This document shows positions 1 to 64,000 of a stretch of DNA of 64,000 bases, piece by piece (the stretch's first letter is position 1; each line of letters opens with the position of its first letter). Below the pieces are notes generated by a model that was given only the letters and a program-made list of their open reading frames with translations, did not search any database and was not told where the DNA came from. Origin of the DNA: an uncultured virus (IMG/VR IMGVR_UViG_3300034062_002951) (taxonomy: Duplodnaviria > Heunggongvirae > Uroviricota > Caudoviricetes). The DNA lies in the IMG/VR virus record IMGVR_UViG_3300034062_002951; one strand, given 5' to 3'. A program made the translations under genes and the position numbers.

Positions 1-768
1 CATAGCACCTTGTTGAACGCCCAATTGACCCAATTGACCCCCCAAAGAACCAAGTCCTTGAGCCATCTGTGAGCCAATACCAAATTGCTGTCCAGCCAAA
101 CTACCAATGCCTTGGCCAATATTACCCAACTGACCATATGCACCAAGTCCGGCTTGTTGCTGTTGCTGGGCCGTGGACAACGCTTGACCGTACCCGCCTT
201 GCAAAGACTGTGCAATGGCTTGGTTTTGGGTCTGCATCAAATTGCGATTGAGTTCTTGCTGAGCAATACCTTGACGGGAACCGCCAAACGCGCCAGCGCG
301 AACAGCTTGAGCATTTAAGCCCTGCTGCTGCATCTGAGCTTGGCGGCTCATTTCTTCCAGTTGCTGGCCCAATACAAGATTGCTGTATGGGTTCATGTAC
401 TGTTGAATCTGCTGCTGACCAATTGGTTGAGCATTTTGCAAAGTACCCGCAGCGGCAAGGTTTTGTGCCTGTTGCGCCGCAGTAAACTGACCTCGAGTAT
501 CCGCTCCACGCAGCAAATCTGCTGCTTCTCCAGTAGTGGCAGTGGCGGCCTGCAAGTTTTGTTGACCCGCCTGCAAGTAGGGGGTGTAGGCCCCAATTCC
601 TTGCTGACCTGCCTGCAAGGCAGCGGTTTGCTGGGGCGTAAATCCAGCTACTTGGTACTGGGGAAGCGTGGGAGCTTGCAAGGCCCCCGCCGCTTTCATT
701 AGATTAAGCTTATACGCTTCGACTTCCGGGGATTCCCGGACTATTTGTTCTGTGGTTTCGGTTGGCAT
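1..768 (-). CDS. Gln/Gly-rich DNA-transfer (ejection/pilot) protein, copy A, truncated by the window edge
   Basis: Not in the ORF track because it has no stop inside the window. Manual translation from ATG 768 gives MPTETTEQIVRESPEVEAYKLNL...TTGEAADLLRGADTR...YMNPY...GAFGG, a clear paralog of 56846..57952. Confidence 0.85.
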   Translation of the reverse strand, partial: MPTETTEQIVRESPEVEAYKLNLMKAAGALQAPTLPQYQVAGFTPQQTAALQAGQQGIGAYTPYLQAGQQNLQAATATTGEAADLLRGADTRGQFTAAQQAQNLAAAGTLQNAQPIGQQQIQQYMNPYSNLVLGQQLEEMSRQAQMQQQGLNAQAVRAGAFGGSRQGIAQQELNRNLMQTQNQAIAQSLQGGYGQALSTAQQQQQAGLGAYGQLGNIGQGIGSLAGQQFGIGSQMAQGLGSLGGQLGQLGVQQGAM

Positions 769-771
769 CTT

Positions 772-3177
772 TTATCCCCGTGCTGCGTTACGTTCGAGTT
801 GGTGCATCAAAGCGTACATTTTCTTTGCGCCTGATAAACGGTCGCCTTTGCCTGCGCCGCGAACGGCCTTGGCAGTCATGACAAATTCGCCGTCAGACAG
901 CATTGCAGGGATTGAATCAGAGGTCGCGGTCCCCGGACCGGATATTTGACCCGTGCGGCGAGGATACCCGCCCTTGGCCAAAGATGCAATACCACCCATG
1001 TCCCGCATTACTGGGCTGGGGGGCATGGCGTTAGACATGATTCCACCCATTGCTGCGTATCGAGGCATGAAGTTGTACATGTTGGCGTTGTTGTAAGGCT
1101 GATAAACAGTACCACTGCCAATTGCACCACTTGGGGTCATGTAAGGAGACGGCGTGTAGGGCATGTAATTTCCTGCAACCTCCGTGGGTCCGGTAGGCTG
1201 TGGGTTAAATGGTTGAGAACCAATAATCTCACCTCTGTCGTTATATTTAATGCCAAATCTTTCCATGCCCTGAGGGGCATAGGCACCGGGGTTTGCCGCC
1301 ACACGGGCCTTTTCATCGGCCAAACGCTGGTTGATGTCGCTTTGCATTTGAGTAGGCTGAGGGGGTGTTGGTGTAAATGCACCTCCCAGACTTGCAATAC
1401 CAAGGCCTGCGCCGATCATTGGGCCATATGTGCCAAGTACCCCCGGCATGGCCGCCTCATATGCCCTTTGATAAGCAGCAGCACGAATGCTTTCAGGGGA
1501 ACGGGCCAACCGGTCATAGGCAGCCTGTCCCGCCGCTTCGGCTTGAGGAATTGCAGCTTCCTTAATGCCGGAGGGAGAAAGGTATTCGTTGTACAGGCCC
1601 TTAGCCTTGTCGAACATGCTTGGTTCTGGAACACGGGCAGGAGTATTAGCCAACGAGCGAGCAGCATCATTTTGCTGAATGAAGTCGCCCAATGGGTCCA
1701 TAGAAGTGGGGGTAGCGCCTTGAGCATTTGCAGAAGGAATAACATCCCCCTTCATAAATGCAGGGGCATTTGCGCCAGTCCCTGTAGCAGGCTGGAATAC
1801 AGGCGTTCCGTCAGGACGAGTAAAGACCTGATACGTTCTTCCATCTGCGGCAACAGTGCGAACACCCCCTGTAGCAGGGTCCATGACTGGCTTGAGGTCT
1901 GCCGCGTTTTGCCCAGCTATCGTGTCACGATTGACAACTTCAGGTAATTCATATTTACCTGTCTCAGGATTAAACTTCCCTGATATGTTTTCCCCAGCTT
2001 GATTTTTGGCCATATCTGCCACAGTGCCTAGTTCAGGAGGCGAAATCTGTGAGGTAAATCCCTTGGTGGCACCTGTAGATAAACCTGATATTGCACCAGC
2101 GGTTATGCCGCTCTTAACAGCATCTTGCAGTTTCTGGCCGGACAACAAACCAATACCAGTGCCGACGATACCGGAAGTAATCGCTGCATTGGCAGCGGCG
2201 TTGGTTACAGCGCCACCAACAAAGTTGGAAACGGCACCACCGGGAGCGCCAAAGAATGCTGTTGCGCCACCAATGGCCGCGCTCTTCAATACATCCTTGA
2301 TGTTGCCTCCGCCCAGTGCAGTTACTGCGCCAGAGGCCAACGCCATGGAGGCTGTTGCACCAAGATTCAATCCTGCAACACCAAAGGCCCCCGGGCCGAG
2401 GAACGTGGCCAACGCAACGGTAGCCAATACCTTGCCGATAGGACTGGATACGATATCTTTAACTGCACCGGCAACGCCTTTGACAACTCCCGTAACAGCT
2501 CCCGTTACGCCCTTAACGGCTCCGCTAATGGCTCCGCCAACTGATTTAACAGTATCACTAAACCACCCATACTCAGGCAAGCCGGTAGCTGGATTGATGG
2601 TGCCCATACCACCCTTGGAACGAAGCATTTGAGCTTCTCTGGGGGTGATGTGCGCCAGCATGGTGTCTTGGCCACGACCACGAGAGGCGACCATGTGTGC
2701 TGCTTCAGCAATCCCGCCCCGCGCCATATTGGCTGGAGGAACGGGAGCCTGTTGGATAGGCATAGCGCCTTGTTGTGCGCCTTGACGGGTTTTTCTGGCC
2801 TGCATGATGACCATGCCCATGGTGGCCAAGAACTCAGGGTCGTATTCCTCTGGGAAATCACCCTGCTCAATAATCCCCGCATCAACCAATTCTTTCAAGA
2901 GCTGTGCATACTCTTCAGGCCTATCGTGCATGTACTGGACGATTTGCAGCAACTGATCCAGCACTTCATCAGGCAACTGATCCAACTGTGGGGCAAGTTT
3001 GGCCAATTCATCATTGACCGCTGTGTACGCATCAGGACTGGCATTTTGCAATCCTTGTTGCACTGCATCATAGGAATCATCTAACCCCAATTGAGGTTGG
3101 GCAGGTGCGCCGGTGTCGGCAGGTGCGCCTTCCATTGGAAGAGCCATAATGCCTTGAGAATCTGCTGCTGTTGCCAT
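772..3177 (-). CDS. Internal virion/ejection protein, copy A (about 800 aa)
   Basis: ORF 772..3195; start moved to 3177 after an AAGGA RBS. Contains GRGQDTMLAHITP..NPATGLPEY, a Gly/Ala hydrophobic segment and C-terminal GPGTATSDSIPAMLSDGEFV. Paralog of 57955..60375. Confidence 0.8.
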   Translation of the reverse strand: MATAADSQGIMALPMEGAPADTGAPAQPQLGLDDSYDAVQQGLQNASPDAYTAVNDELAKLAPQLDQLPDEVLDQLLQIVQYMHDRPEEYAQLLKELVDAGIIEQGDFPEEYDPEFLATMGMVIMQARKTRQGAQQGAMPIQQAPVPPANMARGGIAEAAHMVASRGRGQDTMLAHITPREAQMLRSKGGMGTINPATGLPEYGWFSDTVKSVGGAISGAVKGVTGAVTGVVKGVAGAVKDIVSSPIGKVLATVALATFLGPGAFGVAGLNLGATASMALASGAVTALGGGNIKDVLKSAAIGGATAFFGAPGGAVSNFVGGAVTNAAANAAITSGIVGTGIGLLSGQKLQDAVKSGITAGAISGLSTGATKGFTSQISPPELGTVADMAKNQAGENISGKFNPETGKYELPEVVNRDTIAGQNAADLKPVMDPATGGVRTVAADGRTYQVFTRPDGTPVFQPATGTGANAPAFMKGDVIPSANAQGATPTSMDPLGDFIQQNDAARSLANTPARVPEPSMFDKAKGLYNEYLSPSGIKEAAIPQAEAAGQAAYDRLARSPESIRAAAYQRAYEAAMPGVLGTYGPMIGAGLGIASLGGAFTPTPPQPTQMQSDINQRLADEKARVAANPGAYAPQGMERFGIKYNDRGEIIGSQPFNPQPTGPTEVAGNYMPYTPSPYMTPSGAIGSGTVYQPYNNANMYNFMPRYAAMGGIMSNAMPPSPVMRDMGGIASLAKGGYPRRTGQISGPGTATSDSIPAMLSDGEFVMTAKAVRGAGKGDRLSGAKKMYALMHQLERNAARG

Positions 3178-3213
3178 GTTAGTTCCTTGTGCCATAAGGG
3201 TTTCTTGATCGTA

Positions 3214-3909
3214 TCATGAGGGGATCGCGGAGACAAATGTTATCGACCCAATAGCCGATGGGACTGCTGGGTACGGCATTGGGGTTGTTTGGGCTGCGCG
3301 GTAGTCGATGTATATACCTGTTGCTCCGCCAGATGTAGCGGCCTGATCTGTGCCCCACCACAATCCAACAGTGTCCCCCGCATCCAACTGGAAGACAACC
3401 TCTGAGTACCCGCAGACAAAGTTTGGAAGCAACGCACTTTTCCGGGCTTGGAGGGTAAAAACAGTCGTTGAATTCGCCACATCAGCAGCAGACGTAGAGC
3501 CATTCACACGCAACCAAACAATAGCGTCATGAATAGCGTTGTCGTTGTTGGCAAACTGAAGGCTGTACGTGATTTTGTATATACCAGCAACTTCCGCCGT
3601 GGCCGTGTTGCCTGCATTCAACGTAAACGCATTGCCCTCCTCCAACGTATCCCATTGGACTATGGTTGGTGTATTTGCTGCTGTTGCATACTGTATTGCG
3701 CCATCGGAGGCAGTAATAAATGGGAAGTGCAACAACGCACCGCCCGTATCGGTCGTAAGGATCTGTTCAAAGTTTCGAAGCTGATTAAAGTACAAGCGCA
3801 GCACATTGCTGTACTGCTCTTGAAACTGAGGCGAGTACTCCCGAGGCGACCTTGGCAGGTTTGGAACTGCCGCCGCAATCAAGGATGTTGTTCGATAAAT
3901 GGTGACCAC
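3214..3909 (-). CDS. Tail needle/spike-like structural protein with C-terminal beta-sandwich (C1q-like), copy A
   Basis: 231-aa ORF directly after the nozzle gene. N-terminal helix NVLRLYFNQL, AGIYKITYSLQF and P.PAVPSAI.SITFVS; paralog of 60798..61505. Confidence 0.65.
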   Translation of the reverse strand: MVTIYRTTSLIAAAVPNLPRSPREYSPQFQEQYSNVLRLYFNQLRNFEQILTTDTGGALLHFPFITASDGAIQYATAANTPTIVQWDTLEEGNAFTLNAGNTATAEVAGIYKITYSLQFANNDNAIHDAIVWLRVNGSTSAADVANSTTVFTLQARKSALLPNFVCGYSEVVFQLDAGDTVGLWWGTDQAATSGGATGIYIDYRAAQTTPMPYPAVPSAIGSITFVSAIPS

Positions 3910-6012
3910 TTACCTGCGCCCGTCAGGTCTGATGTCAATACGAGGAGCGCCCATCTGCCATGTCATGTCCAACTGGTTTGACTCAATCTTCATGGCCATT
4001 TGACGACCACGTATGCGTGTGTACACCTGACCCGTAAATTCCTCTACTGGGATCATCGCAGTGCCTGTGACATTTGCGCTGTTGCTGCCGCCAACTGAAG
4101 CAGGGGTGTTGTAGCCAGAACCGGAATTCTTAAGGCCGTAAAGGGACATTGTTGCCACGGGACTGGTCGACGTGGACCCACGGAAAGTCAAGTCTGGCAA
4201 CATGCGCCAGATAAAAGCAAAGTTGTGGCCATCCCCAATGTCAAACTGTGAGGAAACAATGTACGCGTTGATAGCCGCAGCAGTACCCGTCTCATCATCA
4301 TTCAACCCAAATTCCTGATTGACGATGTTGTTGTTGTAGGTAGCAGCAATCGGATAATCCCGCAAGCCAGAATCCAACCACGCTGTACGACCCATCGTGC
4401 CATAAGACCAAACATCTTCCAGATAGTTGTAGGTCACATACAGGTCCACCACAAAACTGCCACTAGAACAATAGAACCACCAGACCTCGTTGAAGCCCTC
4501 GTTTGTACCGGCATACACCTGATCAAGCTGGGACTTGTTGATGTCTTCAAAAATGAATTGACGCAAATCACAGCGCAGTGTTTTGATACTGCCGTCATAC
4601 ATATAGAACTTGTCTACGCCCATCCAAAACACCACGCCTGAAGCCAACGCTGCGGCATTTGGTCCTGCAATCGAAATGTTGTCGCCCAACAGTTGGGAGC
4701 CCCAAATGTAGGGAGGCCCAAGGTATTGCAAAGAGTACAGGGAGGAATCTGTCCACACCACAATCTCTTGTCGAACCTGCATAGCAGTCACAATCTCAGA
4801 ACCGTGCGACAAGCGAATGTCCCCTGCCTGCGTGGTGGCTGTTGGAGTCCAGTTTGCTGCATCTTCCTGATCCGACCAACGGATAAGCATTGGATCTATC
4901 TCGGTAGACCCAATGGCATTTGTTCCAAATGCCAAAACAAACCGGCTTGCGTCAGAGATGGTGAAGTAGTTCTGAAACAACGGCACATCTGATGCCCCAG
5001 CAAGGGAAGACAGGAGAACCCCCCGTTGAGAAATACTGTGTACTCCAGACTGTGTACCTGTGGTGATGATGTTTGCTCCACCATAGGTCGCAGTCAAATT
5101 TGCTGTTGTTCCGCTGGAGTTGGCTACGTAATACACCGTGCCAACAGACAAGCCCGTGGGCAGCGCACCGGTAGTCGTGAGCGTCAACGACATGCCATTG
5201 GTAAGGGTAAAAGAAGAGGATGTAATTACGGCAGGATTGGCAATCGTGACGGTGAATACGCTGGGGGAACTGCCAATGTTGGCGTTCCAGTAATACAGGG
5301 GCCCGCCTCGCGGACCGTAGATCAAGTCTTGGCCAAAGTTGTTTTGATTCCAAATACGCAAAGGGTCGGTGGTTGCTTCGCCGTTGCCCCAAGTGCCGTA
5401 ACCCCACAAGCCCGTTCCCCAACCTGTCAGTGGGACGGAGAAGGAAGGCCCGGTGTTGATTTGGTACTGAGCTACAACTGTACCGCCGGTGCCCGTGTCG
5501 GAAGCGTTGGCAGTGGCAGATACTGTGATGGTATATGTATTGACATTGATTACGGTAACCTGAAATTCGCCGGTCAAAACTGCGGCTGTGATATTGCCGC
5601 CAAGGCTTGTGATTCCCGCACCGCTAAAGGTAACGAAATCGTTGGTGAGGCAACCATGCGCAGTGTCTGTAACAGTTACAACGCTAGACCCTGTACTGGC
5701 AACAAAAGGACCGGTCAGGGTAGCAGTTTCTCTGGTGGGGGTGATGTCGTTATACGCACCGCCTCGCTCAAGGTAGAACTTCAGGTTTGTGCCAACACCT
5801 AAGAGGCTTACGTTACCAAGCGTGACCCACGCCCAAAGTGAGCGACAAACGCCTAAAAAAGAGCTGGGAGAGATGCGTTGCCATCCGCCTATTTTCTCAG
5901 GCGTGCCTTGCCGAAAACGAATCTTGTCGCACTCGTACCATCCCCCCTCGGTTGTGTAGCGTGTGTTTTCACGATTTACACCGGGCTTGAGTAGGATCTT
6001 TTGCAATGGCAT
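3910..6012 (-). CDS. Tail nozzle / packaged-DNA stabilisation protein (P22 gp10 / tail tubular B-like), copy A
   Basis: 700 aa, beta-rich, with KPGVNRENT..GGW, DPMLIRWSDQE, FNEVWWFY and a C-terminal RIDIRPDGRR. Position next to the ejection genes fits. Confidence 0.75.
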   Translation of the reverse strand: MPLQKILLKPGVNRENTRYTTEGGWYECDKIRFRQGTPEKIGGWQRISPSSFLGVCRSLWAWVTLGNVSLLGVGTNLKFYLERGGAYNDITPTRETATLTGPFVASTGSSVVTVTDTAHGCLTNDFVTFSGAGITSLGGNITAAVLTGEFQVTVINVNTYTITVSATANASDTGTGGTVVAQYQINTGPSFSVPLTGWGTGLWGYGTWGNGEATTDPLRIWNQNNFGQDLIYGPRGGPLYYWNANIGSSPSVFTVTIANPAVITSSSFTLTNGMSLTLTTTGALPTGLSVGTVYYVANSSGTTANLTATYGGANIITTGTQSGVHSISQRGVLLSSLAGASDVPLFQNYFTISDASRFVLAFGTNAIGSTEIDPMLIRWSDQEDAANWTPTATTQAGDIRLSHGSEIVTAMQVRQEIVVWTDSSLYSLQYLGPPYIWGSQLLGDNISIAGPNAAALASGVVFWMGVDKFYMYDGSIKTLRCDLRQFIFEDINKSQLDQVYAGTNEGFNEVWWFYCSSGSFVVDLYVTYNYLEDVWSYGTMGRTAWLDSGLRDYPIAATYNNNIVNQEFGLNDDETGTAAAINAYIVSSQFDIGDGHNFAFIWRMLPDLTFRGSTSTSPVATMSLYGLKNSGSGYNTPASVGGSNSANVTGTAMIPVEEFTGQVYTRIRGRQMAMKIESNQLDMTWQMGAPRIDIRPDGRR

Positions 6013-6035
6013 GGCTGGTCACCTTGTAGGAGAAA

Positions 6036-6188
6036 TCACTCAGCTACATTATCCTTGGGTTGCTCAGAGGCGGCTTTGGCTTCCTTTTGGATAGCCTCTA
6101 TGACCTGAAAGACTTCAGTGTATGGGCGTGTTCCAAGGTATTGCAGGATGGCGTTTACCAAGTTGGTTGAGAGTTTGATGTCGTTCAT
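6036..6188 (-). CDS. Small hypothetical protein (50 aa)
   Basis: Manual translation MNDIKLSTNLVNAILQYLGTRPYTEVFQVIEAIQKEAK...; start overlaps the upstream stop (ATGA). Confidence 0.7.
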   Translation of the reverse strand: MNDIKLSTNLVNAILQYLGTRPYTEVFQVIEAIQKEAKAASEQPKDNVAE

Positions 6189-7318
6189 GCTTGTGTTCCT
6201 GTTGTTGGCGCTGGTGTCTCCAGTGCAGTGATGCGGGTTGTCAGGGATTGGATGAGGGCTTGTTGTTCTTTTATTGCGGCAACAAGTAAAGGGATAGTGT
6301 CGGTGTAAGACAAATTTAATGTCCCAATCTCATCATCTTGAACATATATGGCTTCAGGCAATACATTTTGTACATCTTGAGCAATCAAAAAAGCTCTTCT
6401 AGTTCCATTTGGGTCTTTTTTTAATTTTCCTATTACCGACCTTAATGAATTTACTTTTTCTATTGCATTTGTAATTGGCTCAATAATGTCTTTTGCACGC
6501 TCATCAGATACTGCACTCCATGAGGTACTTCCATACGCTTGAGATTGACCTATTGAATTACCATCAAGAATATATATACCTCCAGTGCCATCTTGTGCAA
6601 AACGGGTATATCTTCCTGCCGTTGCTCCTGTATACCTAAACGTTAATAAATTAGTAGTTGCGCTAACAAAAGAAACTTTTTCATCTGTAAATCTACTCGT
6701 AGTCCCCACCAGCAAGTTACCGCCGTTGGGGTTGAGCAATAGGTCGTAATTTTGTGCCAAACTTGTTTGGTCTGTAGCCTGTATCCAGCCAGCGCCACTT
6801 GAAGAAAGAGACCCAAAGTCTATTACTCCATTTGCGGCAGTTCTGATTCTGAATGTTCCGTTTTGGGTAGTTCCTGAAGTAGCAGGGCCAGTCCCTGTGC
6901 CGCCAGATAGACTTAAAGTTAATGCAGGCAAATTAGTACCAATCCCCACTTTACCAGAGGAGTCGATACGCATACGTTCTGTGCCAGAAGTTCTAAAAGT
7001 TAGTGGATGCGCTGTTTCTGTACCAAAAAAAGACAAAGTGGTATCAGTTGACCAATATGCATTTACTGTCGAATCACGAACATATTGCAATGGCCCAGTG
7101 CTTTTAAACACATCTAAACGACTTACTGGCGTAACGCCAATACCAACGTCACCAGAACTATTAATCCGCATAGCCTCCACACCGCCTTCAGAAAAAGCAA
7201 TGGTGTCAGCGGCAGGGAAGAAGATACCTGTGTTTGCATCTGTTCCCCTGATAGCAGGGGTTGCGGCACTACCATCAACATCGGATAGGCCGTCTGTGCC
7301 TGAAAGAATTAAAGTCAT
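6185..7318 (-). CDS. Tail fibre/spike with C-terminal intramolecular chaperone (peptidase S74-like)
   Basis: Repeated RMRIDSSG.VGIGT motifs, an SDERAKDI autocleavage motif, FLIAQDVQNVLPEA and a terminal coiled coil. Confidence 0.85.
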   Translation of the reverse strand: MTLILSGTDGLSDVDGSAATPAIRGTDANTGIFFPAADTIAFSEGGVEAMRINSSGDVGIGVTPVSRLDVFKSTGPLQYVRDSTVNAYWSTDTTLSFFGTETAHPLTFRTSGTERMRIDSSGKVGIGTNLPALTLSLSGGTGTGPATSGTTQNGTFRIRTAANGVIDFGSLSSSGAGWIQATDQTSLAQNYDLLLNPNGGNLLVGTTSRFTDEKVSFVSATTNLLTFRYTGATAGRYTRFAQDGTGGIYILDGNSIGQSQAYGSTSWSAVSDERAKDIIEPITNAIEKVNSLRSVIGKLKKDPNGTRRAFLIAQDVQNVLPEAIYVQDDEIGTLNLSYTDTIPLLVAAIKEQQALIQSLTTRITALETPAPTTGTQA

Positions 7319-8442
7319 GCTGATGCTCCTTTGAGTGCCGCTACATCGGCTTGCAATTGGGTGATGAGGGCTTGTTGCTCCTTGATTGCGGCAAACAACA
7401 AAGGCACAGTATCGCTGTAGGACAAGCCATATTTCTCAGGGTCTTGCGTATCTACAGCTTCAGGCAATGCCGTTAAAAAGTCTTGAGCAATCAAGAATGG
7501 TCTGCGTTTTGTTACGCCGTTTTCTTCATCATATATATACCGCCCTGTTACCGCACGAACACCCGCAACTCTGTCTAACGCATTTTCAATGGGTTGAAGC
7601 TCTGTTTTAAAACGCTCATCAGATACCGCAGTCCAACTTGAAGCTGTATTTACTTGATATACACCATAAACACCAATACCCGCCGCACCTTGACCGCCAC
7701 CAGTGCCAACATAAAAGTTGGTGTCTGTACTTGATTTAAAGCCTATATGCGATTCTACTTGTGCGTTTTTTAGCATATAAATTTGCAACGCAACATTTGA
7801 ATTAGATACTAAAGACATTCCTTGCGGAGCGGCAACAGTTGAGGGAGATATACCCCCATACCCCAACATCAAGTTTCCGTCAGCATCAAGGCGCATACGA
7901 GTGTTTGCAGAGCCGCTTACATATCTTGCAAAATCTAAGTGACCAGTTGCCGAATCACAAGTTAAGTCGTAGCCGTCAGTTGTGTTGGATTGCTCAAGAT
8001 GTAACTGCCTAGAACCCGTACCGCCACCTGACGCTTGTTTAATAGTGACTTTAGCCGTACTGAGGGGCGAAGTTGTACCAACACCAACATTACCACTAGA
8101 GTCGATTACCATCCCTTTTTGGTTGCCGCCAGCGCTATCAATCACATACAGGTACAAAGTTCCAGCGGTTGAACCGTTTGGCCCAAATGCGGCAAGCCTT
8201 GCAAAACCAGACTCTTGAGACAAAGCAACTGTGCTTGCACCAATAGCGCTTAATGCCGCACTTGAGTTAATAGCACCCGCAACATTAAGTTTGTTTGTTA
8301 ATGTAGTTGTACCAATCCCCACATTCTGTGAAGCATCTACAGTAACCGCCGTTGTCCCCGCAGTTTGAAGCGCCAACACGCCGCTGGTGTCAGCAGTCTG
8401 GACTAGACCAGCACTGGTGCTGGCATTGAGTGTTACAGCCAT
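7315..8442 (-). CDS. Tail fibre/spike with C-terminal intramolecular chaperone (peptidase S74-like)
   Basis: IDSSGNVGVGTT repeats, SDERFKTE motif, FLIAQD..LPEAV and IKEQQALI coiled coil. Confidence 0.85.
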   Translation of the reverse strand: MAVTLNASTSAGLVQTADTSGVLALQTAGTTAVTVDASQNVGIGTTTLTNKLNVAGAINSSAALSAIGASTVALSQESGFARLAAFGPNGSTAGTLYLYVIDSAGGNQKGMVIDSSGNVGVGTTSPLSTAKVTIKQASGGGTGSRQLHLEQSNTTDGYDLTCDSATGHLDFARYVSGSANTRMRLDADGNLMLGYGGISPSTVAAPQGMSLVSNSNVALQIYMLKNAQVESHIGFKSSTDTNFYVGTGGGQGAAGIGVYGVYQVNTASSWTAVSDERFKTELQPIENALDRVAGVRAVTGRYIYDEENGVTKRRPFLIAQDFLTALPEAVDTQDPEKYGLSYSDTVPLLFAAIKEQQALITQLQADVAALKGASA

Positions 8443-8606
8443 TATGTGTTCTCCTCATCTGCGGGTAGTGGTGTGTTGCCCTCTGCAAGCCATGCTTGAA
8501 ACTCAGGATAGTCTGCCGTGCAAGTCAGGCGGCATAAGCCGTCGTCATCAATACGAGCGTAGATTTGTTTTTGGCCTTCAACTAGGGGAAGCATTTTATA
8601 AATCAT
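8442..8606 (-). CDS. Small tail-fibre-associated protein (54 aa)
   Basis: Manual translation MIYKMLP...DYPEFQAWLAEGNTPLPADEENT; overlaps both neighbours. Confidence 0.7.
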   Translation of the reverse strand: MIYKMLPLVEGQKQIYARIDDDGLCRLTCTADYPEFQAWLAEGNTPLPADEENT

Positions 8607-9811
8607 AATTCAGCACTCCATCCAAGATATGCAGTTACGTTTTGCCCATAAAGAACCCCGCCAAAACCAGTTGTTTGACCTGATGCAACTGTTGTTTGCA
8701 CAGACCATGTATTTTGTGTGGTTATTGATTGGTAGGCAACAACAGCAGATGACGCCCTATCAACGCCGCCTGTTTGAACTGTGTAATGCGAGGCAGTGCC
8801 ATTTTGCTCAAGAGCAGTTGGGGATACTCTCATTGTTACTGGAAAGCTACCTGTAAATGCACCATTGATAGCAGAAAAAGCAAACCCCGTACCAAATAAG
8901 TAACTTGTGTCATCTGCTTGTATCTTGTAATAATATCTCTGACAAAGCTGAAGTTCAGTCCCATATGGTCTGTAATCAAAGCTCGTTGCTGTTGAGCCTT
9001 TTTCTAGCTGTACGCCTGTGATGTAGAAAGTAGCATTGAGAGTCCCAATTACTGATGTCGCACCTGTGGCTGAAAAATATTGTGCCGTCGCCCACGCTCC
9101 AGCAGTGCCACTATATGTAGAACCTACGCCAAGACCAAAAGCAACATGAATTCCAATACCATTAGTTGTTAACCATGTTCCTGATGTATCTCCAGCAATG
9201 GTTATAGTTTTTTGCTCCCAAGTATCGGCAGTAGAAATTGTGAATGTAAATGGATAACTTCTAGTTTGTGCTGAGTTTCTTAAAGAACCACCAAAAGTGC
9301 CAGTTAAACTTGAACGCACCCAAAAAGATAGTGCAACTGTTGCCGCAGATGCTGTTCCCCATCCTAAATCGGAAATATTGAATCCTTCAATTTTTTGTTG
9401 TATCAAAGCAAATTGTGTTGAAGCTAAAGAAGAATCAGCGGTAGTTGTTGTAAGTTTTAAAGAGTTAATAAAACCAGTTGGAGCCGATGAATTTTGCTGT
9501 GCTGTCATTACACCATCAGTGTCTTCGTATCCTTGCCATCTATCAACAGTGTAAGTTCCACCACTTGCTAAAGTAACACTTGCCCCCGCATTCCTTTGGT
9601 CAATCACCATTGCACCATTGATGATGCGGTTTTTGAAGCCGTAGTAGCCAGTGGTTGTGCCTGTACCGCCTTGGGCTTCTGTTACTGTTGTGCCTGATTG
9701 CAGTATCGTGCCGCTTGTTGCTGGCAAAGTAAGCGTAGTTGTACCCGCTACCGCTGGTGCGGAGATGGTTACTGCACCACTCGTATCGCCATTAATTACT
9801 ACGCTTGCCAT
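8603..9811 (-). CDS. Tail fibre protein
   Basis: 402 aa with FKNRIINGAMVIDQR, ITGVQLEKGSTATSFDYRPYGTELQLCQRYY motifs typical of phage fibre carbohydrate-binding-like domains. Confidence 0.8.
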   Translation of the reverse strand: MASVVINGDTSGAVTISAPAVAGTTTLTLPATSGTILQSGTTVTEAQGGTGTTTGYYGFKNRIINGAMVIDQRNAGASVTLASGGTYTVDRWQGYEDTDGVMTAQQNSSAPTGFINSLKLTTTTADSSLASTQFALIQQKIEGFNISDLGWGTASAATVALSFWVRSSLTGTFGGSLRNSAQTRSYPFTFTISTADTWEQKTITIAGDTSGTWLTTNGIGIHVAFGLGVGSTYSGTAGAWATAQYFSATGATSVIGTLNATFYITGVQLEKGSTATSFDYRPYGTELQLCQRYYYKIQADDTSYLFGTGFAFSAINGAFTGSFPVTMRVSPTALEQNGTASHYTVQTGGVDRASSAVVAYQSITTQNTWSVQTTVASGQTTGFGGVLYGQNVTAYLGWSAEL

Positions 9812-9823
9812 ATCTTTTCTCCT

Positions 9824-10804
9824 TTACTGGATAACCCAGCGTGAGCCAGATGCAACTGTTACCGCCGCACCGCCTGAAACCGTTATCGGACCTGCCGACA
9901 TACCTGAAAAGCCAGCCGCAATCGTATAGCTCGTAGCCACAGTCAGGCTGTTCACGACGATGCCGTTGGATGCAACAGGAACCCTTGCTTTAAGTTCACC
10001 AGTGCTTGGCTTGTACAAAAGAAACGCATTGCCTGTGAACAGGGTTGATGCCGTTCCAGTCGTAGCGTTTGCAAACAGTGGGAATACATCGGTTGCTGTG
10101 CTGGTGTCATTGCTCAGTGCCGCACCACCCACAGAAGCCCATGCAGTGCCGTTGTAGCCCTCAAACTCAGTTGTGGTAGTGTTGAAGCGCAACATACCGC
10201 TTGTTGCAGTAGGGCGCTCGCCAGTCGTTCCCTTGCTGATGGTCAACGCACCAGTTGATGAGAATGTTGAGTCCAACGTAGCTGTCAATGCGCCCGTTAC
10301 CGCAAGCGTTGTGCCATTCCATGTCAGGTTGGCAGAGCCTCCCAGCACACCGCTGTTATTAAACTGAACCTGCGTGTTTGACCCTGCTGCATTTGCAATC
10401 GTTGAACTGGTCTTGATAAAGTCAACGCCGTTCCAAGCGCAGACCGCAGATTCACCTGCAATGATCGTGACACCGGTTGTTGGACCAACGCCCACCAGCT
10501 TGATTGACTGAGTGCTAGAGGTCTTATTGATGACCACATAGGCCTTTGACTGCGCTGGCGCAGTGATGGTTCGCAGGGTTGTCCCACCCGCCGTCCACAA
10601 AATAATCGCCTGCCGGGCCTGGTTTGCAGCCCCAGAAGTCGTTGTCAGGGTTACGTCTGCGTCGGAACTCAGCGTGGTGGTGCCCGCTACAGCGGTATCC
10701 AACAGACTGGTAATCTCGTCGTTGACTACTGTTCCCCAGGTATTGGCTTCCGTCCCTGTGACGGGTTTGGCTAGGCCAAGAAGGGTGGTGTAATTGATTG
10801 TCAT
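9824..10804 (-). CDS. Tail fibre anchor / tail structural protein
   Basis: 326 aa, Thr/Gly-rich, with GTEANTWG N-terminus and GMLRFNTT..FEGY.GTAW module. Confidence 0.7.
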   Translation of the reverse strand: MTINYTTLLGLAKPVTGTEANTWGTVVNDEITSLLDTAVAGTTTLSSDADVTLTTTSGAANQARQAIILWTAGGTTLRTITAPAQSKAYVVINKTSSTQSIKLVGVGPTTGVTIIAGESAVCAWNGVDFIKTSSTIANAAGSNTQVQFNNSGVLGGSANLTWNGTTLAVTGALTATLDSTFSSTGALTISKGTTGERPTATSGMLRFNTTTTEFEGYNGTAWASVGGAALSNDTSTATDVFPLFANATTGTASTLFTGNAFLLYKPSTGELKARVPVASNGIVVNSLTVATSYTIAAGFSGMSAGPITVSGGAAVTVASGSRWVIQ

Positions 10805-10814
10805 CTTGTTTTCC

Positions 10815-11711
10815 TCATGCCGCTATGCGCGTCCACACGTTTGCTTGTGCATCATTAACTTCGACCCAACCAGGAGACTGTGAATCATTGACATTTTGCC
10901 AGTTAACTGATTGGCTGTCATCAACAATTGACCAAACCAGAACCCCGCCAACTTGGCCAATCCCTTGTACGCCTGTGACGTTGACTTGAGCGCCAATCCC
11001 CACCGATACCGACCCAACGCTGCCCGTGGCCGATAGGCCCACAACCGTGACAACCCGTACGATTTCGATGACAACGCTTCCAACCGCCCCTGTCGCTTCA
11101 ACGCCTGTAAGGGAAACATTAGCGTCCCCAGCAAAGTCAACCGATCCAACCTGGCCAGTCGCCTCCACCCCTGTCGCAAAGACATCAGCATTCGCAGCAA
11201 CCGTGGTTGCCCCGACAAAGCCTGTGGCCTCAACTCCCGTGAGGACGACACTTGCTCCAATGCTGACGGAGACTGATCCAACGTCGCCTGTTCCAGATAC
11301 TCCCGTGAGCGATACATTGGCTTCACCTGCGACTGTTGCCGCACCGACAAAGCCTGTGGCAGATACCCCTGTAAGCGATACATTGGCGCTTGTATTGACT
11401 GTGACCGATCCAACGTCGCCTGTTCCAGACACCCCGGTGAGACTGACGTTAGCCTCTCCAACAACAGTGGCCGTACCAACAAAGCCTGTGGCTGAAACGC
11501 CTGTAAGGGTGACATTCGCGTCTGCCGTAACGGTAACTGCGCCAATTTGGCCCGTTGCAGAGACCCCTGTGACATCGACATTGGCGTCCGCTGCCACTGT
11601 GGCCGTACCGACCTCACCTGTTGCAGACAGCGTGACCGCACCCTCGCCCCAGGGGGCCTCGCCCCAGGCTTGACTGCCAAATCCACCAAGTGCAATCCGT
11701 ACATCGGCCAC
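10815..11711 (-). CDS. Repeat-containing virion structural protein (22-aa repeats)
   Basis: About 11 copies of VxLTGVxATGxVGxxxVxxxAN. Confidence 0.75.
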   Translation of the reverse strand: MADVRIALGGFGSQAWGEAPWGEGAVTLSATGEVGTATVAADANVDVTGVSATGQIGAVTVTADANVTLTGVSATGFVGTATVVGEANVSLTGVSGTGDVGSVTVNTSANVSLTGVSATGFVGAATVAGEANVSLTGVSGTGDVGSVSVSIGASVVLTGVEATGFVGATTVAANADVFATGVEATGQVGSVDFAGDANVSLTGVEATGAVGSVVIEIVRVVTVVGLSATGSVGSVSVGIGAQVNVTGVQGIGQVGGVLVWSIVDDSQSVNWQNVNDSQSPGWVEVNDAQANVWTRIAA

Positions 11712-11720
11712 TTACGCCTC

Positions 11721-12158
11721 TTAGGCAATACGAAGTATTGCGTTTGTTGCGTCAGCAGTTGGGAAGATGATGGTGAAAGTGCCCGCACTAGAGCTCTTTG
11801 AGCCACCAAAATCAAGAATACATACCGAAGGGTCACCTGCGGCACTGTCGTTGTAAATCATCGCTCCAAAGGCCGTGATCGTGGCACTGGTAAACGACAA
11901 ATCCGCAAAGTCCGTGAAAGCAGTCGTACCGGAAGACGTTGGTGTTACGTTTGTCAACGCACCGCCGCCGGCCGAGTATGTGCCTGATGCAGATACCTCA
12001 TTGGAAGCAGTGTATGCAGTTGTTGCCGCTGTAAAAGAGGCACTGTTGTCATACATTGCCAGCTTGAAAGTGTTTCCAGTGCCGGTCGTAAAGTTGTGTA
12101 CGCCTTTCATCAGCTCCACTTTGAAGCTGGTACACATGAAATTTCCTGAAAATGCCAT
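11721..12158 (-). CDS. Virion structural protein (145 aa)
   Basis: CTSFKVEL..HNF..FKLAMY..LDFGG; lies in the tail operon with a good RBS. Confidence 0.7.
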   Translation of the reverse strand: MAFSGNFMCTSFKVELMKGVHNFTTGTGNTFKLAMYDNSASFTAATTAYTASNEVSASGTYSAGGGALTNVTPTSSGTTAFTDFADLSFTSATITAFGAMIYNDSAAGDPSVCILDFGGSKSSSAGTFTIIFPTADATNAILRIA

Positions 12159-12160
12159 TT

Positions 12161-12448
12161 TTAATCTCCTAACAAATGAACGAGGTTGGAATGACCTGCT
12201 TCACGCAGGCGGATTGCGATAGTTGCCCTATCTTGATTTACCGCTTCTTCAAGATAGGCCTTGATGACGGATCGCACAGCGCCCCGAAAAGCCACGGCCT
12301 GTTCTCGAATTGCTGGATGTGACTCACTTCCAACGTAAATAATCTTTTCAATAGCCCGGTCGGCCAACTCGTCAGGAGTCCAGCCACGTCCATTGGTGGT
12401 AGCGACGCTTACGCCGCTTAGTAACACAGGGGATTGGGTTCCTATCAT
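12161..12448 (-). CDS. Hypothetical protein (95 aa)
   Basis: Tightly coupled ORF in the structural operon. Confidence 0.7.
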   Translation of the reverse strand: MIGTQSPVLLSGVSVATTNGRGWTPDELADRAIEKIIYVGSESHPAIREQAVAFRGAVRSVIKAYLEEAVNQDRATIAIRLREAGHSNLVHLLGD

Positions 12449-13101
12449 GGTCCAGGTGTCTCCGATTTAAGTTGAACACGTACCATGCCATCACGATACT
12501 CATCACGACGGCGACGGCCTTGCTGCTCAATACCCAGCCCTTGAAGAGCTTGTTTGTAGCTTGCGTCAAAGGTGGCCATCATGTCAGGCGGTCCTTTGGT
12601 ATAGCTATATGCTTGGATCAAACAGGCATAGAACAACGCCTCAGGAGCGTTTGTGCTGATCCATGTCGTGTTGTTCGTCGAAGAAAGCTGGGGAGGACGA
12701 TAGATATAGCCCATTTCCGCAACAAACGCAGCGTTTGGAGTCGGGGCGATATAGAAAGTGTTTTGGTCCCACACGGAATAGTATTTGGGAATGCCTGTTG
12801 TGGCACCGTTTGGCCAATACTCTTTCATGAAGGACGTATCGCGAAAGTCCAAAAAGATTTGGTCCGTGCCAGAGGTGATCATCAAGTAACGATGAGTCAA
12901 GATATCGCTTGGCGCAGACAAAAACTTGTTGCCACTGGTCATGTTGCCAGTCACTTCAAGCTTAAAGACATCCAAATCGATGTCCCTCAAAATTCTGTTC
13001 TCTGCAAAAGTAATGAACGTGTTTATTACCGCCGGAGTAAAGACGTTCGCGTCCACTTCGGTGTAATTTCGTATGTTTGTTACAAGTTCATCGTATGTCA
13101 T
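12445..13101 (-). CDS. Head-tail connector/adaptor-like protein
   Basis: 218 aa, MTYDELVTNIRNY..AENRI..G.PKYY..APTP; position fits an adaptor. Confidence 0.65.
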   Translation of the reverse strand: MTYDELVTNIRNYTEVDANVFTPAVINTFITFAENRILRDIDLDVFKLEVTGNMTSGNKFLSAPSDILTHRYLMITSGTDQIFLDFRDTSFMKEYWPNGATTGIPKYYSVWDQNTFYIAPTPNAAFVAEMGYIYRPPQLSSTNNTTWISTNAPEALFYACLIQAYSYTKGPPDMMATFDASYKQALQGLGIEQQGRRRRDEYRDGMVRVQLKSETPGP

Positions 13102-13448
13102 GATGTTTGCACCGTTACAGAGCCAACTACTCCTTGAGCAATCAAGGCCTTATCCTCTATGTAGGGACGCATGTCATTGGTGTTTCTCGCCGTCCCAAAA
13201 CTCTGGAAAGCTGAAAAACCAGGTGCACCTACAAAGACAGATACAGGTTCAATTCTATCTGGCCTTGGCTCATAAAGGGCGATTGCATCGCCTCTATATT
13301 TCAAAGGCTCAAGCTGTGGTTCCTTGGGCTCGTAATCATCTGGACAGACCTTGAATCCACGCCAGTTCTTGCGAAGCACGTTGTATTCATATCGCTGGCC
13401 GCAGTAATCACACAGGCCATATGAAAATTTACCTGTTGCGAAGGCCAT
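13098..13448 (-). CDS. Small Cys-containing structural-operon protein
   Basis: CDYCG...CPDDYEPK and PRPD motifs. Confidence 0.7.
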   Translation of the reverse strand: MAFATGKFSYGLCDYCGQRYEYNVLRKNWRGFKVCPDDYEPKEPQLEPLKYRGDAIALYEPRPDRIEPVSVFVGAPGFSAFQSFGTARNTNDMRPYIEDKALIAQGVVGSVTVQTS

Positions 13449-13451
13449 GTG

Positions 13452-14117
13452 TCACACCCCTAAGTCAGGAACAAAGCTGACGCTGGCAATGTCTCTGTCT
13501 TCCATCCCGGCGCGCAAGAAATCTTCTTCGTAGATAGTCTTGAGCGCGCCTGTGCGCTCGGGCGCGTACTTGAGGGAGATGTAGTACGCCAGTCCTGATG
13601 TCAGGCATGGCAAGAATCTGAAGTTGACGTCTGATGTGTTGGTGTACGCGCCAGCGTCTTGGATGCGGCGAATCCTGTAGTACACAAACGTGTAGTTCTG
13701 GTCGGCCGCAGGATAGAAAAACACCTTTGGCACGTTCGTTCTCTGCACGTAGTACTGAGCCGGGCGTGCCTGGGATGTTTTGTCAGGGATGTTTAAGTAC
13801 TCAGAGCGACTGATACGGTCAATTGTGATGTCCGTCAAGATGCCCTGAGAAGGGTCTCGAATGACAGCAGACAAAACGTTAACGGTGTCTGTAGCCAACG
13901 ATATCTCATTGATACCCTGCGTGATGGCATAGGTGGCTTGCTCAATCGTCCAAAGGTTCAGGCCCCTGTTCGCCCAATCCAGGAACAACAGATTGAGAGA
14001 GCGGCGCGCAGACTTAAGCTGGTAGCCGTTTGTGCCACGTATGCCGCATCTCTCAAATGCTTCTTCGATCAAGTCATCGATTGACAGATCAAAGGTGGTT
14101 GTTCCTGAAGTTGTCAT
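13452..14117 (-). CDS. Head-tail adaptor / tail tubular protein A-like
   Basis: IEEAFERCG..ARRSLNLLFLDWANRGLNLW..RFLPCLTSGLAYY. Confidence 0.7.
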   Translation of the reverse strand: MTTSGTTTFDLSIDDLIEEAFERCGIRGTNGYQLKSARRSLNLLFLDWANRGLNLWTIEQATYAITQGINEISLATDTVNVLSAVIRDPSQGILTDITIDRISRSEYLNIPDKTSQARPAQYYVQRTNVPKVFFYPAADQNYTFVYYRIRRIQDAGAYTNTSDVNFRFLPCLTSGLAYYISLKYAPERTGALKTIYEEDFLRAGMEDRDIASVSFVPDLGV

Positions 14118-14782
14118 TCTTTGTATAAATTATCAAAGGTTTGAGCCGCATCCATGTACGAGTCATCTTGCTCTGCACAGTGTATCCACTGACTAGGCCT
14201 AAAGTCAGGTGCACCCTCTCCGGTCTGCCAAAAAGCAGGGCTCGTTACTCGAACCCTATTGTTTGGCAGTGCCACAATATTACCTGTCCACTTGCCTGCA
14301 TCCGTCAAAGTCAAAACATGACTTTGTTTGTGTTGCGCAGGGCAGTCCGCTACTTCGCTCTCCGCGTAGTCCACCGTGAACATGTATCTTCCGGTGTAAA
14401 ACTCGCCATCAATCTTGCATAACCACGGACTAGGGCTGGTGCGCGCAAATTTTATTACTGTGTGGGTGTGAGAAGGGCAGTCCCAAGGCTGTGCCAAGTG
14501 TGTAGGCATGCGCTCGGGCCACTCTTCTAGAGGAATATCCCCCACCAATGCAGTAATAGGCATTCTTGCCCACATTGCCCCGCCATGAACGTTCTCTGAC
14601 CCGTCTACGTGGCTTTCACACCCTGTAAAAACAAGTTGAAAACTCAAGCAACGATCCGGCATGACATTTACTGCAATAGCATTTGCATGTAAATACTCGC
14701 CTTGGTACTTCTGATGCATGTGCGTAAACTCACGTCTAACCCAGCATTTGAAATACGGAATGTTGCTTACAAGATATGACAT
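14114..14782 (-). CDS. Phage protein of unknown function with Cys/His motifs (222 aa)
   Basis: GGAMWARMPITAL, QPWDC, HKQSH and PNNR motifs; coupled to both neighbours. Confidence 0.75.
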   Translation of the reverse strand: MSYLVSNIPYFKCWVRREFTHMHQKYQGEYLHANAIAVNVMPDRCLSFQLVFTGCESHVDGSENVHGGAMWARMPITALVGDIPLEEWPERMPTHLAQPWDCPSHTHTVIKFARTSPSPWLCKIDGEFYTGRYMFTVDYAESEVADCPAQHKQSHVLTLTDAGKWTGNIVALPNNRVRVTSPAFWQTGEGAPDFRPSQWIHCAEQDDSYMDAAQTFDNLYKE

Positions 14783-15015
14783 TATTTAGTTTTTTTGCCG
14801 CCAGACATCATGCCTTTAGACATTTTCTTGGCAGCACCGCCGGCCGCGTAGCCCTTGGACATCATGCCACCGGCCATCATGCCTTTAGCCATGCCACCCT
14901 TGGCCATCATGGGGACACCCGTAGAGGTGCTTGTCTCAGAGATCATTTTGTTTTTTGGGCCGCTCTCAACAGCACCACCACCGCGAGTTGCGGCACCCAT
15001 TCCACGTCCAGCCAT
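14782..15015 (-). CDS. Met/Lys/Gly-rich small protein with repeated xxGG motifs
   Basis: MMAKGGMAKGMMAGGMMSKGYAAGG...MMSGG. Confidence 0.75.
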   Translation of the reverse strand: MAGRGMGAATRGGGAVESGPKNKMISETSTSTGVPMMAKGGMAKGMMAGGMMSKGYAAGGAAKKMSKGMMSGGKKTK

Positions 15016-15016
15016 G

Positions 15017-15190
15017 TTATTTCCCCTTTTTCATTGCGCGACCCATAGAGTCACTGGTTTTAGTCTTCATAGCACGTCCAGCTTTATCTGCCATGCCGCC
15101 CTTCTTCATCTTGCCAATCTTGTCAGCAGCAAAGGCTGGGACCTTCTTGCCGTCCTTCATGACCATCTTCATCTTTGTGGTTGTCGCCAT
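15017..15190 (-). CDS. Lys/Met-rich small protein (57 aa)
   Basis: Manual translation MATTTKMKMVMKDGKKVPAFAADKIGKMKKGGMADKAGRAMK...; AGGAG RBS. Confidence 0.75.
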   Translation of the reverse strand: MATTTKMKMVMKDGKKVPAFAADKIGKMKKGGMADKAGRAMKTKTSDSMGRAMKKGK

Positions 15191-15199
15191 CACTGCTCC

Positions 15200-15451
15200 T
15201 TACTTTGCTTGTTGAATAAGTTGATCAATTTTTGCTTCAAGACGATTAAAGCGTTGGTCAATGTGGTCAGTAACTCTTTGCACTTCTGAATTAGTTGCGT
15301 AATCACGGGCAATCTCCTCGCGTGTTTTGTTTAACAAAATGTCTATCCGCTTGAGCTCGTCAAATTTTTCACGAATGAAAAACCACAATCCGCCAATTGC
15401 GGCAGATAAAACGGCGGACCAGATTAAGTTAATGTCCATCAGCATTTCCAT
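15200..15451 (-). CDS. Single-TM plus coiled-coil protein (possible holin-type lysis accessory)
   Basis: Hydrophobic N-terminus LIWSAVLSAAIGGLWFFI followed by a heptad-rich tail. Confidence 0.5.
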   Translation of the reverse strand: MEMLMDINLIWSAVLSAAIGGLWFFIREKFDELKRIDILLNKTREEIARDYATNSEVQRVTDHIDQRFNRLEAKIDQLIQQAK

Positions 15452-15693
15452 CTTGCTAGGGCAGCCGCCTTACGGGTAGGCTTGCCTTTTTCATCTTTCA
15501 TTGGCCCCGGCATACCGGACATTCGAGCGCAAAAAGACTTCTTGCGCGCGCCACCTTTAGGCTGGGGGGCTTTCAAATTACTTCCTGTTGCCGCGTTGTA
15601 CTTAGCACGGCCCTTGGCAGTCAAACCCGCCCCCTTGGAAATGGGCAATTTCTCGCCGCGACCAACCGAAAGGGAGGGCGCTTTCTTGGCCAT
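15439..15693 (-). CDS. Small basic phage protein
   Basis: GAGLTAKGRAKYN..RKKSFCARM..ALARWKC. Confidence 0.7.
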   Translation of the reverse strand: MAKKAPSLSVGRGEKLPISKGAGLTAKGRAKYNAATGSNLKAPQPKGGARKKSFCARMSGMPGPMKDEKGKPTRKAAALARWKC

Positions 15694-15995
15694 TACTGCG
15701 CTGCTCCACCATAGAAGAACAAGGTCACGCTGGTAACGTCTGCGCCAGAAACATCAATAAACACTCCTGAGTCAAAGACAATGCCCATATCCGGAAGGAT
15801 AAGGTCAGTGGCTCCGGCCGCAGCAGGCGTATTGATGGTCACCAGGGCAGTGCCTGCGGTAGTGCTGCCGTTCTTTAAGCTAAAGGACGCAGCCGTAGCC
15901 GTGTTTGTAAAGTAAACGCCAGCTACCCTTGTACGACCCGCAATTGCATGACCATCGGCAGTCTTTGTGACTGCCTGAATATTGCTGTTGCTCAT
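15693..15995 (-). CDS. Small beta-rich structural protein (100 aa)
   Basis: Coupled ORF in the head operon. Confidence 0.7.
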   Translation of the reverse strand: MSNSNIQAVTKTADGHAIAGRTRVAGVYFTNTATAASFSLKNGSTTAGTALVTINTPAAAGATDLILPDMGIVFDSGVFIDVSGADVTSVTLFFYGGAAQ

Positions 15996-15996
15996 G

Positions 15997-16182
15997 TCAT
16001 TCCCCCGTTTTTGTACTCTGTGTCCGTGAATCAGGAGGGTCCATACGACTGATTTCGGTCAGTAGAACATCCACCATTGCAATTGCCCCGTTTGCCTGTT
16101 GGATGAGGTCCAGATACTTTTGCCTTTGCTCAAGTGCCTGATTCCTCAAACCCATCAGGTATTCCTCGTCCAACGCAGCCAT
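15997..16182 (-). CDS. Hypothetical protein (61 aa)
   Basis: Coupled helical ORF. Confidence 0.65.
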   Translation of the reverse strand: MAALDEEYLMGLRNQALEQRQKYLDLIQQANGAIAMVDVLLTEISRMDPPDSRTQSTKTGE

Positions 16183-16754
16183 TAGGCGTTGAAGTTAGCG
16201 GCAGTAGCAGCCAAGAGGTAGTAGTCACTACCTGCAATCTTGACACGCAAGCCATGGGTGATTTCATTCACGTTGGTGATCGTGCCAGTTGCAGCCAACT
16301 TAGCGCCTGCAACAGTGACACCGGCCAAGTTCAACAAATAGCCGTTGGTATCGACAGTCGCTTTGCCTGTGCCGTTAACCGAAGCGTAAATCAGCGAAGT
16401 TGTTGTGCCAGTAGAAGCACCAGAACCAGCGTTCAACTCGATCTCAACAGGGGAGTAGGTGCCAGAAGAGGTACCGGCAGAAAGGGTCAACTCAGCAACA
16501 AAGGCTGAACCTAGACCAGCCGTGCTACCAGTAGCACCGTAAGTGACTTCGGCTTTCAGGGCGTTAGAAAACGAACCCAGAGCGACGTTAGTGTCCATCT
16601 GGAACAAGGTGCGTCCGCCCGTGCCGCCAGCACCCGTCATTGTGACGGCAGTGGTGTTCGCGTTAAAGGCGGAGGCACCAGTGGAAGAATTAGAAATTGT
16701 GGTGAGAAAGCCGTTTTGCGAAGCAACTGGGCCGGAGAAGGTGGTTAATGCCAT
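16182..16754 (-). CDS. Capsid decoration / head fibre-like protein
   Basis: MALTTFSGPVAS N-terminus, Thr/Gly/Ala-rich, immediately downstream of the major capsid gene. Confidence 0.6.
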   Translation of the reverse strand: MALTTFSGPVASQNGFLTTISNSSTGASAFNANTTAVTMTGAGGTGGRTLFQMDTNVALGSFSNALKAEVTYGATGSTAGLGSAFVAELTLSAGTSSGTYSPVEIELNAGSGASTGTTTSLIYASVNGTGKATVDTNGYLLNLAGVTVAGAKLAATGTITNVNEITHGLRVKIAGSDYYLLAATAANFNA

Positions 16755-16766
16755 GATTTTTTCCTT

Positions 16767-16834
16767 ACATGCAAGTTAGGCGTATCTGTCTGCATGTCGT
16801 CAGCCGGGACTGTCAGATACACCGGAAAGCCCGG
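16767..16834 (-). ncRNA. Candidate double-pseudoknot leader RNA
   Basis: Three interleaved stems: CCGGGCU/AGUCCCGG, GGUGUAUCUG/CAGAUACGCC and ACAUGCA/UGCAUGU, ending next to the AAGGA RBS. Confidence 0.55.
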
Positions 16835-16853
16835 AATGTGCTCAATATACACC

Positions 16854-16883
16854 AAAAGAAAAAGGGGCACAAGGCCCCTTTTT
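16854..16883 (-). terminator. Rho-independent terminator after the major capsid gene, overlapping a TTGTGC-17-TATATT promoter
   Basis: AAGGGGC-CTTGT-GCCCCTT followed by a T-rich run. Confidence 0.75.
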
Positions 16884-16898
16884 CCATTTACTCGACCA

Positions 16899-17807
16899 TT
16901 AGGCCGCGCCAGGCGAACCGAACATGCCGCGTGGATCGCTGAAGCCGAAGCTGTAGCGTTCACGTGCCTTGTAACGGACGTTGCCGGTGTCGAAGTCGCC
17001 TTCAAAACCAGTCTTCAGAGACACACGTGTGAACATCTTCATGCCGTTAGGTGCGTCAGTCTTGATGAAGTACGCATCTGGATCGGTAAGGAAGTTGTTG
17101 ACTGTGTAGCCTTGAGGCACCATGCCCATGTTGCGAATGGCGTTGATGTCGTTGTCAGCAGTACCAACACGCAAAGTTGATTTCAAAATGCGATCTGCGG
17201 TAAATTGCAGTTCCTTAGGAATAATCAACTTCAAGCCTTGGACAGCGATCTTCAAGCCACGCTCATCGGTAAACGCAGAGATGTCAATCAATGACTGCTC
17301 CAAGGAGGTCTCAGACAAGTCCGCAGCTGTTGCCAGTGTGTTGGACAAGTTAGGGCCACTCAAAGTAGGGTGATTGGTTGCGCACAGAGCAACACCGTCG
17401 CCACCGATAGAGGTAGTGAAAGCGCCGTTCAGGATGGCAGCAGCTTTGATCTGCTTGGTTTGCGCCATAGAGCGTGCCAAAGCACGTGTATAGCGAGCAC
17501 CAAGGCGGTCATAGAGGTTGTCCTCTACGGCTTCTTCAGTCAAGGAGAAGGCCAAAGCAATGGTCTCGTGTGTGTAACGAGCTGTGTAGACCTCTTGCGC
17601 CTGGTCGTACGCGACGCCAGAGCCTTCAGTTTTCACAGGGGCTTCACCAAAACCCGATTCCATCACCTCTTCTTCAAACGCGCGGTCTGAAGTTTCGATT
17701 GAATAGATTTGGGTGTGTTGGTTTTCGTAGTTTTTATACTCGAGGCCGAACAAGGCGTTTAAGCCTGGCTCAAGTTCCTTAACGAGTTGTGCGCGTGAAA
17801 TAGCCAT
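16899..17807 (-). CDS. Major capsid protein
   Basis: 302 aa, MAISRAQLVKELEPGLNALFG..YTHETIALAF..KARERYSFGFSDPR; strong codon bias and a downstream terminator. Confidence 0.9.
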   Translation of the reverse strand: MAISRAQLVKELEPGLNALFGLEYKNYENQHTQIYSIETSDRAFEEEVMESGFGEAPVKTEGSGVAYDQAQEVYTARYTHETIALAFSLTEEAVEDNLYDRLGARYTRALARSMAQTKQIKAAAILNGAFTTSIGGDGVALCATNHPTLSGPNLSNTLATAADLSETSLEQSLIDISAFTDERGLKIAVQGLKLIIPKELQFTADRILKSTLRVGTADNDINAIRNMGMVPQGYTVNNFLTDPDAYFIKTDAPNGMKMFTRVSLKTGFEGDFDTGNVRYKARERYSFGFSDPRGMFGSPGAA

Positions 17808-17824
17808 TTTTTAGTTCCTTTAAA

Positions 17825-18403
17825 TTAGGTCACAGCCTTGACGCCAGAGCTACCGTACAGATGCTCGTTGATTTTCACAACGATAACTGCAAAGTTGCCC
17901 AACTCATTGCCGGGGACGTTGTACAGGCCCACAATCTTCAGATTCAGCGCTGCTGTATCTGCGATGGTAGAAGAGTCGAGTTCCATTGTGGAAACACCTG
18001 TTGTGGTGCTACCGCCTGTGCCAACGACATCGGCGTTTTTGCCAATGTCAGCTTGCACAATGTCCTCGTCTGCCTGGATAAGAAACAACTGACTAGGATC
18101 GTCAATCACATCGGCAATGATCTTGCCAGAAGTAATGTTGACAGAGCCTGGGTAGAAGTTCTTAAACGTGGGCTTGCCGGTGGTGGGGTCAATGTAACTA
18201 CAGCCGTTAAAAACGCCCAAGGCCGCAGCATGCGTGGCCGGAAGAAATTTAACAACATAGCCTCCTACGATGGTGACTAGGTCACCTTGAAAAATTGCGC
18301 CAGCTTGGTTGTCCTCGATCTCGTAGCCATACTGCTTCTGGGCACCAGTAGCAGAAAGGTTACCGATCGGGCGAAAACCAAAGGCTTTATCGATGTTTGC
18401 CAT
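17825..18403 (-). CDS. Minor capsid/cement protein
   Basis: 192 aa beta-rich ORF between the scaffold region and the major capsid gene. Confidence 0.6.
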   Translation of the reverse strand: MANIDKAFGFRPIGNLSATGAQKQYGYEIEDNQAGAIFQGDLVTIVGGYVVKFLPATHAAALGVFNGCSYIDPTTGKPTFKNFYPGSVNITSGKIIADVIDDPSQLFLIQADEDIVQADIGKNADVVGTGGSTTTGVSTMELDSSTIADTAALNLKIVGLYNVPGNELGNFAVIVVKINEHLYGSSGVKAVT

Positions 18404-18427
18404 TTGATGATTCCTTTAAGAAAAAGA

Positions 18428-18910
18428 TTATTCGGCAGCCTTCGGGCCGCCGAAGCTGACTCGAGATTGCCGTGTGGGGCGTTGAATCTTCATTGAACTG
18501 TGAGCATTGCTCTTCATCAACTCATTATCAGCCGCCTGCATTTGATCATTCGCACGCTGGTGGTAATACGCATTACGCTCCTGAACGTTCTCTTCGGGAA
18601 TACGTGCTAAGAGAAGACCTCCCACGCTGATAACACCAGCATGTCGGCCGTCTTCAACAGATGGGACAGGGAAGTCAGGATACTCATCCGCACGAACCAG
18701 TTCATAACCCTCGCGGATTTTGCCTGCTACGTTTGTACGGTCTTCCTGACCTGCAATTTCTGCACGAATCCATCTGTGCCGTGTTCCCTCCAGAGGAGGT
18801 GGGGCATCTAGTCGAGAAGGAGGAGCCCAGGGCTTGCGGCGTGTTTCGCTTTCGCGAGTTGTAGCGCTACGCGCTTCACGATTTAAAGTGGGTACAAGGT
18901 TGTCTGTCAT
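18428..18910 (-). CDS. Head-module protein (160 aa)
   Basis: WAPPSRLDAP..HRWIR..REGYELV..GGLLLARIP. Confidence 0.7.
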   Translation of the reverse strand: MTDNLVPTLNREARSATTRESETRRKPWAPPSRLDAPPPLEGTRHRWIRAEIAGQEDRTNVAGKIREGYELVRADEYPDFPVPSVEDGRHAGVISVGGLLLARIPEENVQERNAYYHQRANDQMQAADNELMKSNAHSSMKIQRPTRQSRVSFGGPKAAE

Positions 18911-18913
18911 CTC

Positions 18914-19861
18914 TTACTCCTTAACGTACTTGGCGTATTCCTCAAGAGGAACGCCCAATTTTTTGGCCATCGCAACTTGACTCGGTGAGAGCCTCACAGT
19001 GCGGCGTGCTGAACTATTCACTCCCGATGAACGGGTTGCAGGAGCCACCGATTGCACGTTTCTGGTGGTACTGTTGTTTTGCGCTTGAGGAGAAAATTTC
19101 CGTGGATAAGTACTTCTCATGCGTTTATCGAGCTCATCATAATACTCATCTGACGATCCGTCAAATCCCTCGTTGATGACGAGTTGCTTGTGGATGCCCC
19201 AAGCAGTATTGGTCATGACCGTGTCCTGGCCATACCATGAGTTCTTCTCCATCCAGTCTTCCAGCTTCGGGTCTATCTGAGCGGGTTGCTGGTACTGGGG
19301 TTGTTGAGGCTGTTGTTGGTACTGAGGCTGCGCTTGCTGGACAGGCTGATTCTGTTGCTGCTTTACGTAAACTTCGCGGCGCTGATTCTCTTCGGCCACC
19401 TGGCGCTGCTCGTAAATCAAGTCGGTCATGCGCTGATTGGCTTCGGTCTCAGTGTCGATGTCGCCCTCTTCGCGCGCTTTGCGAATGATTTGCTTCAAAG
19501 CCACAACCTGGGTCTCAATGCGACCCTTGGCTTCGTGCAAACGTTCCTCGTCCGTGTGGAACATCCGTTGTTGCATCTTCTGCGCTTGCTCTTGCACGCC
19601 CTTGGCGTAGGCAATGGCCGCCTCTTCCCGGCGCTGTGTCTCGCGCAGGCGAGCGGTCAGCTTGTCGATGCGCTTTTTGACGCTCTCGCTGTACTGGTTG
19701 AGCTCACTGTCAGGCTTGTCAGCGTCGCCGTTGTTTGTTTCAACATTGGGGGCAGGGTCCTGCTCCTGTACTTTGGGTGACTGGCCGTCTTCGCCCATGT
19801 CAATGTCTACAGGCTCTTCGCCTTCACCCAATTTAAATTCCAACTCTTGTTGCTCATTCAT
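18914..19861 (-). CDS. Capsid scaffolding protein
   Basis: Acidic N-terminus, long coiled coil and C-terminal VRLSPSQVAMAKKLGVPLEEYAK. Confidence 0.75.
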   Translation of the reverse strand: MNEQQELEFKLGEGEEPVDIDMGEDGQSPKVQEQDPAPNVETNNGDADKPDSELNQYSESVKKRIDKLTARLRETQRREEAAIAYAKGVQEQAQKMQQRMFHTDEERLHEAKGRIETQVVALKQIIRKAREEGDIDTETEANQRMTDLIYEQRQVAEENQRREVYVKQQQNQPVQQAQPQYQQQPQQPQYQQPAQIDPKLEDWMEKNSWYGQDTVMTNTAWGIHKQLVINEGFDGSSDEYYDELDKRMRSTYPRKFSPQAQNNSTTRNVQSVAPATRSSGVNSSARRTVRLSPSQVAMAKKLGVPLEEYAKYVKE

Positions 19862-19870
19862 GATAGCTCC

Positions 19871-20338
19871 TTACATGTGCAGAATATCTTCAGGGCTGTT
19901 TACAACCCCAATGATTTCGTCGTCGTTGAGAATTCGGATTTCTCCACCATCAATTTGGATGCGAGAACCTGCGTATCGACCAAAAATAATCCAGTCACCT
20001 TCCTTGCACCAGGCTCCATCGGGGAACTTTGACTGATCCGCATAGGCCAAGGCTCCCGTCTTCAAGACGTAGCCGCAGTTGGTTGCAAGTTGGGTTTTCT
20101 TCTGGGTTTCTTCGGCCAAGACGATGCCGCCTTTGGTCTTTTCCGCGCCACGATAGGGCAAGACGGCGATGCGCCAGCCTGTGGGGGTAGGGATGCGGTC
20201 TCGGACAGCTTGTTCAAGCTTCTCAGGGTTAAACCCGTCTTCCGTATACGCGTCATCAAGGCAAGGGCCTTTTGCATCTGCCTCTTCGCGCCATTTGCGC
20301 TCTAAAGCAGTCATGTTCTCTTCAACTTCCATGGGCAT
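19871..20338 (-). CDS. groES: GroES-like co-chaperonin
   Basis: PTGWRIAV..KTKGGIVL..GDWIIFGRYAG..ILNDDEIIG matches Cpn10. Confidence 0.85.
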   Translation of the reverse strand: MPMEVEENMTALERKWREEADAKGPCLDDAYTEDGFNPEKLEQAVRDRIPTPTGWRIAVLPYRGAEKTKGGIVLAEETQKKTQLATNCGYVLKTGALAYADQSKFPDGAWCKEGDWIIFGRYAGSRIQIDGGEIRILNDDEIIGVVNSPEDILHM

Positions 20339-20349
20339 CTCCTCTGTGG

Positions 20350-20541
20350 TTAAAAATCATCGGTAGTCCTTTGTGACAAGAGGTCACGAACGACTTGTTC
20401 GGCAAATTTCAATCCTTCGAGGCGACCCATCATGAAGCGATATCGCTCCATATCGTTGATGGTGCCATTCAAAATGATAGCCTCCGAGTCTTCTCGGAGC
20501 TTTCTTAATTCTTTGACAACAGATTCTGCAAATTCGAGCAT
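20350..20541 (-). CDS. Hypothetical helical protein (63 aa)
   Basis: DMERYRFMMGRLEGL; lies between portal and GroES. Confidence 0.7.
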   Translation of the reverse strand: MLEFAESVVKELRKLREDSEAIILNGTINDMERYRFMMGRLEGLKFAEQVVRDLLSQRTTDDF

Positions 20542-20599
20542 GGTATTTCCATGAAAAGCAGGTGGTACAAGGCCCCACCCGGTGGCAAGTGCTTACGTC

Positions 20600-20857
20600 T
20601 CAGTATATCTCAACCGGACGGTTGCCGTCTTTCTTCTTTACGACCATGAAAGCGCCACCCTTCTTGGCCTCCTTCGGTTTGCTAGACCTGTTGGATTTAC
20701 CAGCGGTAGACAAAGCAATCGCGACGGCTTGTTTCACCGCAGCGGACTTGTTCTTTGGCTTGCTGGTTCCAATCTTTCCTTTTTGCTTGTATGCGCCCAC
20801 CATCTCGCCAATATTGGAGCTTACAGTTTTACGACTTGAACCTTTTTTAAGCGGCAT
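20600..20857 (-). CDS. Small basic protein
   Basis: MPLKKGSSRKTVSSNI..KQAVAIALSTAG; Lys-rich. Confidence 0.75.
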   Translation of the reverse strand: MPLKKGSSRKTVSSNIGEMVGAYKQKGKIGTSKPKNKSAAVKQAVAIALSTAGKSNRSSKPKEAKKGGAFMVVKKKDGNRPVEIY

Positions 20858-23225
20858 TTCGGCCTCCTTGAGCGGGTGGTGTGTTCTGTGTGGCGTTCAT
20901 GCGCTCTCGGGCCACGCCGGCCCGCAGTTGCGCAATATTCTCTTGTGACTTTACACGATTTTGCTGTGCCTGAGCATTCTGCGCAATCTTTTGTTGGTCG
21001 AGTGCGAGCTTTTGCTGATCCAACGCAAGTTTCTTGTTGTCGTTCTCGGCGCGCTGTTGCAGTTCCTGCTTCTTGAGCTCGACCAATGGGTCGCCTTGCT
21101 CTCCGGACAACTGGTTTTGCATGTCCCGAACCTCTTGCATGAACAAAGCAATCTTCAACGCCACCATGCCTTCCTTTTGGATAGGAGAGACGATGCCGTC
21201 TGGGTCCGTGCCGTAGTTCTGGAACAATTCTGCCTCCACTGCTTCCTCCGCTTTGAGTCTCACGTGGTCCAGGATGTGCTTTTGCAAGGCCGTTGCGGCC
21301 ATGGGGTTGGCCTGAAGGATAGGAGACAGGCCCATCATCAGGTGACCGGCGATGTGCGCGTCATGCTGCTGTCCAGCAAAGGCCTTCAGGCGCATGTTGT
21401 TGAGCACGTCGCTGTTTTCACTGGCCGGGTCCTTGGGCATCTGAGTGTTTTGCGGCAACAAGATGCCATCGATGTCTCGGACGTTCAAAGCAGAGTACAC
21501 GCGGTAGTACGCTTCGTACATATCATGCATCTGAGGCGCGCTTTGGGCCATCTGCAACTGCGTTTGGGCTAAGGTGATGCGCTGGGCAGAGCTAAAGATG
21601 TTGGGGTCAGCAACAGGCAGCACCGCCACCATGTTGTTGAAGTCCTTCTTCTTGATCGAGCGCGCGCCACCCGGTACATCGTACGGATAGTTGTCCGGCA
21701 TGTACTCGCCAAAGCCCTTGGCCAGCATCTTGAACTCAAGACCTTGGGCATAGTGCAGGCGTTTGTGGATTGCCGACATGACAATCGAGCCACGCTCGAG
21801 CAATGCAAGGGTTGTTCCTACCTGTGCGTTCTGGTTTGCGTCGCCAACCTGCATATCCGCAGTGCTGGCCAGGCGTTTGCCCGCGTCAACCAAGAATCCA
21901 AGCAATGCAAACAGGGCTTGGCTTGGTTCTTTGTATGGCAAAGGCAGCAAAGAGGCCTGAAGTTCAGCGCCGCCGGCGTCAATGTCTCGCCATTCGCCTG
22001 GTTGGATAGGACTGTCGTTGTCCGCGATCCGCGCGCCCTTGGCCTTGAAGCCTGCGGGCAGATTTGAGAGCGTTCCCGCGTCCAGAAGCTGGCGCAAAGC
22101 ACTGGTTGCACCCTTGGACAGGCCACCAACCATGTGAACAAAGCCCATGCCGTACGCGCCAAGGCCTTCGACCAGCACGTAATGCACAAAATAGTCCTTG
22201 CGCACCTTCAATTCGTCGTCTTCGCTCCAATTTCTGCGTACGCCAACCACTTGCAGGCTGTCTTCCAGCATGGTAACGACGTAGGGCAAGCGGATTTTGG
22301 TGTCTTCGCCGTCTTCGCCCTTGTCTTCAAAGCCGGGGATGTCCAAATCCACCTGCATTTCCAACAAAAATACTTCTTCGACGTCGTCAGAGGGCTGTAC
22401 ACCCGTAACTTTGTCCACGGCTTCTTGAATTTGCGTGGTGTCAGGCAGCATCGTCTGCGATTCAACGTCCACATCCAAGTATTCGCCGGCCACAATGCGC
22501 TTTCTGAACTCGTTGGAGTCCATTGCAATCCGGTGCGTGATCCGTGGGCACTGGCTCATGACGCTTGATCCGTTGTACGGGATGTAAACATCGTCGGCCA
22601 AGCACAATTTGGAGACCATGCGGCCCAATTGGCGGTCGTAATACACCTTCTTGAACGAGGAACCGCCGTATCCAGTGTAGAAAAGCAACTGATCAAACTC
22701 AGGTGTGTACTCTTCCATCACCGAAGTGATCTGGTAATTCATGAAATCTTGCACGCGAGAGGCCTGTTGGGTCTTTTCTACCGTCTCACGGCCGATGACT
22801 TGCGTGCGAACAGGGCCGCCAGCCGGCATCAGTTCCTTGAATGCCTGTGCCTGGAACTGCACGATGGCCTCGGTCAACATAGGATGGGTCGCGCCCGACG
22901 CGCCCCTGAAAGGCTTGGTGCGTTCTTCAAGCTTTAAGCCCAGCAAGTCCATGCCCTTGGAGTACATCTGCTCCCAGTCAGAGCGTGAAGACTTGTCAGC
23001 CTCGAACATCGCGCCGACATCCAGGGCAATCTGGCTCAAGTCATCCTCATCAATGACCTCGGCCAGGTTGGCGTAGAAGTCAACTTCATCGGCATCGTCT
23101 TCACTCATGTTGATAACAGCACTGCCGTCGTCTTCCAACACGATCTCGATGTCGGGCATCTCGTCCTCATTGTCGATGACGATGTCTAACTGAGGGGCTT
23201 GGTTTACTGCTTTGTCTATGGGCAT
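20847..23225 (-). CDS. Portal protein
   Basis: 792 aa, P22-like podoviral portal layout (HPMLTEAIVQFQA, FKKVYYD, AGTLSNLPAGFK) with a C-terminal Gln-rich barrel. Confidence 0.9.
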   Translation of the reverse strand: MPIDKAVNQAPQLDIVIDNEDEMPDIEIVLEDDGSAVINMSEDDADEVDFYANLAEVIDEDDLSQIALDVGAMFEADKSSRSDWEQMYSKGMDLLGLKLEERTKPFRGASGATHPMLTEAIVQFQAQAFKELMPAGGPVRTQVIGRETVEKTQQASRVQDFMNYQITSVMEEYTPEFDQLLFYTGYGGSSFKKVYYDRQLGRMVSKLCLADDVYIPYNGSSVMSQCPRITHRIAMDSNEFRKRIVAGEYLDVDVESQTMLPDTTQIQEAVDKVTGVQPSDDVEEVFLLEMQVDLDIPGFEDKGEDGEDTKIRLPYVVTMLEDSLQVVGVRRNWSEDDELKVRKDYFVHYVLVEGLGAYGMGFVHMVGGLSKGATSALRQLLDAGTLSNLPAGFKAKGARIADNDSPIQPGEWRDIDAGGAELQASLLPLPYKEPSQALFALLGFLVDAGKRLASTADMQVGDANQNAQVGTTLALLERGSIVMSAIHKRLHYAQGLEFKMLAKGFGEYMPDNYPYDVPGGARSIKKKDFNNMVAVLPVADPNIFSSAQRITLAQTQLQMAQSAPQMHDMYEAYYRVYSALNVRDIDGILLPQNTQMPKDPASENSDVLNNMRLKAFAGQQHDAHIAGHLMMGLSPILQANPMAATALQKHILDHVRLKAEEAVEAELFQNYGTDPDGIVSPIQKEGMVALKIALFMQEVRDMQNQLSGEQGDPLVELKKQELQQRAENDNKKLALDQQKLALDQQKIAQNAQAQQNRVKSQENIAQLRAGVARERMNATQNTPPAQGGRNAA

Positions 23226-23237
23226 GGGTTTTCTTTC

Positions 23238-26200
23238 TTATGGACGAGGACGTCCAGACAAGTCCATCTTAAACTCTTCCAGTTTGGGAGTCAGATAACT
23301 ATCGCTCTCTGCGATCTTATCTGGTTTGATGTAGGTCTTCAAGAAGGACAACACTCCCTCATCCGCATCTTTGGGAGCAACGTTTCCTGTCTTGGCTCCA
23401 TTGCCTTTGATCTGTTTCACAATAGTACTCATGGGCCCTAGCTCACGGCCTTCGGCTTTTGCGCGCACAATGTCGGACTCGGAGAGTACGCGGCCCAGTG
23501 GTCCTGTGTATGCTTTCTCCACCTGGACAGTAGTGAACGGCTTGCCTTTTGAGTCGCGCAAAGTGTAGACCTGTACCTCTTCGCCTTCCTTGAAGCGGCG
23601 GTATTCCTTAGGTCCATAAGCGCCTCCCTTGGCATAGCCGCCAACAGAGTGTCCAATGTATGCGCCCTCAATCGCAGTGGCTTCATTGTCAAGGATGCGG
23701 TGCCAGGTGAAGTTCTGTCCGTCTTTTTCAAAGTTCATCAACGGCTCGCTCAGACCCTGCTTCCAAGTCTTTTCTGGAATACGCTTTCCACCCTTTACAG
23801 CGTTAACCAGGTTCTGCGTATTGAACATGTCCAGGTTGTACCTGGCGGAGTTCTTGACCACGTCTTCAAAACGCATCTTGGTAATCTCTTTTGGAGACAA
23901 CGTAGCCAGGTACTGATTAATATTCTTTGGTGACAACAAATCTTCAAGCGCGCTCTTGTACGGCATGTCAATGTCGTAGATTGGCTCGCTCGTTTGAATC
24001 GCTCTCTTAATATTCTCAGGCACAACACCAGGTACTTTGGTTTCGCCTATACCGAGTTCCTTGTATATGCGATCAATCATGTTTGATTCTTCGGGAGGCC
24101 GCTTATACAGGTTATACAGTTCCTTGTATTCGTTCGGTATGTAGTTGAGCAAGTCGTTGGACGCTTCTCCACCCCGTGGTCCTGTCAGGGATATCTTGGG
24201 GTTGATGAGGTTGGGGTCCATCCCGCCTGCCACCATCTTCTCGGTCACGTCCTCTGCCAATTGAGACTCGAGTTGACGGCCTCTGTCTCCCATGGTAGAT
24301 GGGTAGGCTGGATCAAATAGGGGCTCTTTGGTGTTGAAGGCCAGTCCTTTCAGTCCCGTCATCTCATCGTAGCGACGCGTCAAGTCTTCCAATGCCTGTG
24401 GGTACTTGGGGTAGAACCTTGACTCACCCGTTACTGGGTCCACCCTGGTCTTGCCTGCGCGTGTCTGTTCAATCGCATAGTCAGGAATCTGCTTTTGTAA
24501 GGCAGGGGTGCGCAATTGACCACTAATGATTTGGTTGAATATGGGGTCACTTGGTGTGCCGTACTGACGCGTGTAATAGTTCTGTGCCTTGGAGCGCCAG
24601 AAGTTTTCAATGGCGTCGCCCATCTCGTTGGACAAGCCTGAGATGCTTGGGTTTGCACCAGCGTCAATCATCTTGTCTAATTTAGAAATAGGAGCGTTGC
24701 TCTTTCCAGTTGACTGCACGCCGGTGAACGTCGTGCCGCCGCCTTCGGGGCGGACAGCAAAGGCTGGCTGTGGTGTGAAGCCGCGTAGCGGGCCTTCGTT
24801 GAATATGCCTCGCTCGACTTGGCGGGCAGCTTCCTTGCCTAGATATTTCACTGCCGGCGCGGTAACTTCCTTGAGCATCCTTGCAGCGGGCCCTACCAGT
24901 GCCACATTTCCTGCGACAAAGCCTTGCTCTGCCCGGCCAAGAATCTCTTTGCGTTTAGGGTGAAAGACACTAAATTGATTGGCCACTTCATCGGGCGGTG
25001 TACCAAGCAACGCGCTTTGAATGAATGCGTATGTTTGGGGGTCAGGAAGTTGATTGATGTCACGCTCGGTTGCAAGCTTTCTAGACTTAGCGCCTTGGCG
25101 TTGGATGTTTGTGTTCATCACAGGTTGATACCTGTTTAACTCGGCCTGGTCAGAGGCCAAGCGTTCGATCTGTTGAGGCGTGAGCCGTTCTCCGTCAGGG
25201 GGCGAACCATCAGCGCGTTTGACAGGGCCCTGCGAGCCATACCTGCCTACCTTGTCTGACATGCCCGCAGGTTTACCGGTAGAAGCTTTCCCAGGGGATA
25301 TCCCCTCTCGTGCCTGAAGCGCCATCTGACGCACGAGCGCCAGCAACTCTTCTTGGCTCTTGGACTTAGATGCAAGCTCAATACCTAAGCGGTTATTGTG
25401 GATGTCTTGCGTGTAGTCGGGAGACTCTTTCATCATGCCCATCTTTGAGCCAATGAAGCGAATGGGAGAAGTCTTAAGCTCATGCATCTGCCCAGCAAGT
25501 TCAGCGGTACCTGGGCCGTACTTGCGTGCCAAGGTAGCTGCGGCCAACATGTGTCTTGCCGAATCTTGTCGGTCATACTGGCCGTCTTCTTCAGGGAACA
25601 TGTTTGCTGACTCTTGACGTGCATAGTCAGACACGCCATACAAGCCAGGCAAATCTTCCTTGTCCGCTTCACCGCCTTTGGCCATGCCCGCTGGCTGGAC
25701 AGGGGCCAATGGATCGAACCCTCCTAATTGTCTTTTTAAGGTGTCCCCTAGATAATATTTTTCGTATTTGTTGTACTCGTCTTCAGTAAGAAAGCGGCGG
25801 TTGTCCAAATTATTGTCCTTAATATATCTTTCCACCTTCGGGACTTCTTTAATATCCCGCAAGCCTGCTAAATGCAAGTCATTAACCGTTGACCAGTTGC
25901 CGCTGTTCAAGAAGTCCTGTACAAAGGGCTGCGCGTCTTCTGCTATGTAGCCATTAACCTGGCCTTTAATCTGGTTGATGCTAGGAGGCAGTTCGCCTAC
26001 TACTTGATCTGCCGCTTTTTGGAAACTGTCCATTGGGCTAGGTGCAGGAGCTCCCGACAATAGCCTGTTTTCTGCAAAAGCATTTGGGTTTTCAAAATAC
26101 ATTTTCTTGCCCAAAGCGTAGATTTCCTGTAGCTTTTCTTCAGGGATAGAGCCGTCTTGAAGCAGTTCCGCAGGAAAACTATAATTTTCTCCACGTGCGC

Positions 26201-27902
26201 GGGATTCAAGGCCGTAAGTGACATAGTCCAGAGGATGTTTTTCCTTAACCGCTTCAACTGTTGTATACCTTTTTCCCTGGTCGTCGGCCAACGAATAAAC
26301 TTTTACGTCACCGCTCTTAATGGCCTCCCAGCCGCCATATCCGTAACCAGGGCTGCCCTTGTTCCCTGATTGAGGTGTCCAGTCGGCGTGTCCTACGGGA
26401 GGCTCGTATCCGCGTACGGAGTGGCCCATGGCATCGGACTCCGCAGCAAAGTAGCCAGGCTTGTCCAACTGCATCCACCTGAAGCCCTGCTCTGGATACT
26501 GCTTGTAAACAGGTACGCCCTCAAGAGACTGAATTTGGGCCTTCTTCATCTTGTCGGCCATATCCAAGTCATACTGATGCGTAAGACGCACCGCATCTTC
26601 CATGCTCAGGCCTCTAAGGCTGTCAGGGCTTAAACGACCCGTTGTCAAGTTTTCTTGGAGCACGTCAACAATGTGGTTAAAGCCCAAGTCCTCCGGCCCA
26701 CGTCCTGTATTCATCCCGCTTACCTTGGCAGTGGGGTTTTGCACTGCAAACTCTCCACCAAAGTCCCTGAGAGTCTCATTCAAATCATTTGAGTAGCCAA
26801 ACGGGACCATATCTTGGTAGGGGCCTACGTTGATTGCGGCGTCGGCTCTGTTCTCCCACGCCTGTCCTCGGTCCGTCTTAGAAATAGGGGCTTGTTGCTC
26901 AATAGGTAGGCCGGCAGCTATTCGATTTGCATTTGAAGTTACCTCTGCATTAACCGGCGTGTCAGGGAAAGGCAATATGCCTTCTTCCTCCGCTAACTTG
27001 CGTACAGGATCACTCGGTGTTGCCATTTTATTTTTAATATATGGCGTCAGTTTCTTGTCAATCCACTTGTTCAAGGATTTAGCATCCCCTGGATTGGTTA
27101 AGTTGTCTGCCCTGTAGAGGGGCCTAACAAATTCTTCTGGGCTCTTATTGCCTATCATCCAGTTCCCGCCTTCTTCTTTGATGATGCTGGGAAAGAGCGA
27201 TGGCTCTTGTTCCGGGAACAACGATCTCGCACTGGACGGGACTAAGTTGTCGGCAGAGGACGCGCCCTTCTTTGCGCCAGACTTTAATGCCTTGCTGACC
27301 AATCCACCGAATTGAAACGTTCTTGCCATCAAGGGGCCGGGCTTCTCCAATGTCGGCTGGTCAAACATCACCGTATTAAAGGTGGGCTTCATCAGGCCCT
27401 TGCCTGCTCGTTGTGCTGCTTGGGCCTTGAGCTTGTATGCTTTTTCCAAAGCATCGTATTGCGACCGGGCGGAGGCAATCTGCATCAACTTTTCTTGTTC
27501 CGTTTGCGGCGCGCCGAGTTCAGGAATGGCAGGAGACAAGTCGCCCATGGGCATGCTCATTTCCTTAGACCGCTTTGACTTGCCGCCACCGCCGCTCTTT
27601 GTCGATAACTGCTTGAGCATCAGCTTGGCAGTCTTCCTTTCAGGCGCATCCGATTCGCTAGGATACATAGGCGCATACGCCGTGTCCGCCTCGTCGGCCA
27701 ACAAGAACTGGTTCATCGCCTCGGTCTGCGATTCAATCGACGCATCTCCGCCTTTGGCGTAATACTGGATATCTTCCTCTTCCACCTCGCCACCCTCAGA
27801 AAACATCTGAGGCACATACTCAGGAGGCTCGGACGACGCAAGACTGTCGATGTCTAACTCATCATCAGGTAAATATTGTCCGTCCATAGTTCGCCCTAAC
27901 AA
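23238..27902 (-). CDS. Large polyvalent protein: two PcfJ-like modules and a Wnt/SAA-like domain
   Basis: Duplicated motifs TPSDP, GHSV.GY, VY(S/T)L.D..GK..TTV and QIKG; central DSARH..HE..DIHNNRLG. Confidence 0.75.
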   Translation of the reverse strand: MLGRTMDGQYLPDDELDIDSLASSEPPEYVPQMFSEGGEVEEEDIQYYAKGGDASIESQTEAMNQFLLADEADTAYAPMYPSESDAPERKTAKLMLKQLSTKSGGGGKSKRSKEMSMPMGDLSPAIPELGAPQTEQEKLMQIASARSQYDALEKAYKLKAQAAQRAGKGLMKPTFNTVMFDQPTLEKPGPLMARTFQFGGLVSKALKSGAKKGASSADNLVPSSARSLFPEQEPSLFPSIIKEEGGNWMIGNKSPEEFVRPLYRADNLTNPGDAKSLNKWIDKKLTPYIKNKMATPSDPVRKLAEEEGILPFPDTPVNAEVTSNANRIAAGLPIEQQAPISKTDRGQAWENRADAAINVGPYQDMVPFGYSNDLNETLRDFGGEFAVQNPTAKVSGMNTGRGPEDLGFNHIVDVLQENLTTGRLSPDSLRGLSMEDAVRLTHQYDLDMADKMKKAQIQSLEGVPVYKQYPEQGFRWMQLDKPGYFAAESDAMGHSVRGYEPPVGHADWTPQSGNKGSPGYGYGGWEAIKSGDVKVYSLADDQGKRYTTVEAVKEKHPLDYVTYGLESRARGENYSFPAELLQDGSIPEEKLQEIYALGKKMYFENPNAFAENRLLSGAPAPSPMDSFQKAADQVVGELPPSINQIKGQVNGYIAEDAQPFVQDFLNSGNWSTVNDLHLAGLRDIKEVPKVERYIKDNNLDNRRFLTEDEYNKYEKYYLGDTLKRQLGGFDPLAPVQPAGMAKGGEADKEDLPGLYGVSDYARQESANMFPEEDGQYDRQDSARHMLAAATLARKYGPGTAELAGQMHELKTSPIRFIGSKMGMMKESPDYTQDIHNNRLGIELASKSKSQEELLALVRQMALQAREGISPGKASTGKPAGMSDKVGRYGSQGPVKRADGSPPDGERLTPQQIERLASDQAELNRYQPVMNTNIQRQGAKSRKLATERDINQLPDPQTYAFIQSALLGTPPDEVANQFSVFHPKRKEILGRAEQGFVAGNVALVGPAARMLKEVTAPAVKYLGKEAARQVERGIFNEGPLRGFTPQPAFAVRPEGGGTTFTGVQSTGKSNAPISKLDKMIDAGANPSISGLSNEMGDAIENFWRSKAQNYYTRQYGTPSDPIFNQIISGQLRTPALQKQIPDYAIEQTRAGKTRVDPVTGESRFYPKYPQALEDLTRRYDEMTGLKGLAFNTKEPLFDPAYPSTMGDRGRQLESQLAEDVTEKMVAGGMDPNLINPKISLTGPRGGEASNDLLNYIPNEYKELYNLYKRPPEESNMIDRIYKELGIGETKVPGVVPENIKRAIQTSEPIYDIDMPYKSALEDLLSPKNINQYLATLSPKEITKMRFEDVVKNSARYNLDMFNTQNLVNAVKGGKRIPEKTWKQGLSEPLMNFEKDGQNFTWHRILDNEATAIEGAYIGHSVGGYAKGGAYGPKEYRRFKEGEEVQVYTLRDSKGKPFTTVQVEKAYTGPLGRVLSESDIVRAKAEGRELGPMSTIVKQIKGNGAKTGNVAPKDADEGVLSFLKTYIKPDKIAESDSYLTPKLEEFKMDLSGRPRP

Positions 27903-27929
27903 AAAGGTGGTGTCAGGACATTTTATGCC

Positions 27930-29393
27930 CTAATAGTACTCGGGCACAAGGTCTGGCACCACGTCGTCTTCATTGTCGTCCGTGTGCAAAGAAATAAAGT
28001 TGCCTGAGCGAAAACGCATAAGCGCCTGCGTCGTTGAGTCAACCATGTCGTCATTGTCCCCGTTAGGGAACGCGGCGCACTCTTCAACCAAGGCTTCTGC
28101 CCATTCACGGTCCGGGGCCCATACCATGCCGGCCTCGAGTATCGGAGCCACAGAGTTGGCGCGACTGATCTTGTCAGTTCCCGCTCGTCGGCCACCCGGT
28201 GTGTACATGGTCACAGGGATTCCCATCTTCCGAAGTTCCTGCTGCAAAGTAACGCCCGTCGCCTTGGCCTCGATCAGGACATTGTCCGGTTGCCAGTGGT
28301 CATACTCGTCCTTGGCGATCCGCTTGAGTTCAGGAAAGTCCCACCGGCCACGCTTGACGTCAAGCAATATCAGGTTAGCGCCTGAGTCTTCAGAGGGATG
28401 GAACACGCCCCAGGTCGTGATCACCGAATAGTCAGCAGTTTCTTTCTTGCTGTAGGCAGTGTCATAGGACTGGATGATGTACTCCACGACCGGCGGCTCG
28501 TCCTTTTGCCAGACCTGCCACCACTCTCGTTTGAGAATAGCGCCCTCGTCATTGGTCGGTTGCTGTTGCCACTGGGCTTGCCACTTCTGTGGTGACAAGG
28601 AGGCCTTGACAGACAACAACTCCTCAACGCCCCAAAAGCCTGGCCATAGGGGTTTACCACTAGGCAGGATGGCAGGAAACTCAATCACCTCCCACTTGTC
28701 GGCCTTGTGGCTGGTCTGCTGCTTGATGAGGCGCGCGGTTAGGTCCTTGGTTCCCCACCTTGTCATGACCACGACAATCGCGCCGCCTGGCTGCAACCGC
28801 TGACGCGGACCAGAGGTGTACCACTCCCATGCGTTGTCTAGGGCAAGCTCCGACATGGCGTCCTGTTCAGAGTGTGGATCGTCAATGATCAAGAGGTCCG
28901 CGCCACGGCCCGTCATTGCACCACCAACGCCCACGGCAAAGTATTCACCCCCTTTGTCCGTGTCCCAACGGCCGGCGGCCTTGGAGTCGGCTTGCAAAAC
29001 GACCTTTGGGTAGATTTCTTTGTACTCATCCGAGTCCATCAGGTTACGGACCTTGCGGCCAAAACGGACTGCGAGTTCGCCAGTGTGGGTCGCTTGAATG
29101 ATCTTGGTTCGCGGCTTATTGCCCATGATGAACGCCGGCAACAGGTAGGACGCAAACTCAGATTTGGTGTGCCGGGGAGGCATGTTGATGATCAGGCGCT
29201 TAAGCTTTCCAGTCATAACGCGGTTGAATGCATCTGCCATTTTGGCATGATGATCGCCAATAATGGCCTCGGGCCAGACGTACTTTGTGAACAACATGAA
29301 ATCTTTTTGGGCACTCTCCTGTGCCTCTAACCTAGCAAGACGGTACTCGAGCTTAAGGCGCTCTACTTCCATTTCATCGTTTGGTGTGTTCAT
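27930..29393 (-). CDS. terL: Terminase large subunit
   Basis: Walker A-like MPPRHTKS, Walker B LLIIDDP, coupling motif MTRW, nuclease motifs SYDTA and DDMVDS. Confidence 0.95.
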   Translation of the reverse strand: MNTPNDEMEVERLKLEYRLARLEAQESAQKDFMLFTKYVWPEAIIGDHHAKMADAFNRVMTGKLKRLIINMPPRHTKSEFASYLLPAFIMGNKPRTKIIQATHTGELAVRFGRKVRNLMDSDEYKEIYPKVVLQADSKAAGRWDTDKGGEYFAVGVGGAMTGRGADLLIIDDPHSEQDAMSELALDNAWEWYTSGPRQRLQPGGAIVVVMTRWGTKDLTARLIKQQTSHKADKWEVIEFPAILPSGKPLWPGFWGVEELLSVKASLSPQKWQAQWQQQPTNDEGAILKREWWQVWQKDEPPVVEYIIQSYDTAYSKKETADYSVITTWGVFHPSEDSGANLILLDVKRGRWDFPELKRIAKDEYDHWQPDNVLIEAKATGVTLQQELRKMGIPVTMYTPGGRRAGTDKISRANSVAPILEAGMVWAPDREWAEALVEECAAFPNGDNDDMVDSTTQALMRFRSGNFISLHTDDNEDDVVPDLVPEYY

Positions 29394-29399
29394 GCAGGA

Positions 29400-29415
29400 T
29401 GTTTCACGTGAAACA
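29400..29415. promoter_or_regulatory. parS: parS-type palindrome TGTTTCACGTGAAACA
   Basis: Perfect 16-bp match to the widespread bacterial chromosomal parS consensus. Confidence 0.7.
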
Positions 29416-29797
29416 AAATAGTTTTGGAATTTGCAAAAATTTTTACACAGAAACGGAAATAAAGCAAAGGGGGCCTATTTTGGGGGCCCGGGGGTCCAAT
29501 TGTGTTTAGAGCCCCACAAACTGTGTGAAATCGGGCTAAAGCATCCGACAGGTCCGCCGGGGGCCAAAATCCGGGGCCCGGTCGAAGTGAGTACTGACTA
29601 CCGCTAAAACGCCCGCCGGGACTCTACCCGGCCACCAGGGCGCGGGCCACGGCCCAGGGACCACGGCCACCAGGGCGCGGATCGTTAACCTGGGCGCATG
29701 TAATGACAAACCCGGCACCGGCCACCAGGTCACCGGCCAGGCCGGGAGCGGCCACCAGGTCACCGGCCGGGGACCACGGCCCAGGTCACCAGGCCCG

Positions 29798-29876
29798 CGA
29801 ATAACTGCTAACGCATGCACTAACCTGGGATCGAATAACTGCTAACGCATGCACTAACCTGGGATCGAATAACTGC
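29798..29876 (+). repeat. 34-bp tandem repeat, 2.3 copies
   Basis: CGAATAACTGCTAACGCATGCACTAACCTGGGAT at 29798 and 29832, partial third copy at 29866. Confidence 0.95.
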
Positions 29877-30239
29877 GCGCCAGGCACCACGGCCACCGGC
29901 CCGCCAGGCGCGGCCCAGGTCACCAGGTCAACGGCCCGCCAGGCGCGGCCCGTGCAACGGGGCCCGCGTAACTTCGCGCCAGGCCTGGGGTTTTTACGTT
30001 CAGCAGCTGCGCCACCGCAGCTGCGCCCGCAGCGGGAAAAACGTTGCGCGGATTCAATACGGCGGGCGGGTTTCGATGCAAAACGGGGCGCGGACCACGC
30101 GCCAGGTTTACGGCCGGGCACCAGGTCCAAAAAACGCATGCGGGCCGGATAAGGGCGGCGGCCACCAGGGGCGCGGCCTGGCGGGTTTTGATACGGGGCA
30201 AAAAACCGAAGTACGCGAAAACGATATAACGGGCGCGAA

Positions 30240-30268
30240 TAAAAAAACCCGGCCAGGTGGCCGGGTTT
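30240..30268 (-). terminator. Rho-independent terminator
   Basis: AAACCCGGCCA-CC-TGGCCGGGTTT followed by T run. Confidence 0.75.
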
Positions 30269-30290
30269 ACGGGGCCAGGTGGCCAGGGTT

Positions 30291-31382
30291 TTACACGTGC
30301 ACGAGCTCCAACATATCACCGGCCAGGGTTTCGAGCTCGACGCGTTCGGACGTCCACGGGATCGAGCGGGCGTATGCGGTCGCGCCGGTTACCGCGTCCC
30401 AAATGGTCTCGATCGGGCGGCCTTCATCGATGACGTGCGCGTGTTCGATGCGTTGCGCGACACGGGGCCCAAACCGGGTAGCTAAAAATTTATCTACTTT
30501 GTCAATCTTGGCCACCTGGGCACCGCGCAACACTTGATTGATATTCCCGGCGGCCGCGTTACTGTAGGCCAACAGGGCCGGGGCCACTTCATCGATGAAT
30601 CGATCCGGCGCGCTCGCGGTGTGGCGGATCGCGATATCTTCGAGCTCATGAGCTCCCCAAACAATCCGGTTCGCGCATACGTAATCAAACAAAAACGTTT
30701 TAACGCGTAACGTGCCCGCGCCGGTTTCGGAATTACTGATAAAAAACCCGCGCGCCAATTCCCCGGTTTTTCCATCGCGGCGGCCTGGGAGCTCGATCCG
30801 GTTTGTTTCATCGGCCAGGAATACAAACATGTCCCGGTCACCGGCATACAACGTTGTATTTTTAATGTCTACCTGGTCCAACGGGCGGCCCCAGGTGCCG
30901 GGGACTTTAAAGTCACCGGTCACCCCGTCCCCGAATCGATCCATTAATTCGCGAACAACGTCATCGTTCCAAATGCGGCCATAACGCGGGCCGGTCATCG
31001 CGCGGAGCTCCGGGGTTCCATTGTTTGAAAGTAAAACGCCGATATCCTGGGCGGATCGGTCAACCTGAAAACCATAATTTAAACAATCGGCGGCCAGGGG
31101 AGCGGGTAAGGCGCGAAGATAACCGGCGGGCGCGCCGGTCAACTGCGCGGCCTGGCCAAAGGACCAATGCGTCGGTGAATACCCGTGGCCGTTCGGGCCT
31201 TCAATGATCAGGCCCTGGTTATCGTCCAACGGGACGGCGCGAAGCTTACGCGATGAAACCACGGCGGCGCGGGTGATCGCGCGCTGAGTTTCAAGCATGG
31301 CCAACATGCCAGGTAATGAAGTGAAACGTTCTTCGGCGGGACGTGTGGCCCATTGTTTCGAAGCTTGGGAGAGTGTAGACAT
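30291..31382 (-). CDS. DUF932-like early protein
   Basis: RGFFISNSETGAG..FLFDYVCANRIV..IRHT motifs; start moved to MSTLSQ. Confidence 0.75.
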   Translation of the reverse strand: MSTLSQASKQWATRPAEERFTSLPGMLAMLETQRAITRAAVVSSRKLRAVPLDDNQGLIIEGPNGHGYSPTHWSFGQAAQLTGAPAGYLRALPAPLAADCLNYGFQVDRSAQDIGVLLSNNGTPELRAMTGPRYGRIWNDDVVRELMDRFGDGVTGDFKVPGTWGRPLDQVDIKNTTLYAGDRDMFVFLADETNRIELPGRRDGKTGELARGFFISNSETGAGTLRVKTFLFDYVCANRIVWGAHELEDIAIRHTASAPDRFIDEVAPALLAYSNAAAGNINQVLRGAQVAKIDKVDKFLATRFGPRVAQRIEHAHVIDEGRPIETIWDAVTGATAYARSIPWTSERVELETLAGDMLELVHV

Positions 31383-31460
31383 GATTAATTCCAATTCTAA
31401 GTTTCTGATTTACCGGTGACCTACCGGCGGCGGCGGCGGGCTCGCGGCCCGACAATCTGA

Positions 31461-31489
31461 ATTCTACGCGGTAACTTTAAAATAATGAA
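31461..31489 (-). promoter_or_regulatory. Sigma70-like promoter
   Basis: TTCATT-17-TAGAAT upstream of the DUF932-like gene. Confidence 0.4.
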
Positions 31490-31562
31490 ATTCTTTTTTT
31501 GGTTATTAGGGAAAGTCCTAATATACGCCCGGGCCACCAGGGCGGCCAGGGCCAGGGCGGGA

Positions 31563-32267
31563 TTAATTAGCACGGCCAACGTCCCCGGCGATATGGTGGC
31601 GCAGTAGCGAACCAGGCGGGAGCGATCGAGCGAACGCGGCCACGGCGGCCGCATCATCAGGCGCGCCGGTTTTCCTGGTGGCATGCCAGGCGATGGCCGC
31701 ATGCCCCTGGCCCGCATAACACCCGCCGGGATCATCGGCACCGGCGGCCACTTTTCGCGCCTGGGTTCCATGCGCCACAAACACGATCACATAATCACGA
31801 TCACCACGTGCACACAATGGGCGGCCGTTGCCACATGTTGCACATGTAAACCCGGAATTTTCGGAGCTCAATTGTTCGGGGCATTGGACAAATTGCACCC
31901 CGTCGAACGTGTACGGCCAAACAGTCCCGGCCGGGGCGGCTACTGTGGCCGGGTGACCGGCCCGGACGGCGGCCACGGCCTGGGGCATTGTGTCCGCGCT
32001 GAAATTAATAGTTGTTTTACCTGGCGCGGGTTTTGGTAGGTTTTCAAAACCAAAATGCGAATACGTCCAGGCCTGGCCGTTACGCGGTACCGCGTTATAT
32101 ACGGCGGCCAAATAATCGGTGTCTACCAGGGCGGCCGCATGTTGGCCGTTCGGGTTTAATGCGCACGTTTTCGGGCACGTGCCGAACGTGTGATGTTGTC
32201 CGGCCCGGTACGTTGTCGCGATCGGCCCGGTTTTTTTGTTGCTACTTTGGCGGATTGTCTTAAGCAT
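31563..32267 (-). CDS. Cys-rich early protein (Gp88-like, possible metal/Fe-S binding)
   Basis: SNKKTGPI..TCPKTC..WTYSH..CPEQ..TCATCG..LCAR..FVAHG. Confidence 0.65.
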   Translation of the reverse strand: MLKTIRQSSNKKTGPIATTYRAGQHHTFGTCPKTCALNPNGQHAAALVDTDYLAAVYNAVPRNGQAWTYSHFGFENLPKPAPGKTTINFSADTMPQAVAAVRAGHPATVAAPAGTVWPYTFDGVQFVQCPEQLSSENSGFTCATCGNGRPLCARGDRDYVIVFVAHGTQARKVAAGADDPGGCYAGQGHAAIAWHATRKTGAPDDAAAVAAFARSLPPGSLLRHHIAGDVGRAN

Positions 32268-32529
32268 ACCGGCCCCCTGGGATTGTGTCGGCCTGGGGCG
32301 CGCGATCGATAAGGGCCAGGGTTTTCAAGTCGGTTATTTCATCGGATAAACCGGGGCGGAACCAGGCCCCGTTAACTTCAACGGCTACCTGGCGGCCGTA
32401 CATGTAAGCATTCTCGTTTTGCGTTACGTTCGACGCGGTCGGGTTCAGGTGTTGGGGCTGCACCAGGTAAACCGCACGACTACCGGACGGGAGAATAACT
32501 AACAGAGACGTATCACTAATTACGGGCAT
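32260..32529 (-). CDS. Early hypothetical protein
   Basis: ORF with AGAAAG-type RBS downstream of a promoter. Confidence 0.65.
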   Translation of the reverse strand: MPVISDTSLLVILPSGSRAVYLVQPQHLNPTASNVTQNENAYMYGRQVAVEVNGAWFRPGLSDEITDLKTLALIDRAPQADTIPGGRYA

Positions 32530-32586
32530 AATTTTCTCGCTTTCTTACTTTCTGATTCCAGGGCCACCACGGCCCGGGTGTTTGTG

Positions 32587-32615
32587 ATATTACACACAAA
32601 CAAAAAACAATGCAA
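32587..32615 (-). promoter_or_regulatory. Sigma70-like promoter
   Basis: TTGCAT-17-TAATAT. Confidence 0.6.
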
Positions 32616-32625
32616 CAGGCCACGC

Positions 32626-32653
32626 AAAAAAAAACCCGGCGCGCGGCCGGGTG
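32626..32653 (-). terminator. Rho-independent terminator
   Basis: ACCCGGC-CGCGC-GCCGGGT followed by T run. Confidence 0.7.
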
Positions 32654-32669
32654 AATAGAGAATTATTTT

Positions 32670-32927
32670 TTACGCCTGGGCGGCCCGTTCCTGGGCGGCC
32701 CGTTCGTCGAGCTCGCATTGTTCAAAAGCCCGGTTTCTATACACTTCAAACAAATCAGCGAACGCGCCCAAAATGCGCGCCTGGTTTGTTCCATCAGCGC
32801 GAAAATAAGCCAGGGCCAGGGCGGACGCAAACCCGCCGCCGATTTTTTCCATCAGTTGCGCGGCGCGGTGGTTCCAGGTGGCGCGCTCGTCTAAGCTCAT
32901 CAGCGCATAAGGTTTCAGTTCTTGCAT
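32670..32927 (-). CDS. Early hypothetical protein
   Basis: GGGFASALALAYFRADGTNQARIL; RBS present. Confidence 0.7.
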   Translation of the reverse strand: MQELKPYALMSLDERATWNHRAAQLMEKIGGGFASALALAYFRADGTNQARILGAFADLFEVYRNRAFEQCELDERAAQERAAQA

Positions 32928-32939
32928 TTTTTTCTCCGA

Positions 32940-33146
32940 TTAGGTTAGTTCAAGATGTGCCACTTCGGCGCACACATACCAGGCCCTGGGCGATATCAGC
33001 GCGCGGGGGTTATCTTCGGGAATGCCCTCGTTAATTATGTCCTCCGAATAACGGCGCACGGCCTCGAGAATGAATGCTTGCATGAGCGGCCCGGCCGGGC
33101 TCCGCGTCATCAGTTCTTGGATTTTTTCAACGTTCGTTTTATTCAC
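32940..33146 (-). CDS. Early hypothetical protein
   Basis: AGGAG RBS, GTG start overlapping the upstream stop. Confidence 0.65.
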   Translation of the reverse strand: MNKTNVEKIQELMTRSPAGPLMQAFILEAVRRYSEDIINEGIPEDNPRALISPRAWYVCAEVAHLELT

Positions 33147-33331
33147 AATGTTTTCTCCTGGTAGATTGTTTCGAGCTCTTCCAAAAATAAGATCACGTCA
33201 TCGATGCATTGGCCAACTGTGATTTCTGTTCCCTCATTGTCCTTAGGCAGCTTTTTTATTTTGTCCGGTACTGCACGGCGCACGTCGTACATGTCGCACA
33301 ACGCACTTTGTGTTTCGTTAAGTAATCCCAT
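33143..33331 (-). CDS. Early hypothetical protein
   Basis: Coupled ORF. Confidence 0.65.
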   Translation of the reverse strand: MGLLNETQSALCDMYDVRRAVPDKIKKLPKDNEGTEITVGQCIDDVILFLEELETIYQEKTL

Positions 33332-33340
33332 GTCGGCCCC

Positions 33341-33757
33341 TTAAGACAAAGAAACAGAAAACGAGTTGTCGTTGAAAAACTCTTTGATCTTGTCTTCCAG
33401 GTCGATCTCGTCAACTACTTTTTCGGCCAGGTCGGTAAGGTCTACTTCTTCAAACACTTTTTCGGCCAGGTCGCCCATGTCCAGGTTATCGATCACCCGG
33501 GCGGCCATTGCGGCCCCATCCATAAAATTGTCATCATCAACAACATCTGCAATGCGGCCGCGCAAGTCCTCGTCCAGTATTTCACCCACAACCTCGCGCA
33601 CCCAGTTGCGGCTCACGTCCAACGCATCAGAAATTTTCTGATCTGTTTGAAGCTTGTAGTCTTCCAGTTCACCGGCAATTGCTTGCACAACAACAGGCGT
33701 TAATTGGCGCACCAGGTCTTGTACCAGGGCGTTCAAAATTGGGCTCAATGTATCCAT
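33341..33757 (-). CDS. Highly acidic early protein with 13-aa repeats
   Basis: DLAEKVFEEVDLT-DLAEKVVDEIDLE; first gene after a strong promoter. Confidence 0.75.
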   Translation of the reverse strand: MDTLSPILNALVQDLVRQLTPVVVQAIAGELEDYKLQTDQKISDALDVSRNWVREVVGEILDEDLRGRIADVVDDDNFMDGAAMAARVIDNLDMGDLAEKVFEEVDLTDLAEKVVDEIDLEDKIKEFFNDNSFSVSLS

Positions 33758-33811
33758 GATCTTTCTCTCTTTCTAGGTTGCGGCCACGCGCCAATCGCAT
33801 GACCTGGATGA

Positions 33812-33841
33812 AATATAACACGTATCGAAAAAATCTGTCAA
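33812..33841 (-). promoter_or_regulatory. Strong sigma70 promoter with extended -10 and embedded TTTTCGATAC motif
   Basis: TTGACA-18-TATATT with TGn upstream of the -10. Confidence 0.75.
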
Positions 33842-33843
33842 CT

Positions 33844-34056
33844 CTAAATTTTCCCTTTGCAAGCGGCCGCGACACTTTGGGCCAAAATGGTCAAATACTC
33901 AGGGTTTGACACTTCGCCCTCTTCGAACGTTCGGGCCTCGTCATTGACACACAGGGTCGCGTACTCTTCAATCACGTCGGCATCTACAGAGTCGCCAAGC
34001 GCATCATCGATGCAATCGATGTCACCAGCAACAATTAAAACAATGTAGGTCTTCAT
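33844..34056 (-). CDS. Small acidic early protein
   Basis: 70 aa, D/E-rich, coupled to the upstream gene. Confidence 0.65.
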   Translation of the reverse strand: MKTYIVLIVAGDIDCIDDALGDSVDADVIEEYATLCVNDEARTFEEGEVSNPEYLTILAQSVAAACKGKI

Positions 34057-34340
34057 TGTTCTACCCCTTCTAAAATCTCACTTACTGTTCGCATCACCAC
34101 GTCATCAAAATCGGAACGCTCCCAGGTTTGAAATGCCCAATCAATCGGGCCGTCCTCAAATTCATTGCGATAAAAAAAACTATAAGCAAGAAAATTAGTA
34201 CGGGACGCAAAACCTCTCGCGGCCTCCTCCATGGCATGCTCTTTGTCGCGGGCCTGAACCAACACGATCCGAACACTTACCTTTTTACGCTTGTCGGTGG
34301 GAATGCCTCCCTCCACCACATTAACTGCATGAAGTTTCAT
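34053..34340 (-). CDS. Early hypothetical protein
   Basis: Start moved to MKLHAV after a GGAGGAAAG RBS. Confidence 0.6.
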   Translation of the reverse strand: MKLHAVNVVEGGIPTDKRKKVSVRIVLVQARDKEHAMEEAARGFASRTNFLAYSFFYRNEFEDGPIDWAFQTWERSDFDDVVMRTVSEILEGVEQ

Positions 34341-34341
34341 T

Positions 34342-34560
34342 TTATCTTTCCTCCGTGGGTGCCAGTAAATTAAAGTCCTGATCCAAGATGCCCGCGTTCT
34401 GCAATTCAACCTCAATGTTGAACACAAAATCACTAAGCATTTTTGGCATCTCACCATTGCTGTCGTCGTATGCCTTACGTAACGATTCCACCAAACGTAA
34501 AGCATATTCTGTGTCCCCTTTGTAGGACAAAGACTTTTCTTGAGCTGATATCAAAATCAT
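34342..34560 (-). CDS. Early hypothetical protein
   Basis: First gene after a promoter; AGAAAGAGAGAAAG leader. Confidence 0.7.
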   Translation of the reverse strand: MILISAQEKSLSYKGDTEYALRLVESLRKAYDDSNGEMPKMLSDFVFNIEVELQNAGILDQDFNLLAPTEER

Positions 34561-34603
34561 TTTCTTTCTCTCTTTCTTAAGTTAGGTCACATGACCTGGG
34601 AGC

Positions 34604-34633
34604 AATATAGCACGTATCGAAAAAAATTGTCAA
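34604..34633 (-). promoter_or_regulatory. Strong sigma70 promoter, near copy of 33812..33841
   Basis: TTGACA-18-TATATT with TGn and TTTTCGATACG. Confidence 0.75.
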
Positions 34634-34787
34634 CTCCTATTTTTTGTTTATCACGTTGTTGAAAAAAGCCATCATGGCCAATTTGAAAATATCCCTCAGC
34701 TTGAACGGCCCAGGTGGTGGCCTGGGCGGCTGATCGACTTTTTTGTAACGATCAGGTAGTTTTGATTGACGCATTTGTTTTTGGCTT

Positions 34788-35102
34788 TCAAGAAAATGTG
34801 TTCCGGGCCACCTCGTCATGCCACAACTGGAGCGATTTACGTAGGTGGCTAAGGGCCTCTTCTTCAGAATCAAAACATCGATAGTCACCATTCTCGTCAA
34901 TCCACTCGTCCCCCTGTTTCAAAAACAGGACGTACTGGTCGTCCCCAATAAGCTGAACCTCCCAATCTTCCGGTTCGTTATGGCCCCACTCAAGATAAAT
35001 CTCCCGGACAATTTTTTTGGCCTCATTGCTGGGTATCCCAACCAGGCGGCCTATTTCAGCAGGGTGCCACTCTTCAAGCAGCTTTTCAATTTGTTCTTTC
35101 AT
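34788..35102 (-). CDS. Early protein, possible N-terminal helix-turn-helix
   Basis: Start moved to MKEQIEK; PAEIGRLVGIPSNEAKKIV resembles an HTH. Confidence 0.55.
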   Translation of the reverse strand: MKEQIEKLLEEWHPAEIGRLVGIPSNEAKKIVREIYLEWGHNEPEDWEVQLIGDDQYVLFLKQGDEWIDENGDYRCFDSEEEALSHLRKSLQLWHDEVARNTFS

Positions 35103-35284
35103 TCGACTGTCTCCCCTTGAATGACAACTGTTACCTGGGGCTCTTCCCCCCAAACGCCCATGCCCTTTTGTTGTTCCCGGTAGGCCCGGCGCAATGCCTG
35201 GTCTCTTGCGGAATGCTCATCGGTCGCCTCAACGTCCACCCAAACAAAGTAGGACATGCGAACCTCTACTTGGTATTTATTCAT
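35099..35284 (-). CDS. Early hypothetical protein
   Basis: MNKYQVEVRM..VDVEATDE; coupled ORF. Confidence 0.6.
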   Translation of the reverse strand: MNKYQVEVRMSYFVWVDVEATDEHSARDQALRRAYREQQKGMGVWGEEPQVTVVIQGETVE

Positions 35285-35496
35285 TGGGCACCTTCTTTCT
35301 CTGCACAAAAATGAAGTAACGCGGCGGTGTGGCATTTACGCATGTCAATGTCGAGAGACTCACACATGTGCCAAACATCGGTGAGCATGTCAGTCACGGC
35401 ATCCTCATCGACTGGGCCATCACGGCCAATAAGTTCCCGGTAGGCCCGGACAGTCCCCAGTCCATACTGAGCCCGCAATTGGAGATTAACTTTCAT
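35281..35496 (-). CDS. Early hypothetical protein
   Basis: MKVNLQ..VTDMLTDVWHMC..HFCAE; coupled ORF. Confidence 0.6.
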   Translation of the reverse strand: MKVNLQLRAQYGLGTVRAYRELIGRDGPVDEDAVTDMLTDVWHMCESLDIDMRKCHTAALLHFCAEKEGAQ

Positions 35497-35744
35497 TCTG
35501 CGCCCTCCTCTGTCCTGAATGCATTGTTCATGCGCCAAAAGCAATCCTGCAACTCACGTGCGGTGCTTGTGGTCACGTCAAACGAATCAGAAAAGTCTGA
35601 CACAAAACTGCGTAACGCCACTTGGGTGTCCCGCACAACTTTTTGTTGTTCTTCTGTCATTTGATCAAAGGCGGCCTTGTTTGTAGCCAACCGCTTGCGA
35701 TAAACCTCTTCATGCTTATCGCGCCTCTTCAATGAAACTGCCAT
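35493..35744 (-). CDS. Early hypothetical protein
   Basis: Start MAVSLK follows a leader identical to that of 33341..33757. Confidence 0.65.
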   Translation of the reverse strand: MAVSLKRRDKHEEVYRKRLATNKAAFDQMTEEQQKVVRDTQVALRSFVSDFSDSFDVTTSTARELQDCFWRMNNAFRTEEGAE

Positions 35745-35838
35745 ATCTTTCTCTCTTTCTAGGTTGTTCAGCCAGGGAACAATTCGCCTGGCTGATCGCA
35801 TCATACACGTTTTTTCGATACGTCACTAGGTGCTTTCC

Positions 35839-36255
35839 CTAACCCCCAATCAGCTTGAGTCGGAGCATGTGCCAAACCGGGCCGGTCAATGACCAACTAT
35901 CGTGTGGCTCCGCGTCCACGCCCAAGTGGTGAAGTTCCTCTGCCTGGTCTCCCCGGAAAAGTAAGAGCTCCGATTTGGCTCCCTGGGTAACCCCAGGCGG
36001 GAAGTACTGAACCAGGATAAAGGTTGGCACCCTCATTTCCCCATGCACCAGGTGAAAGGCAATCTGATGCGGACTCAGGTTGACCTTCTTCCCGCGCCTG
36101 ACAACCTTCAACTCCAACATCACCCACTTTCCAGGAAAGGCAATCAGGCAATCAGGAATCCCCAGGCCTACCCGGGACTCAAGCCTCGTTATCCGGCAGT
36201 TCAGTAGGTTTTCTTTTATCCGCTTGTATAGCGCGCTCTCGGGCTTGACTGGCAT
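35839..36255 (-). CDS. PD-(D/E)XK nuclease (VRR-NUC / Holliday junction resolvase-like)
   Basis: E..GIPDCLI..MLELK..LSPHQIAFH. Confidence 0.75.
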   Translation of the reverse strand: MPVKPESALYKRIKENLLNCRITRLESRVGLGIPDCLIAFPGKWVMLELKVVRRGKKVNLSPHQIAFHLVHGEMRVPTFILVQYFPPGVTQGAKSELLLFRGDQAEELHHLGVDAEPHDSWSLTGPVWHMLRLKLIGG

Positions 36256-36880
36256 TTTTGGTTTCCTTCAAAACAGCATTCGGGTCAAAGTCGGGATCAT
36301 GCTCCACGCTGGCCGCCACTTCGGTGGCCTTGACTTCCAGGATGGCAGTCGGGGGCGGGCCTCCGTACAGTTTCTTGATTTCCTCCAGTTTGCGCATGAC
36401 CTCCTCCTTGCTCATGGAATCGATCGTTCCGTGCCTTATCTCCTTGCGATCGATGTAGATGGTGCCCAGGGCCTGTCCACGGCGATATTCGGCCTGTACG
36501 GCGGCTCCATAGGCCCCTGCGGTTAAAGCAGCATCCCTGATGGTCTGCATGTCCTTCATGTGCCTCTCGTAGGTCGTCCCGTACTTCAGGGCCAGTTCCG
36601 CCCGGTATTCCTGGATCGCGGCCACCACATTGGGGTGGTATTCAGGATTTGTCAGGGTATACCCTTTGACTGCGGCAGACTTTTCAGCATATCCGGCCCG
36701 TTTGGCCGCTTCGGTAGGGCTGATTGACCCCGCGCCCGATACCAACTCCTGAACAAACTTCCATTCCAGGGGTGTCAAGGGCTTTTTATGCTGATTCAAG
36801 GGCTTCACCGGCTTGGCCAAGCGCTGATTCAGCTTCTTTTGGGCCACCGGGGCCTTGTTGTAAACGTCCTTCAATGCCAT
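36179..36880 (-). CDS. terS: Terminase small subunit
   Basis: LTPLEWKFVQE..TEAAKRAGYAEKSA..VVAAI..AAVQAE helix pattern. Confidence 0.8.
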   Translation of the reverse strand: MALKDVYNKAPVAQKKLNQRLAKPVKPLNQHKKPLTPLEWKFVQELVSGAGSISPTEAAKRAGYAEKSAAVKGYTLTNPEYHPNVVAAIQEYRAELALKYGTTYERHMKDMQTIRDAALTAGAYGAAVQAEYRRGQALGTIYIDRKEIRHGTIDSMSKEEVMRKLEEIKKLYGGPPPTAILEVKATEVAASVEHDPDFDPNAVLKETKNASQARERAIQADKRKPTELPDNEA

Positions 36881-36959
36881 CTCTATCTCCTTTTTAAACC
36901 TTCTAACCTAACCAGTCCTCTTTTCTGTGTACTTGTAGCGTTCCAGTAAGGACTTTTTA

Positions 36960-37185
36960 CCCAAGAGTAAGTTTTTTTTTTTTCAAAAAAAAAGTTGCGC
37001 GCGCATTTTATATAAATTACTCCTATAAACAATCTGTAATGTACTGTACTAACATAACTCGTTGATTACATTACGTTATTACACCATTACACCTATTACG
37101 TCTAAAATAAAAAAAATAATTTATTTTTTTCTTTTGGTCAAAAAGTCTATATAGGTGCGAAAAACTCATTTATTAATCCTTTATC
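36960..37185. other. AT-rich intergenic region with ATTAC repeats (candidate replication origin)
   Basis: T12-C-A9 tract, at least five ATTAC copies in 37065..37099, and A/T tracts. Confidence 0.45.
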
Positions 37186-37205
37186 CGTGGTCCGTGGTCC
37201 GTGAT

Positions 37206-40200
37206 TCATTGCAATTTACTCATCACACTTGCCCCACCCCGCTCGTCCCGCATCCCGTGAAGCATCACTATCACGTCTTCCACCCTGACCAGTTCTCCAA
37301 AACCGAAACTTTCCACTTCAGTCCCTGTACCCTCGGGCCAACCCAAGATTGGCCCGAGGAGCACGACGTCCTGTCCGTTAATACGAACGACGTACATCTG
37401 CATCAACTCTCTGGTGATCATGTCCAGTTCGCTGTCCACCTCTTGTTTTGGCTCATGTGCCATGGGCCGTGTTCCGTGGTTCATTCTTTGCTTCATGTAG
37501 TTCGTTAACCAAGGTTTCTATTTGGATGTTCAAGATTTCGATGCGTCGTCTGAGTTCATTGATGTACTCTTTGACCAGCATATCGTCGATCGGGGCGGGC
37601 GGCTCATCTGTTGTAAAAATCGCGGGTTTCATGGTTAAAAGTCCATTTCTGTGTCGTGTATGTCTTTAAGCGCGGCCGCCTCGATCTCGTCCACCAGGGA
37701 GAGCTTCAGGACTTCGCAGAGGTCTAGGCCTGGCGCGTTCTTTGGCACGGCGCTGACCAGGGTCATGGAGTCCTTGAGGCCCACGTCGGGTTCTTCCTGG
37801 TCGTACTCCAGTTCGCACTCCAGGTCGATGCAAAGGTCGTCGCAGTAAAAAACGAAATAGTATTGTTCCATTGTTTATGCCCTCCAAACAAAAATGTCCA
37901 TTGCCACGGCGAATATTGCCATAGCGTAGACCCACACTAGGGTGAGGGTCAGGGGTTCAAAATAATTCTTGATCGTCTTCATTACTTTCTTCCTTTCTTG
38001 GGTTTGCAGCTTCAATGCGTTTGACATTATCGACATAGGCCTGGAGCTCGTCAAGAGTGTACCACCCTTCTTCGAGATAGACAGTTTTGTCTCCGATTGG
38101 TCTCCTTGTTACTTGTTCATCCATTGCGTTGTCTCTCCCATCGCTTGCACATTTCTCTGACTGTCTTACTTTGTTTCTGACCCTTGGTCCGTTGGCAGAC
38201 GGCACTGACTGATTTCTCTTTTGCTTGCACCTGTAACTGCCACGGCGTAGGCGCGGGCCGTGGCTCGGGGAACATGCCATTCCATCCAACGAAAGACAAC
38301 ACTGCACCTACTATGAGTCGGTCAATCATGTATTCTTCTCCTTTAGTTTGGCTTCGATGGCATCTGCAAACCTCACCCAAAACGGCTTGCTGTTAACAAT
38401 CTGTTTGACTTGGTCATAAATAAAAGATTGCTCCTCATCCGTCAGCCCTACCCATGTGCGCTGTGGCGGCAAAGAAGATATGGCTAGCTTGGCAAAGGCT
38501 TCAAGTTGTTTTGAATCCATAACCACACCAATGGAAAGCATTCCATGAAAACCAGCCTGTTCAACCATTTGATTGATTTCATCTTGTGTCATTCCATCCT
38601 CCCGCTGTAGTCCATATGCTCCGTGAGCCGTGCTTCTAGCCTTTTGATCCGTTCTTCGTTGTACTGGATCGCGGCATTGGCGTATTCGGCGGCGGTCTCG
38701 GCCTCCAGCTTACGCAGGTGTGCGTCTTGTAGTTCGGCGTGAATCACCTCAAAGATGGTCTTGGCCCTGAGGATGTCCTTGACGTACTTGATTGTTGTTT
38801 CCCTGAAGTTCATGCTTGTCCCCGTGCTCTAATTTCCTTGGCGCAAGTTGTTCCAGTTGATCCAATGAGTTTGCCCTGCTCATCGCACAATTTTGCGCAT
38901 TTTTCCCGTTCAGCGATAACTGCTAAATGGTAGAAATAGACAATGAATGACCACATCCAAACCTCAAAGGGTTTCATTTGTTCACGAAAATCTCTTGTCT
39001 TAGCGTGTTTATATGCAACTCCTGCCAATGAGAGTATTTCTGCTTTGCTCATACTTGCTCCTCCTTAATCTCTTGCTCTAGCACGTGTTTCCAAACATAG
39101 TTGTAGTGCATGTCAACAACACAACTCATGGGGCTGCCAATGAGGCTGCAATCTATCTTTTCTTGTTTGTTGTGAAAGATGCACCCTTCACATGAATCGG
39201 GATATTCAATTGAGTTTGCTTTTACCAACTTGATGCGAACATGCTTTAGCTTGTCCCCGGTGTGGCTCAACAGGTCTTCAACGTTCATTTCTTCATCTCC
39301 CTGATGTATATCGCCAAGCCACTCACAGTGTCAGCACCAAAGCCCTTGAGCTTCTCGATGTGTTGGGCCACTTCTTCGATGGTGTCGTTCATGCCATCTT
39401 TGTAGCCTGAGTCATATAAATCACTTGCCAGTGCCGCCCTCATTGCCGCTTGCACCGACTCCTTGCGCTGCTTTGCTTGTCGTTCAATCTCGTTGAACGC
39501 TTCATCTTCAGGGTCTAGGAATCTTGATTCAGTCATGTGTGTACACCTTTACTATTTCGCCACCAAACTGCCTTTGCGTGTCAAGCGCCTCGGCTTCGGT
39601 GAAGTAAAACATCGGGCTGTGCTGGGCCTTGCGCCAGACGTAGCCGAATGGTGTCATAGAATTTTTCATTCTCTGTCTCCGTTCTGTACGAATTCAATCA
39701 TTGCTATCATCACTGCGCCGACGATCACTACTACTAGCCCGCCAATCAGCATCAGCCCGGCCATAATCAATACGTTTTCCAGCATATATATCCCCCAGTT
39801 CTCTTTCTAATGCATCCACACGACGTTGCAAGTGATCATTGACCATCACTTGCACACGCCACATTTGCAGGACAAACTTCGTATCCTCGTCCATCGTCAA
39901 TGGACCCAAAGATAAAAGCCGTGCAATATCCCAATAGGAAACATGATTGCGCCAGCAACAAGAAAACCCCACAAACCCTGAGCAAAGCAAGTAAAGATGT
40001 GTGTGAGCCATGCAATGAAGCAAGCCAATCCAATAGCAGCACCCCAGTTCATAAATCCCTTTCTGTTTTTGATTTAGGACAGTCGTGCCCCTGGGCCGTG
40101 GTCCGTGAGTCCCACACCTGTTTGCACTCTGTACAGCGGTAGACCACACTCTCTTTGATCCTGACCCACCGCTCCCCATGATTGCCCCGGGCTATTCCCA

Positions 40201-40225
40201 TGTAGGCACGAATGACCTGGATCAT
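37206..40225 (-). other. Cluster of about 14 small, tightly coupled hypothetical genes
   Basis: Includes 37206..37496, 37635..37871, 38117..38329, 38326..38592, 38589..38813, 38810..39052, 39049..39288, 39285..39536, a 51-aa membrane peptide near 39897..40052 and a small CxxC protein near 40049..40225; ATGA overlaps are frequent. Confidence 0.65.
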
Positions 40226-40227
40226 GA

Positions 40228-40728
40228 TTAACGGGCGTTACCTTCAAGCCTCTCGGCGATCAAGGTAGCGTAGCCGGCAATGTCCACCCAGTGGTCGGTG
40301 ACGTCGGGGTCTCCGTTGACAATGCGCCCGATCTTGTGGACGATCATCTCAAGGGCCTCCCACTGGTCATCGGCAAAGGTCTTGCCATGCTTGGCCGCGT
40401 GGGCCGACAACTCGCGTTTGATGGACTGCATCAACGCCGCACCATCCTTGAACTTGCCGTACATCTCTGCACGTGCGTCAAGTGTCTTGTCAACACTCAC
40501 GCTCTCAACCTCCTCAACAACCTTTTGCCAAGAGGACTTGACCTCGGGCATGGGCAGCATCTCAGGGGCGACAAAATTCCTCAAGTCTTCCAAGGCGCGG
40601 GCGCGCATCTTGTAGACGTTGGAGATGCTCATCTTGTGCTTGGCCGCTGTCGCAGAGGCACTTGCGCTGGGATTTTTCCTGAAAAACTCATAGACCTTTT
40701 GGGCCTTATCGGAAAGCTTGGTACTCAT
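40228..40728 (-). CDS. N-terminal HTH plus DUF6378-like domain protein
   Basis: TLDARAEMYGKF..KIGRIVNGDP..DHWVDIAGYATL. Confidence 0.65.
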   Translation of the reverse strand: MSTKLSDKAQKVYEFFRKNPSASASATAAKHKMSISNVYKMRARALEDLRNFVAPEMLPMPEVKSSWQKVVEEVESVSVDKTLDARAEMYGKFKDGAALMQSIKRELSAHAAKHGKTFADDQWEALEMIVHKIGRIVNGDPDVTDHWVDIAGYATLIAERLEGNAR

Positions 40729-40970
40729 GTGAAACTCCTTTGTGGTTGGTTGTTGCAGTTGCTCTTCTCTGTGGGATCGCCTTTGGGCTCCTTCTCTCGA
40801 AAGGCCTTCAAGCGCCCATTCAACTCTGAGGTGAGTTGTTCTTGTGAAACCACGACTTCCTCAGTCGTGAATTTGTGTCCGTTGCCGCACTCTCGTCTGC
40901 GCCGGTAGCGCATAACTGTCAGGCGTGTCTCGCTGATCGTGGTCCAGGCTCCGCATTCCGGGCAGTTCAT
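40725..40970 (-). CDS. NrdR-like zinc-ribbon protein
   Basis: MNCPECG..ETR..RRRRECGNGHKFTTEE. Confidence 0.65.
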   Translation of the reverse strand: MNCPECGAWTTISETRLTVMRYRRRRECGNGHKFTTEEVVVSQEQLTSELNGRLKAFREKEPKGDPTEKSNCNNQPQRSFT

Positions 40971-42059
40971 TCTTCGCTCCCTGTCTCGACTAAGGTGCCG
41001 GGGGGAACAGTTTCTTCTTGCGTTTCCTCTTGTTTCTCTTCACGCACTCTCAACATCGCGTCAGCAATCTTGTAAGAACTGCGTGCAATGGCCTCGGCGT
41101 TGTTGTCTGCGTTTTGTATGTCGCATATCTGACCCTTCGCATCCGGGTCGCAACCCATGAAGCGAACGTAGCCACTTGCGATACCAGAGGCAAAATAATC
41201 TCTCAGCAACATGCCCTTACTGTCTCTCACGAGAACACTAGGGAATGCGCGAAGCAATGGCTTAAATGGCATTTCATTCTCCTTTCATCTTTCTTAAGTA
41301 CTGAGCGGATGATACACCAGAATTATCCGTTGTGGGCATTGTATCGAATCTTTTTGCAGCCTCCTCGAGAGCGGCCTCCCAGGCGTGTTGCCAAACAACA
41401 GCAGACCACCCGTGATCGTCGGCAAAGGACCGTGGGCCGATGAACTCGTCGAATCGTACTTGAGAAATCTTCATGGCTTGTTCTCCTCTTTTTGTTTCAT
41501 TAATTCCTCATGCATTCTTTTGTACTTGAACATGGTGTCGATGGAATCAATCTGAGTGGGATTGAGTTGTGCACACGCCAGTCTGTACTCGTCATACAGA
41601 TGTTGATAGGCCAGGTCTCTTTCCGCCCAACGTATCTTCCATGTCTGCAAGTTCTCTATCAAATCCGCCGCTTCCTTGAGCAGGGCCGATAGGTCCTTGT
41701 CCCGTGTCATTTGAGACACGTGCATCAGTCTGTTGACAATCATTTAATTTTCCTCAAATGGCAATGGGTAAAAACCAACTTGCGATTTCATCCTCGAAGT
41801 TTATTATTTCTTCCGGGCTGAATGCACGTGTGATGTCAATGCGCCCACGTCCATTCTTGCTACGAATAGAGTCTGCTTCCAGGTAGATGGATTTGATGTC
41901 CACCTGCTCCGGGAGCCATGAGCCGTCAACCTCCATGGGAGGCAACCTATCAAAGATGATATTTACGGACAACTGGACGTTTGACTTGTACATGTTTGGC
42001 AACCTGTTTGGCTTTTTTGAGACGGGCTTTTGGCTTGGGTTTTGGTGGGGGTGTTTCAC
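40967..42059 (-). other. Three or four small hypothetical genes
   Basis: 40967..41272 (LRDYFA..YKIADAML), 41274..41474, 41471..41743 and the 3' part of 41754..42059. Confidence 0.6.
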
Positions 42060-42273
42060 CTCTTTCGATGATGGCTTCTCGTTCTTCGGCGGCTTTTAAT
42101 GCAATCTCGAACGCCGGGTCTACCAGGACTTGCATCTGGTCTCCCATTCCTCTGCCATAGAACTCGCTCATCTCTCTTAGCTTGGCGTAAGTCTCCATGC
42201 GAATAGCAACAGACATCCAAGGCTTGATGCGCTGTACGGGCGGAATGTTTCTTCCTGGTTTCTTTAAAGTCAT
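41950..42273 (-). CDS. Ribbon-helix-helix (Arc/CopG-like) DNA-binding protein
   Basis: WMSVAIRMETYAKLREMSEFYGRGMGDQMQVLV strand-helix-G-helix pattern; AGAAAGGAG RBS. Confidence 0.6.
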   Translation of the reverse strand: MTLKKPGRNIPPVQRIKPWMSVAIRMETYAKLREMSEFYGRGMGDQMQVLVDPAFEIALKAAEEREAIIERGETPPPKPKPKARLKKAKQVAKHVQVKRPVVRKYHL

Positions 42274-42301
42274 TGACTCTCCTTTCTGTGATCTGGCTTG
42301 C

Positions 42302-42330
42302 AGTGTATCGAAAATCTCTAAAGCTTGCAA
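42302..42330 (-). promoter_or_regulatory. Sigma70 promoter overlapped by the TTTTCGATAC motif
   Basis: TTGCAA-17-TACACT. Confidence 0.65.
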
Positions 42331-42331
42331 C

Positions 42332-42363
42332 AAAAAAATAGGCTAGGAGTTACCCTAGCCTAT
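42332..42363 (-). terminator. Rho-independent terminator after the DNA polymerase gene
   Basis: ATAGGCTAGG-GTAACT-CCTAGCCTAT followed by T run. Confidence 0.8.
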
Positions 42364-42413
42364 AAAGGAGACTGATCGAAGCAACTGCAAGAAGCTTCCC
42401 CTCAATCATACCT

Positions 42414-44279
42414 TTACTTGGCCTCACCCCAGCTTGGGCCCATCTCCACGTCCACCCGGGACGGGACTTCTAAGTCAACGGCGGTTGCCATGATATGGGC
42501 CGCTTCGCGTGCTTCTTCGGCCGTGTTGACACTCAGGGCGATCTCGTCGTGAACCTGGAGCATCAAATGAAAGCCTGCCTTGTGCAAAGCCACCATGGCC
42601 GCTTTGGTCTGGTCGGCGGCTGACCCCTGGATCAGCTTGTTCAGTCCTTTGTAGGTGGCCGCGCGCTTGATCCTTGGGCCGTATTCCACGATGGCCTGCT
42701 CGTAGGGGAGCGCCTTGTTCACGCCCCACTGCACCGGCTCGTACAACGGGAAGCGGCATTTGCGCCCCAAGAGGGTTCTGATGGACCCACCAGACGCTGG
42801 ATGCTCGATCCGCTTCATGACCGCGTTCACAGTTCCTTTAAGGAAAGGCACCTTGGTGTGAAAGGTGCCAATCAACTCACTGGCCTCTTCCACGGGCAGG
42901 TCCAACTCATGAGCCAGCTTTGCCTTGCCCATGCCGTACATCAGGCCCAGACCAATGGTTTTGGCTTGCTTTCGCTTGATTCCGGCCATGTCGGCGATCA
43001 TTTGGTGAAAGTCGGTATCGGGATTTTCCCTGTATGCCTCGGCCATCTTCTCTGCGCCGGGCAGGTCCAAGAGCGTGGCGTAGTGCACCAAGAGCCGTGG
43101 TTCTTGGGAGGAGAAGTCGTTGGCCGCCCAAATCTGCCCTTCTTCGGGCAAAAAGAGTGAGCGCACCATGGGCCCGATGATCTCGTGGCGGGCGGGTACT
43201 TGTTGGAGGTTGGGGCTGTTCATGGACAAGCGGCCGGTGATCGTGCCACCTTCGTCGTTGCGCATCTGATTCACATGTGGGTGAACTCTGCCTGTCTTGG
43301 CGCTGAAGTCAAGGTAAGGCTGCAAGAACGTGCTGTGGGTCTTGTTGGTCTCGCGCGCTTCGACGATCAGCTTGGCCACAGGATGGTCACAAGAATCCAG
43401 GAAGCCTTTTGTAAAGCTTGCCGCGCCGGCGGCGGTCTTGCCGTAGGAAATTCCCAGCTTGTCAAACGAATGGGCAATGCTGGCGGCCGCCCAGATATCC
43501 ACAGTTCCTCCACACAAAGACTTGAGCTCTGCAAAGATGGCCTTCTCCCTTTGGATAAGCTTGTGGATAGTCTGTTCACATCTTTCTCGGTCAAAGCGAA
43601 TGCCCTTCAAGGTGAGCTCCAACAGCACTGGAAAGGCGGCTGTCTCTAGGTCAAAGATTGACTCGACTTCGTCCTGGCGCATCTTGGTCTTGAAGTGTTG
43701 CCACAGTTTCAGGGTCAACGCCGCGTCTTGCTCGGCGTACTCTCCGACATACATGGCGGGGAGCTTCCATAATTCTTTCTTGGGATGAACGCCAAAGTCG
43801 GCAGCAGCCTGTTTGAGAGCGGCCTCGGACTTGACCTCTTTAAGGTAATCGAAGCCAAGCGCATTGAGGCTGTACGAGAAGCGGTTCTCGTCGAGAAGCG
43901 GGGCGGCAAGCATGGTGTCAAGTATTCGCCCGTTGATGGCGAATCCATTGGCCCTAAGCCAACCGCAGTCATAAGCCGCGTTGTGCATGATCTTGTCAGC
44001 GTCAGTAGCCAAGACATCTTTTACCCACCGCTCAACAAGACGTTTATCAAGATTGCCACCACCGCCGTGAGCAATAGGATAGTATCCGCTCCAACCGTCA
44101 ACAGCCACAGCGTAACCAGCAATGAAGCCGTCATTACGGGGCCATCCCGGCCCAAAAGATTCCATATGCGGGTCACAAGTTTCGAGGTCAATTGCAATCT
44201 CCTTGGCGGTGGACAGGTTGGGGAAAGTCTCCGGTGGCATCCACTCAGTAAGTGTTGGAAACATTGGCATTGTTTTCAC
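42414..44279 (-). CDS. polA: DNA polymerase family A (3'-5' exonuclease plus polymerase)
   Basis: IDLET and HNAAYD exonuclease motifs; DFSSQEPR (A), RKQAKTIGLGLMYG (B), QVHDE (C). Confidence 0.95.
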   Translation of the reverse strand: MKTMPMFPTLTEWMPPETFPNLSTAKEIAIDLETCDPHMESFGPGWPRNDGFIAGYAVAVDGWSGYYPIAHGGGGNLDKRLVERWVKDVLATDADKIMHNAAYDCGWLRANGFAINGRILDTMLAAPLLDENRFSYSLNALGFDYLKEVKSEAALKQAAADFGVHPKKELWKLPAMYVGEYAEQDAALTLKLWQHFKTKMRQDEVESIFDLETAAFPVLLELTLKGIRFDRERCEQTIHKLIQREKAIFAELKSLCGGTVDIWAAASIAHSFDKLGISYGKTAAGAASFTKGFLDSCDHPVAKLIVEARETNKTHSTFLQPYLDFSAKTGRVHPHVNQMRNDEGGTITGRLSMNSPNLQQVPARHEIIGPMVRSLFLPEEGQIWAANDFSSQEPRLLVHYATLLDLPGAEKMAEAYRENPDTDFHQMIADMAGIKRKQAKTIGLGLMYGMGKAKLAHELDLPVEEASELIGTFHTKVPFLKGTVNAVMKRIEHPASGGSIRTLLGRKCRFPLYEPVQWGVNKALPYEQAIVEYGPRIKRAATYKGLNKLIQGSAADQTKAAMVALHKAGFHLMLQVHDEIALSVNTAEEAREAAHIMATAVDLEVPSRVDVEMGPSWGEAK

Positions 44280-45799
44280 AGGCGAAACCCCTTTAATTCA
44301 TTCTTTGGAAGCACGTAGTGCAATGCCTGCTTGGCGCGCGTGATGCCCACATACAGCAATCGATTCACGTCGTCTGAGTTGCGCTCATACTCCTTGGCAA
44401 AGCGCGTGGACAAGTCCCCCAGCAAGAGTACGTTGTCCGCCTCGCCGCCTTTGGCTCCGTGGATCGTGGACAGCTTGATGGGGATGTTGCCCGTGAGCTT
44501 TGTGCCGCGTCGCAAGAGGGCGATGATGTAGTCACGTTTGTCTTCACCGATCTTCAGAAGTGCCTCGTGCCAAATGATGTCTGGAGCCAAGAGCCCTTGT
44601 TCTTGTTTCAATCGTTCCATGCTGTACGCACCGTTGGGGTCCGCGAGCCGTAGTCCTTTGTACCCGTGCTTGATAAAGTCGGAGCCCAAATACTTGTAGA
44701 CGTTCTTCACAACAGGGAACGGCAATTCTTTGCCGCGTCTTAAGTTCTCCCAGCCCAGGACGGCGGACAGGATGCCCTCTGAGATGCTCCGTTGTCCGTG
44801 GCGCTCGAACAGCAGCCCTTGGCTTTTGATCCAGGTATGCATCTCCGAGAGCATGTAGTTGGTGCTGGCAAGAATTAGCCAGTTGCCGTGGCTGATGTCC
44901 ACATGGGAGAAGTCGTTGTAGTAGTGGATGTGCCCTTCTTCGGCGCGAGCTTTCCAAACCTTTGGCTGGCGCTTTTTGATGCGGTGCACAATTACATTGG
45001 CCATTGCGTGGATTTTGGCAGGCACGCGGTAGGATTGATCGAGGATGGTGATTGCGCCGTTAAAGTTTAGAAAACTATCGACGTCGGCCCCTGCCCAGTT
45101 ATAGACGGCCTGGTCATCATCCCCGGCTAAAAAAGAACGCTTTGACCTCTTGGCCAACTCTGTCACCAAGTCCCACTGCAAGCGGGAGAGGTCTTGTGCC
45201 TCGTCGATGATCAGCGCGTCCAGTCTAGGGAGCCGCTCAGGTTGGTGCACGATCTGCTCAAGCAGGTCAGTGAAGTCCAAGAGTGCATGGCTTTGCTTGT
45301 AGTGCCTGTAGGCGCGTTCCACGAACTCAAAGTGGAACCACTCAATGTCCATGCTGCTTTGGTTGTAGTGCGTGCGTAGGTCCAGGCCCTTGATCCGTGC
45401 GATGTTGATCTCGTTCAGGATTGGGTTGTCCACCTTCACCATGAAGTCCTCGTCGCCGTTCTCAATCGAGAGCTCAATGCCTGCCTCTTTGGCAAAAGCC
45501 TTGTAGTCGTCTGGCGACATCATGTCTTTGGTGCCGATACCAAGACAACGGTAGGCCAGGCTGTGCAACGTGCGAAACCAGGGGAAGTCAAGGTCTGGAT
45601 TGAGCGATGGAAACTTGGTGATGGCGCGGTCCCGTGCTTCGTTGGCCGCTTTCCTTGTGAAAGAAAAGTAGCCAATGTTCAAAGAGGGAACGCCGTCTCC
45701 CAGTTCCTGCTCGACGATGTTCAGTAAAAACGTTGTCTTGCCAGAGCCCGGGGGGCCGAAGATTTTTCTAATCTCCATAACGTTCCTCGATGTCTTCAA
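44276..45799 (-). CDS. UvrD/Rep-like SF1 helicase
   Basis: GPPGSGKT, IIDEAQD, GDDDQA, STIHGAKGGE, YVGITRAK. Confidence 0.9.
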   Translation of the reverse strand: MKTSRNVMEIRKIFGPPGSGKTTFLLNIVEQELGDGVPSLNIGYFSFTRKAANEARDRAITKFPSLNPDLDFPWFRTLHSLAYRCLGIGTKDMMSPDDYKAFAKEAGIELSIENGDEDFMVKVDNPILNEINIARIKGLDLRTHYNQSSMDIEWFHFEFVERAYRHYKQSHALLDFTDLLEQIVHQPERLPRLDALIIDEAQDLSRLQWDLVTELAKRSKRSFLAGDDDQAVYNWAGADVDSFLNFNGAITILDQSYRVPAKIHAMANVIVHRIKKRQPKVWKARAEEGHIHYYNDFSHVDISHGNWLILASTNYMLSEMHTWIKSQGLLFERHGQRSISEGILSAVLGWENLRRGKELPFPVVKNVYKYLGSDFIKHGYKGLRLADPNGAYSMERLKQEQGLLAPDIIWHEALLKIGEDKRDYIIALLRRGTKLTGNIPIKLSTIHGAKGGEADNVLLLGDLSTRFAKEYERNSDDVNRLLYVGITRAKQALHYVLPKNELKGFRL

Positions 45800-46043
45800 G
45801 CGTGCATTGCCACAAGATGATCGGAGTGTGTGGGCCTACGTAAGCGCCTTCGATGTTGAACTCGATGTACTCCAGGGCCTCATGTATGTCCATGCCGTCT
45901 TCCTCTGCCGTGAGCTTGTCCACCATCTTGTCGCCGCTGTATATCAGCCGCTCGACTCTTTGGTTGCCGTGCCACGTGCAGCAAGTGCCGACAAAGCAAT
46001 CATCAAAGTTATCCATCTTCAAGGGGCGTTCATCATCATTCAA
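45768..46043 (-). CDS. Acidic hypothetical protein
   Basis: EALEYIEFNIEGAYVGPHTP. Confidence 0.7.
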   Translation of the reverse strand: MNDDERPLKMDNFDDCFVGTCCTWHGNQRVERLIYSGDKMVDKLTAEEDGMDIHEALEYIEFNIEGAYVGPHTPIILWQCTLEDIEERYGD

Positions 46044-47569
46044 AATGGGCTCCGTTTCTTTTGTTCAGGTGTGTTAAAAGGCGCGTCTTGTTTCTTAAAT
46101 CCTGGCAGTCTCCAGCACCGTGTTGCTCGGCCCTTGAGGAACAGTGGAATGGGTTCTCCACCAAGGTCTCGTAGGCGTTGCGCCATCTTTGGGGCGGTCA
46201 GGCCCACGAAGTTGTTGCGCTTAAGGTGAGCTTCCAAATCCTTCATGCGGAAATAGGTCTTGGCTTCTTCTTCATCTGTCCAGGGGCGGCCAAGCAAAAT
46301 CTCATCGCGGTCCATAGCCTGTTGCAAGTGAGTACAGAACTCTTCAAGCAAGTCCACAAAGCGCCCTGTGATGCTTGTGTCGTCGGTGGCCTCTTGGATT
46401 TGTTCAGACTCCACCATTTCCTTAAGCAGCGCATTGAGCATCTGCTCCCAGTCTTGTTTACGCAGCGTTGGAGGTAAGACGTTGATCTTGTCAACGCATG
46501 CCTTTTGAAACATGTTTTGGTTGTACAGGTGATCGGTATCGAGCTCGATACGCTTGCCATTGATATCCAAGAACCATAGTGGTGGCTCGGAGTTGTACTT
46601 TGACAAGGAGGACAGTTGTGGTGCATCAGGTCCGTTGGCCCCGACCCCATGTTTGCGAGTCCTGCAAAGCCCAGAGTTGCAAAAAGAATTGAGCGGTGCG
46701 TCCTTGCACTTGTACCGATAGTCTTTCTTGTTGAGTTGCTTGACCAGTATCTGTACTTCGTTGTTTGGCAACGGCGGGTGGACGTACTTGAAGTTGTGCT
46801 CAATCAGTGGGTTCTCCCAATTTATGGGATGAATCTTCTTGAGGTAGATGCCCACGTTAAAGAGAGTATTGTTCCTGCCACCTTCTGGAATACCTTGCGT
46901 GCATAGGGCCTGTAGGCAAGGCGGGCCGTCTGGGACAACCTGCTCTGCCTTCTTGGGAGGAGCAGGTACAACCAGGTCAGTGCCTTGTATGTTGGCATCG
47001 ACGAGCTCGTAGAACTCTTCCAGGGTAGCGGCACTGCCGTCTTCCTTGATGCCGTAGCGCATGGTCTGGTCACCACCAAAATACGGCAGGTTAAGGAAGT
47101 TGCCCGTGTCTCCACGATCAACCAAAATCTCAGCTTGTTTCGGGAAGATTTCGCGCCCAGCTTCTCCCAGCAATGCGGCAGAAGACTTCAAATACTCTTG
47201 CATACGTACGGCGGCAATAGGCTCCCTGGTAAACAAGAAGACATGCGCGCCACCAGACTTGCTGCGACAAACAACAAGCGGGAGCTCCAGGCTTTTGATC
47301 TTCTTGACTAGGCCAGCATGATCCAGTGGATACTGGTCAATATCAATACAGCCCCAGATGCAGGAGTTATCCGCCCTGATTGGGATAATTCCAAGACTTG
47401 GTTCAACACCGGTGAGATGCTTTTCCCAGAGATCGTCAGTTGGAGGTTTGCGGACAACAACGGCCTTCCCGGCCTGCTTTCCATCCCCACGCGATCCTTC
47501 AATTTTGTATGTTCCATAGGCAATATCTAGTCCAGAGAATATGGCCTTGAACCGTGTGATGTCGGTCAT
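46040..47569 (-). CDS. AEP-family primase with PriCT-like domain
   Basis: GCIDID, RSKSGGAH, PPCL..GGRNN, Cys cluster. Confidence 0.85.
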   Translation of the reverse strand: MTDITRFKAIFSGLDIAYGTYKIEGSRGDGKQAGKAVVVRKPPTDDLWEKHLTGVEPSLGIIPIRADNSCIWGCIDIDQYPLDHAGLVKKIKSLELPLVVCRSKSGGAHVFLFTREPIAAVRMQEYLKSSAALLGEAGREIFPKQAEILVDRGDTGNFLNLPYFGGDQTMRYGIKEDGSAATLEEFYELVDANIQGTDLVVPAPPKKAEQVVPDGPPCLQALCTQGIPEGGRNNTLFNVGIYLKKIHPINWENPLIEHNFKYVHPPLPNNEVQILVKQLNKKDYRYKCKDAPLNSFCNSGLCRTRKHGVGANGPDAPQLSSLSKYNSEPPLWFLDINGKRIELDTDHLYNQNMFQKACVDKINVLPPTLRKQDWEQMLNALLKEMVESEQIQEATDDTSITGRFVDLLEEFCTHLQQAMDRDEILLGRPWTDEEEAKTYFRMKDLEAHLKRNNFVGLTAPKMAQRLRDLGGEPIPLFLKGRATRCWRLPGFKKQDAPFNTPEQKKRSPF

Positions 47570-47588
47570 TCTGCTTTCTCGGGTAGGT

Positions 47589-47657
47589 GGGGCCTACTCG
47601 CTGCACTGCTTACTATGCGCTTCACTTCAGAGTCACGCAGCATCCGCTTTTGGCCCC
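47589..47657 (-). ncRNA. Candidate structured RNA between SSB and primase genes
   Basis: GGGGCC/GGCCCC closing stem and GCUGC/GCAGC inner stem with a purine-rich internal loop. Confidence 0.45.
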
Positions 47658-47662
47658 GAATT

Positions 47663-48436
47663 TCAGAATGGCGCTTTGTTTCCTGAGGCTTCAGCATCGC
47701 CCTCGTGCTTGACCTTGACGTCACCAACGCTTACCTGAGCCGAGAAAGCTTTCGCACTCAGATAAACGTCGTCTTTGTCCACTTGGCCAATACGCTCAAT
47801 CTCCCAACCGAACCACTTACCCTTGTCGTTTGATTCACCAACAGTACTCAGGCGGTACATCTGGCTGTACATGGGAGGCGTGAACATGCCGTTCGCTCCT
47901 TGCATCTTCACCGACTGCATCATGCTGTTCCACTTGCGCGACTTCTTGAGTTGCGTGGACTTCATCACAATCAATGCAGGGCTTGGGACGCCCGCAGAAT
48001 CAATCACCATCACGTAATGATTGGCGGTGTTCTCGATGTAGTTGCCATTGTCCAGGTACTCTTTGTTGTCCGCTGGATCGCGATGCGTCTTTGTCAAGAC
48101 GTCGCTCGTTGCAGGGTAAATGTGGATAGGTGCACCACCGCTACCACTGCCACGTGGAGCCCACTCAATGTACTGACGTACATAAGCGCAAGGGACCACG
48201 GTGATGCCCTTCTTGCCGTCATACAACTCGCCTGTCACGGAGTTGTAGATCATGCCGGGTAAGGCACCTTGGATCTCACCGACTTCAGGAGAAGTGTTGG
48301 TGAGCAGTTTCAGAAAGGGAAGCGCAAAGTCTTCCTGGCCCATGCCGGCAAAGCTTGATGCGGCATCTTGTTCAAAATTACTCATCATTGCAATTGCGGT
48401 TGATGTTTCTTTGGTTGCTAAGTCTGTTTTAGCCAT
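47663..48436 (-). CDS. Single-stranded DNA-binding protein (phage type)
   Basis: DFALPFLK..MKSTQLKKSRKWN..WFGW; C-terminal PF; replication context. Confidence 0.7.
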   Translation of the reverse strand: MAKTDLATKETSTAIAMMSNFEQDAASSFAGMGQEDFALPFLKLLTNTSPEVGEIQGALPGMIYNSVTGELYDGKKGITVVPCAYVRQYIEWAPRGSGSGGAPIHIYPATSDVLTKTHRDPADNKEYLDNGNYIENTANHYVMVIDSAGVPSPALIVMKSTQLKKSRKWNSMMQSVKMQGANGMFTPPMYSQMYRLSTVGESNDKGKWFGWEIERIGQVDKDDVYLSAKAFSAQVSVGDVKVKHEGDAEASGNKAPF

Positions 48437-48457
48437 GATTCGATTTCCTTTTTTCGT

Positions 48458-49012
48458 TTAAGCGGATTTAATGGTTGCCTTTTGGCCAATGAATGCACCA
48501 AAAAGTTCGGTGGGAAACTCGTTTCCTCGTTCCACCTGTTCTTTAACCCATGCCTTGAGAGTCATGGGTTCTATCTTCTCGGCTTGTTCGGCAGGGTAGC
48601 CGGACTCACCAAGCAGATTCAATAGACGAGAGCAGAGCTCGTCTTCGCCACGTCCAAAGCGGACGCTGACAGTGTTCTTAATGATGTCATCCATGCCACG
48701 TTCACGGAGCCATTGAAAGGCTTCCGCACGGCGTGCTTCTGGAATCGATGCGCTGTAGAAAGGCTTGACTTCAATTGAAGAGCCGTCGGCCATTTTGAAT
48801 GACCTCAGATTCATCTGCGCCAGCACCTCTGGAATAGATTCTTCAGTCAACTTGCGAAACTGTGCTTTTCTCTCTTTCACAGTCTCTTCAAGGTCCTCTA
48901 GCTCTTTCTCAAGTTCTTTTGCGCGCTTGGCCATTGCAGCAACACCGACCAAATCGGCATCCTGTATCTTAAGTGCATCTGCATCTTGTTCAAACTGATT
49001 CGTAAGACTCAT
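48458..49012 (-). CDS. Replication-module protein
   Basis: Start moved to MSLTNQ after an AGAAAGGAG RBS; coiled coil and AFQWLR..DIIKN..PMTLKAWVKE. Confidence 0.7.
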   Translation of the reverse strand: MSLTNQFEQDADALKIQDADLVGVAAMAKRAKELEKELEDLEETVKERKAQFRKLTEESIPEVLAQMNLRSFKMADGSSIEVKPFYSASIPEARRAEAFQWLRERGMDDIIKNTVSVRFGRGEDELCSRLLNLLGESGYPAEQAEKIEPMTLKAWVKEQVERGNEFPTELFGAFIGQKATIKSA

Positions 49013-49349
49013 ATGGTTCTCCTTTCTTAAATAGATCAACCTCGACTGGTATGTAACGTTTTTCTCGCTTGTCCCACTTGAGGCACTTGAATCGGCCATT
49101 ATTTTTTGCAGCGGCCACTGCACATGCGATACCAATTGCAGACGGGTCTCCAATCAACAGCAGATAATCCGCATCACTGAACTTCTCCAGTTTACGCTGA
49201 ATTCTTCGCACTGTTGGCACGCTTGAAAAGGCGATTTGAGCATTATCAGGAAGCATGATTTCAATGCTTCCATATGCCATTGCGCCTGATATGTTGTGCT
49301 GCAATGTCTCCTGGATTACGTAGACAGTTGCGCTTTTTTCGGTTGCCAC
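48990..49349 (-). CDS. Hypothetical protein (119 aa)
   Basis: DYLLLIGDP..LKWDK; AGAAAGGAG RBS, GTG start. Confidence 0.7.
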   Translation of the reverse strand: MATEKSATVYVIQETLQHNISGAMAYGSIEIMLPDNAQIAFSSVPTVRRIQRKLEKFSDADYLLLIGDPSAIGIACAVAAAKNNGRFKCLKWDKREKRYIPVEVDLFKKGEPYESYESV

Positions 49350-49376
49350 AAATTCTCCTTTCTTAAGATGAGCGAC

Positions 49377-49406
49377 TAGTGTACACTACAAAAACTTGGA
49401 CCGCAA
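49377..49406 (-). promoter_or_regulatory. Promoter of the leftward replication operon with a palindromic -10
   Basis: TTGCGG-17-TACACT; TAGTGTACACTA palindrome at 49377..49388. Confidence 0.55.
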
Positions 49407-49426
49407 CCCCAGGAAGAAAGAAAGAA

Positions 49427-50881
49427 ATGACTGACAACTTTTTAGAAACTTATCCCTTCAGGAACAAGCCTTTTGTCCATCAACAGGCCTATCTTCAACG
49501 TCACTGGAATGCCCCGGTAGCAGCTTTGTTTGCAGATATGGGAACTGGGAAGAGCTACATGCTCATCAACAATTTCTCCATGCTCTACGACAAGGGATTG
49601 CTAAACGGGGTGTTGATAGTAGCACCAAAAGGAGTCTATCGAAACTGGTTTGACACGGAGATTCCTAAGCATATACCCGAACATGTGCAATACCGCATGG
49701 CGATATGGAACCCTCAACCAAGAAAGGCTGAAGAGCAGGCCTTGAACAGCTTGTTTGACATCACTGAGGACCTAAAAATCCTGGTCATGAACATTGAAGC
49801 GTTTTCCACGATCAGGGGGTCGAAATACGCTGGCCGGTTCCTGCTGTGCCACGACGCGATGATGGTGATTGATGAGAGCACCACCATCAAGACACCCACT
49901 TCGGCCAGGTCAAAGAGCACTGAAAAGGTGGGCCGTGGTGCGCGGTTCAAGCGCATTGCTACGGGCTCCCCGGTGACCAAGTCACCCATGGATTTGTACC
50001 AGCAATGTGCTTTCTTGTCGCCCAACTGCCTGAATGCGGCAAGCTACTACTCGTTCCAGGCGCGCTACGCGGTTGTGATTGAGCGCAGTGTGGCCACGCA
50101 CAGCTTCAAACAGGTCGTTGGGTATCGCCGCCTCGATGAGCTCAAAGAGAAGCTTGACCGCTTCAGCTTTCGGGTGACCAAAGAGGAGTGCTTGGACTTG
50201 CCCGACAAGCTGTACGTCAAGCGGGAAGTGGACCTGACTGATGAGCAAAAACGTGCGTACGTGCAGATGAAAGCAATGGCGCTGTCCCAGTTCAAAGAGG
50301 GAGTAACCAGCACGGTCAATGCCCTGACACAACTCATGCGCTTGCATCAAATCGTCTGTGGCCACGTGAAGCTAGACAACGGGGAAGTCATTGAGTTGCC
50401 CAATAACCGAATCGGCGAGCTCCTGTCTGTTGTCGAGGAGACTGACGGCAAGATCATCATCTGGGCCAACTACCGCCATGACATCGAGGCCATCAAGCTG
50501 GCCCTGTCAAAGGAGTACGGCATGAACTCAGTGGGTATGTACTACGGGGACACGGACGACGACGAGCGAAAGCGTGTTTTGGAGGAGTTCCAAAAGCCAA
50601 ATAGCGAGATGCGTTTCTTTGTCGGCAACCCAAGCACTGGCGGCTATGGTTTGACCCTGACCGCTGCGCACACGATGGTCTATTACAGCAACAGCTTTGA
50701 CTTAGAAAAGCGCCTGCAATCGGAAGACCGTGCACACCGCATTGGCCAGACAAAGAACGTGACCTACATTGACCTGATTGCCGTCGGAACGATAGATGAG
50801 AAGATTGTCAAGGCCCTACGCGACAAAATTGACATCGCCACCCAGGTGATGGGAGAGGACTTTAAACAATGGTTGATTTAA
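49427..50881 (+). CDS. SNF2-like SF2 helicase
   Basis: DMGTGKS, IDES, TGSP, GGYGLTLT, QSEDRAHRIGQ. Confidence 0.9.
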   Translation: MTDNFLETYPFRNKPFVHQQAYLQRHWNAPVAALFADMGTGKSYMLINNFSMLYDKGLLNGVLIVAPKGVYRNWFDTEIPKHIPEHVQYRMAIWNPQPRKAEEQALNSLFDITEDLKILVMNIEAFSTIRGSKYAGRFLLCHDAMMVIDESTTIKTPTSARSKSTEKVGRGARFKRIATGSPVTKSPMDLYQQCAFLSPNCLNAASYYSFQARYAVVIERSVATHSFKQVVGYRRLDELKEKLDRFSFRVTKEECLDLPDKLYVKREVDLTDEQKRAYVQMKAMALSQFKEGVTSTVNALTQLMRLHQIVCGHVKLDNGEVIELPNNRIGELLSVVEETDGKIIIWANYRHDIEAIKLALSKEYGMNSVGMYYGDTDDDERKRVLEEFQKPNSEMRFFVGNPSTGGYGLTLTAAHTMVYYSNSFDLEKRLQSEDRAHRIGQTKNVTYIDLIAVGTIDEKIVKALRDKIDIATQVMGEDFKQWLI

Positions 50882-51573
50882 TCCCCATTCGCAAGCTCTA
50901 TGTGTACGAAAAGCTTGAACAAATAAACGCACCAGAGGGACGTGTTTACGGCGACGACAGATTGCCAAGCGTCACCCGTATCCTGTCGGCTACTAAGGAC
51001 CGATCGCACCTTGACGCGTGGGCCGCGAGGGTTGGTGAGGAGGAAGCGGAGCGTATCAAAAACGAAGCCGCCACGATCGGCACTCACATGCACAACGTTA
51101 TCGAGCGCATGATTGCTTATAGGGATTTACCACGTCCAACCAACTGGCTTATGACTAAGGGTTATGAGATGGGGTACAAGTTAATTAACACTTACTTTCC
51201 CTATATGTCAGAAATATGGGGGTCAGAGGTGTCTCTTTATTACCCTGAGAAATATGCAGGGACGACCGACTTTGTGGGCGTGTACCGTGGGCGGCCAGCC
51301 ATTGTTGACTTTAAGCAGTCCGTCAAACCTAAGCGCGCGGAGTGGATTGAGGACTATTTTCACCAGCTTGCCGCCTATGCTTTGGCCCATGACATCATCC
51401 ACGGCACGAATATCGATTTTGGAGCCATCCTGGTTAGCGTTCAAAACGGCACGACGCAAGAATTCACGACCACTGGCCGTGAATTTCAGAACCACAAGGA
51501 TGCTTGGATGAAGCGTGTCGAGCAGTTTAAGCAGCAGGCGGTGCCGCTCCCTGAGACGCCAGCATCGGACTGA
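50869..51573 (+). CDS. PD-(D/E)XK exonuclease
   Basis: PSVTRIL..GTHMH..E..YAGTTD..IVDFK..QLAAY. Confidence 0.85.
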   Translation: MVDLIPIRKLYVYEKLEQINAPEGRVYGDDRLPSVTRILSATKDRSHLDAWAARVGEEEAERIKNEAATIGTHMHNVIERMIAYRDLPRPTNWLMTKGYEMGYKLINTYFPYMSEIWGSEVSLYYPEKYAGTTDFVGVYRGRPAIVDFKQSVKPKRAEWIEDYFHQLAAYALAHDIIHGTNIDFGAILVSVQNGTTQEFTTTGREFQNHKDAWMKRVEQFKQQAVPLPETPASD

Positions 51574-54500
51574 TGGAGTCATTGGGGAACAGCGACTGGA
51601 ACATTGCACGACTGGTTGACGATTGAGCGCCGGGAGCAGGAGCTTGTGCACCAGGTTTCTTGTCAAAGAGGCCAGGGACGCCTTTGGACGGCACTGATGG
51701 AGGCAGCTTGCGTACTGGTGGCGGAGAACCGGGAGGCCCTGTTTGAATCAGATTTGCTCTTGGAACTTCGCTCTCGTAGATACCCAAAGGTGCTGGGATT
51801 CGAGTGGCTATCGTACGGCCAAGCAATTGAGCAAAGTTTTCCACAAAGCCCGCCTCTTGCTGCTTGTTCACACCACGGCGTAACAAGGCGGCCATCATCT
51901 GTGGGTCTTGCAGGGCCTTTTCTATGGTACTGCGCACCATAAAGTTAGGCATCTTGTCAAAGATTTCACGTACGTACTTCGAGCCGGCGGAGGCAGCAAT
52001 CAAGGAGCCTGGTCCGCCGCCAGAGACAGAAGTACCGATATTGGCACCGACGATGCGCATGGCCAACTCTTCTACAGCACCTGCGCCGTCCAAGACTTTG
52101 TTGAGCTCATTCTTGTTGCCCATGGCCTTTTCAACACGCATCATTGGAATCATCAGACGCTTAAGGTTGTTCACCTCTTGTGGTGTTATGAGACCCTGGC
52201 TTCGCATGATGTTGACAATTGAGGGCTGACCCTGGCCAAGGGGCTTCAACAATGCATCATTAAATGCCTGAATGCTGAAGCGTCCATCTCCACCTGCTTT
52301 GGTGTAGGCGTAGTCAAACAAAGTGGACTTCAGCCCATTGACTGCATCGGGCCCACCTGCACCTGCAAGCTTGGCTATGTTGGAGATATTCTTGACCGGG
52401 AACTTACTGTTAAGCGCATCAATGACAGCATTGGTTGGGTTCTCAAACTTCAACACTTGAGCAAACGCAGATTGATTTGCAATGGTCTTGTTGATTTCAC
52501 TGTTCTGGTCCTGTATTGCACGGAATGCAAGTTCTGCTCTTTTCGCGTCTTGCAAGTCGGCATAGATGCCCAGCTTCTCCAGCATAGGCTGGTTCTCAGC
52601 AGCAAACTTCTCCAGCATGCGAGGATTCAAGCGACCAGTTACGGGGTCAATTGCCTTTGCCGCAGCCAATCGATATACGCGGTCTTGTGCGTCTCGAATG
52701 GAGGCCACTTGTATGTCTGCCAAATCTGCTTGAGGCTTCAAAGCCAGGGCCTGTTTGCTACGTTTGCCAAACTTACTGACTGCCTCGTCGTACTGAGTAC
52801 GCATGAACTTCACTGAGTCCTCAATGTCATTCATGCGCATTGCTGTCACGTCGGCGTTGGAGCCAAATGCTCTTGACACCAATATCTCTGCGGGCATGCG
52901 CTCTTTGCCTACAACGGTCTTTGCTCCGGAACCCGTGATGCTTGCCTCACTGGCAAAGGTGCGAGTAAACGTGTCGTTCAAGGCCTTGGAGAAACTTCTT
53001 GCTTGATCAAACGCAGGAGCCTTCAATGTCTCCAAGTCTTTCAGGATGCCCTCGGCCAAAATGCCGTAGAACCTTGCGTCTCCCATCTCGCCTTTGCCAG
53101 CGGCATCACGTGCAAGAGACAACAAGTTACTCCGGTAGTTGACCATCTCGCCAACATCCATCTCCTTAAGTTCTGGAACAAAACGTTCAGGCACTTGCCC
53201 TGACTCCAAGAACTCATCCGTATTGCGGCCAAGCTTGTACTTCATGACCGAGGCATCATCAATACCAAAAGTGCCAATAATATCCTTGACCAGCTTGGGC
53301 GTAGTGTTCTTGTAGACGACGTCGGCAATGCTCAGGGTTGCGTCTAGGAATGCTCGGCTTGTGTTAGTGGGCTTAATCTCTGCACCCCTGACCACTGTCT
53401 CACGCAGAGTGATCATGGGCCATTTGCGTGTTTTTTCGTATATTGCTTGTGCCTCTGGCCCCTCCATCGGAACCTTTTGTGGAGGCCCTTGGACACGTTT
53501 AACAGGGGCAATCTGGCGCAGGCCCTCGGCCCACAACTCGGATTCCATGTCCCGTGCTTGGCGCAATGCAAGTTCTGTTTCTGTCTTTACGATGTCGCCA
53601 ATTTCTCTACGAGCAGCAGGTGTGTCCTTGGAAATTTTGGCAATCTTGCTGGCCGCTGTTGCATCCGCCGCCGCAAGACGGCCATTCAGCATGGCGGTAT
53701 GGGCATCTTGTTCCATCTGAGCTGCTTTGCGCAAAGCATCGGGAGTGCCTATTTCTCTCAGCTTCTGAACCAACAATTTGTATGCCATTAGGGAGTCTTC
53801 ACCCTGCTTAACTGTTTGGCCAGAGAATTCTGCATTGGTACGAGCAAGCGATGTTTCCAGGGCAGACAAAGTCATGCTGCCTGTTTTCTGTGCGGCTGTT
53901 GGCGTAGCTCCCCCTGTAGTAGGTTGCTCCAAGCGGCGAATAAGCAGAGGAATATTTTCTCCTGTGCCATTCAAAATCTCATACAAGCGAGCAGCGGCTT
54001 TTCCCTCTTTGGCCGCAGGTCCCGCGCTGTTTCTAAGGTTCTTCGCCCAGTCGATTACGTCACCAACTGAGTTAACCACGAAGCGGCCTGGGGCAAACAT
54101 GCCGCCCATTACTTCCGCGCCAAAACGCACACCTTTTTGGCCTGGAAAAAGCTCTTCTGCAAAGAAGGCTCCTGTACCTGCTCCGGCGGCCGCGATTGTT
54201 TCAGCAGTACCAAAGCTAATTGGTGATCTGCGAGCAGCCTCTCCCATTGAGGAGATAAACCGTGAGACGCGGTTCCCGGTGAATTTAGGCAGGAAGTAGA
54301 GCGATGGAGAAAACGCAATCGATGTACCAAACGTGCGGCCACCCTCACGCACAGACAACAAGTCTTCACGCAGGGGAGGCTCTTCGTACTCTTCGGGGAA
54401 CATCTGTTGCAAAGCGTAGTTCACGCCCATGCCGCCCAAGACGCCACCAACAAACCCTAAAGGAGGGCCCAAGGGTGCGGCAGGGCCCATGAATGGCGCA

Positions 54501-54778
54501 GCCATAGTACCTGCCCGCAGGCCAAGCATACCGCCAGCGGAGATGGGAGCGCTTTCTCGCAGTCCCATCCTGGTACCTTGGCCAACAGCCTCGACCTTTT
54601 CGCCAAGTGTTGGAAACTCCGACTGAGAAATCTGTTGCAACGCTTTTAACTGATCTGCTGCGTTGGCAGCGGGAACAGGACGACGGCCTTGCGTTAACGC
54701 AGGAGGCGGCTGACCTCCTCCTGTGTCAGGCAAAGTCAGAGCATCAAGTTGCTTTTGAATTTCTTCAGGAGTTGCCAT
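51527..54778 (-). CDS. Large internal virion/ejection protein (1083 aa)
   Basis: Helical, Ala-rich with Gly-rich hydrophobic segments; last gene of the late operon. Confidence 0.7.
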   Translation of the reverse strand: MATPEEIQKQLDALTLPDTGGGQPPPALTQGRRPVPAANAADQLKALQQISQSEFPTLGEKVEAVGQGTRMGLRESAPISAGGMLGLRAGTMAAPFMGPAAPLGPPLGFVGGVLGGMGVNYALQQMFPEEYEEPPLREDLLSVREGGRTFGTSIAFSPSLYFLPKFTGNRVSRFISSMGEAARRSPISFGTAETIAAAGAGTGAFFAEELFPGQKGVRFGAEVMGGMFAPGRFVVNSVGDVIDWAKNLRNSAGPAAKEGKAAARLYEILNGTGENIPLLIRRLEQPTTGGATPTAAQKTGSMTLSALETSLARTNAEFSGQTVKQGEDSLMAYKLLVQKLREIGTPDALRKAAQMEQDAHTAMLNGRLAAADATAASKIAKISKDTPAARREIGDIVKTETELALRQARDMESELWAEGLRQIAPVKRVQGPPQKVPMEGPEAQAIYEKTRKWPMITLRETVVRGAEIKPTNTSRAFLDATLSIADVVYKNTTPKLVKDIIGTFGIDDASVMKYKLGRNTDEFLESGQVPERFVPELKEMDVGEMVNYRSNLLSLARDAAGKGEMGDARFYGILAEGILKDLETLKAPAFDQARSFSKALNDTFTRTFASEASITGSGAKTVVGKERMPAEILVSRAFGSNADVTAMRMNDIEDSVKFMRTQYDEAVSKFGKRSKQALALKPQADLADIQVASIRDAQDRVYRLAAAKAIDPVTGRLNPRMLEKFAAENQPMLEKLGIYADLQDAKRAELAFRAIQDQNSEINKTIANQSAFAQVLKFENPTNAVIDALNSKFPVKNISNIAKLAGAGGPDAVNGLKSTLFDYAYTKAGGDGRFSIQAFNDALLKPLGQGQPSIVNIMRSQGLITPQEVNNLKRLMIPMMRVEKAMGNKNELNKVLDGAGAVEELAMRIVGANIGTSVSGGGPGSLIAASAGSKYVREIFDKMPNFMVRSTIEKALQDPQMMAALLRRGVNKQQEAGFVENFAQLLGRTIATRIPAPLGIYESEVPRANLIQTGPPGSPPPVRKLPPSVPSKGVPGLFDKKPGAQAPAPGAQSSTSRAMFQSLFPNDSISPMLASQGAAPPAA

Positions 54779-54781
54779 GGC

Positions 54782-56836
54782 TTATTTCTTCCACATTGAT
54801 ACTCTACCGTTCCACAAAAAGTTCGTGCCATTAGGAAGTGCCTGCACTTCCTCAATGGTGTACACGCGGGGAGGAATTCCAGCTACTTTATTGAAATTTT
54901 TGAGTTCTTTTATTTCATCCAACGCGGCTTGCCTAGATGCTACAGGGAAATTTGGATTGACCGCATCTATCTCGGCAGCTTTTAGCCGCTGGTTAAGGAA
55001 GTCCTCAATACCGATCAAGCGATTGCCCAGAGAGCTTGGGTTGTCAAAAAACGCTGGCGCAATATCTATCTCTTTTTCAATTGCTTGCATCTCTGAAACA
55101 GGGTAGCGTGGGTTTGCTGCCAACGCCTTGATCAGGGATCGTCTTGCTGAATCAAAGAAAGTACGTGCCTCATCGGCCTTGGCATCCACTTGACCAAAGA
55201 CGCGCAAGACGGGCAGTGTCTTGAGGTACTGAATAGGGCCTGCAACCAAAGGGCGTTGGTTCCACAAAGTCTTCTGGTCTTTAGGGGTCTTAAGCGCCAC
55301 GTAGGCATCTTTCGCCTCGGCAGGCACATCAGCAGGCACTGTTCCGGGAGTCCCGCTGATGTCTCCAGCGGCACCGGGAGGAGCAGCAGGCGGTTTTGCT
55401 CCTCCGGGCCTTGGACCACCTGGAGCAGGAGCAGCAAGTGTTCCCCCTGTGTAATATGGAATAGGTCTTCCAACCAGCTGATATGCAGTGATCACATGCG
55501 GAGGTAGTTTCTTTTTGTTTATTACTGTCACATAGCTCTTGTTTCCTGTAACAGGGTCGGTCCTCTCTTCTCGTTGAGAGGTCTCCTGTGTGTAATCGGT
55601 TACTGCGGTATCTAATTCAAAGAGCTGCTCGGGAGAGAGTTTTCCTTCGGCAAGCAGCGGGGCAGTTCTTGCAAACATATTTAATTGTTCATTTGTTCCA
55701 AACGGCCCCTTTGGCGGCTTGTTAAGGTTCTTTTGTTTCTCTGCTTCAATTCGTGCTTCAGCAGCAACAATGTTCCCAAACAAAGCCCTCTTTTGTTTTA
55801 TAAGCTCATTGTTTGCTGCTTGGATTTGATCGATATCCTTCTCTGACGCTTGCAACGCGGCCATCTTGATAGCGCGCTCGCCTTTGTCAATCTCCGCCAC
55901 ACGTGCCATCATGTCCTGAGGCAGGGTTCTGACCGCACCCGCCATGCGAGAAACAAAGCTTCCACGCAACGGACGGCCTTGGTCATCGACGTTTGCGCCA
56001 AAGTTAAAGGCCCGTTGGCCGAGAGAAAATAGCATCTGTGCTTCGCTCGCGCCCTTGGTGTCACCGAGAATCGTGCGGTATGCAGGCTCACGCCCACGAG
56101 CCAATGCTCCCAGATCGGGAACCGTTTGTGGCTGCCTTGCAATCAACTCTTGCATGCCTTGTTGGGCCGCAGAAACCATGTTGGTGGGGTATTTAAGTAA
56201 AGGTGCTTCTCTTTCGCTTGGGACTGTTTCATCGGCAGGGGTCACTCCGTCCTCAGTAGACCCTGCCTGAAAATTTTGAACATAGCCGCCTCTTGCCATA
56301 GCCATGGGAGGTGCGCCAGCAATACCACCTGTCTCAGGTGGAGGGGGACCTGCCATGCCTTGTGGGCCACCAGCGCCACCCATCAGTGCCGCCATCATCT
56401 CAGGAGGCATACCACCAGGGGCAGCTTCAGGAGGAGCGCCCGGGGGCATCATCTCAGGGGGCATTCCAGGAGGAGGTGCCATTGGAGGCTGGGGACCTTG
56501 CATCAGTTCGGCTGAAGCAGGAGCAGCACCAATGCCTTGCTGTTGGGCAAGAACAGGCTGCAAAAGAGCAAGCACTTCTTGGGGCGTGTCCTTGGCAGCA
56601 CGGTACCCGACCATGTCCGCCAGTTCATCAATACGCGCTTCGACTGAGCGCATGTCCCCGCGTAAGTTGTTCATCAAAATTTCAGGAGACTTTGGCGAGC
56701 GGCCCATGACCTCAGAGGCAACACGGTCCTCTTCGTTGGTGTCTTCCGTATCGTCGTCTTCCATCTCCATCATGTCCTTGAAACCAGCCATGATGCCCAT
56801 GTTTTCGACGTCTTGTTCCATCATTTTGTTCTTCAT
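54782..56836 (-). CDS. Internal virion/ejection protein (684 aa)
   Basis: Acidic leader, Pro-rich linker, MARGG motif; position fits. Confidence 0.7.
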   Translation of the reverse strand: MKNKMMEQDVENMGIMAGFKDMMEMEDDDTEDTNEEDRVASEVMGRSPKSPEILMNNLRGDMRSVEARIDELADMVGYRAAKDTPQEVLALLQPVLAQQQGIGAAPASAELMQGPQPPMAPPPGMPPEMMPPGAPPEAAPGGMPPEMMAALMGGAGGPQGMAGPPPPETGGIAGAPPMAMARGGYVQNFQAGSTEDGVTPADETVPSEREAPLLKYPTNMVSAAQQGMQELIARQPQTVPDLGALARGREPAYRTILGDTKGASEAQMLFSLGQRAFNFGANVDDQGRPLRGSFVSRMAGAVRTLPQDMMARVAEIDKGERAIKMAALQASEKDIDQIQAANNELIKQKRALFGNIVAAEARIEAEKQKNLNKPPKGPFGTNEQLNMFARTAPLLAEGKLSPEQLFELDTAVTDYTQETSQREERTDPVTGNKSYVTVINKKKLPPHVITAYQLVGRPIPYYTGGTLAAPAPGGPRPGGAKPPAAPPGAAGDISGTPGTVPADVPAEAKDAYVALKTPKDQKTLWNQRPLVAGPIQYLKTLPVLRVFGQVDAKADEARTFFDSARRSLIKALAANPRYPVSEMQAIEKEIDIAPAFFDNPSSLGNRLIGIEDFLNQRLKAAEIDAVNPNFPVASRQAALDEIKELKNFNKVAGIPPRVYTIEEVQALPNGTNFLWNGRVSMWKK

Positions 56837-56845
56837 ATTGCCCTC

Positions 56846-57952
56846 TTAAAAGAGTCCAGCTTTCTTTGCCCCAGCGGCAGTTGATAACACACCCAGGCCC
56901 ACTCCCAACGCTTGTTGGAAGGGGCTTGCAGAAGGCTGGCTGACCGCCGCCGTTGACATCTGAGTCGATGGTGCGCCCTTGTAAATGTCTGACAGGAAGC
57001 CTGCTTGTTGGTAAGGCGAGTACACCTTTTGCAACTCCGTCGCACGCTGTGCATCCAGTTGTTGCTGATTCATCGCCTGCTGTGACTGACCGACGTTATA
57101 CAAGAAGTTAACGTCGCCTTGTCTCATCGCCTGTGCTGTCTGGCCGAGAGCACCTTGTTGGATACCCAACTGGCCCATCTGTGCGCCCAGTTGTCCAAGA
57201 CCTGACGACATTTGCGCGCCTTGGCCAAACTCTTGGCCAGCCAGTGAGCCAATGCCTGCGGCCGCTTGGCCAAGACCTTGTCCCATGGCCAGTTGTCTTT
57301 GTTTGGCTGCTTCAAAGGTTCCCATGCCGGCCTGTTGGGCTTGGCCATAGTTCTGTGCGTAGTCTTGGAAGATGCGCTGCGACATAACGTCTTGCAGGCC
57401 TCGCTCCATCTCTGCGCGCTGTACGCCTTCACGGGTGCCACCAAAGGCACCGGAGCGAACAGCTTGAGCCGCTGCACCTTGGCGTGCAATGTCGCCTTGA
57501 CGGCGCATCTCTGCCAAGGCCTGTTGCGTGACCTGAGCCTGATACGGGTTCATGAATTGCGCGGCCATGGTGGGGTCGTATTGACCGCCGCCTTGCGCCA
57601 AGGCTCCAATGCCTGCACTCAAAACATTTTGGGCCTCGCCGTACTGGTCTCGGGTGTCTGCTCCACGCAAGACATTGGCCGCTTCGCCGGTTGTCCCGTA
57701 GGCCTGGGTTACCGCTTGGTTGGCAGAAGTCAGATATGGGTCAAAGGCTCCAATCCCCTGCGCTATTGCAGCGTTCATCGCCGTCTGTTGAGCAGGAGCA
57801 AAGCCAGCTACGTTGTAGCCTGGAAGTTGTTCAGCTAAAGGCGTACGGCCTTCGTTAAAAGCCAGTGCCTTGGCTTGCTTTAGTAGGTCAAGCTTATAGG
57901 CTTCAATCTCCGGGGCTTCCCGGACAATTTGTTGTGTTGTTGTGGTAGCCAT
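56846..57952 (-). CDS. Gln/Gly-rich DNA-transfer (ejection/pilot) protein, copy B
   Basis: MATTTTQQIVREAPEIEAYKL..FMNPYQ..GAFGGTR. Confidence 0.75.
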   Translation of the reverse strand: MATTTTQQIVREAPEIEAYKLDLLKQAKALAFNEGRTPLAEQLPGYNVAGFAPAQQTAMNAAIAQGIGAFDPYLTSANQAVTQAYGTTGEAANVLRGADTRDQYGEAQNVLSAGIGALAQGGGQYDPTMAAQFMNPYQAQVTQQALAEMRRQGDIARQGAAAQAVRSGAFGGTREGVQRAEMERGLQDVMSQRIFQDYAQNYGQAQQAGMGTFEAAKQRQLAMGQGLGQAAAGIGSLAGQEFGQGAQMSSGLGQLGAQMGQLGIQQGALGQTAQAMRQGDVNFLYNVGQSQQAMNQQQLDAQRATELQKVYSPYQQAGFLSDIYKGAPSTQMSTAAVSQPSASPFQQALGVGLGVLSTAAGAKKAGLF

Positions 57953-57954
57953 AA

Positions 57955-60375
57955 TTAGCCTTTCACCATTCCGCCTTTTTCAAGCGATTTCATAAGTTTG
58001 TACATCCGTGCAGCACCTTTACGGCGACTTCCGTTTCCAGCATTGCGCACGGCCCTGGCGGTAAATACAAACTCACCGTCTGACAACATAGCAGGAATAT
58101 CATCCGAAGTTCCTGTTCCAGGGCCGTTGATAGGTCCTGTCTTACGAGGGAATTCCCTAATTGATCCGCCCTTGGCGGCCATTATCGGTGCTGCTGTACC
58201 GATGAAAGGTGAATAGTACTGTTGAATAGATTGTGTTCGACGACGGCCATACTCAGGAGAATACTGCGCCTGCATAATCCCAGTGGGTGTAACCACTCCT
58301 GGGGCAGCAGCACCTTGTCCACCTGCATACAGGGTTGCACGAGTGGGATCATATGCGCCCGCACCTTGGGACTGGTAGTTATACAAGCTGCCAGAGAATG
58401 CTTGTGGGTTGTCTCGCATGTAGTCCGTTCCTGTGTAAGCAGGGTCGTATATAGGTGCGTCGTCCACAGGAGGCGTCTCGAACCCGCCAGCTAAGTACGT
58501 TGCACCCAATCCGGCTGCGGCCAAAGGGGCATACTTAGTAAAGAAGCCAGGGGCATTGGCTTCATAGGCAGCGTCATAGGCAGCTTCTGCTCCTGCTGAA
58601 GTAGGCTTAATCCCTGCGGACTCCATTCTCACTCGGTAGGCAGCTACTGCCTTATCTCCTGCAAGGGCAGCCTGTTCGTTTCCTTGTTGTATGGCGGGAC
58701 GGTCAGTAGCAAAATTTTCGTTGTAAAAATCTTTTACAGGGCCAAGAACTTGTTCTCCTCTCGCGCCAAGGGAATATGTGCTTTTGTCTACTACGGGAGC
58801 AGGGCCTCGGCTCTCGGGTGAGCCAGTAGACACGAAGCTTCCGTCCTCCACTGGAACAAAGCTAGAGCTCTGTTGGGGAATAGTTACCCCAGGAGCATTT
58901 CCAATTCCCGCGTTCAACAGGCCTACGCCTCCGGGAGGTGCATTAAAACCGCCTGTCAAAGAGATTGGCTGGCGCTGTACGCCCAGTCCCGCTCCAGGAG
59001 ACATTCCCTGAGCCTGGACATAATCAGAGGCAGTGTTCAGGCTGTAGTCACCTGGGGCCCTGTCCATCAAATACTGTGACTGCGCAGACAAGTTTGGGGT
59101 GTACCCTGGCGCGTTGGCCACCATGTCCGCTTGTTGTGGGGAGATCGTAAAGTTGTCTACGGGCGCAGCAGGTTCTCCTGTGTAATAGGGAGAGTACTTG
59201 TCTGTAGCAGGCAAAGGGAGATTCTCGGCCGCAGTGCCTACAACGCCTGTACTCTCAATTGGGGCAAGAGACAGGTTTGATCCATCTGCTGCTGCATCGG
59301 TAGGAGCCCCGGTCCGTGTTCCGCCAGCCTGGCCACCAGGCAAATAGCCCCTTTGCTGACCATAACCAACGCCTGCGGCTGTTACGCCACCAATTGCACC
59401 CGCTTTCAGGGCCTGTTCCGGAGACATACCCGATGCCAAACCAAAGCCCGTACCCAGGGCCGCGCCCGTGAAGCCTTGATTGAGCAAACTACCCGCCGCG
59501 CCAGGCATGTAGCTACTGATAGACGGGGCGATTGAGCCGCCGATGTAGCCCATGGCCGCACCCTTGAGAATATCCTGAATGTTCCCGCCGCCCAATGCCG
59601 CCATGCCGCCACCAACAATTGCTGCCGTGCCAGCGGTGCCAATACCAAAGCCCGCTGCAATTGGACCCAGAGCCATGGTTGCGCCAATTGTCAAAGCAAT
59701 CCGCCCAATGTCGCTTTTAGCAACGTCTTTTACAACGTTTACCACTGCCTTTGCAGGGGCAGTAACAGCCTTCCACACGTCACTAAAAAAGCCGTATTCA
59801 GGCAGTCCTGTGTATGGGTTACGTGTACCAAGACCACCTGCCTGACGCAACATTTCGGCTTCTTGTGGGTTGATGTGGGCAAGCATGGTATCTCGTCCAC
59901 GGCCTCGGGCTTGCAGTGCTTTGGCAGCGTCTGCCAATCCACCACTCTTCATTGCCATAGGTTCTTGTGGTCCGGGGCCCATGGCCTCTGGAGAGACGTT
60001 CTGTGCTTGTTGGATGCGTTGCTCGTTCAAAGCAGCAAGCATGGTGGAAACGAACCCTTGATCAAACTCAGGTGGGAAGTCACCTTCATCAATCGCCCCC
60101 GCTTCAATACCCGCACGGATGATTTCCTTGTACTGATCGGGGTACTGCATCATGTATTCAAGCAGCGTAATAAACGCCTCTATCTCGCTAGGCTTGAGAT
60201 TAAGTTGCGATAGGCTAGAGCCAATGGCAGTCTTGTATTCGCCAAAGGCCTGCGGGTCGGTCTCCTGCATAGCAGAAGATGCCGCGTTGTACGCGTCTAA
60301 GCTTGAGACGTAGCCTCGTGGGGGTTGCTGCTGTTGCATGGGCATGGGAGCCGCCATGATGCCTTCATTCGCCAT
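57955..60375 (-). CDS. Internal virion/ejection protein, copy B (806 aa)
   Basis: GRGRDTMLAHINP..NPYTGLPEY..GPGTGTSDDIPAMLSDGEFV. Confidence 0.8.
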   Translation of the reverse strand: MANEGIMAAPMPMQQQQPPRGYVSSLDAYNAASSAMQETDPQAFGEYKTAIGSSLSQLNLKPSEIEAFITLLEYMMQYPDQYKEIIRAGIEAGAIDEGDFPPEFDQGFVSTMLAALNEQRIQQAQNVSPEAMGPGPQEPMAMKSGGLADAAKALQARGRGRDTMLAHINPQEAEMLRQAGGLGTRNPYTGLPEYGFFSDVWKAVTAPAKAVVNVVKDVAKSDIGRIALTIGATMALGPIAAGFGIGTAGTAAIVGGGMAALGGGNIQDILKGAAMGYIGGSIAPSISSYMPGAAGSLLNQGFTGAALGTGFGLASGMSPEQALKAGAIGGVTAAGVGYGQQRGYLPGGQAGGTRTGAPTDAAADGSNLSLAPIESTGVVGTAAENLPLPATDKYSPYYTGEPAAPVDNFTISPQQADMVANAPGYTPNLSAQSQYLMDRAPGDYSLNTASDYVQAQGMSPGAGLGVQRQPISLTGGFNAPPGGVGLLNAGIGNAPGVTIPQQSSSFVPVEDGSFVSTGSPESRGPAPVVDKSTYSLGARGEQVLGPVKDFYNENFATDRPAIQQGNEQAALAGDKAVAAYRVRMESAGIKPTSAGAEAAYDAAYEANAPGFFTKYAPLAAAGLGATYLAGGFETPPVDDAPIYDPAYTGTDYMRDNPQAFSGSLYNYQSQGAGAYDPTRATLYAGGQGAAAPGVVTPTGIMQAQYSPEYGRRRTQSIQQYYSPFIGTAAPIMAAKGGSIREFPRKTGPINGPGTGTSDDIPAMLSDGEFVFTARAVRNAGNGSRRKGAARMYKLMKSLEKGGMVKG

Positions 60376-60380
60376 GATTA

Positions 60381-60442
60381 TCCTTTCCAGTTGATGCCAA
60401 AGGCCCCATGGGCCGCGCGTCGGGAAAGGACGCGAATGTGGC
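60381..60442 (-). ncRNA. Candidate cis-regulatory RNA with a loop-to-RBS pseudoknot
   Basis: CGCGUC/GACGCG hairpin whose loop region CCUUUCC is complementary to the GGAAAGG RBS; GGCCC/GGGCC hairpin; GCCA/UGGC closing stem. Confidence 0.5.
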
Positions 60443-60462
60443 TGTAATTATGTCGCATTTCC

Positions 60463-60795
60463 CTAGTTCCTGTCCATCTCTAAATAGGACAGGTAAAAGT
60501 CAGCGGTCGCCAGTGAACTGGTGACTTTAATCACGTCGGTTGCCTCCAATATGCAAGGCACCCCGCTCAAGACATCCAAAGTCTGGTTCGTGGGCAGCGA
60601 GTAGACCTTCAACAAACAATATGCAGTGGCCGCGCCAAGCGGGTAGACGTTGACCGTCAAGGCGGTTGTGGAAGCGTTTCTGTTTGTCACCCGCAAGGAC
60701 GAAAGCACCGCCGTGTTGGCGGCTGGCGCGGTGTAAATCGTGGTCTCAGTCGCAGCCGCTGGGGTCAAGAATTTCCGAAAGTACTTATTTGCCAT
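60463..60795 (-). CDS. Small beta-rich tail protein (110 aa)
   Basis: TIYTAPA..ILEATDVIKV..SYLEMD. Confidence 0.7.
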   Translation of the reverse strand: MANKYFRKFLTPAAATETTIYTAPAANTAVLSSLRVTNRNASTTALTVNVYPLGAATAYCLLKVYSLPTNQTLDVLSGVPCILEATDVIKVTSSLATADFYLSYLEMDRN

Positions 60796-60797
60796 GA

Positions 60798-61505
60798 TCA
60801 GTTTGCCGATACAAAGTTAATGGTGAGAATCACTGATGGAATGGCAGGGCGCGTGGGGCTCGTGCCAGCGGCATAGTGCTCCAAATAGATGTCAATGTTG
60901 TCTGACCACCAGGCAACCTCTAAATAATCGTTGGTGGGATCATCTACAGTGAAAATACCAGTAATCGCTGGAACTATGTGGGACCAAATGGTGGCGGTTT
61001 TACGAGCAGGCACATCAAAGCGCGTGTTGCTTAAGGGGTAGTTGACCCCGGTGTCCTTGGCCCACACTTCAAACTCACCTGCTGTATTGCTTCGATTTGT
61101 CACTTGCAAGGTGAAAGTCACTAGATATTGACCAGCGCATGGTACCTTGATCCGTGAGCCGCTTTCCACGCTGATGCCGTTGGAAAACGCAGGAGCAAAA
61201 GTAAGCAAGTTCTCCCCTGTGATACTGGCGTTTGTCTGGTCCTGGTCCGAGATCATCATTGCCTGAGGCAAGATGATGCCGTTACTGTTTTGAAATCCAC
61301 GAATACCACCAGCAAACCCGCCTCCCGCTCCGCTGTTCATGGCCATCCATGTTGCAGCGCCAGCGGTGTTCTCACTGGGGACAGGCGTATACGTGTTGTT
61401 GAGTTGAAGAATAACCTGCTCAAGGGAGCGCACCAGTTGGTTGAACTGCGACGCATCATAGGCAGGCGATGCGTTGGGCAGTCGAACGTTGTTGATCTTA
61501 CTCAT
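60798..61505 (-). CDS. Tail needle/spike-like protein, copy B
   Basis: RLPNASPAYD..NQLVRSLEQ..AGQYLVTFTLQ..PAIPSVILTINFVS. Confidence 0.65.
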   Translation of the reverse strand: MSKINNVRLPNASPAYDASQFNQLVRSLEQVILQLNNTYTPVPSENTAGAATWMAMNSGAGGGFAGGIRGFQNSNGIILPQAMMISDQDQTNASITGENLLTFAPAFSNGISVESGSRIKVPCAGQYLVTFTLQVTNRSNTAGEFEVWAKDTGVNYPLSNTRFDVPARKTATIWSHIVPAITGIFTVDDPTNDYLEVAWWSDNIDIYLEHYAAGTSPTRPAIPSVILTINFVSAN

Positions 61506-63355
61506 CTCAATCCATCCGGTTGGATGTCAACGCGCAACGTTCCATAACGCCAGTTGGTATCTATATCACTGCTCTCAATGCGCAAGCTGATCTGTCTCCC
61601 GCGCGCGCGAGTGTCTACCTTCTGCGTGTTCGGAGCAATCACATAGGGGTCAAGCGAGCTTGGACTTGCACTGGCCTGTGGGTATGGGCGCAACAACAGG
61701 TGAACAGTTAAGTTGCCCTCTTGGTTCTTGAAGTCAGGGATAAACCGCTTCATAAACAGCATCTGGTCGCCGTCACCAATATCAAAGTAGCCAGACTTCA
61801 CATAAGCCGTGATGGCCGCTCCATTGCCGTTCTTGCCATCTTCTTGGTTGTATATCAGTGAGCGACCAGCGGTCAGGCCGTTGATTGTGCTGATGGTGGC
61901 GGCGGTGCTGTCGGGGAAGTATTCGGACGCAGTTGGGTTGCTGTACGTTCCCGAGTCTGTCCACGCGGTACGAGGCATGCTGCCAATAGACCAGACATTC
62001 TCTAGGTAGTTGTACGTCACAAACCGATCAATGTAGTCAGCAGTGAACGAGCAATACCACCAAGTTACTTCGTTGAACTGTGTGTTGACTCCGATGTTTA
62101 CCTTGGCGTTTTGAACAACGTTGATGTCTTTGAAGACGTAATCCTGAACAGTACAAGCAAGCTTTTTAACAGTTCCGTCGAACATGAAGAAGGCGTCTTT
62201 GTCCATCCAAAACGCAACGCCGTTGACGTCAGCAGAGGCATGCGGGCCGATCAGGCCGCAGTTAGAGCCCAGTTGCTGGAAGCCAAAAGTGTAAGGAGGA
62301 CCGATGTACTGCATACCATGCAAAGCACTATCTGTCCAAATAAGAATCTGTCCTCTGGAACGCACAGCAGAAACAATGTGGTTGCCGTCCGTGAGCCGTT
62401 GTCCGCCGGCCGTGTTAGTTGCACTCTCAACAAAACTGTTGATGTCCTCCTGATTGGAGAAGCGAACAAACATGGGGTCCTGGGTCGATGGAGACCCAAT
62501 CGTGTTCTCCGTGCCAAAGCACACCAAGTGCCTGTCTGGCGTAGACACAACCGCATAGGTGTTCTTTGTTGGAGCGCCTGATATGGCCGTAGCACGTGTG
62601 GTAATACCTGCGCTTGTATCAAACAAATAGATAGCGCCGTTCGCAATCTGGCATACAACGTCTTCGCCAAAATTATCAAACTGCCAGACCCGCGAATCAA
62701 GGGCCACGGAAGTAGATGGCGGCCTTGGTGTTCCCCAGGTGCTCGCGCCCCACGTGCCTACGCCCCAGCCGTAGTCAACGGCGCTGACAGCAGTGCCGAC
62801 GTTGATCTGATAAGCAGCGTCCGCAGTGCCTACAGCGTTAGCTGTGGACGTGGCAGCAGCAGGAGAAAGGATGGTGTATTCATTGGCATTTGTGATGAAT
62901 TGAACCTCAAATTCACCAGTCAGACTTGCGTTAGAAATGCCTCCAGGGTTTCCTGTTACGTTTGAAAACGTAACAAAGTCTCCTGCAATACAACCATGCG
63001 CGGTGTCGTTGACGGTGACGGTAGTGAGTGTATTGACCGTGTCAAAAGTAACTCCAACAGCCGTTCTGCGAATGGGCGTGACATCTCCCCACAAAGCGCC
63101 ATACAGCGCATACAGCTTTCTGTTGGTGCCCACGATCATGTAGGGCGAACCATCTAAACCATTCCAGGTGTATATCTCACTGACCATGCCAACTAAGTAG
63201 GCAGCAGTCTCGTTGAATTGCGTCCAGCCGCCCATCTTCTCGGGCAGGCCATAGCGAAAGCGCACGTAGTCCGAGTCAATCCAGCCGCCTTCAGCGCCGT
63301 ACTCAGTGTTTTGTTTGTCTACACCAGGTTTGAGAACAATTCGTGCGAGTGCCAT
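61502..63355 (-). CDS. Tail nozzle / stabilisation protein, copy B
   Basis: KPGVDKQNT..GGW, DPMFVRFSNQE, FNEVTWWY, RVDIQPDGLR. Confidence 0.75.
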   Translation of the reverse strand: MALARIVLKPGVDKQNTEYGAEGGWIDSDYVRFRYGLPEKMGGWTQFNETAAYLVGMVSEIYTWNGLDGSPYMIVGTNRKLYALYGALWGDVTPIRRTAVGVTFDTVNTLTTVTVNDTAHGCIAGDFVTFSNVTGNPGGISNASLTGEFEVQFITNANEYTILSPAAATSTANAVGTADAAYQINVGTAVSAVDYGWGVGTWGASTWGTPRPPSTSVALDSRVWQFDNFGEDVVCQIANGAIYLFDTSAGITTRATAISGAPTKNTYAVVSTPDRHLVCFGTENTIGSPSTQDPMFVRFSNQEDINSFVESATNTAGGQRLTDGNHIVSAVRSRGQILIWTDSALHGMQYIGPPYTFGFQQLGSNCGLIGPHASADVNGVAFWMDKDAFFMFDGTVKKLACTVQDYVFKDINVVQNAKVNIGVNTQFNEVTWWYCSFTADYIDRFVTYNYLENVWSIGSMPRTAWTDSGTYSNPTASEYFPDSTAATISTINGLTAGRSLIYNQEDGKNGNGAAITAYVKSGYFDIGDGDQMLFMKRFIPDFKNQEGNLTVHLLLRPYPQASASPSSLDPYVIAPNTQKVDTRARGRQISLRIESSDIDTNWRYGTLRVDIQPDGLR

Positions 63356-63358
63356 GAC

Positions 63359-63592
63359 TTATCTAAATCCTGCGGTTTTCTTTGCAATCTTCTTTGGTTG
63401 AGCTACAAACTGCTTTCCTGCCGCCTTGCCTTTGCGCTTGGCCTTGGTCGTGGCCGCATATTCAGCCGGAGACAAAGACTTGATAGCTGCTTCAGGGAGA
63501 TACCTCTCACCCGTTTTTGACGAAGGCTTCCCAGACTTAGTGCGCCATTTCTGGTCGCCCCAGTTTTTAAGGGATTGCTGTGGGGCTTTCAA
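63359..63592 (-). CDS. Small basic phage protein
   Basis: QQSLKNWGDQKWRTKSGK..GERYLP. Confidence 0.75.
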   Translation of the reverse strand: MKAPQQSLKNWGDQKWRTKSGKPSSKTGERYLPEAAIKSLSPAEYAATTKAKRKGKAAGKQFVAQPKKIAKKTAGFR

Positions 63593-63780
63593 TCTCTGTA
63601 CCCGCCGCCAGCGGCCTTATATTTCTTGGCCACAAGCTGGGCTTTCCTGGCCGACCACTCTCCCGCGCCTGTGCCTTGTGTCGCGGCGGCTTTTACCTGA
63701 GACACGATCTTCTTGCGCAGAGTAGGCTTTGTGTAGTTGCCCGCAGCGTTAACAGTAGATTTTTTGGGTTTTGCTTTCAT
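63589..63780 (-). CDS. Small basic phage protein
   Basis: NYTKPTLRK..WSARKAQLVAKKYKAAGGGY. Confidence 0.75.
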   Translation of the reverse strand: MKAKPKKSTVNAAGNYTKPTLRKKIVSQVKAAATQGTGAGEWSARKAQLVAKKYKAAGGGYRD

Positions 63781-63781
63781 C

Positions 63782-64000
63782 TCAGGCCATTAATCCAGGG
63801 ACATACTGTGTTTTACCAGCGACTTTCATGGCGGTCAACTCTTGTTTCTTAAGATTGGCCGGGTCAAACGACACGTGCACCCAGCCGCTATCGGGTATAC
63901 CCGGAGTGTAGAACTCCAAGATCAACTGGGTGTAGTCCAGATTATCCATGATCCATTGGGCAAGTTCTGCGTTGGGGACACCAGGAATCTCTATATCGGC
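63782..64000 (-). CDS. Peptidase M15-type endolysin, C-terminal part
   Basis: Manual translation ADIEIPGVPNAELAQWI..QLILEFY..SGWVHVSF; 5' part lies outside the window. Confidence 0.8.
   Translation of the reverse strand, partial: ADIEIPGVPNAELAQWIMDNLDYTQLILEFYTPGIPDSGWVHVSFDPANLKKQELTAMKVAGKTQYVPGLMA

What the first reader, a model, noticed from the sequence alone, without database searches (positions are those of the whole stretch)
1..6012. Two diverged copies of the nozzle-needle-ejection block in one contig
Seen: four genes at 1..6012 (700 aa, 231 aa, ~800 aa and a truncated Gln-rich gene) have same-order, same-strand paralogs at 56846..63355 (617, 235, 806 and 368 aa). They share protein motifs but are far from identical in DNA, so this is not terminal redundancy. 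Only one terminase, portal, capsid and replication set is visible. Their contexts differ: copy A follows the tail fibres, copy B follows the endolysin. Known: podoviruses normally have one nozzle and one ejection set. Inference: either one phage builds two alternative tail/DNA-delivery machines on one capsid, which would be unusual, or two related phages are joined here. The ~57 kb spacing is close to a plausible genome length, and the likely terminus near 29.5 kb is a natural join point.
Basis: partly seen in the sequence, partly recalled or inferred. Interest (0 to 1): 0.8.

Follow-up and report, generated by a model that had tools for sequence, protein, structure and literature searches.

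The report
Phage contig with two tail cassettes
A lake-phage contig carries two diverged versions of the tail-tip and DNA-injection gene set, most likely because the assembler went once round a 60-kb circular genome and then ran on into a co-occurring variant, not because one phage builds two machines.

Summary
Block A (1-6012) and block B (56846-63355) are same-order, same-strand paralogues at 25-50% protein identity, with no DNA similarity between them. Each encodes a tail hub/nozzle, a needle-like protein and ejection proteins. The window holds only one packaging, head and replication set.

The reading "one phage, two machines" is probably wrong. Exact-protein look-ups place the window on a 69,398-bp contig. 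That contig also carries, outside the window, the zinc-ribbon gene, a 226-aa gene, the spanin and the full endolysin. In close strains these sit between the fibres and block B. This leaves at most about 3.1 kb, too little for the rest of a second block.

An independent contig (L103) is 100% identical to window 12873-9028. It then follows the canonical path: variant fibres, small ORF, zinc ribbon, lysis. If the window begins at the contig's first base, the contig's other end falls 76 nt before that divergence point, which looks like a k=77 overlap. The contig then reads as a 60.3-kb circle with block B, plus a 9-kb tail of alternative fibres and block A from a co-occurring variant.

One hub was found in all 16 long relatives, in all 160 related loci and in 122 of 123 GenBank records. 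A real double-block genome is not excluded (about 0.12).

The parts
3910..6012 (-). A1, tail hub/nozzle, A-type (700 aa)
   Evidence: PHROG 3287, E 3e-64. PDB 9NWI_Y (Pa223 tail hub), E 8.5e-16. 37-41% identical to B1. 60-75% identical to 80 kept IMG/VR loci. Its 90% cluster has 14 members.
3214..3909 (-). A2, needle-like tail-tip protein (231 aa)
   Evidence: Sits directly downstream of the hub. Homologous to B2 over the full length (25%; BLASTP 30% over 138 aa). No PDB or PHROG match.
772..3195 (-). A3, large ejection/internal protein (807 aa)
   Evidence: C-terminal 67 aa are 66% identical to B3. PHROG matches to tape-measure-like C-termini. 50% identical to the G012 749-aa protein. N-terminal 91 aa are 88% identical to L007.
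1..768 (-). A4, ejection protein cut by the window edge (256 aa seen)
   Evidence: 50% identical to B4. Gln/Gly-rich. Representative of its 90% cluster is 356 aa long.
6036..6188 (-). s51, 50-aa ORF at the module boundary; homology to canonical strains stops at 6062-6076
   Evidence: First 42 aa are 88-90% identical to the small ORF of L103, L106, L107 and L108, where a zinc-ribbon gene follows. The 50-aa form and A1-type hubs share longest-contig values 69,398, 56,380 and 41,661.
6185..9027 (-). Variant branch V2: C-terminal part of fibre 8603-9811, the 54-aa ORF 8442-8606, and fibres 7315-8442 and 6185-7318
   Evidence: PHROG tail-fibre hits. L103 is identical down to 9028 and diverges from 9027. 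L104 carries V2 down to 8112, joined to the shared segment.
9028..16150 (-). Segment shared by both variants: fibre N-termini, two SU10-type adaptors, neck genes
   Evidence: L103 is 100% identical over 12873-9028. L104 has 1 mismatch over 8112-16150 and then 6 mismatches in 16155-16371. Adaptors PF24175.
61502..63355 (-). B1, tail hub/nozzle, B-type (617 aa), in the canonical slot after the lysis genes
   Evidence: PHROG 3287, E 6e-97. 9NWI_Y, E 4e-15. 67% identical to the DSL-LC04 'stabilization protein'. 90-100% identical in IMG/VR strains.
60798..61505 (-). B2, needle-like protein with a TNF/C1q-like trimeric knob (235 aa)
   Evidence: AlphaFold2 model has pLDDT 80-90 for residues 78-235. 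Foldseek hits to BclA and TNF-family jelly rolls at E about 1e-6, and to cyanophage tail entries.
60463..60795 (-). Bx, 110-aa gene with no counterpart in block A
   Evidence: PHROG 1276. 56% identical to DSL-LC04.
57955..60375 (-). B3, large ejection/internal protein (806 aa)
   Evidence: 70-83% identical in close strains.
56846..57952 (-). B4, ejection protein (368 aa)
   Evidence: PHROG 4287 'DNA ejection protein', E 6.5e-8.
51527..56836 (-). B5 (684 aa, 54782-56836) and B6 (1083 aa, 51527-54778), the last ejection proteins
   Evidence: 38% and 45% identical to the DSL-LC04 645-aa protein and 'DNA transfer protein'. No family hits. Exact run contigs bridge 51444-52058 and 51444-52639 into the replication module.
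63359..64000 (-). s77 (63359-63592), s63 (63589-63780) and the C-terminal part of the M15 endolysin (63782-64000): end of the lysis cassette upstream of B1
   Evidence: G001/L004 is 100% identical and extends 921 bp further through the endolysin and spanin into the holin. Run depth here is 4-7 times that of block B in X1-X3.

Best explanation
The window is the first 64 kb of a 69,398-bp metagenomic contig that is longer than one genome.

One lap of a roughly 60.3-kb circular (or circularly assembled) DSL-LC04-like podophage genome runs, in gene direction: zinc ribbon, 226-aa gene, holin, spanin, endolysin, s63, s77; then block B (hub, needle-like protein, six further genes); then replication, packaging, head and adaptor genes and the fibre N-termini.

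At window 9027, inside a fibre gene, the path does not close the circle into its own fibre ends. It continues into the branch of a co-occurring relative that shares the 9.0-16.15 kb segment. That branch holds alternative fibre C-termini, a 50-aa ORF and block A, and it breaks off in the Gln/Gly-rich part of A4.

Each phage therefore builds one tail tip: a hexameric hub under two adaptor rings, plugged by a trimeric needle-like protein with a TNF-like knob, with ejection proteins that leave the capsid with the DNA. A and B are alternative cassettes of the same machine. They are swapped between strains together with the fibre tips.

Shown: the paralogy; the contig length; the extra canonical genes on the contig; both variants existing separately in independent contigs; one hub in every relative examined.

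Inferred: that the window starts at contig base 1; that the unseen 5.4 kb is collinear with L103; the 76-nt overlap; what the block-A phage looks like beyond A4.
For: 1. Contig length. All 15 exact window proteins found in the collection, out of 17 asked, have longest contig 69,398. These include A1, B1, terL, portal, capsid, the fibres and the 1083-aa protein.

2. Genes outside the window. The exact L103 zinc-ribbon protein, the exact L103 226-aa protein, and the G001 spanin and endolysin are also on a 69,398-bp contig. Tblastn finds no zinc ribbon, 226-aa, 95-aa, 60-aa or holin gene in the window. They must lie beyond base 64000, in the order seen in L103, L106, L107, L108, L118 and L121. 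That puts the zinc-ribbon start at about coordinate 66,277 and leaves at most 3,121 bp. The rest of a block A would need about 100 aa of A4 plus counterparts of the 684/822-aa and 1083/1141-aa proteins, at least 5.3 kb.

3. The canonical path in a near-identical strain. L103 is 100% identical to window 12873-9028 (3,846 nt), with its first mismatch at 9027. It then goes: variant fibres, small ORF, zinc ribbon, 226-aa gene, holin, with no hub.

4. Overlap arithmetic. With the window at contig base 1 and collinearity with L103, the contig end maps to L103 position 3771. That is 76 nt of exact sequence before the first mismatch, one short of k=77. The circle then measures 60,295 bp. Contigs of close strains reach 60,227-62,619 bp. 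Relatives rated 95-100% complete are 58.2-63.7 kb, and DSL-LC04 is 61,547 bp.

5. The other branch exists independently. L104 carries the window's own fibre variant (to 8112) joined to the shared segment, with 7 mismatches in 8,301 nt. Six of them are clustered at 16155-16371.

6. One hub everywhere else.
- 15 of 15 long IMG/VR records, 10 of them at least 90% complete, plus DSL-LC04.
- 0 of 160 related loci have two hub places.
- 122 of 123 GenBank phage records have one place. The exception is a 124-kb record of a 45-kb phage type, with 3 places.

7. Precedent. A 67,995-bp IMG/VR contig of this phage group has ends that overlap by 4,367 nt at 99.9%.

8. Physical limit (own knowledge). Tailed phages rarely package more than about 105-110% of their genome, and two blocks would give about 72 kb against 60-63 kb. 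A passage of the Pa223 preprint notes that P22 lacking ejection proteins packages longer DNA, so these proteins take up capsid space.
Against: - I never saw the 5,398 bp outside the window. The order of the genes there, the window's offset in the contig and the 76-nt overlap are all inferred.
- The overlap is 76 nt, not 77, and the assembler and its k are unknown.
- All 4 runs chosen for holding window 1-10000 (word shares 0.79-0.95) also cover block B and its flanks in 30 of 30 bins with exact contigs. No contig joins across block B. That is what a genome with both blocks would give, although co-occurrence of two phages would give it too.
- Exact contigs in the replication module have about the same depth as those in block B (X1: 20.4 against 13.9-23.5; X3: 27.4-29.5 against 22.0-28.4). 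So a B-less strain with an identical replication module would be rare there. The model therefore needs the block-A phage to differ outside the shared 7-kb segment.
- A linear contig cut from a 72-kb double-block circle, broken in A4 and near the A5/A6 border, also fits the length budget.
Confidence: 0.75

Rival explanations
1. This is a real double-block genome of about 72 kb. A canonical phage (fibres, lysis, block B) recombined with a relative that keeps its block before the lysis genes. The crossovers fell in the fibre gene (at 9027) and near the zinc-ribbon/226-aa genes. One molecule now carries fibres, block A, lysis genes, block B. The contig is a linear piece of that circle.
For: - Both architectures exist among close relatives. 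L101 and L099 run from a G012-type last ejection gene through the 226-aa gene, holin, endolysin, s63 and s77 straight into replication genes, with no block after lysis.
- Their lysis module is 84-89% identical in DNA to G001 and L103, so homologous crossover there is plausible.
- Block B is present, with exact contigs, in 4 of 4 runs that hold the block A region, and no B-less joint is seen.
- All visible A genes are intact ORFs.
- G002, a more distant relative rated 100% complete, is 70.7 kb.
Against: - The rest of block A does not fit into the 3.1 kb left on the contig, so closure is unproven.
- The zinc-ribbon gene, which in the canonical strains starts inside the 3' end of the small ORF (L103), is still on the contig.
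- This model gives no reason for the 76-nt coincidence.
- No relative has two hubs: 16 long records, 160 loci, 122 of 123 GenBank records.
- A genome 17-20% above the clade's 60-63 kb, plus a second load of internal proteins, strains packaging (own knowledge).
Confidence: 0.12
2. This is a plain misjoin of two otherwise distinct phages with no lap round a circle. The assembler switched from phage X to phage Y somewhere between 6062 and 8112, in a fibre gene or the small ORF, through a shared stretch.
For: - No independent contig that I could read spans 6062-8112. L104 stops at 8112 and L103 diverges at 9027.
- The small ORF is 95% identical in DNA to that of L007, a phage with an A-type hub.
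- Fibre junctions are conserved between phages.
- The lake runs hold many relatives at 90-99% identity.
Against: - Each gene of the stretch is seen as an exact protein on several contigs: fibre 7315-8442 on 4, fibre 6185-7318 on 2, the small ORF on 11, A1 on 4.
- The 50-aa ORF form and A1-type hubs recur together on contigs of 56,380 and 41,661 bp.
- The fibre stop and the small ORF's start overlap (ATGA), a native-looking junction.
- This model does not explain the canonical zinc-ribbon and 226-aa genes on the same contig.
Confidence: 0.08
3. These are two whole related phages in tandem (tandem prophages or a concatemer), with a second portal, capsid and polymerase beyond the window.
For: The 57.3-kb spacing between A1 and B1 is about one genome length.
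Against: - The contig is only 69,398 bp, so at most 5.4 kb lies outside the window, and at least 2.3 kb of that is lysis-region genes.
- The two copies are 25-50% identical in protein, so they are not concatemer units.
- No bacterial genes were seen in the window.
Confidence: 0.01

Closest known systems
Phage DSL-LC04 (OR003939.1; 61,547 bp, circular; metagenome-assembled from Dishui Lake and checked by PCR; proposed family 'Dishuiviridae'; PMC10611076, passages read)
   Same: Same gene order round the whole circle. 37 of 82 window ORFs match by tblastn. Core proteins are 70-89% identical (capsid 89%, terL 76%, portal 74%, polymerase 76%). Block B is the syntenic counterpart (hub 67%) and follows the holin and M15 peptidase.
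   Different: DSL-LC04 has one block. Its fibre region is about 11 kb against about 6 kb here. The gene between terL and portal is 825 aa against 1554 aa here. Block A is only about 37% identical to its hub.
Pseudomonas phage Pa223 (Bruynoghevirus) tail: hub gp59, needle gp58, ejection proteins gp56/gp54/gp53 (bioRxiv 10.1101/2025.06.11.659172, passages read; PDB 9NWI)
   Same: Both hubs match chain Y (513 aa, 6 copies) at E 4e-15 and 8.5e-16. The gene order is the same: fibre, hub, needle-sized gene, ejection genes ending in a protein of about 1000 aa. Both have two adaptor genes or rings.
   Different: Sequence identity is low (about 25%). The hubs here are 100-190 aa longer. A2 and B2 have no sequence match to any solved chain. 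The ejection set here has more and larger genes.
P22/Sf6-type tail tip: gp10 hub, gp26 needle, ejection proteins gp7/gp20/gp16 (recalled; not checked in a call beyond the Pa223 preprint's comparison)
   Same: It works alike: a hub closed by a trimeric needle-plug of about 230 aa, followed by ejection-protein genes. Records in the phage collection call these hub homologues 'stabilization protein'.
   Different: No sequence-level membership was shown here. The packaging, head and replication modules are unrelated to P22.
Over-length assemblies of circular phage genomes
   Same: Two examples turned up. IMGVR_UViG_3300043449_001484 (67,995 bp) has ends that overlap by 4,367 nt at 99.9%. GenBank PQ859842.1 (124,075 bp) carries three hub places for a phage type of about 45 kb. 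As here, the record is longer than one genome and module copies recur.
   Different: In those records the repeated parts are near-identical copies of the same strain. Here the second pass enters a strongly diverged cassette, so no repeat is visible in the DNA and end-repeat checks would not flag it.

Membership tests
Podovirus tail hub/nozzle (Pa223 gp59-like; PHROG 3287) | Sequence homology to a structurally defined hub | tested here: met
   A1 and B1 against PDB 9NWI_Y: E 8.5e-16 and 4e-15. The chain is identified as tail hub gp59, residues 1-513, in the preprint. PHROG 3287: E 3e-64 and 6e-97.
Podovirus tail hub/nozzle (Pa223 gp59-like; PHROG 3287) | Gene lies between the fibre or lysis genes and the needle and ejection genes | tested here: met
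Podovirus tail hub/nozzle (Pa223 gp59-like; PHROG 3287) | Forms a hexameric ring under the adaptor in the virion | not testable with these tools
   No virion data. The 6 chains in 9NWI are the homologue's state, not this protein's.
Trimeric tail needle/plug (P22 gp26 / Pa223 gp58 kind) | Gene of about 200-240 aa directly downstream of the hub | tested here: met
   A2 is 231 aa and B2 is 235 aa, and each abuts its hub gene.
Trimeric tail needle/plug (P22 gp26 / Pa223 gp58 kind) | N-terminal helical plug plus a trimeric distal domain | tested here: inconclusive
   In the B2 model, helix 18-38 has only pLDDT about 45-57. Residues 78-235 form a confident jelly roll that matches trimeric TNF/C1q/BclA folds at Foldseek E about 1e-6, TM about 0.6-0.74 on the target. 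The trimer itself was not modelled.
Trimeric tail needle/plug (P22 gp26 / Pa223 gp58 kind) | Sequence homology to a solved needle | tested here: not met
   No PDB chain at E up to 1 for A2 or B2. No PHROG or Pfam hit.
Podovirus ejection (internal virion) proteins | Family-level match to known ejection proteins | tested here: inconclusive
   B4 matches PHROG 4287 'DNA ejection protein' at E 6.5e-8, and A4 is 50% identical to B4. B6 is 45% identical to a DSL-LC04 gene annotated 'DNA transfer protein'. B3, B5 and B6 have no Pfam or PDB hits.
Podovirus ejection (internal virion) proteins | Present in virions and released on infection | not testable with these tools
   Needs proteomics of particles.
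DSL-LC04-like phages (proposed 'Dishuiviridae') | Shared gene order and core protein identity | tested here: met
   37 of 82 ORFs match. Core proteins are 70-89% identical and collinear round the circle.
Over-length (wrap-around) contig with a variant tail | Contig longer than complete genomes of close relatives | tested here: met
   69,398 bp against 58.2-63.7 kb, 61,547 bp and 60,227-62,619 bp for contigs of close strains.
Over-length (wrap-around) contig with a variant tail | Canonical genes that would close the circle are present on the same contig besides the extra module | tested here: met
   The exact L103 zinc-ribbon and 226-aa proteins are on the 69,398-bp contig but not in the window.
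Over-length (wrap-around) contig with a variant tail | Contig end overlaps an internal site by about k bases at the branch point | tested here: inconclusive
   The 76-nt figure is computed from L103 collinearity and an assumed window offset of 0. The contig's end was not seen.
Over-length (wrap-around) contig with a variant tail | Each branch occurs alone in independent assemblies | tested here: met
   Canonical branch: L103, L106, L107 and L108. Window's fibre variant: L104. The 50-aa ORF with A1-type hubs on contigs of 56,380 and 41,661 bp, inferred from matching contig lengths.
Over-length (wrap-around) contig with a variant tail | Read depth or read pairs show two populations | not tested
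Depth of block A is unknown.

The most novel reading that the evidence does not exclude
The block-A lineage really carries both cassettes. A crossover between a phage that keeps its hub-needle-ejection block before the lysis genes and one that keeps it after them made a viable roughly 72-kb recombinant. This would be the transitional form through which the whole DNA-delivery module moves between the two slots. It might build particles with either of two tail tips on one capsid.
Probability: 0.1. Interest if true: 0.75.

Novelty: not a real feature. Interest (0 to 1): 0.2.

Why it matters
Taken at face value, this contig would suggest a podophage with two hubs, two needles and two ejection sets, which would be a striking claim. 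The evidence points instead to a contig that overshoots one genome and picks up a diverged cassette from a neighbouring strain.

Checks for end repeats or k-mer duplication cannot catch this kind of error, because the two copies share no DNA similarity. It is a useful warning for viral catalogues built from metagenomes.

The biology underneath is ordinary in kind but worth noting. Strains that are identical over kilobases differ in one package: fibre tips plus hub, needle and ejection proteins. Relatives place that package on either side of a shared lysis cassette.

Tried and rejected
- The window's own assembly is not held, and earlier findings returned nothing.
- Exact 50-60-mers from A4, A3 and the last fibre, and a degenerate pattern for an invariant A1 peptide, found nothing. 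That was 0 loci in viral contigs and 0 in metagenome contigs.
- I hoped the depth comparison would separate one genome from two. Exact-contig depths argue against a B-less strain with an identical replication module. However, summed depth at 90% likeness or more is 7-12 higher in the replication bins than in block B for X1-X3, so a slightly diverged second phage fits too. It does not decide.
- Loose-end consensus strings were searched in the window with up to 5 mismatches. None matched, so they come from other strains, not from block A.
- I tried to learn from homologues of A4 whether the gene is cut by the contig end. That tool lists only cluster representatives (best is 96% identical, 356 aa), so the offset stays unknown.
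- A join at about 29.5 kb is rejected.
- A chimeric join exactly between the small ORF and A1 was considered. It is weakened by the recurrence of that pair on contigs of three lengths and by G012, where a weak homologue of the small ORF also sits just upstream of the hub.
- PDB sequence searches for B3, B2, A2 and B6 gave nothing.
- Base composition shows no step at either block.

Full report
**What is in the window.** All long genes lie on the minus strand. In gene direction, from 64000 down to 1, the window holds:
- the end of an M15 endolysin and two small genes;
- block B: hub B1, needle-like B2, a 110-aa gene, B3, B4, and 684-aa and 1083-aa proteins;
- a replication module: exonuclease and helicase on the plus strand, then primase, helicase and DNA polymerase;
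- many small genes and a small-terminase-like gene;
- terL, a 1554-aa protein, the portal, a GroES-like gene and the major capsid protein;
- two SU10-type adaptors and four fibre genes;
- a 50-aa ORF, here called s51;
- block A (A1-A4), cut by the window edge.

There is one packaging, one head and one replication set.

BLASTP between the blocks gives:
- A1/B1: 37-41%.
- A2/B2: 30% over 138 aa, and 25% over the full length in the alignment.
- A3/B3: 66%, but only over the C-terminal 67 aa.
- A4/B4: 50%.

There is no nucleotide similarity between the blocks.

**The gene labels.**
- Both hubs match the solved tail hub gp59 of Pseudomonas phage Pa223 (PDB 9NWI chain Y, E 4e-15 and 8.5e-16; preprint passages).
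- A model of B2 has a confident C-terminal jelly roll that matches trimeric TNF/C1q/BclA folds and cyanophage tail entries. That fits a trimeric tail-tip or needle protein.
- Neither A2 nor B2 has a sequence match to a solved needle.

**The nearest named phage.** Phage DSL-LC04 (61,547 bp, circular, PCR-checked) has the same gene order all round.
- Core proteins are 70-89% identical.
- It has one block, directly after the holin and endolysin.
- Block B is its counterpart (hub 67%). A1 is only about 37% identical to that hub.

**A-type hubs elsewhere.**
- They are common in IMG/VR, with 80 loci kept at 51-75% identity.
- In most of these loci an endolysin gene ends just upstream of the hub.
- G012 is the best match to block A as a whole (66/50/50/70%). 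There the hub follows the fibres and a weak homologue of s51, with no lysis genes between.

**How many hubs relatives have.**
- 15 of 15 long IMG/VR records searched whole hold one hub gene. Ten of them are at least 90% complete.
- 0 of 160 loci around A-type or B-type hubs hold a second hub in the DNA fetched. Flanks of 9 kb or more were available upstream in 30 loci and downstream in 55.
- In GenBank phages, 122 of 123 matching records have one place. The exception is a 124-kb record of a 45-kb phage type with three places.

**Close strains show the canonical path.**
- G001, a 16,151-bp IMG/VR contig, is 100% identical to window 48771-64000. It extends 921 bp further through the endolysin and spanin into the holin.
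- L103 is 100% identical to window 12873-9028. It diverges from 9027 and then runs: variant fibres, s51, zinc ribbon, 226-aa gene, holin.
- L106, L107 and L108 (B1 96-98% identical) show s51, zinc ribbon, 226-aa gene, lysis genes, s63, s77, B1, with no hub before the lysis genes. L118, L120, L121 and L130 agree over the parts they cover.
- In the window, homology to these strains stops inside s51 at 6062-6076, which is where the zinc-ribbon gene starts in them. A1 begins at 6012.
- L104 carries the window's own fibre variant down to 8112, joined to the shared segment. It has 7 mismatches in 8,301 nt, six of them at 16155-16371. The phage with that variant therefore seems to share only about 9.0-16.15 kb with the other.

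**The contig.** Exact-protein look-ups give the same longest contig, 69,398 bp, for all 15 window proteins found in the collection out of 17 asked.
- The same length is reported for the exact L103 zinc-ribbon protein, the exact L103 226-aa protein, and the G001 spanin and endolysin.
- None of the zinc-ribbon, 226-aa or holin genes is in the window.
- The contig therefore runs at least about 2.3 kb beyond base 64000 through the canonical pre-lysis genes. At most 3.1 kb remains.
- The missing rest of a block A would need at least 5.3 kb.
- The contig is thus not a closed circle with two full blocks.

**The overlap arithmetic.** Suppose the window starts at contig base 1 and the hidden part is collinear with L103.
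- The contig then ends 76 nt before the first L103/window mismatch. That is one short of k=77, a common assembly word size.
- The circle would be 60,295 bp, within the 60.2-62.6 kb of contigs from close strains.
- I judge such a near-hit unlikely by chance, below about 1% on a rough count of common k values over a 3-kb range.
- It does rest on two assumptions that I could not check.
- A 67,995-bp contig of the same phage group with ends overlapping by 4.4 kb at 99.9% shows that such overshoot happens here.

**Reads.** 24 lake or freshwater runs hold window 1-10000, three of them at word shares of 0.93-0.95. In the four best runs:
- Window 44001-64000 is covered in 30 of 30 bins.
- Exact contigs lie all along block B.
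- Exact contigs in X1 and X2 bridge the junction between block B and the replication module.
- No contig skips block B.
- The last bin, over the lysis genes, has about 4-7 times the depth of block B in X1-X3 and about twice in X4. That cassette is therefore shared by other, more abundant phages.

This fits a genome with both blocks as well as two co-occurring phages. I had no second call to measure block A's depth.

**Two slots.** L101 and L099 run from the end of a G012-type last ejection gene, through the 226-aa gene, holin, endolysin, s63 and s77, straight into replication genes.
- Their lysis region is 84-89% identical in DNA to G001 and L103.
- Relatives thus keep the block either before or after a shared lysis cassette.
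- A crossover within that cassette could make a real double-block genome, and it could equally mislead an assembler.

**Verdict.** The paralogy is real. The "two machines in one phage" reading is most likely a contig that overshoots one genome into a variant branch (0.75). A real double-block genome remains possible (about 0.12); against it stand the contig's length budget, the universal single hub and packaging limits (own knowledge).

Noticed in passing
L101 (1-9319) and L099, compared with window 46077-51321 and 63359-64000: Relatives whose lysis cassette is followed directly by the replication genes. Their hub-ejection block sits before the lysis genes instead. The whole DNA-delivery block therefore occupies either of two slots flanking a shared lysis cassette.
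   Followed up: partly
window 63344-64000: In lake runs X1-X3 the summed contig depth over s77, s63 and the endolysin end is about 4-7 times that of block B (about twice in X4). The cassette is shared at 90% identity or more with more abundant phages.
   Followed up: no
window 23238-27902 (-): A 1554-aa ORF lies between terL and the portal. That is nearly twice the 825-aa 'PcfJ-like' gene at the same place in DSL-LC04, with only a weak local match to it. No PHROG hit, and a sub-threshold DUF6973 hit.
   Followed up: no
window 12445-13101 and 13452-14117 (-): Two paralogous SU10-type adaptor genes (PF24175, E 5e-28 and 2e-9). This recalls the two coaxial adaptor rings described for Pa223.
   Followed up: no
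L225/L226 (IMGVR_UViG_3300043449_001484, 67,995 bp): The two ends of this relative's contig overlap by 4,367 nt with 4 mismatches. It is an over-length assembly of a genome of roughly 62-64 kb.
   Followed up: partly
GenBank PQ859842.1 (124,075 bp): A Pseudomonas phage record of a roughly 45-kb phage type holds three hub places. It looks like a concatemeric assembly.
   Followed up: no
window 11140-11627 (-), in ORF 10823-11845: An internal direct repeat with a 132-nt shift at about 71% identity lies in a 340-aa gene with no family match, upstream of the fibres.
   Followed up: no
window 28000-32000: G+C rises to 58-60% against about 52% elsewhere. The ORFs at 29536-31394 have no counterpart in DSL-LC04, but they are conserved at 94-100% in 13 IMG/VR contigs next to terL.
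   Followed up: partly
L007 (1-6770): A mosaic relative. Its s51 is 95% identical in DNA to the window's, and its A3-like N-terminus is 87% identical in DNA. Its A-type hub (68%), however, sits after the lysis genes, and it has no zinc ribbon.
   Followed up: partly
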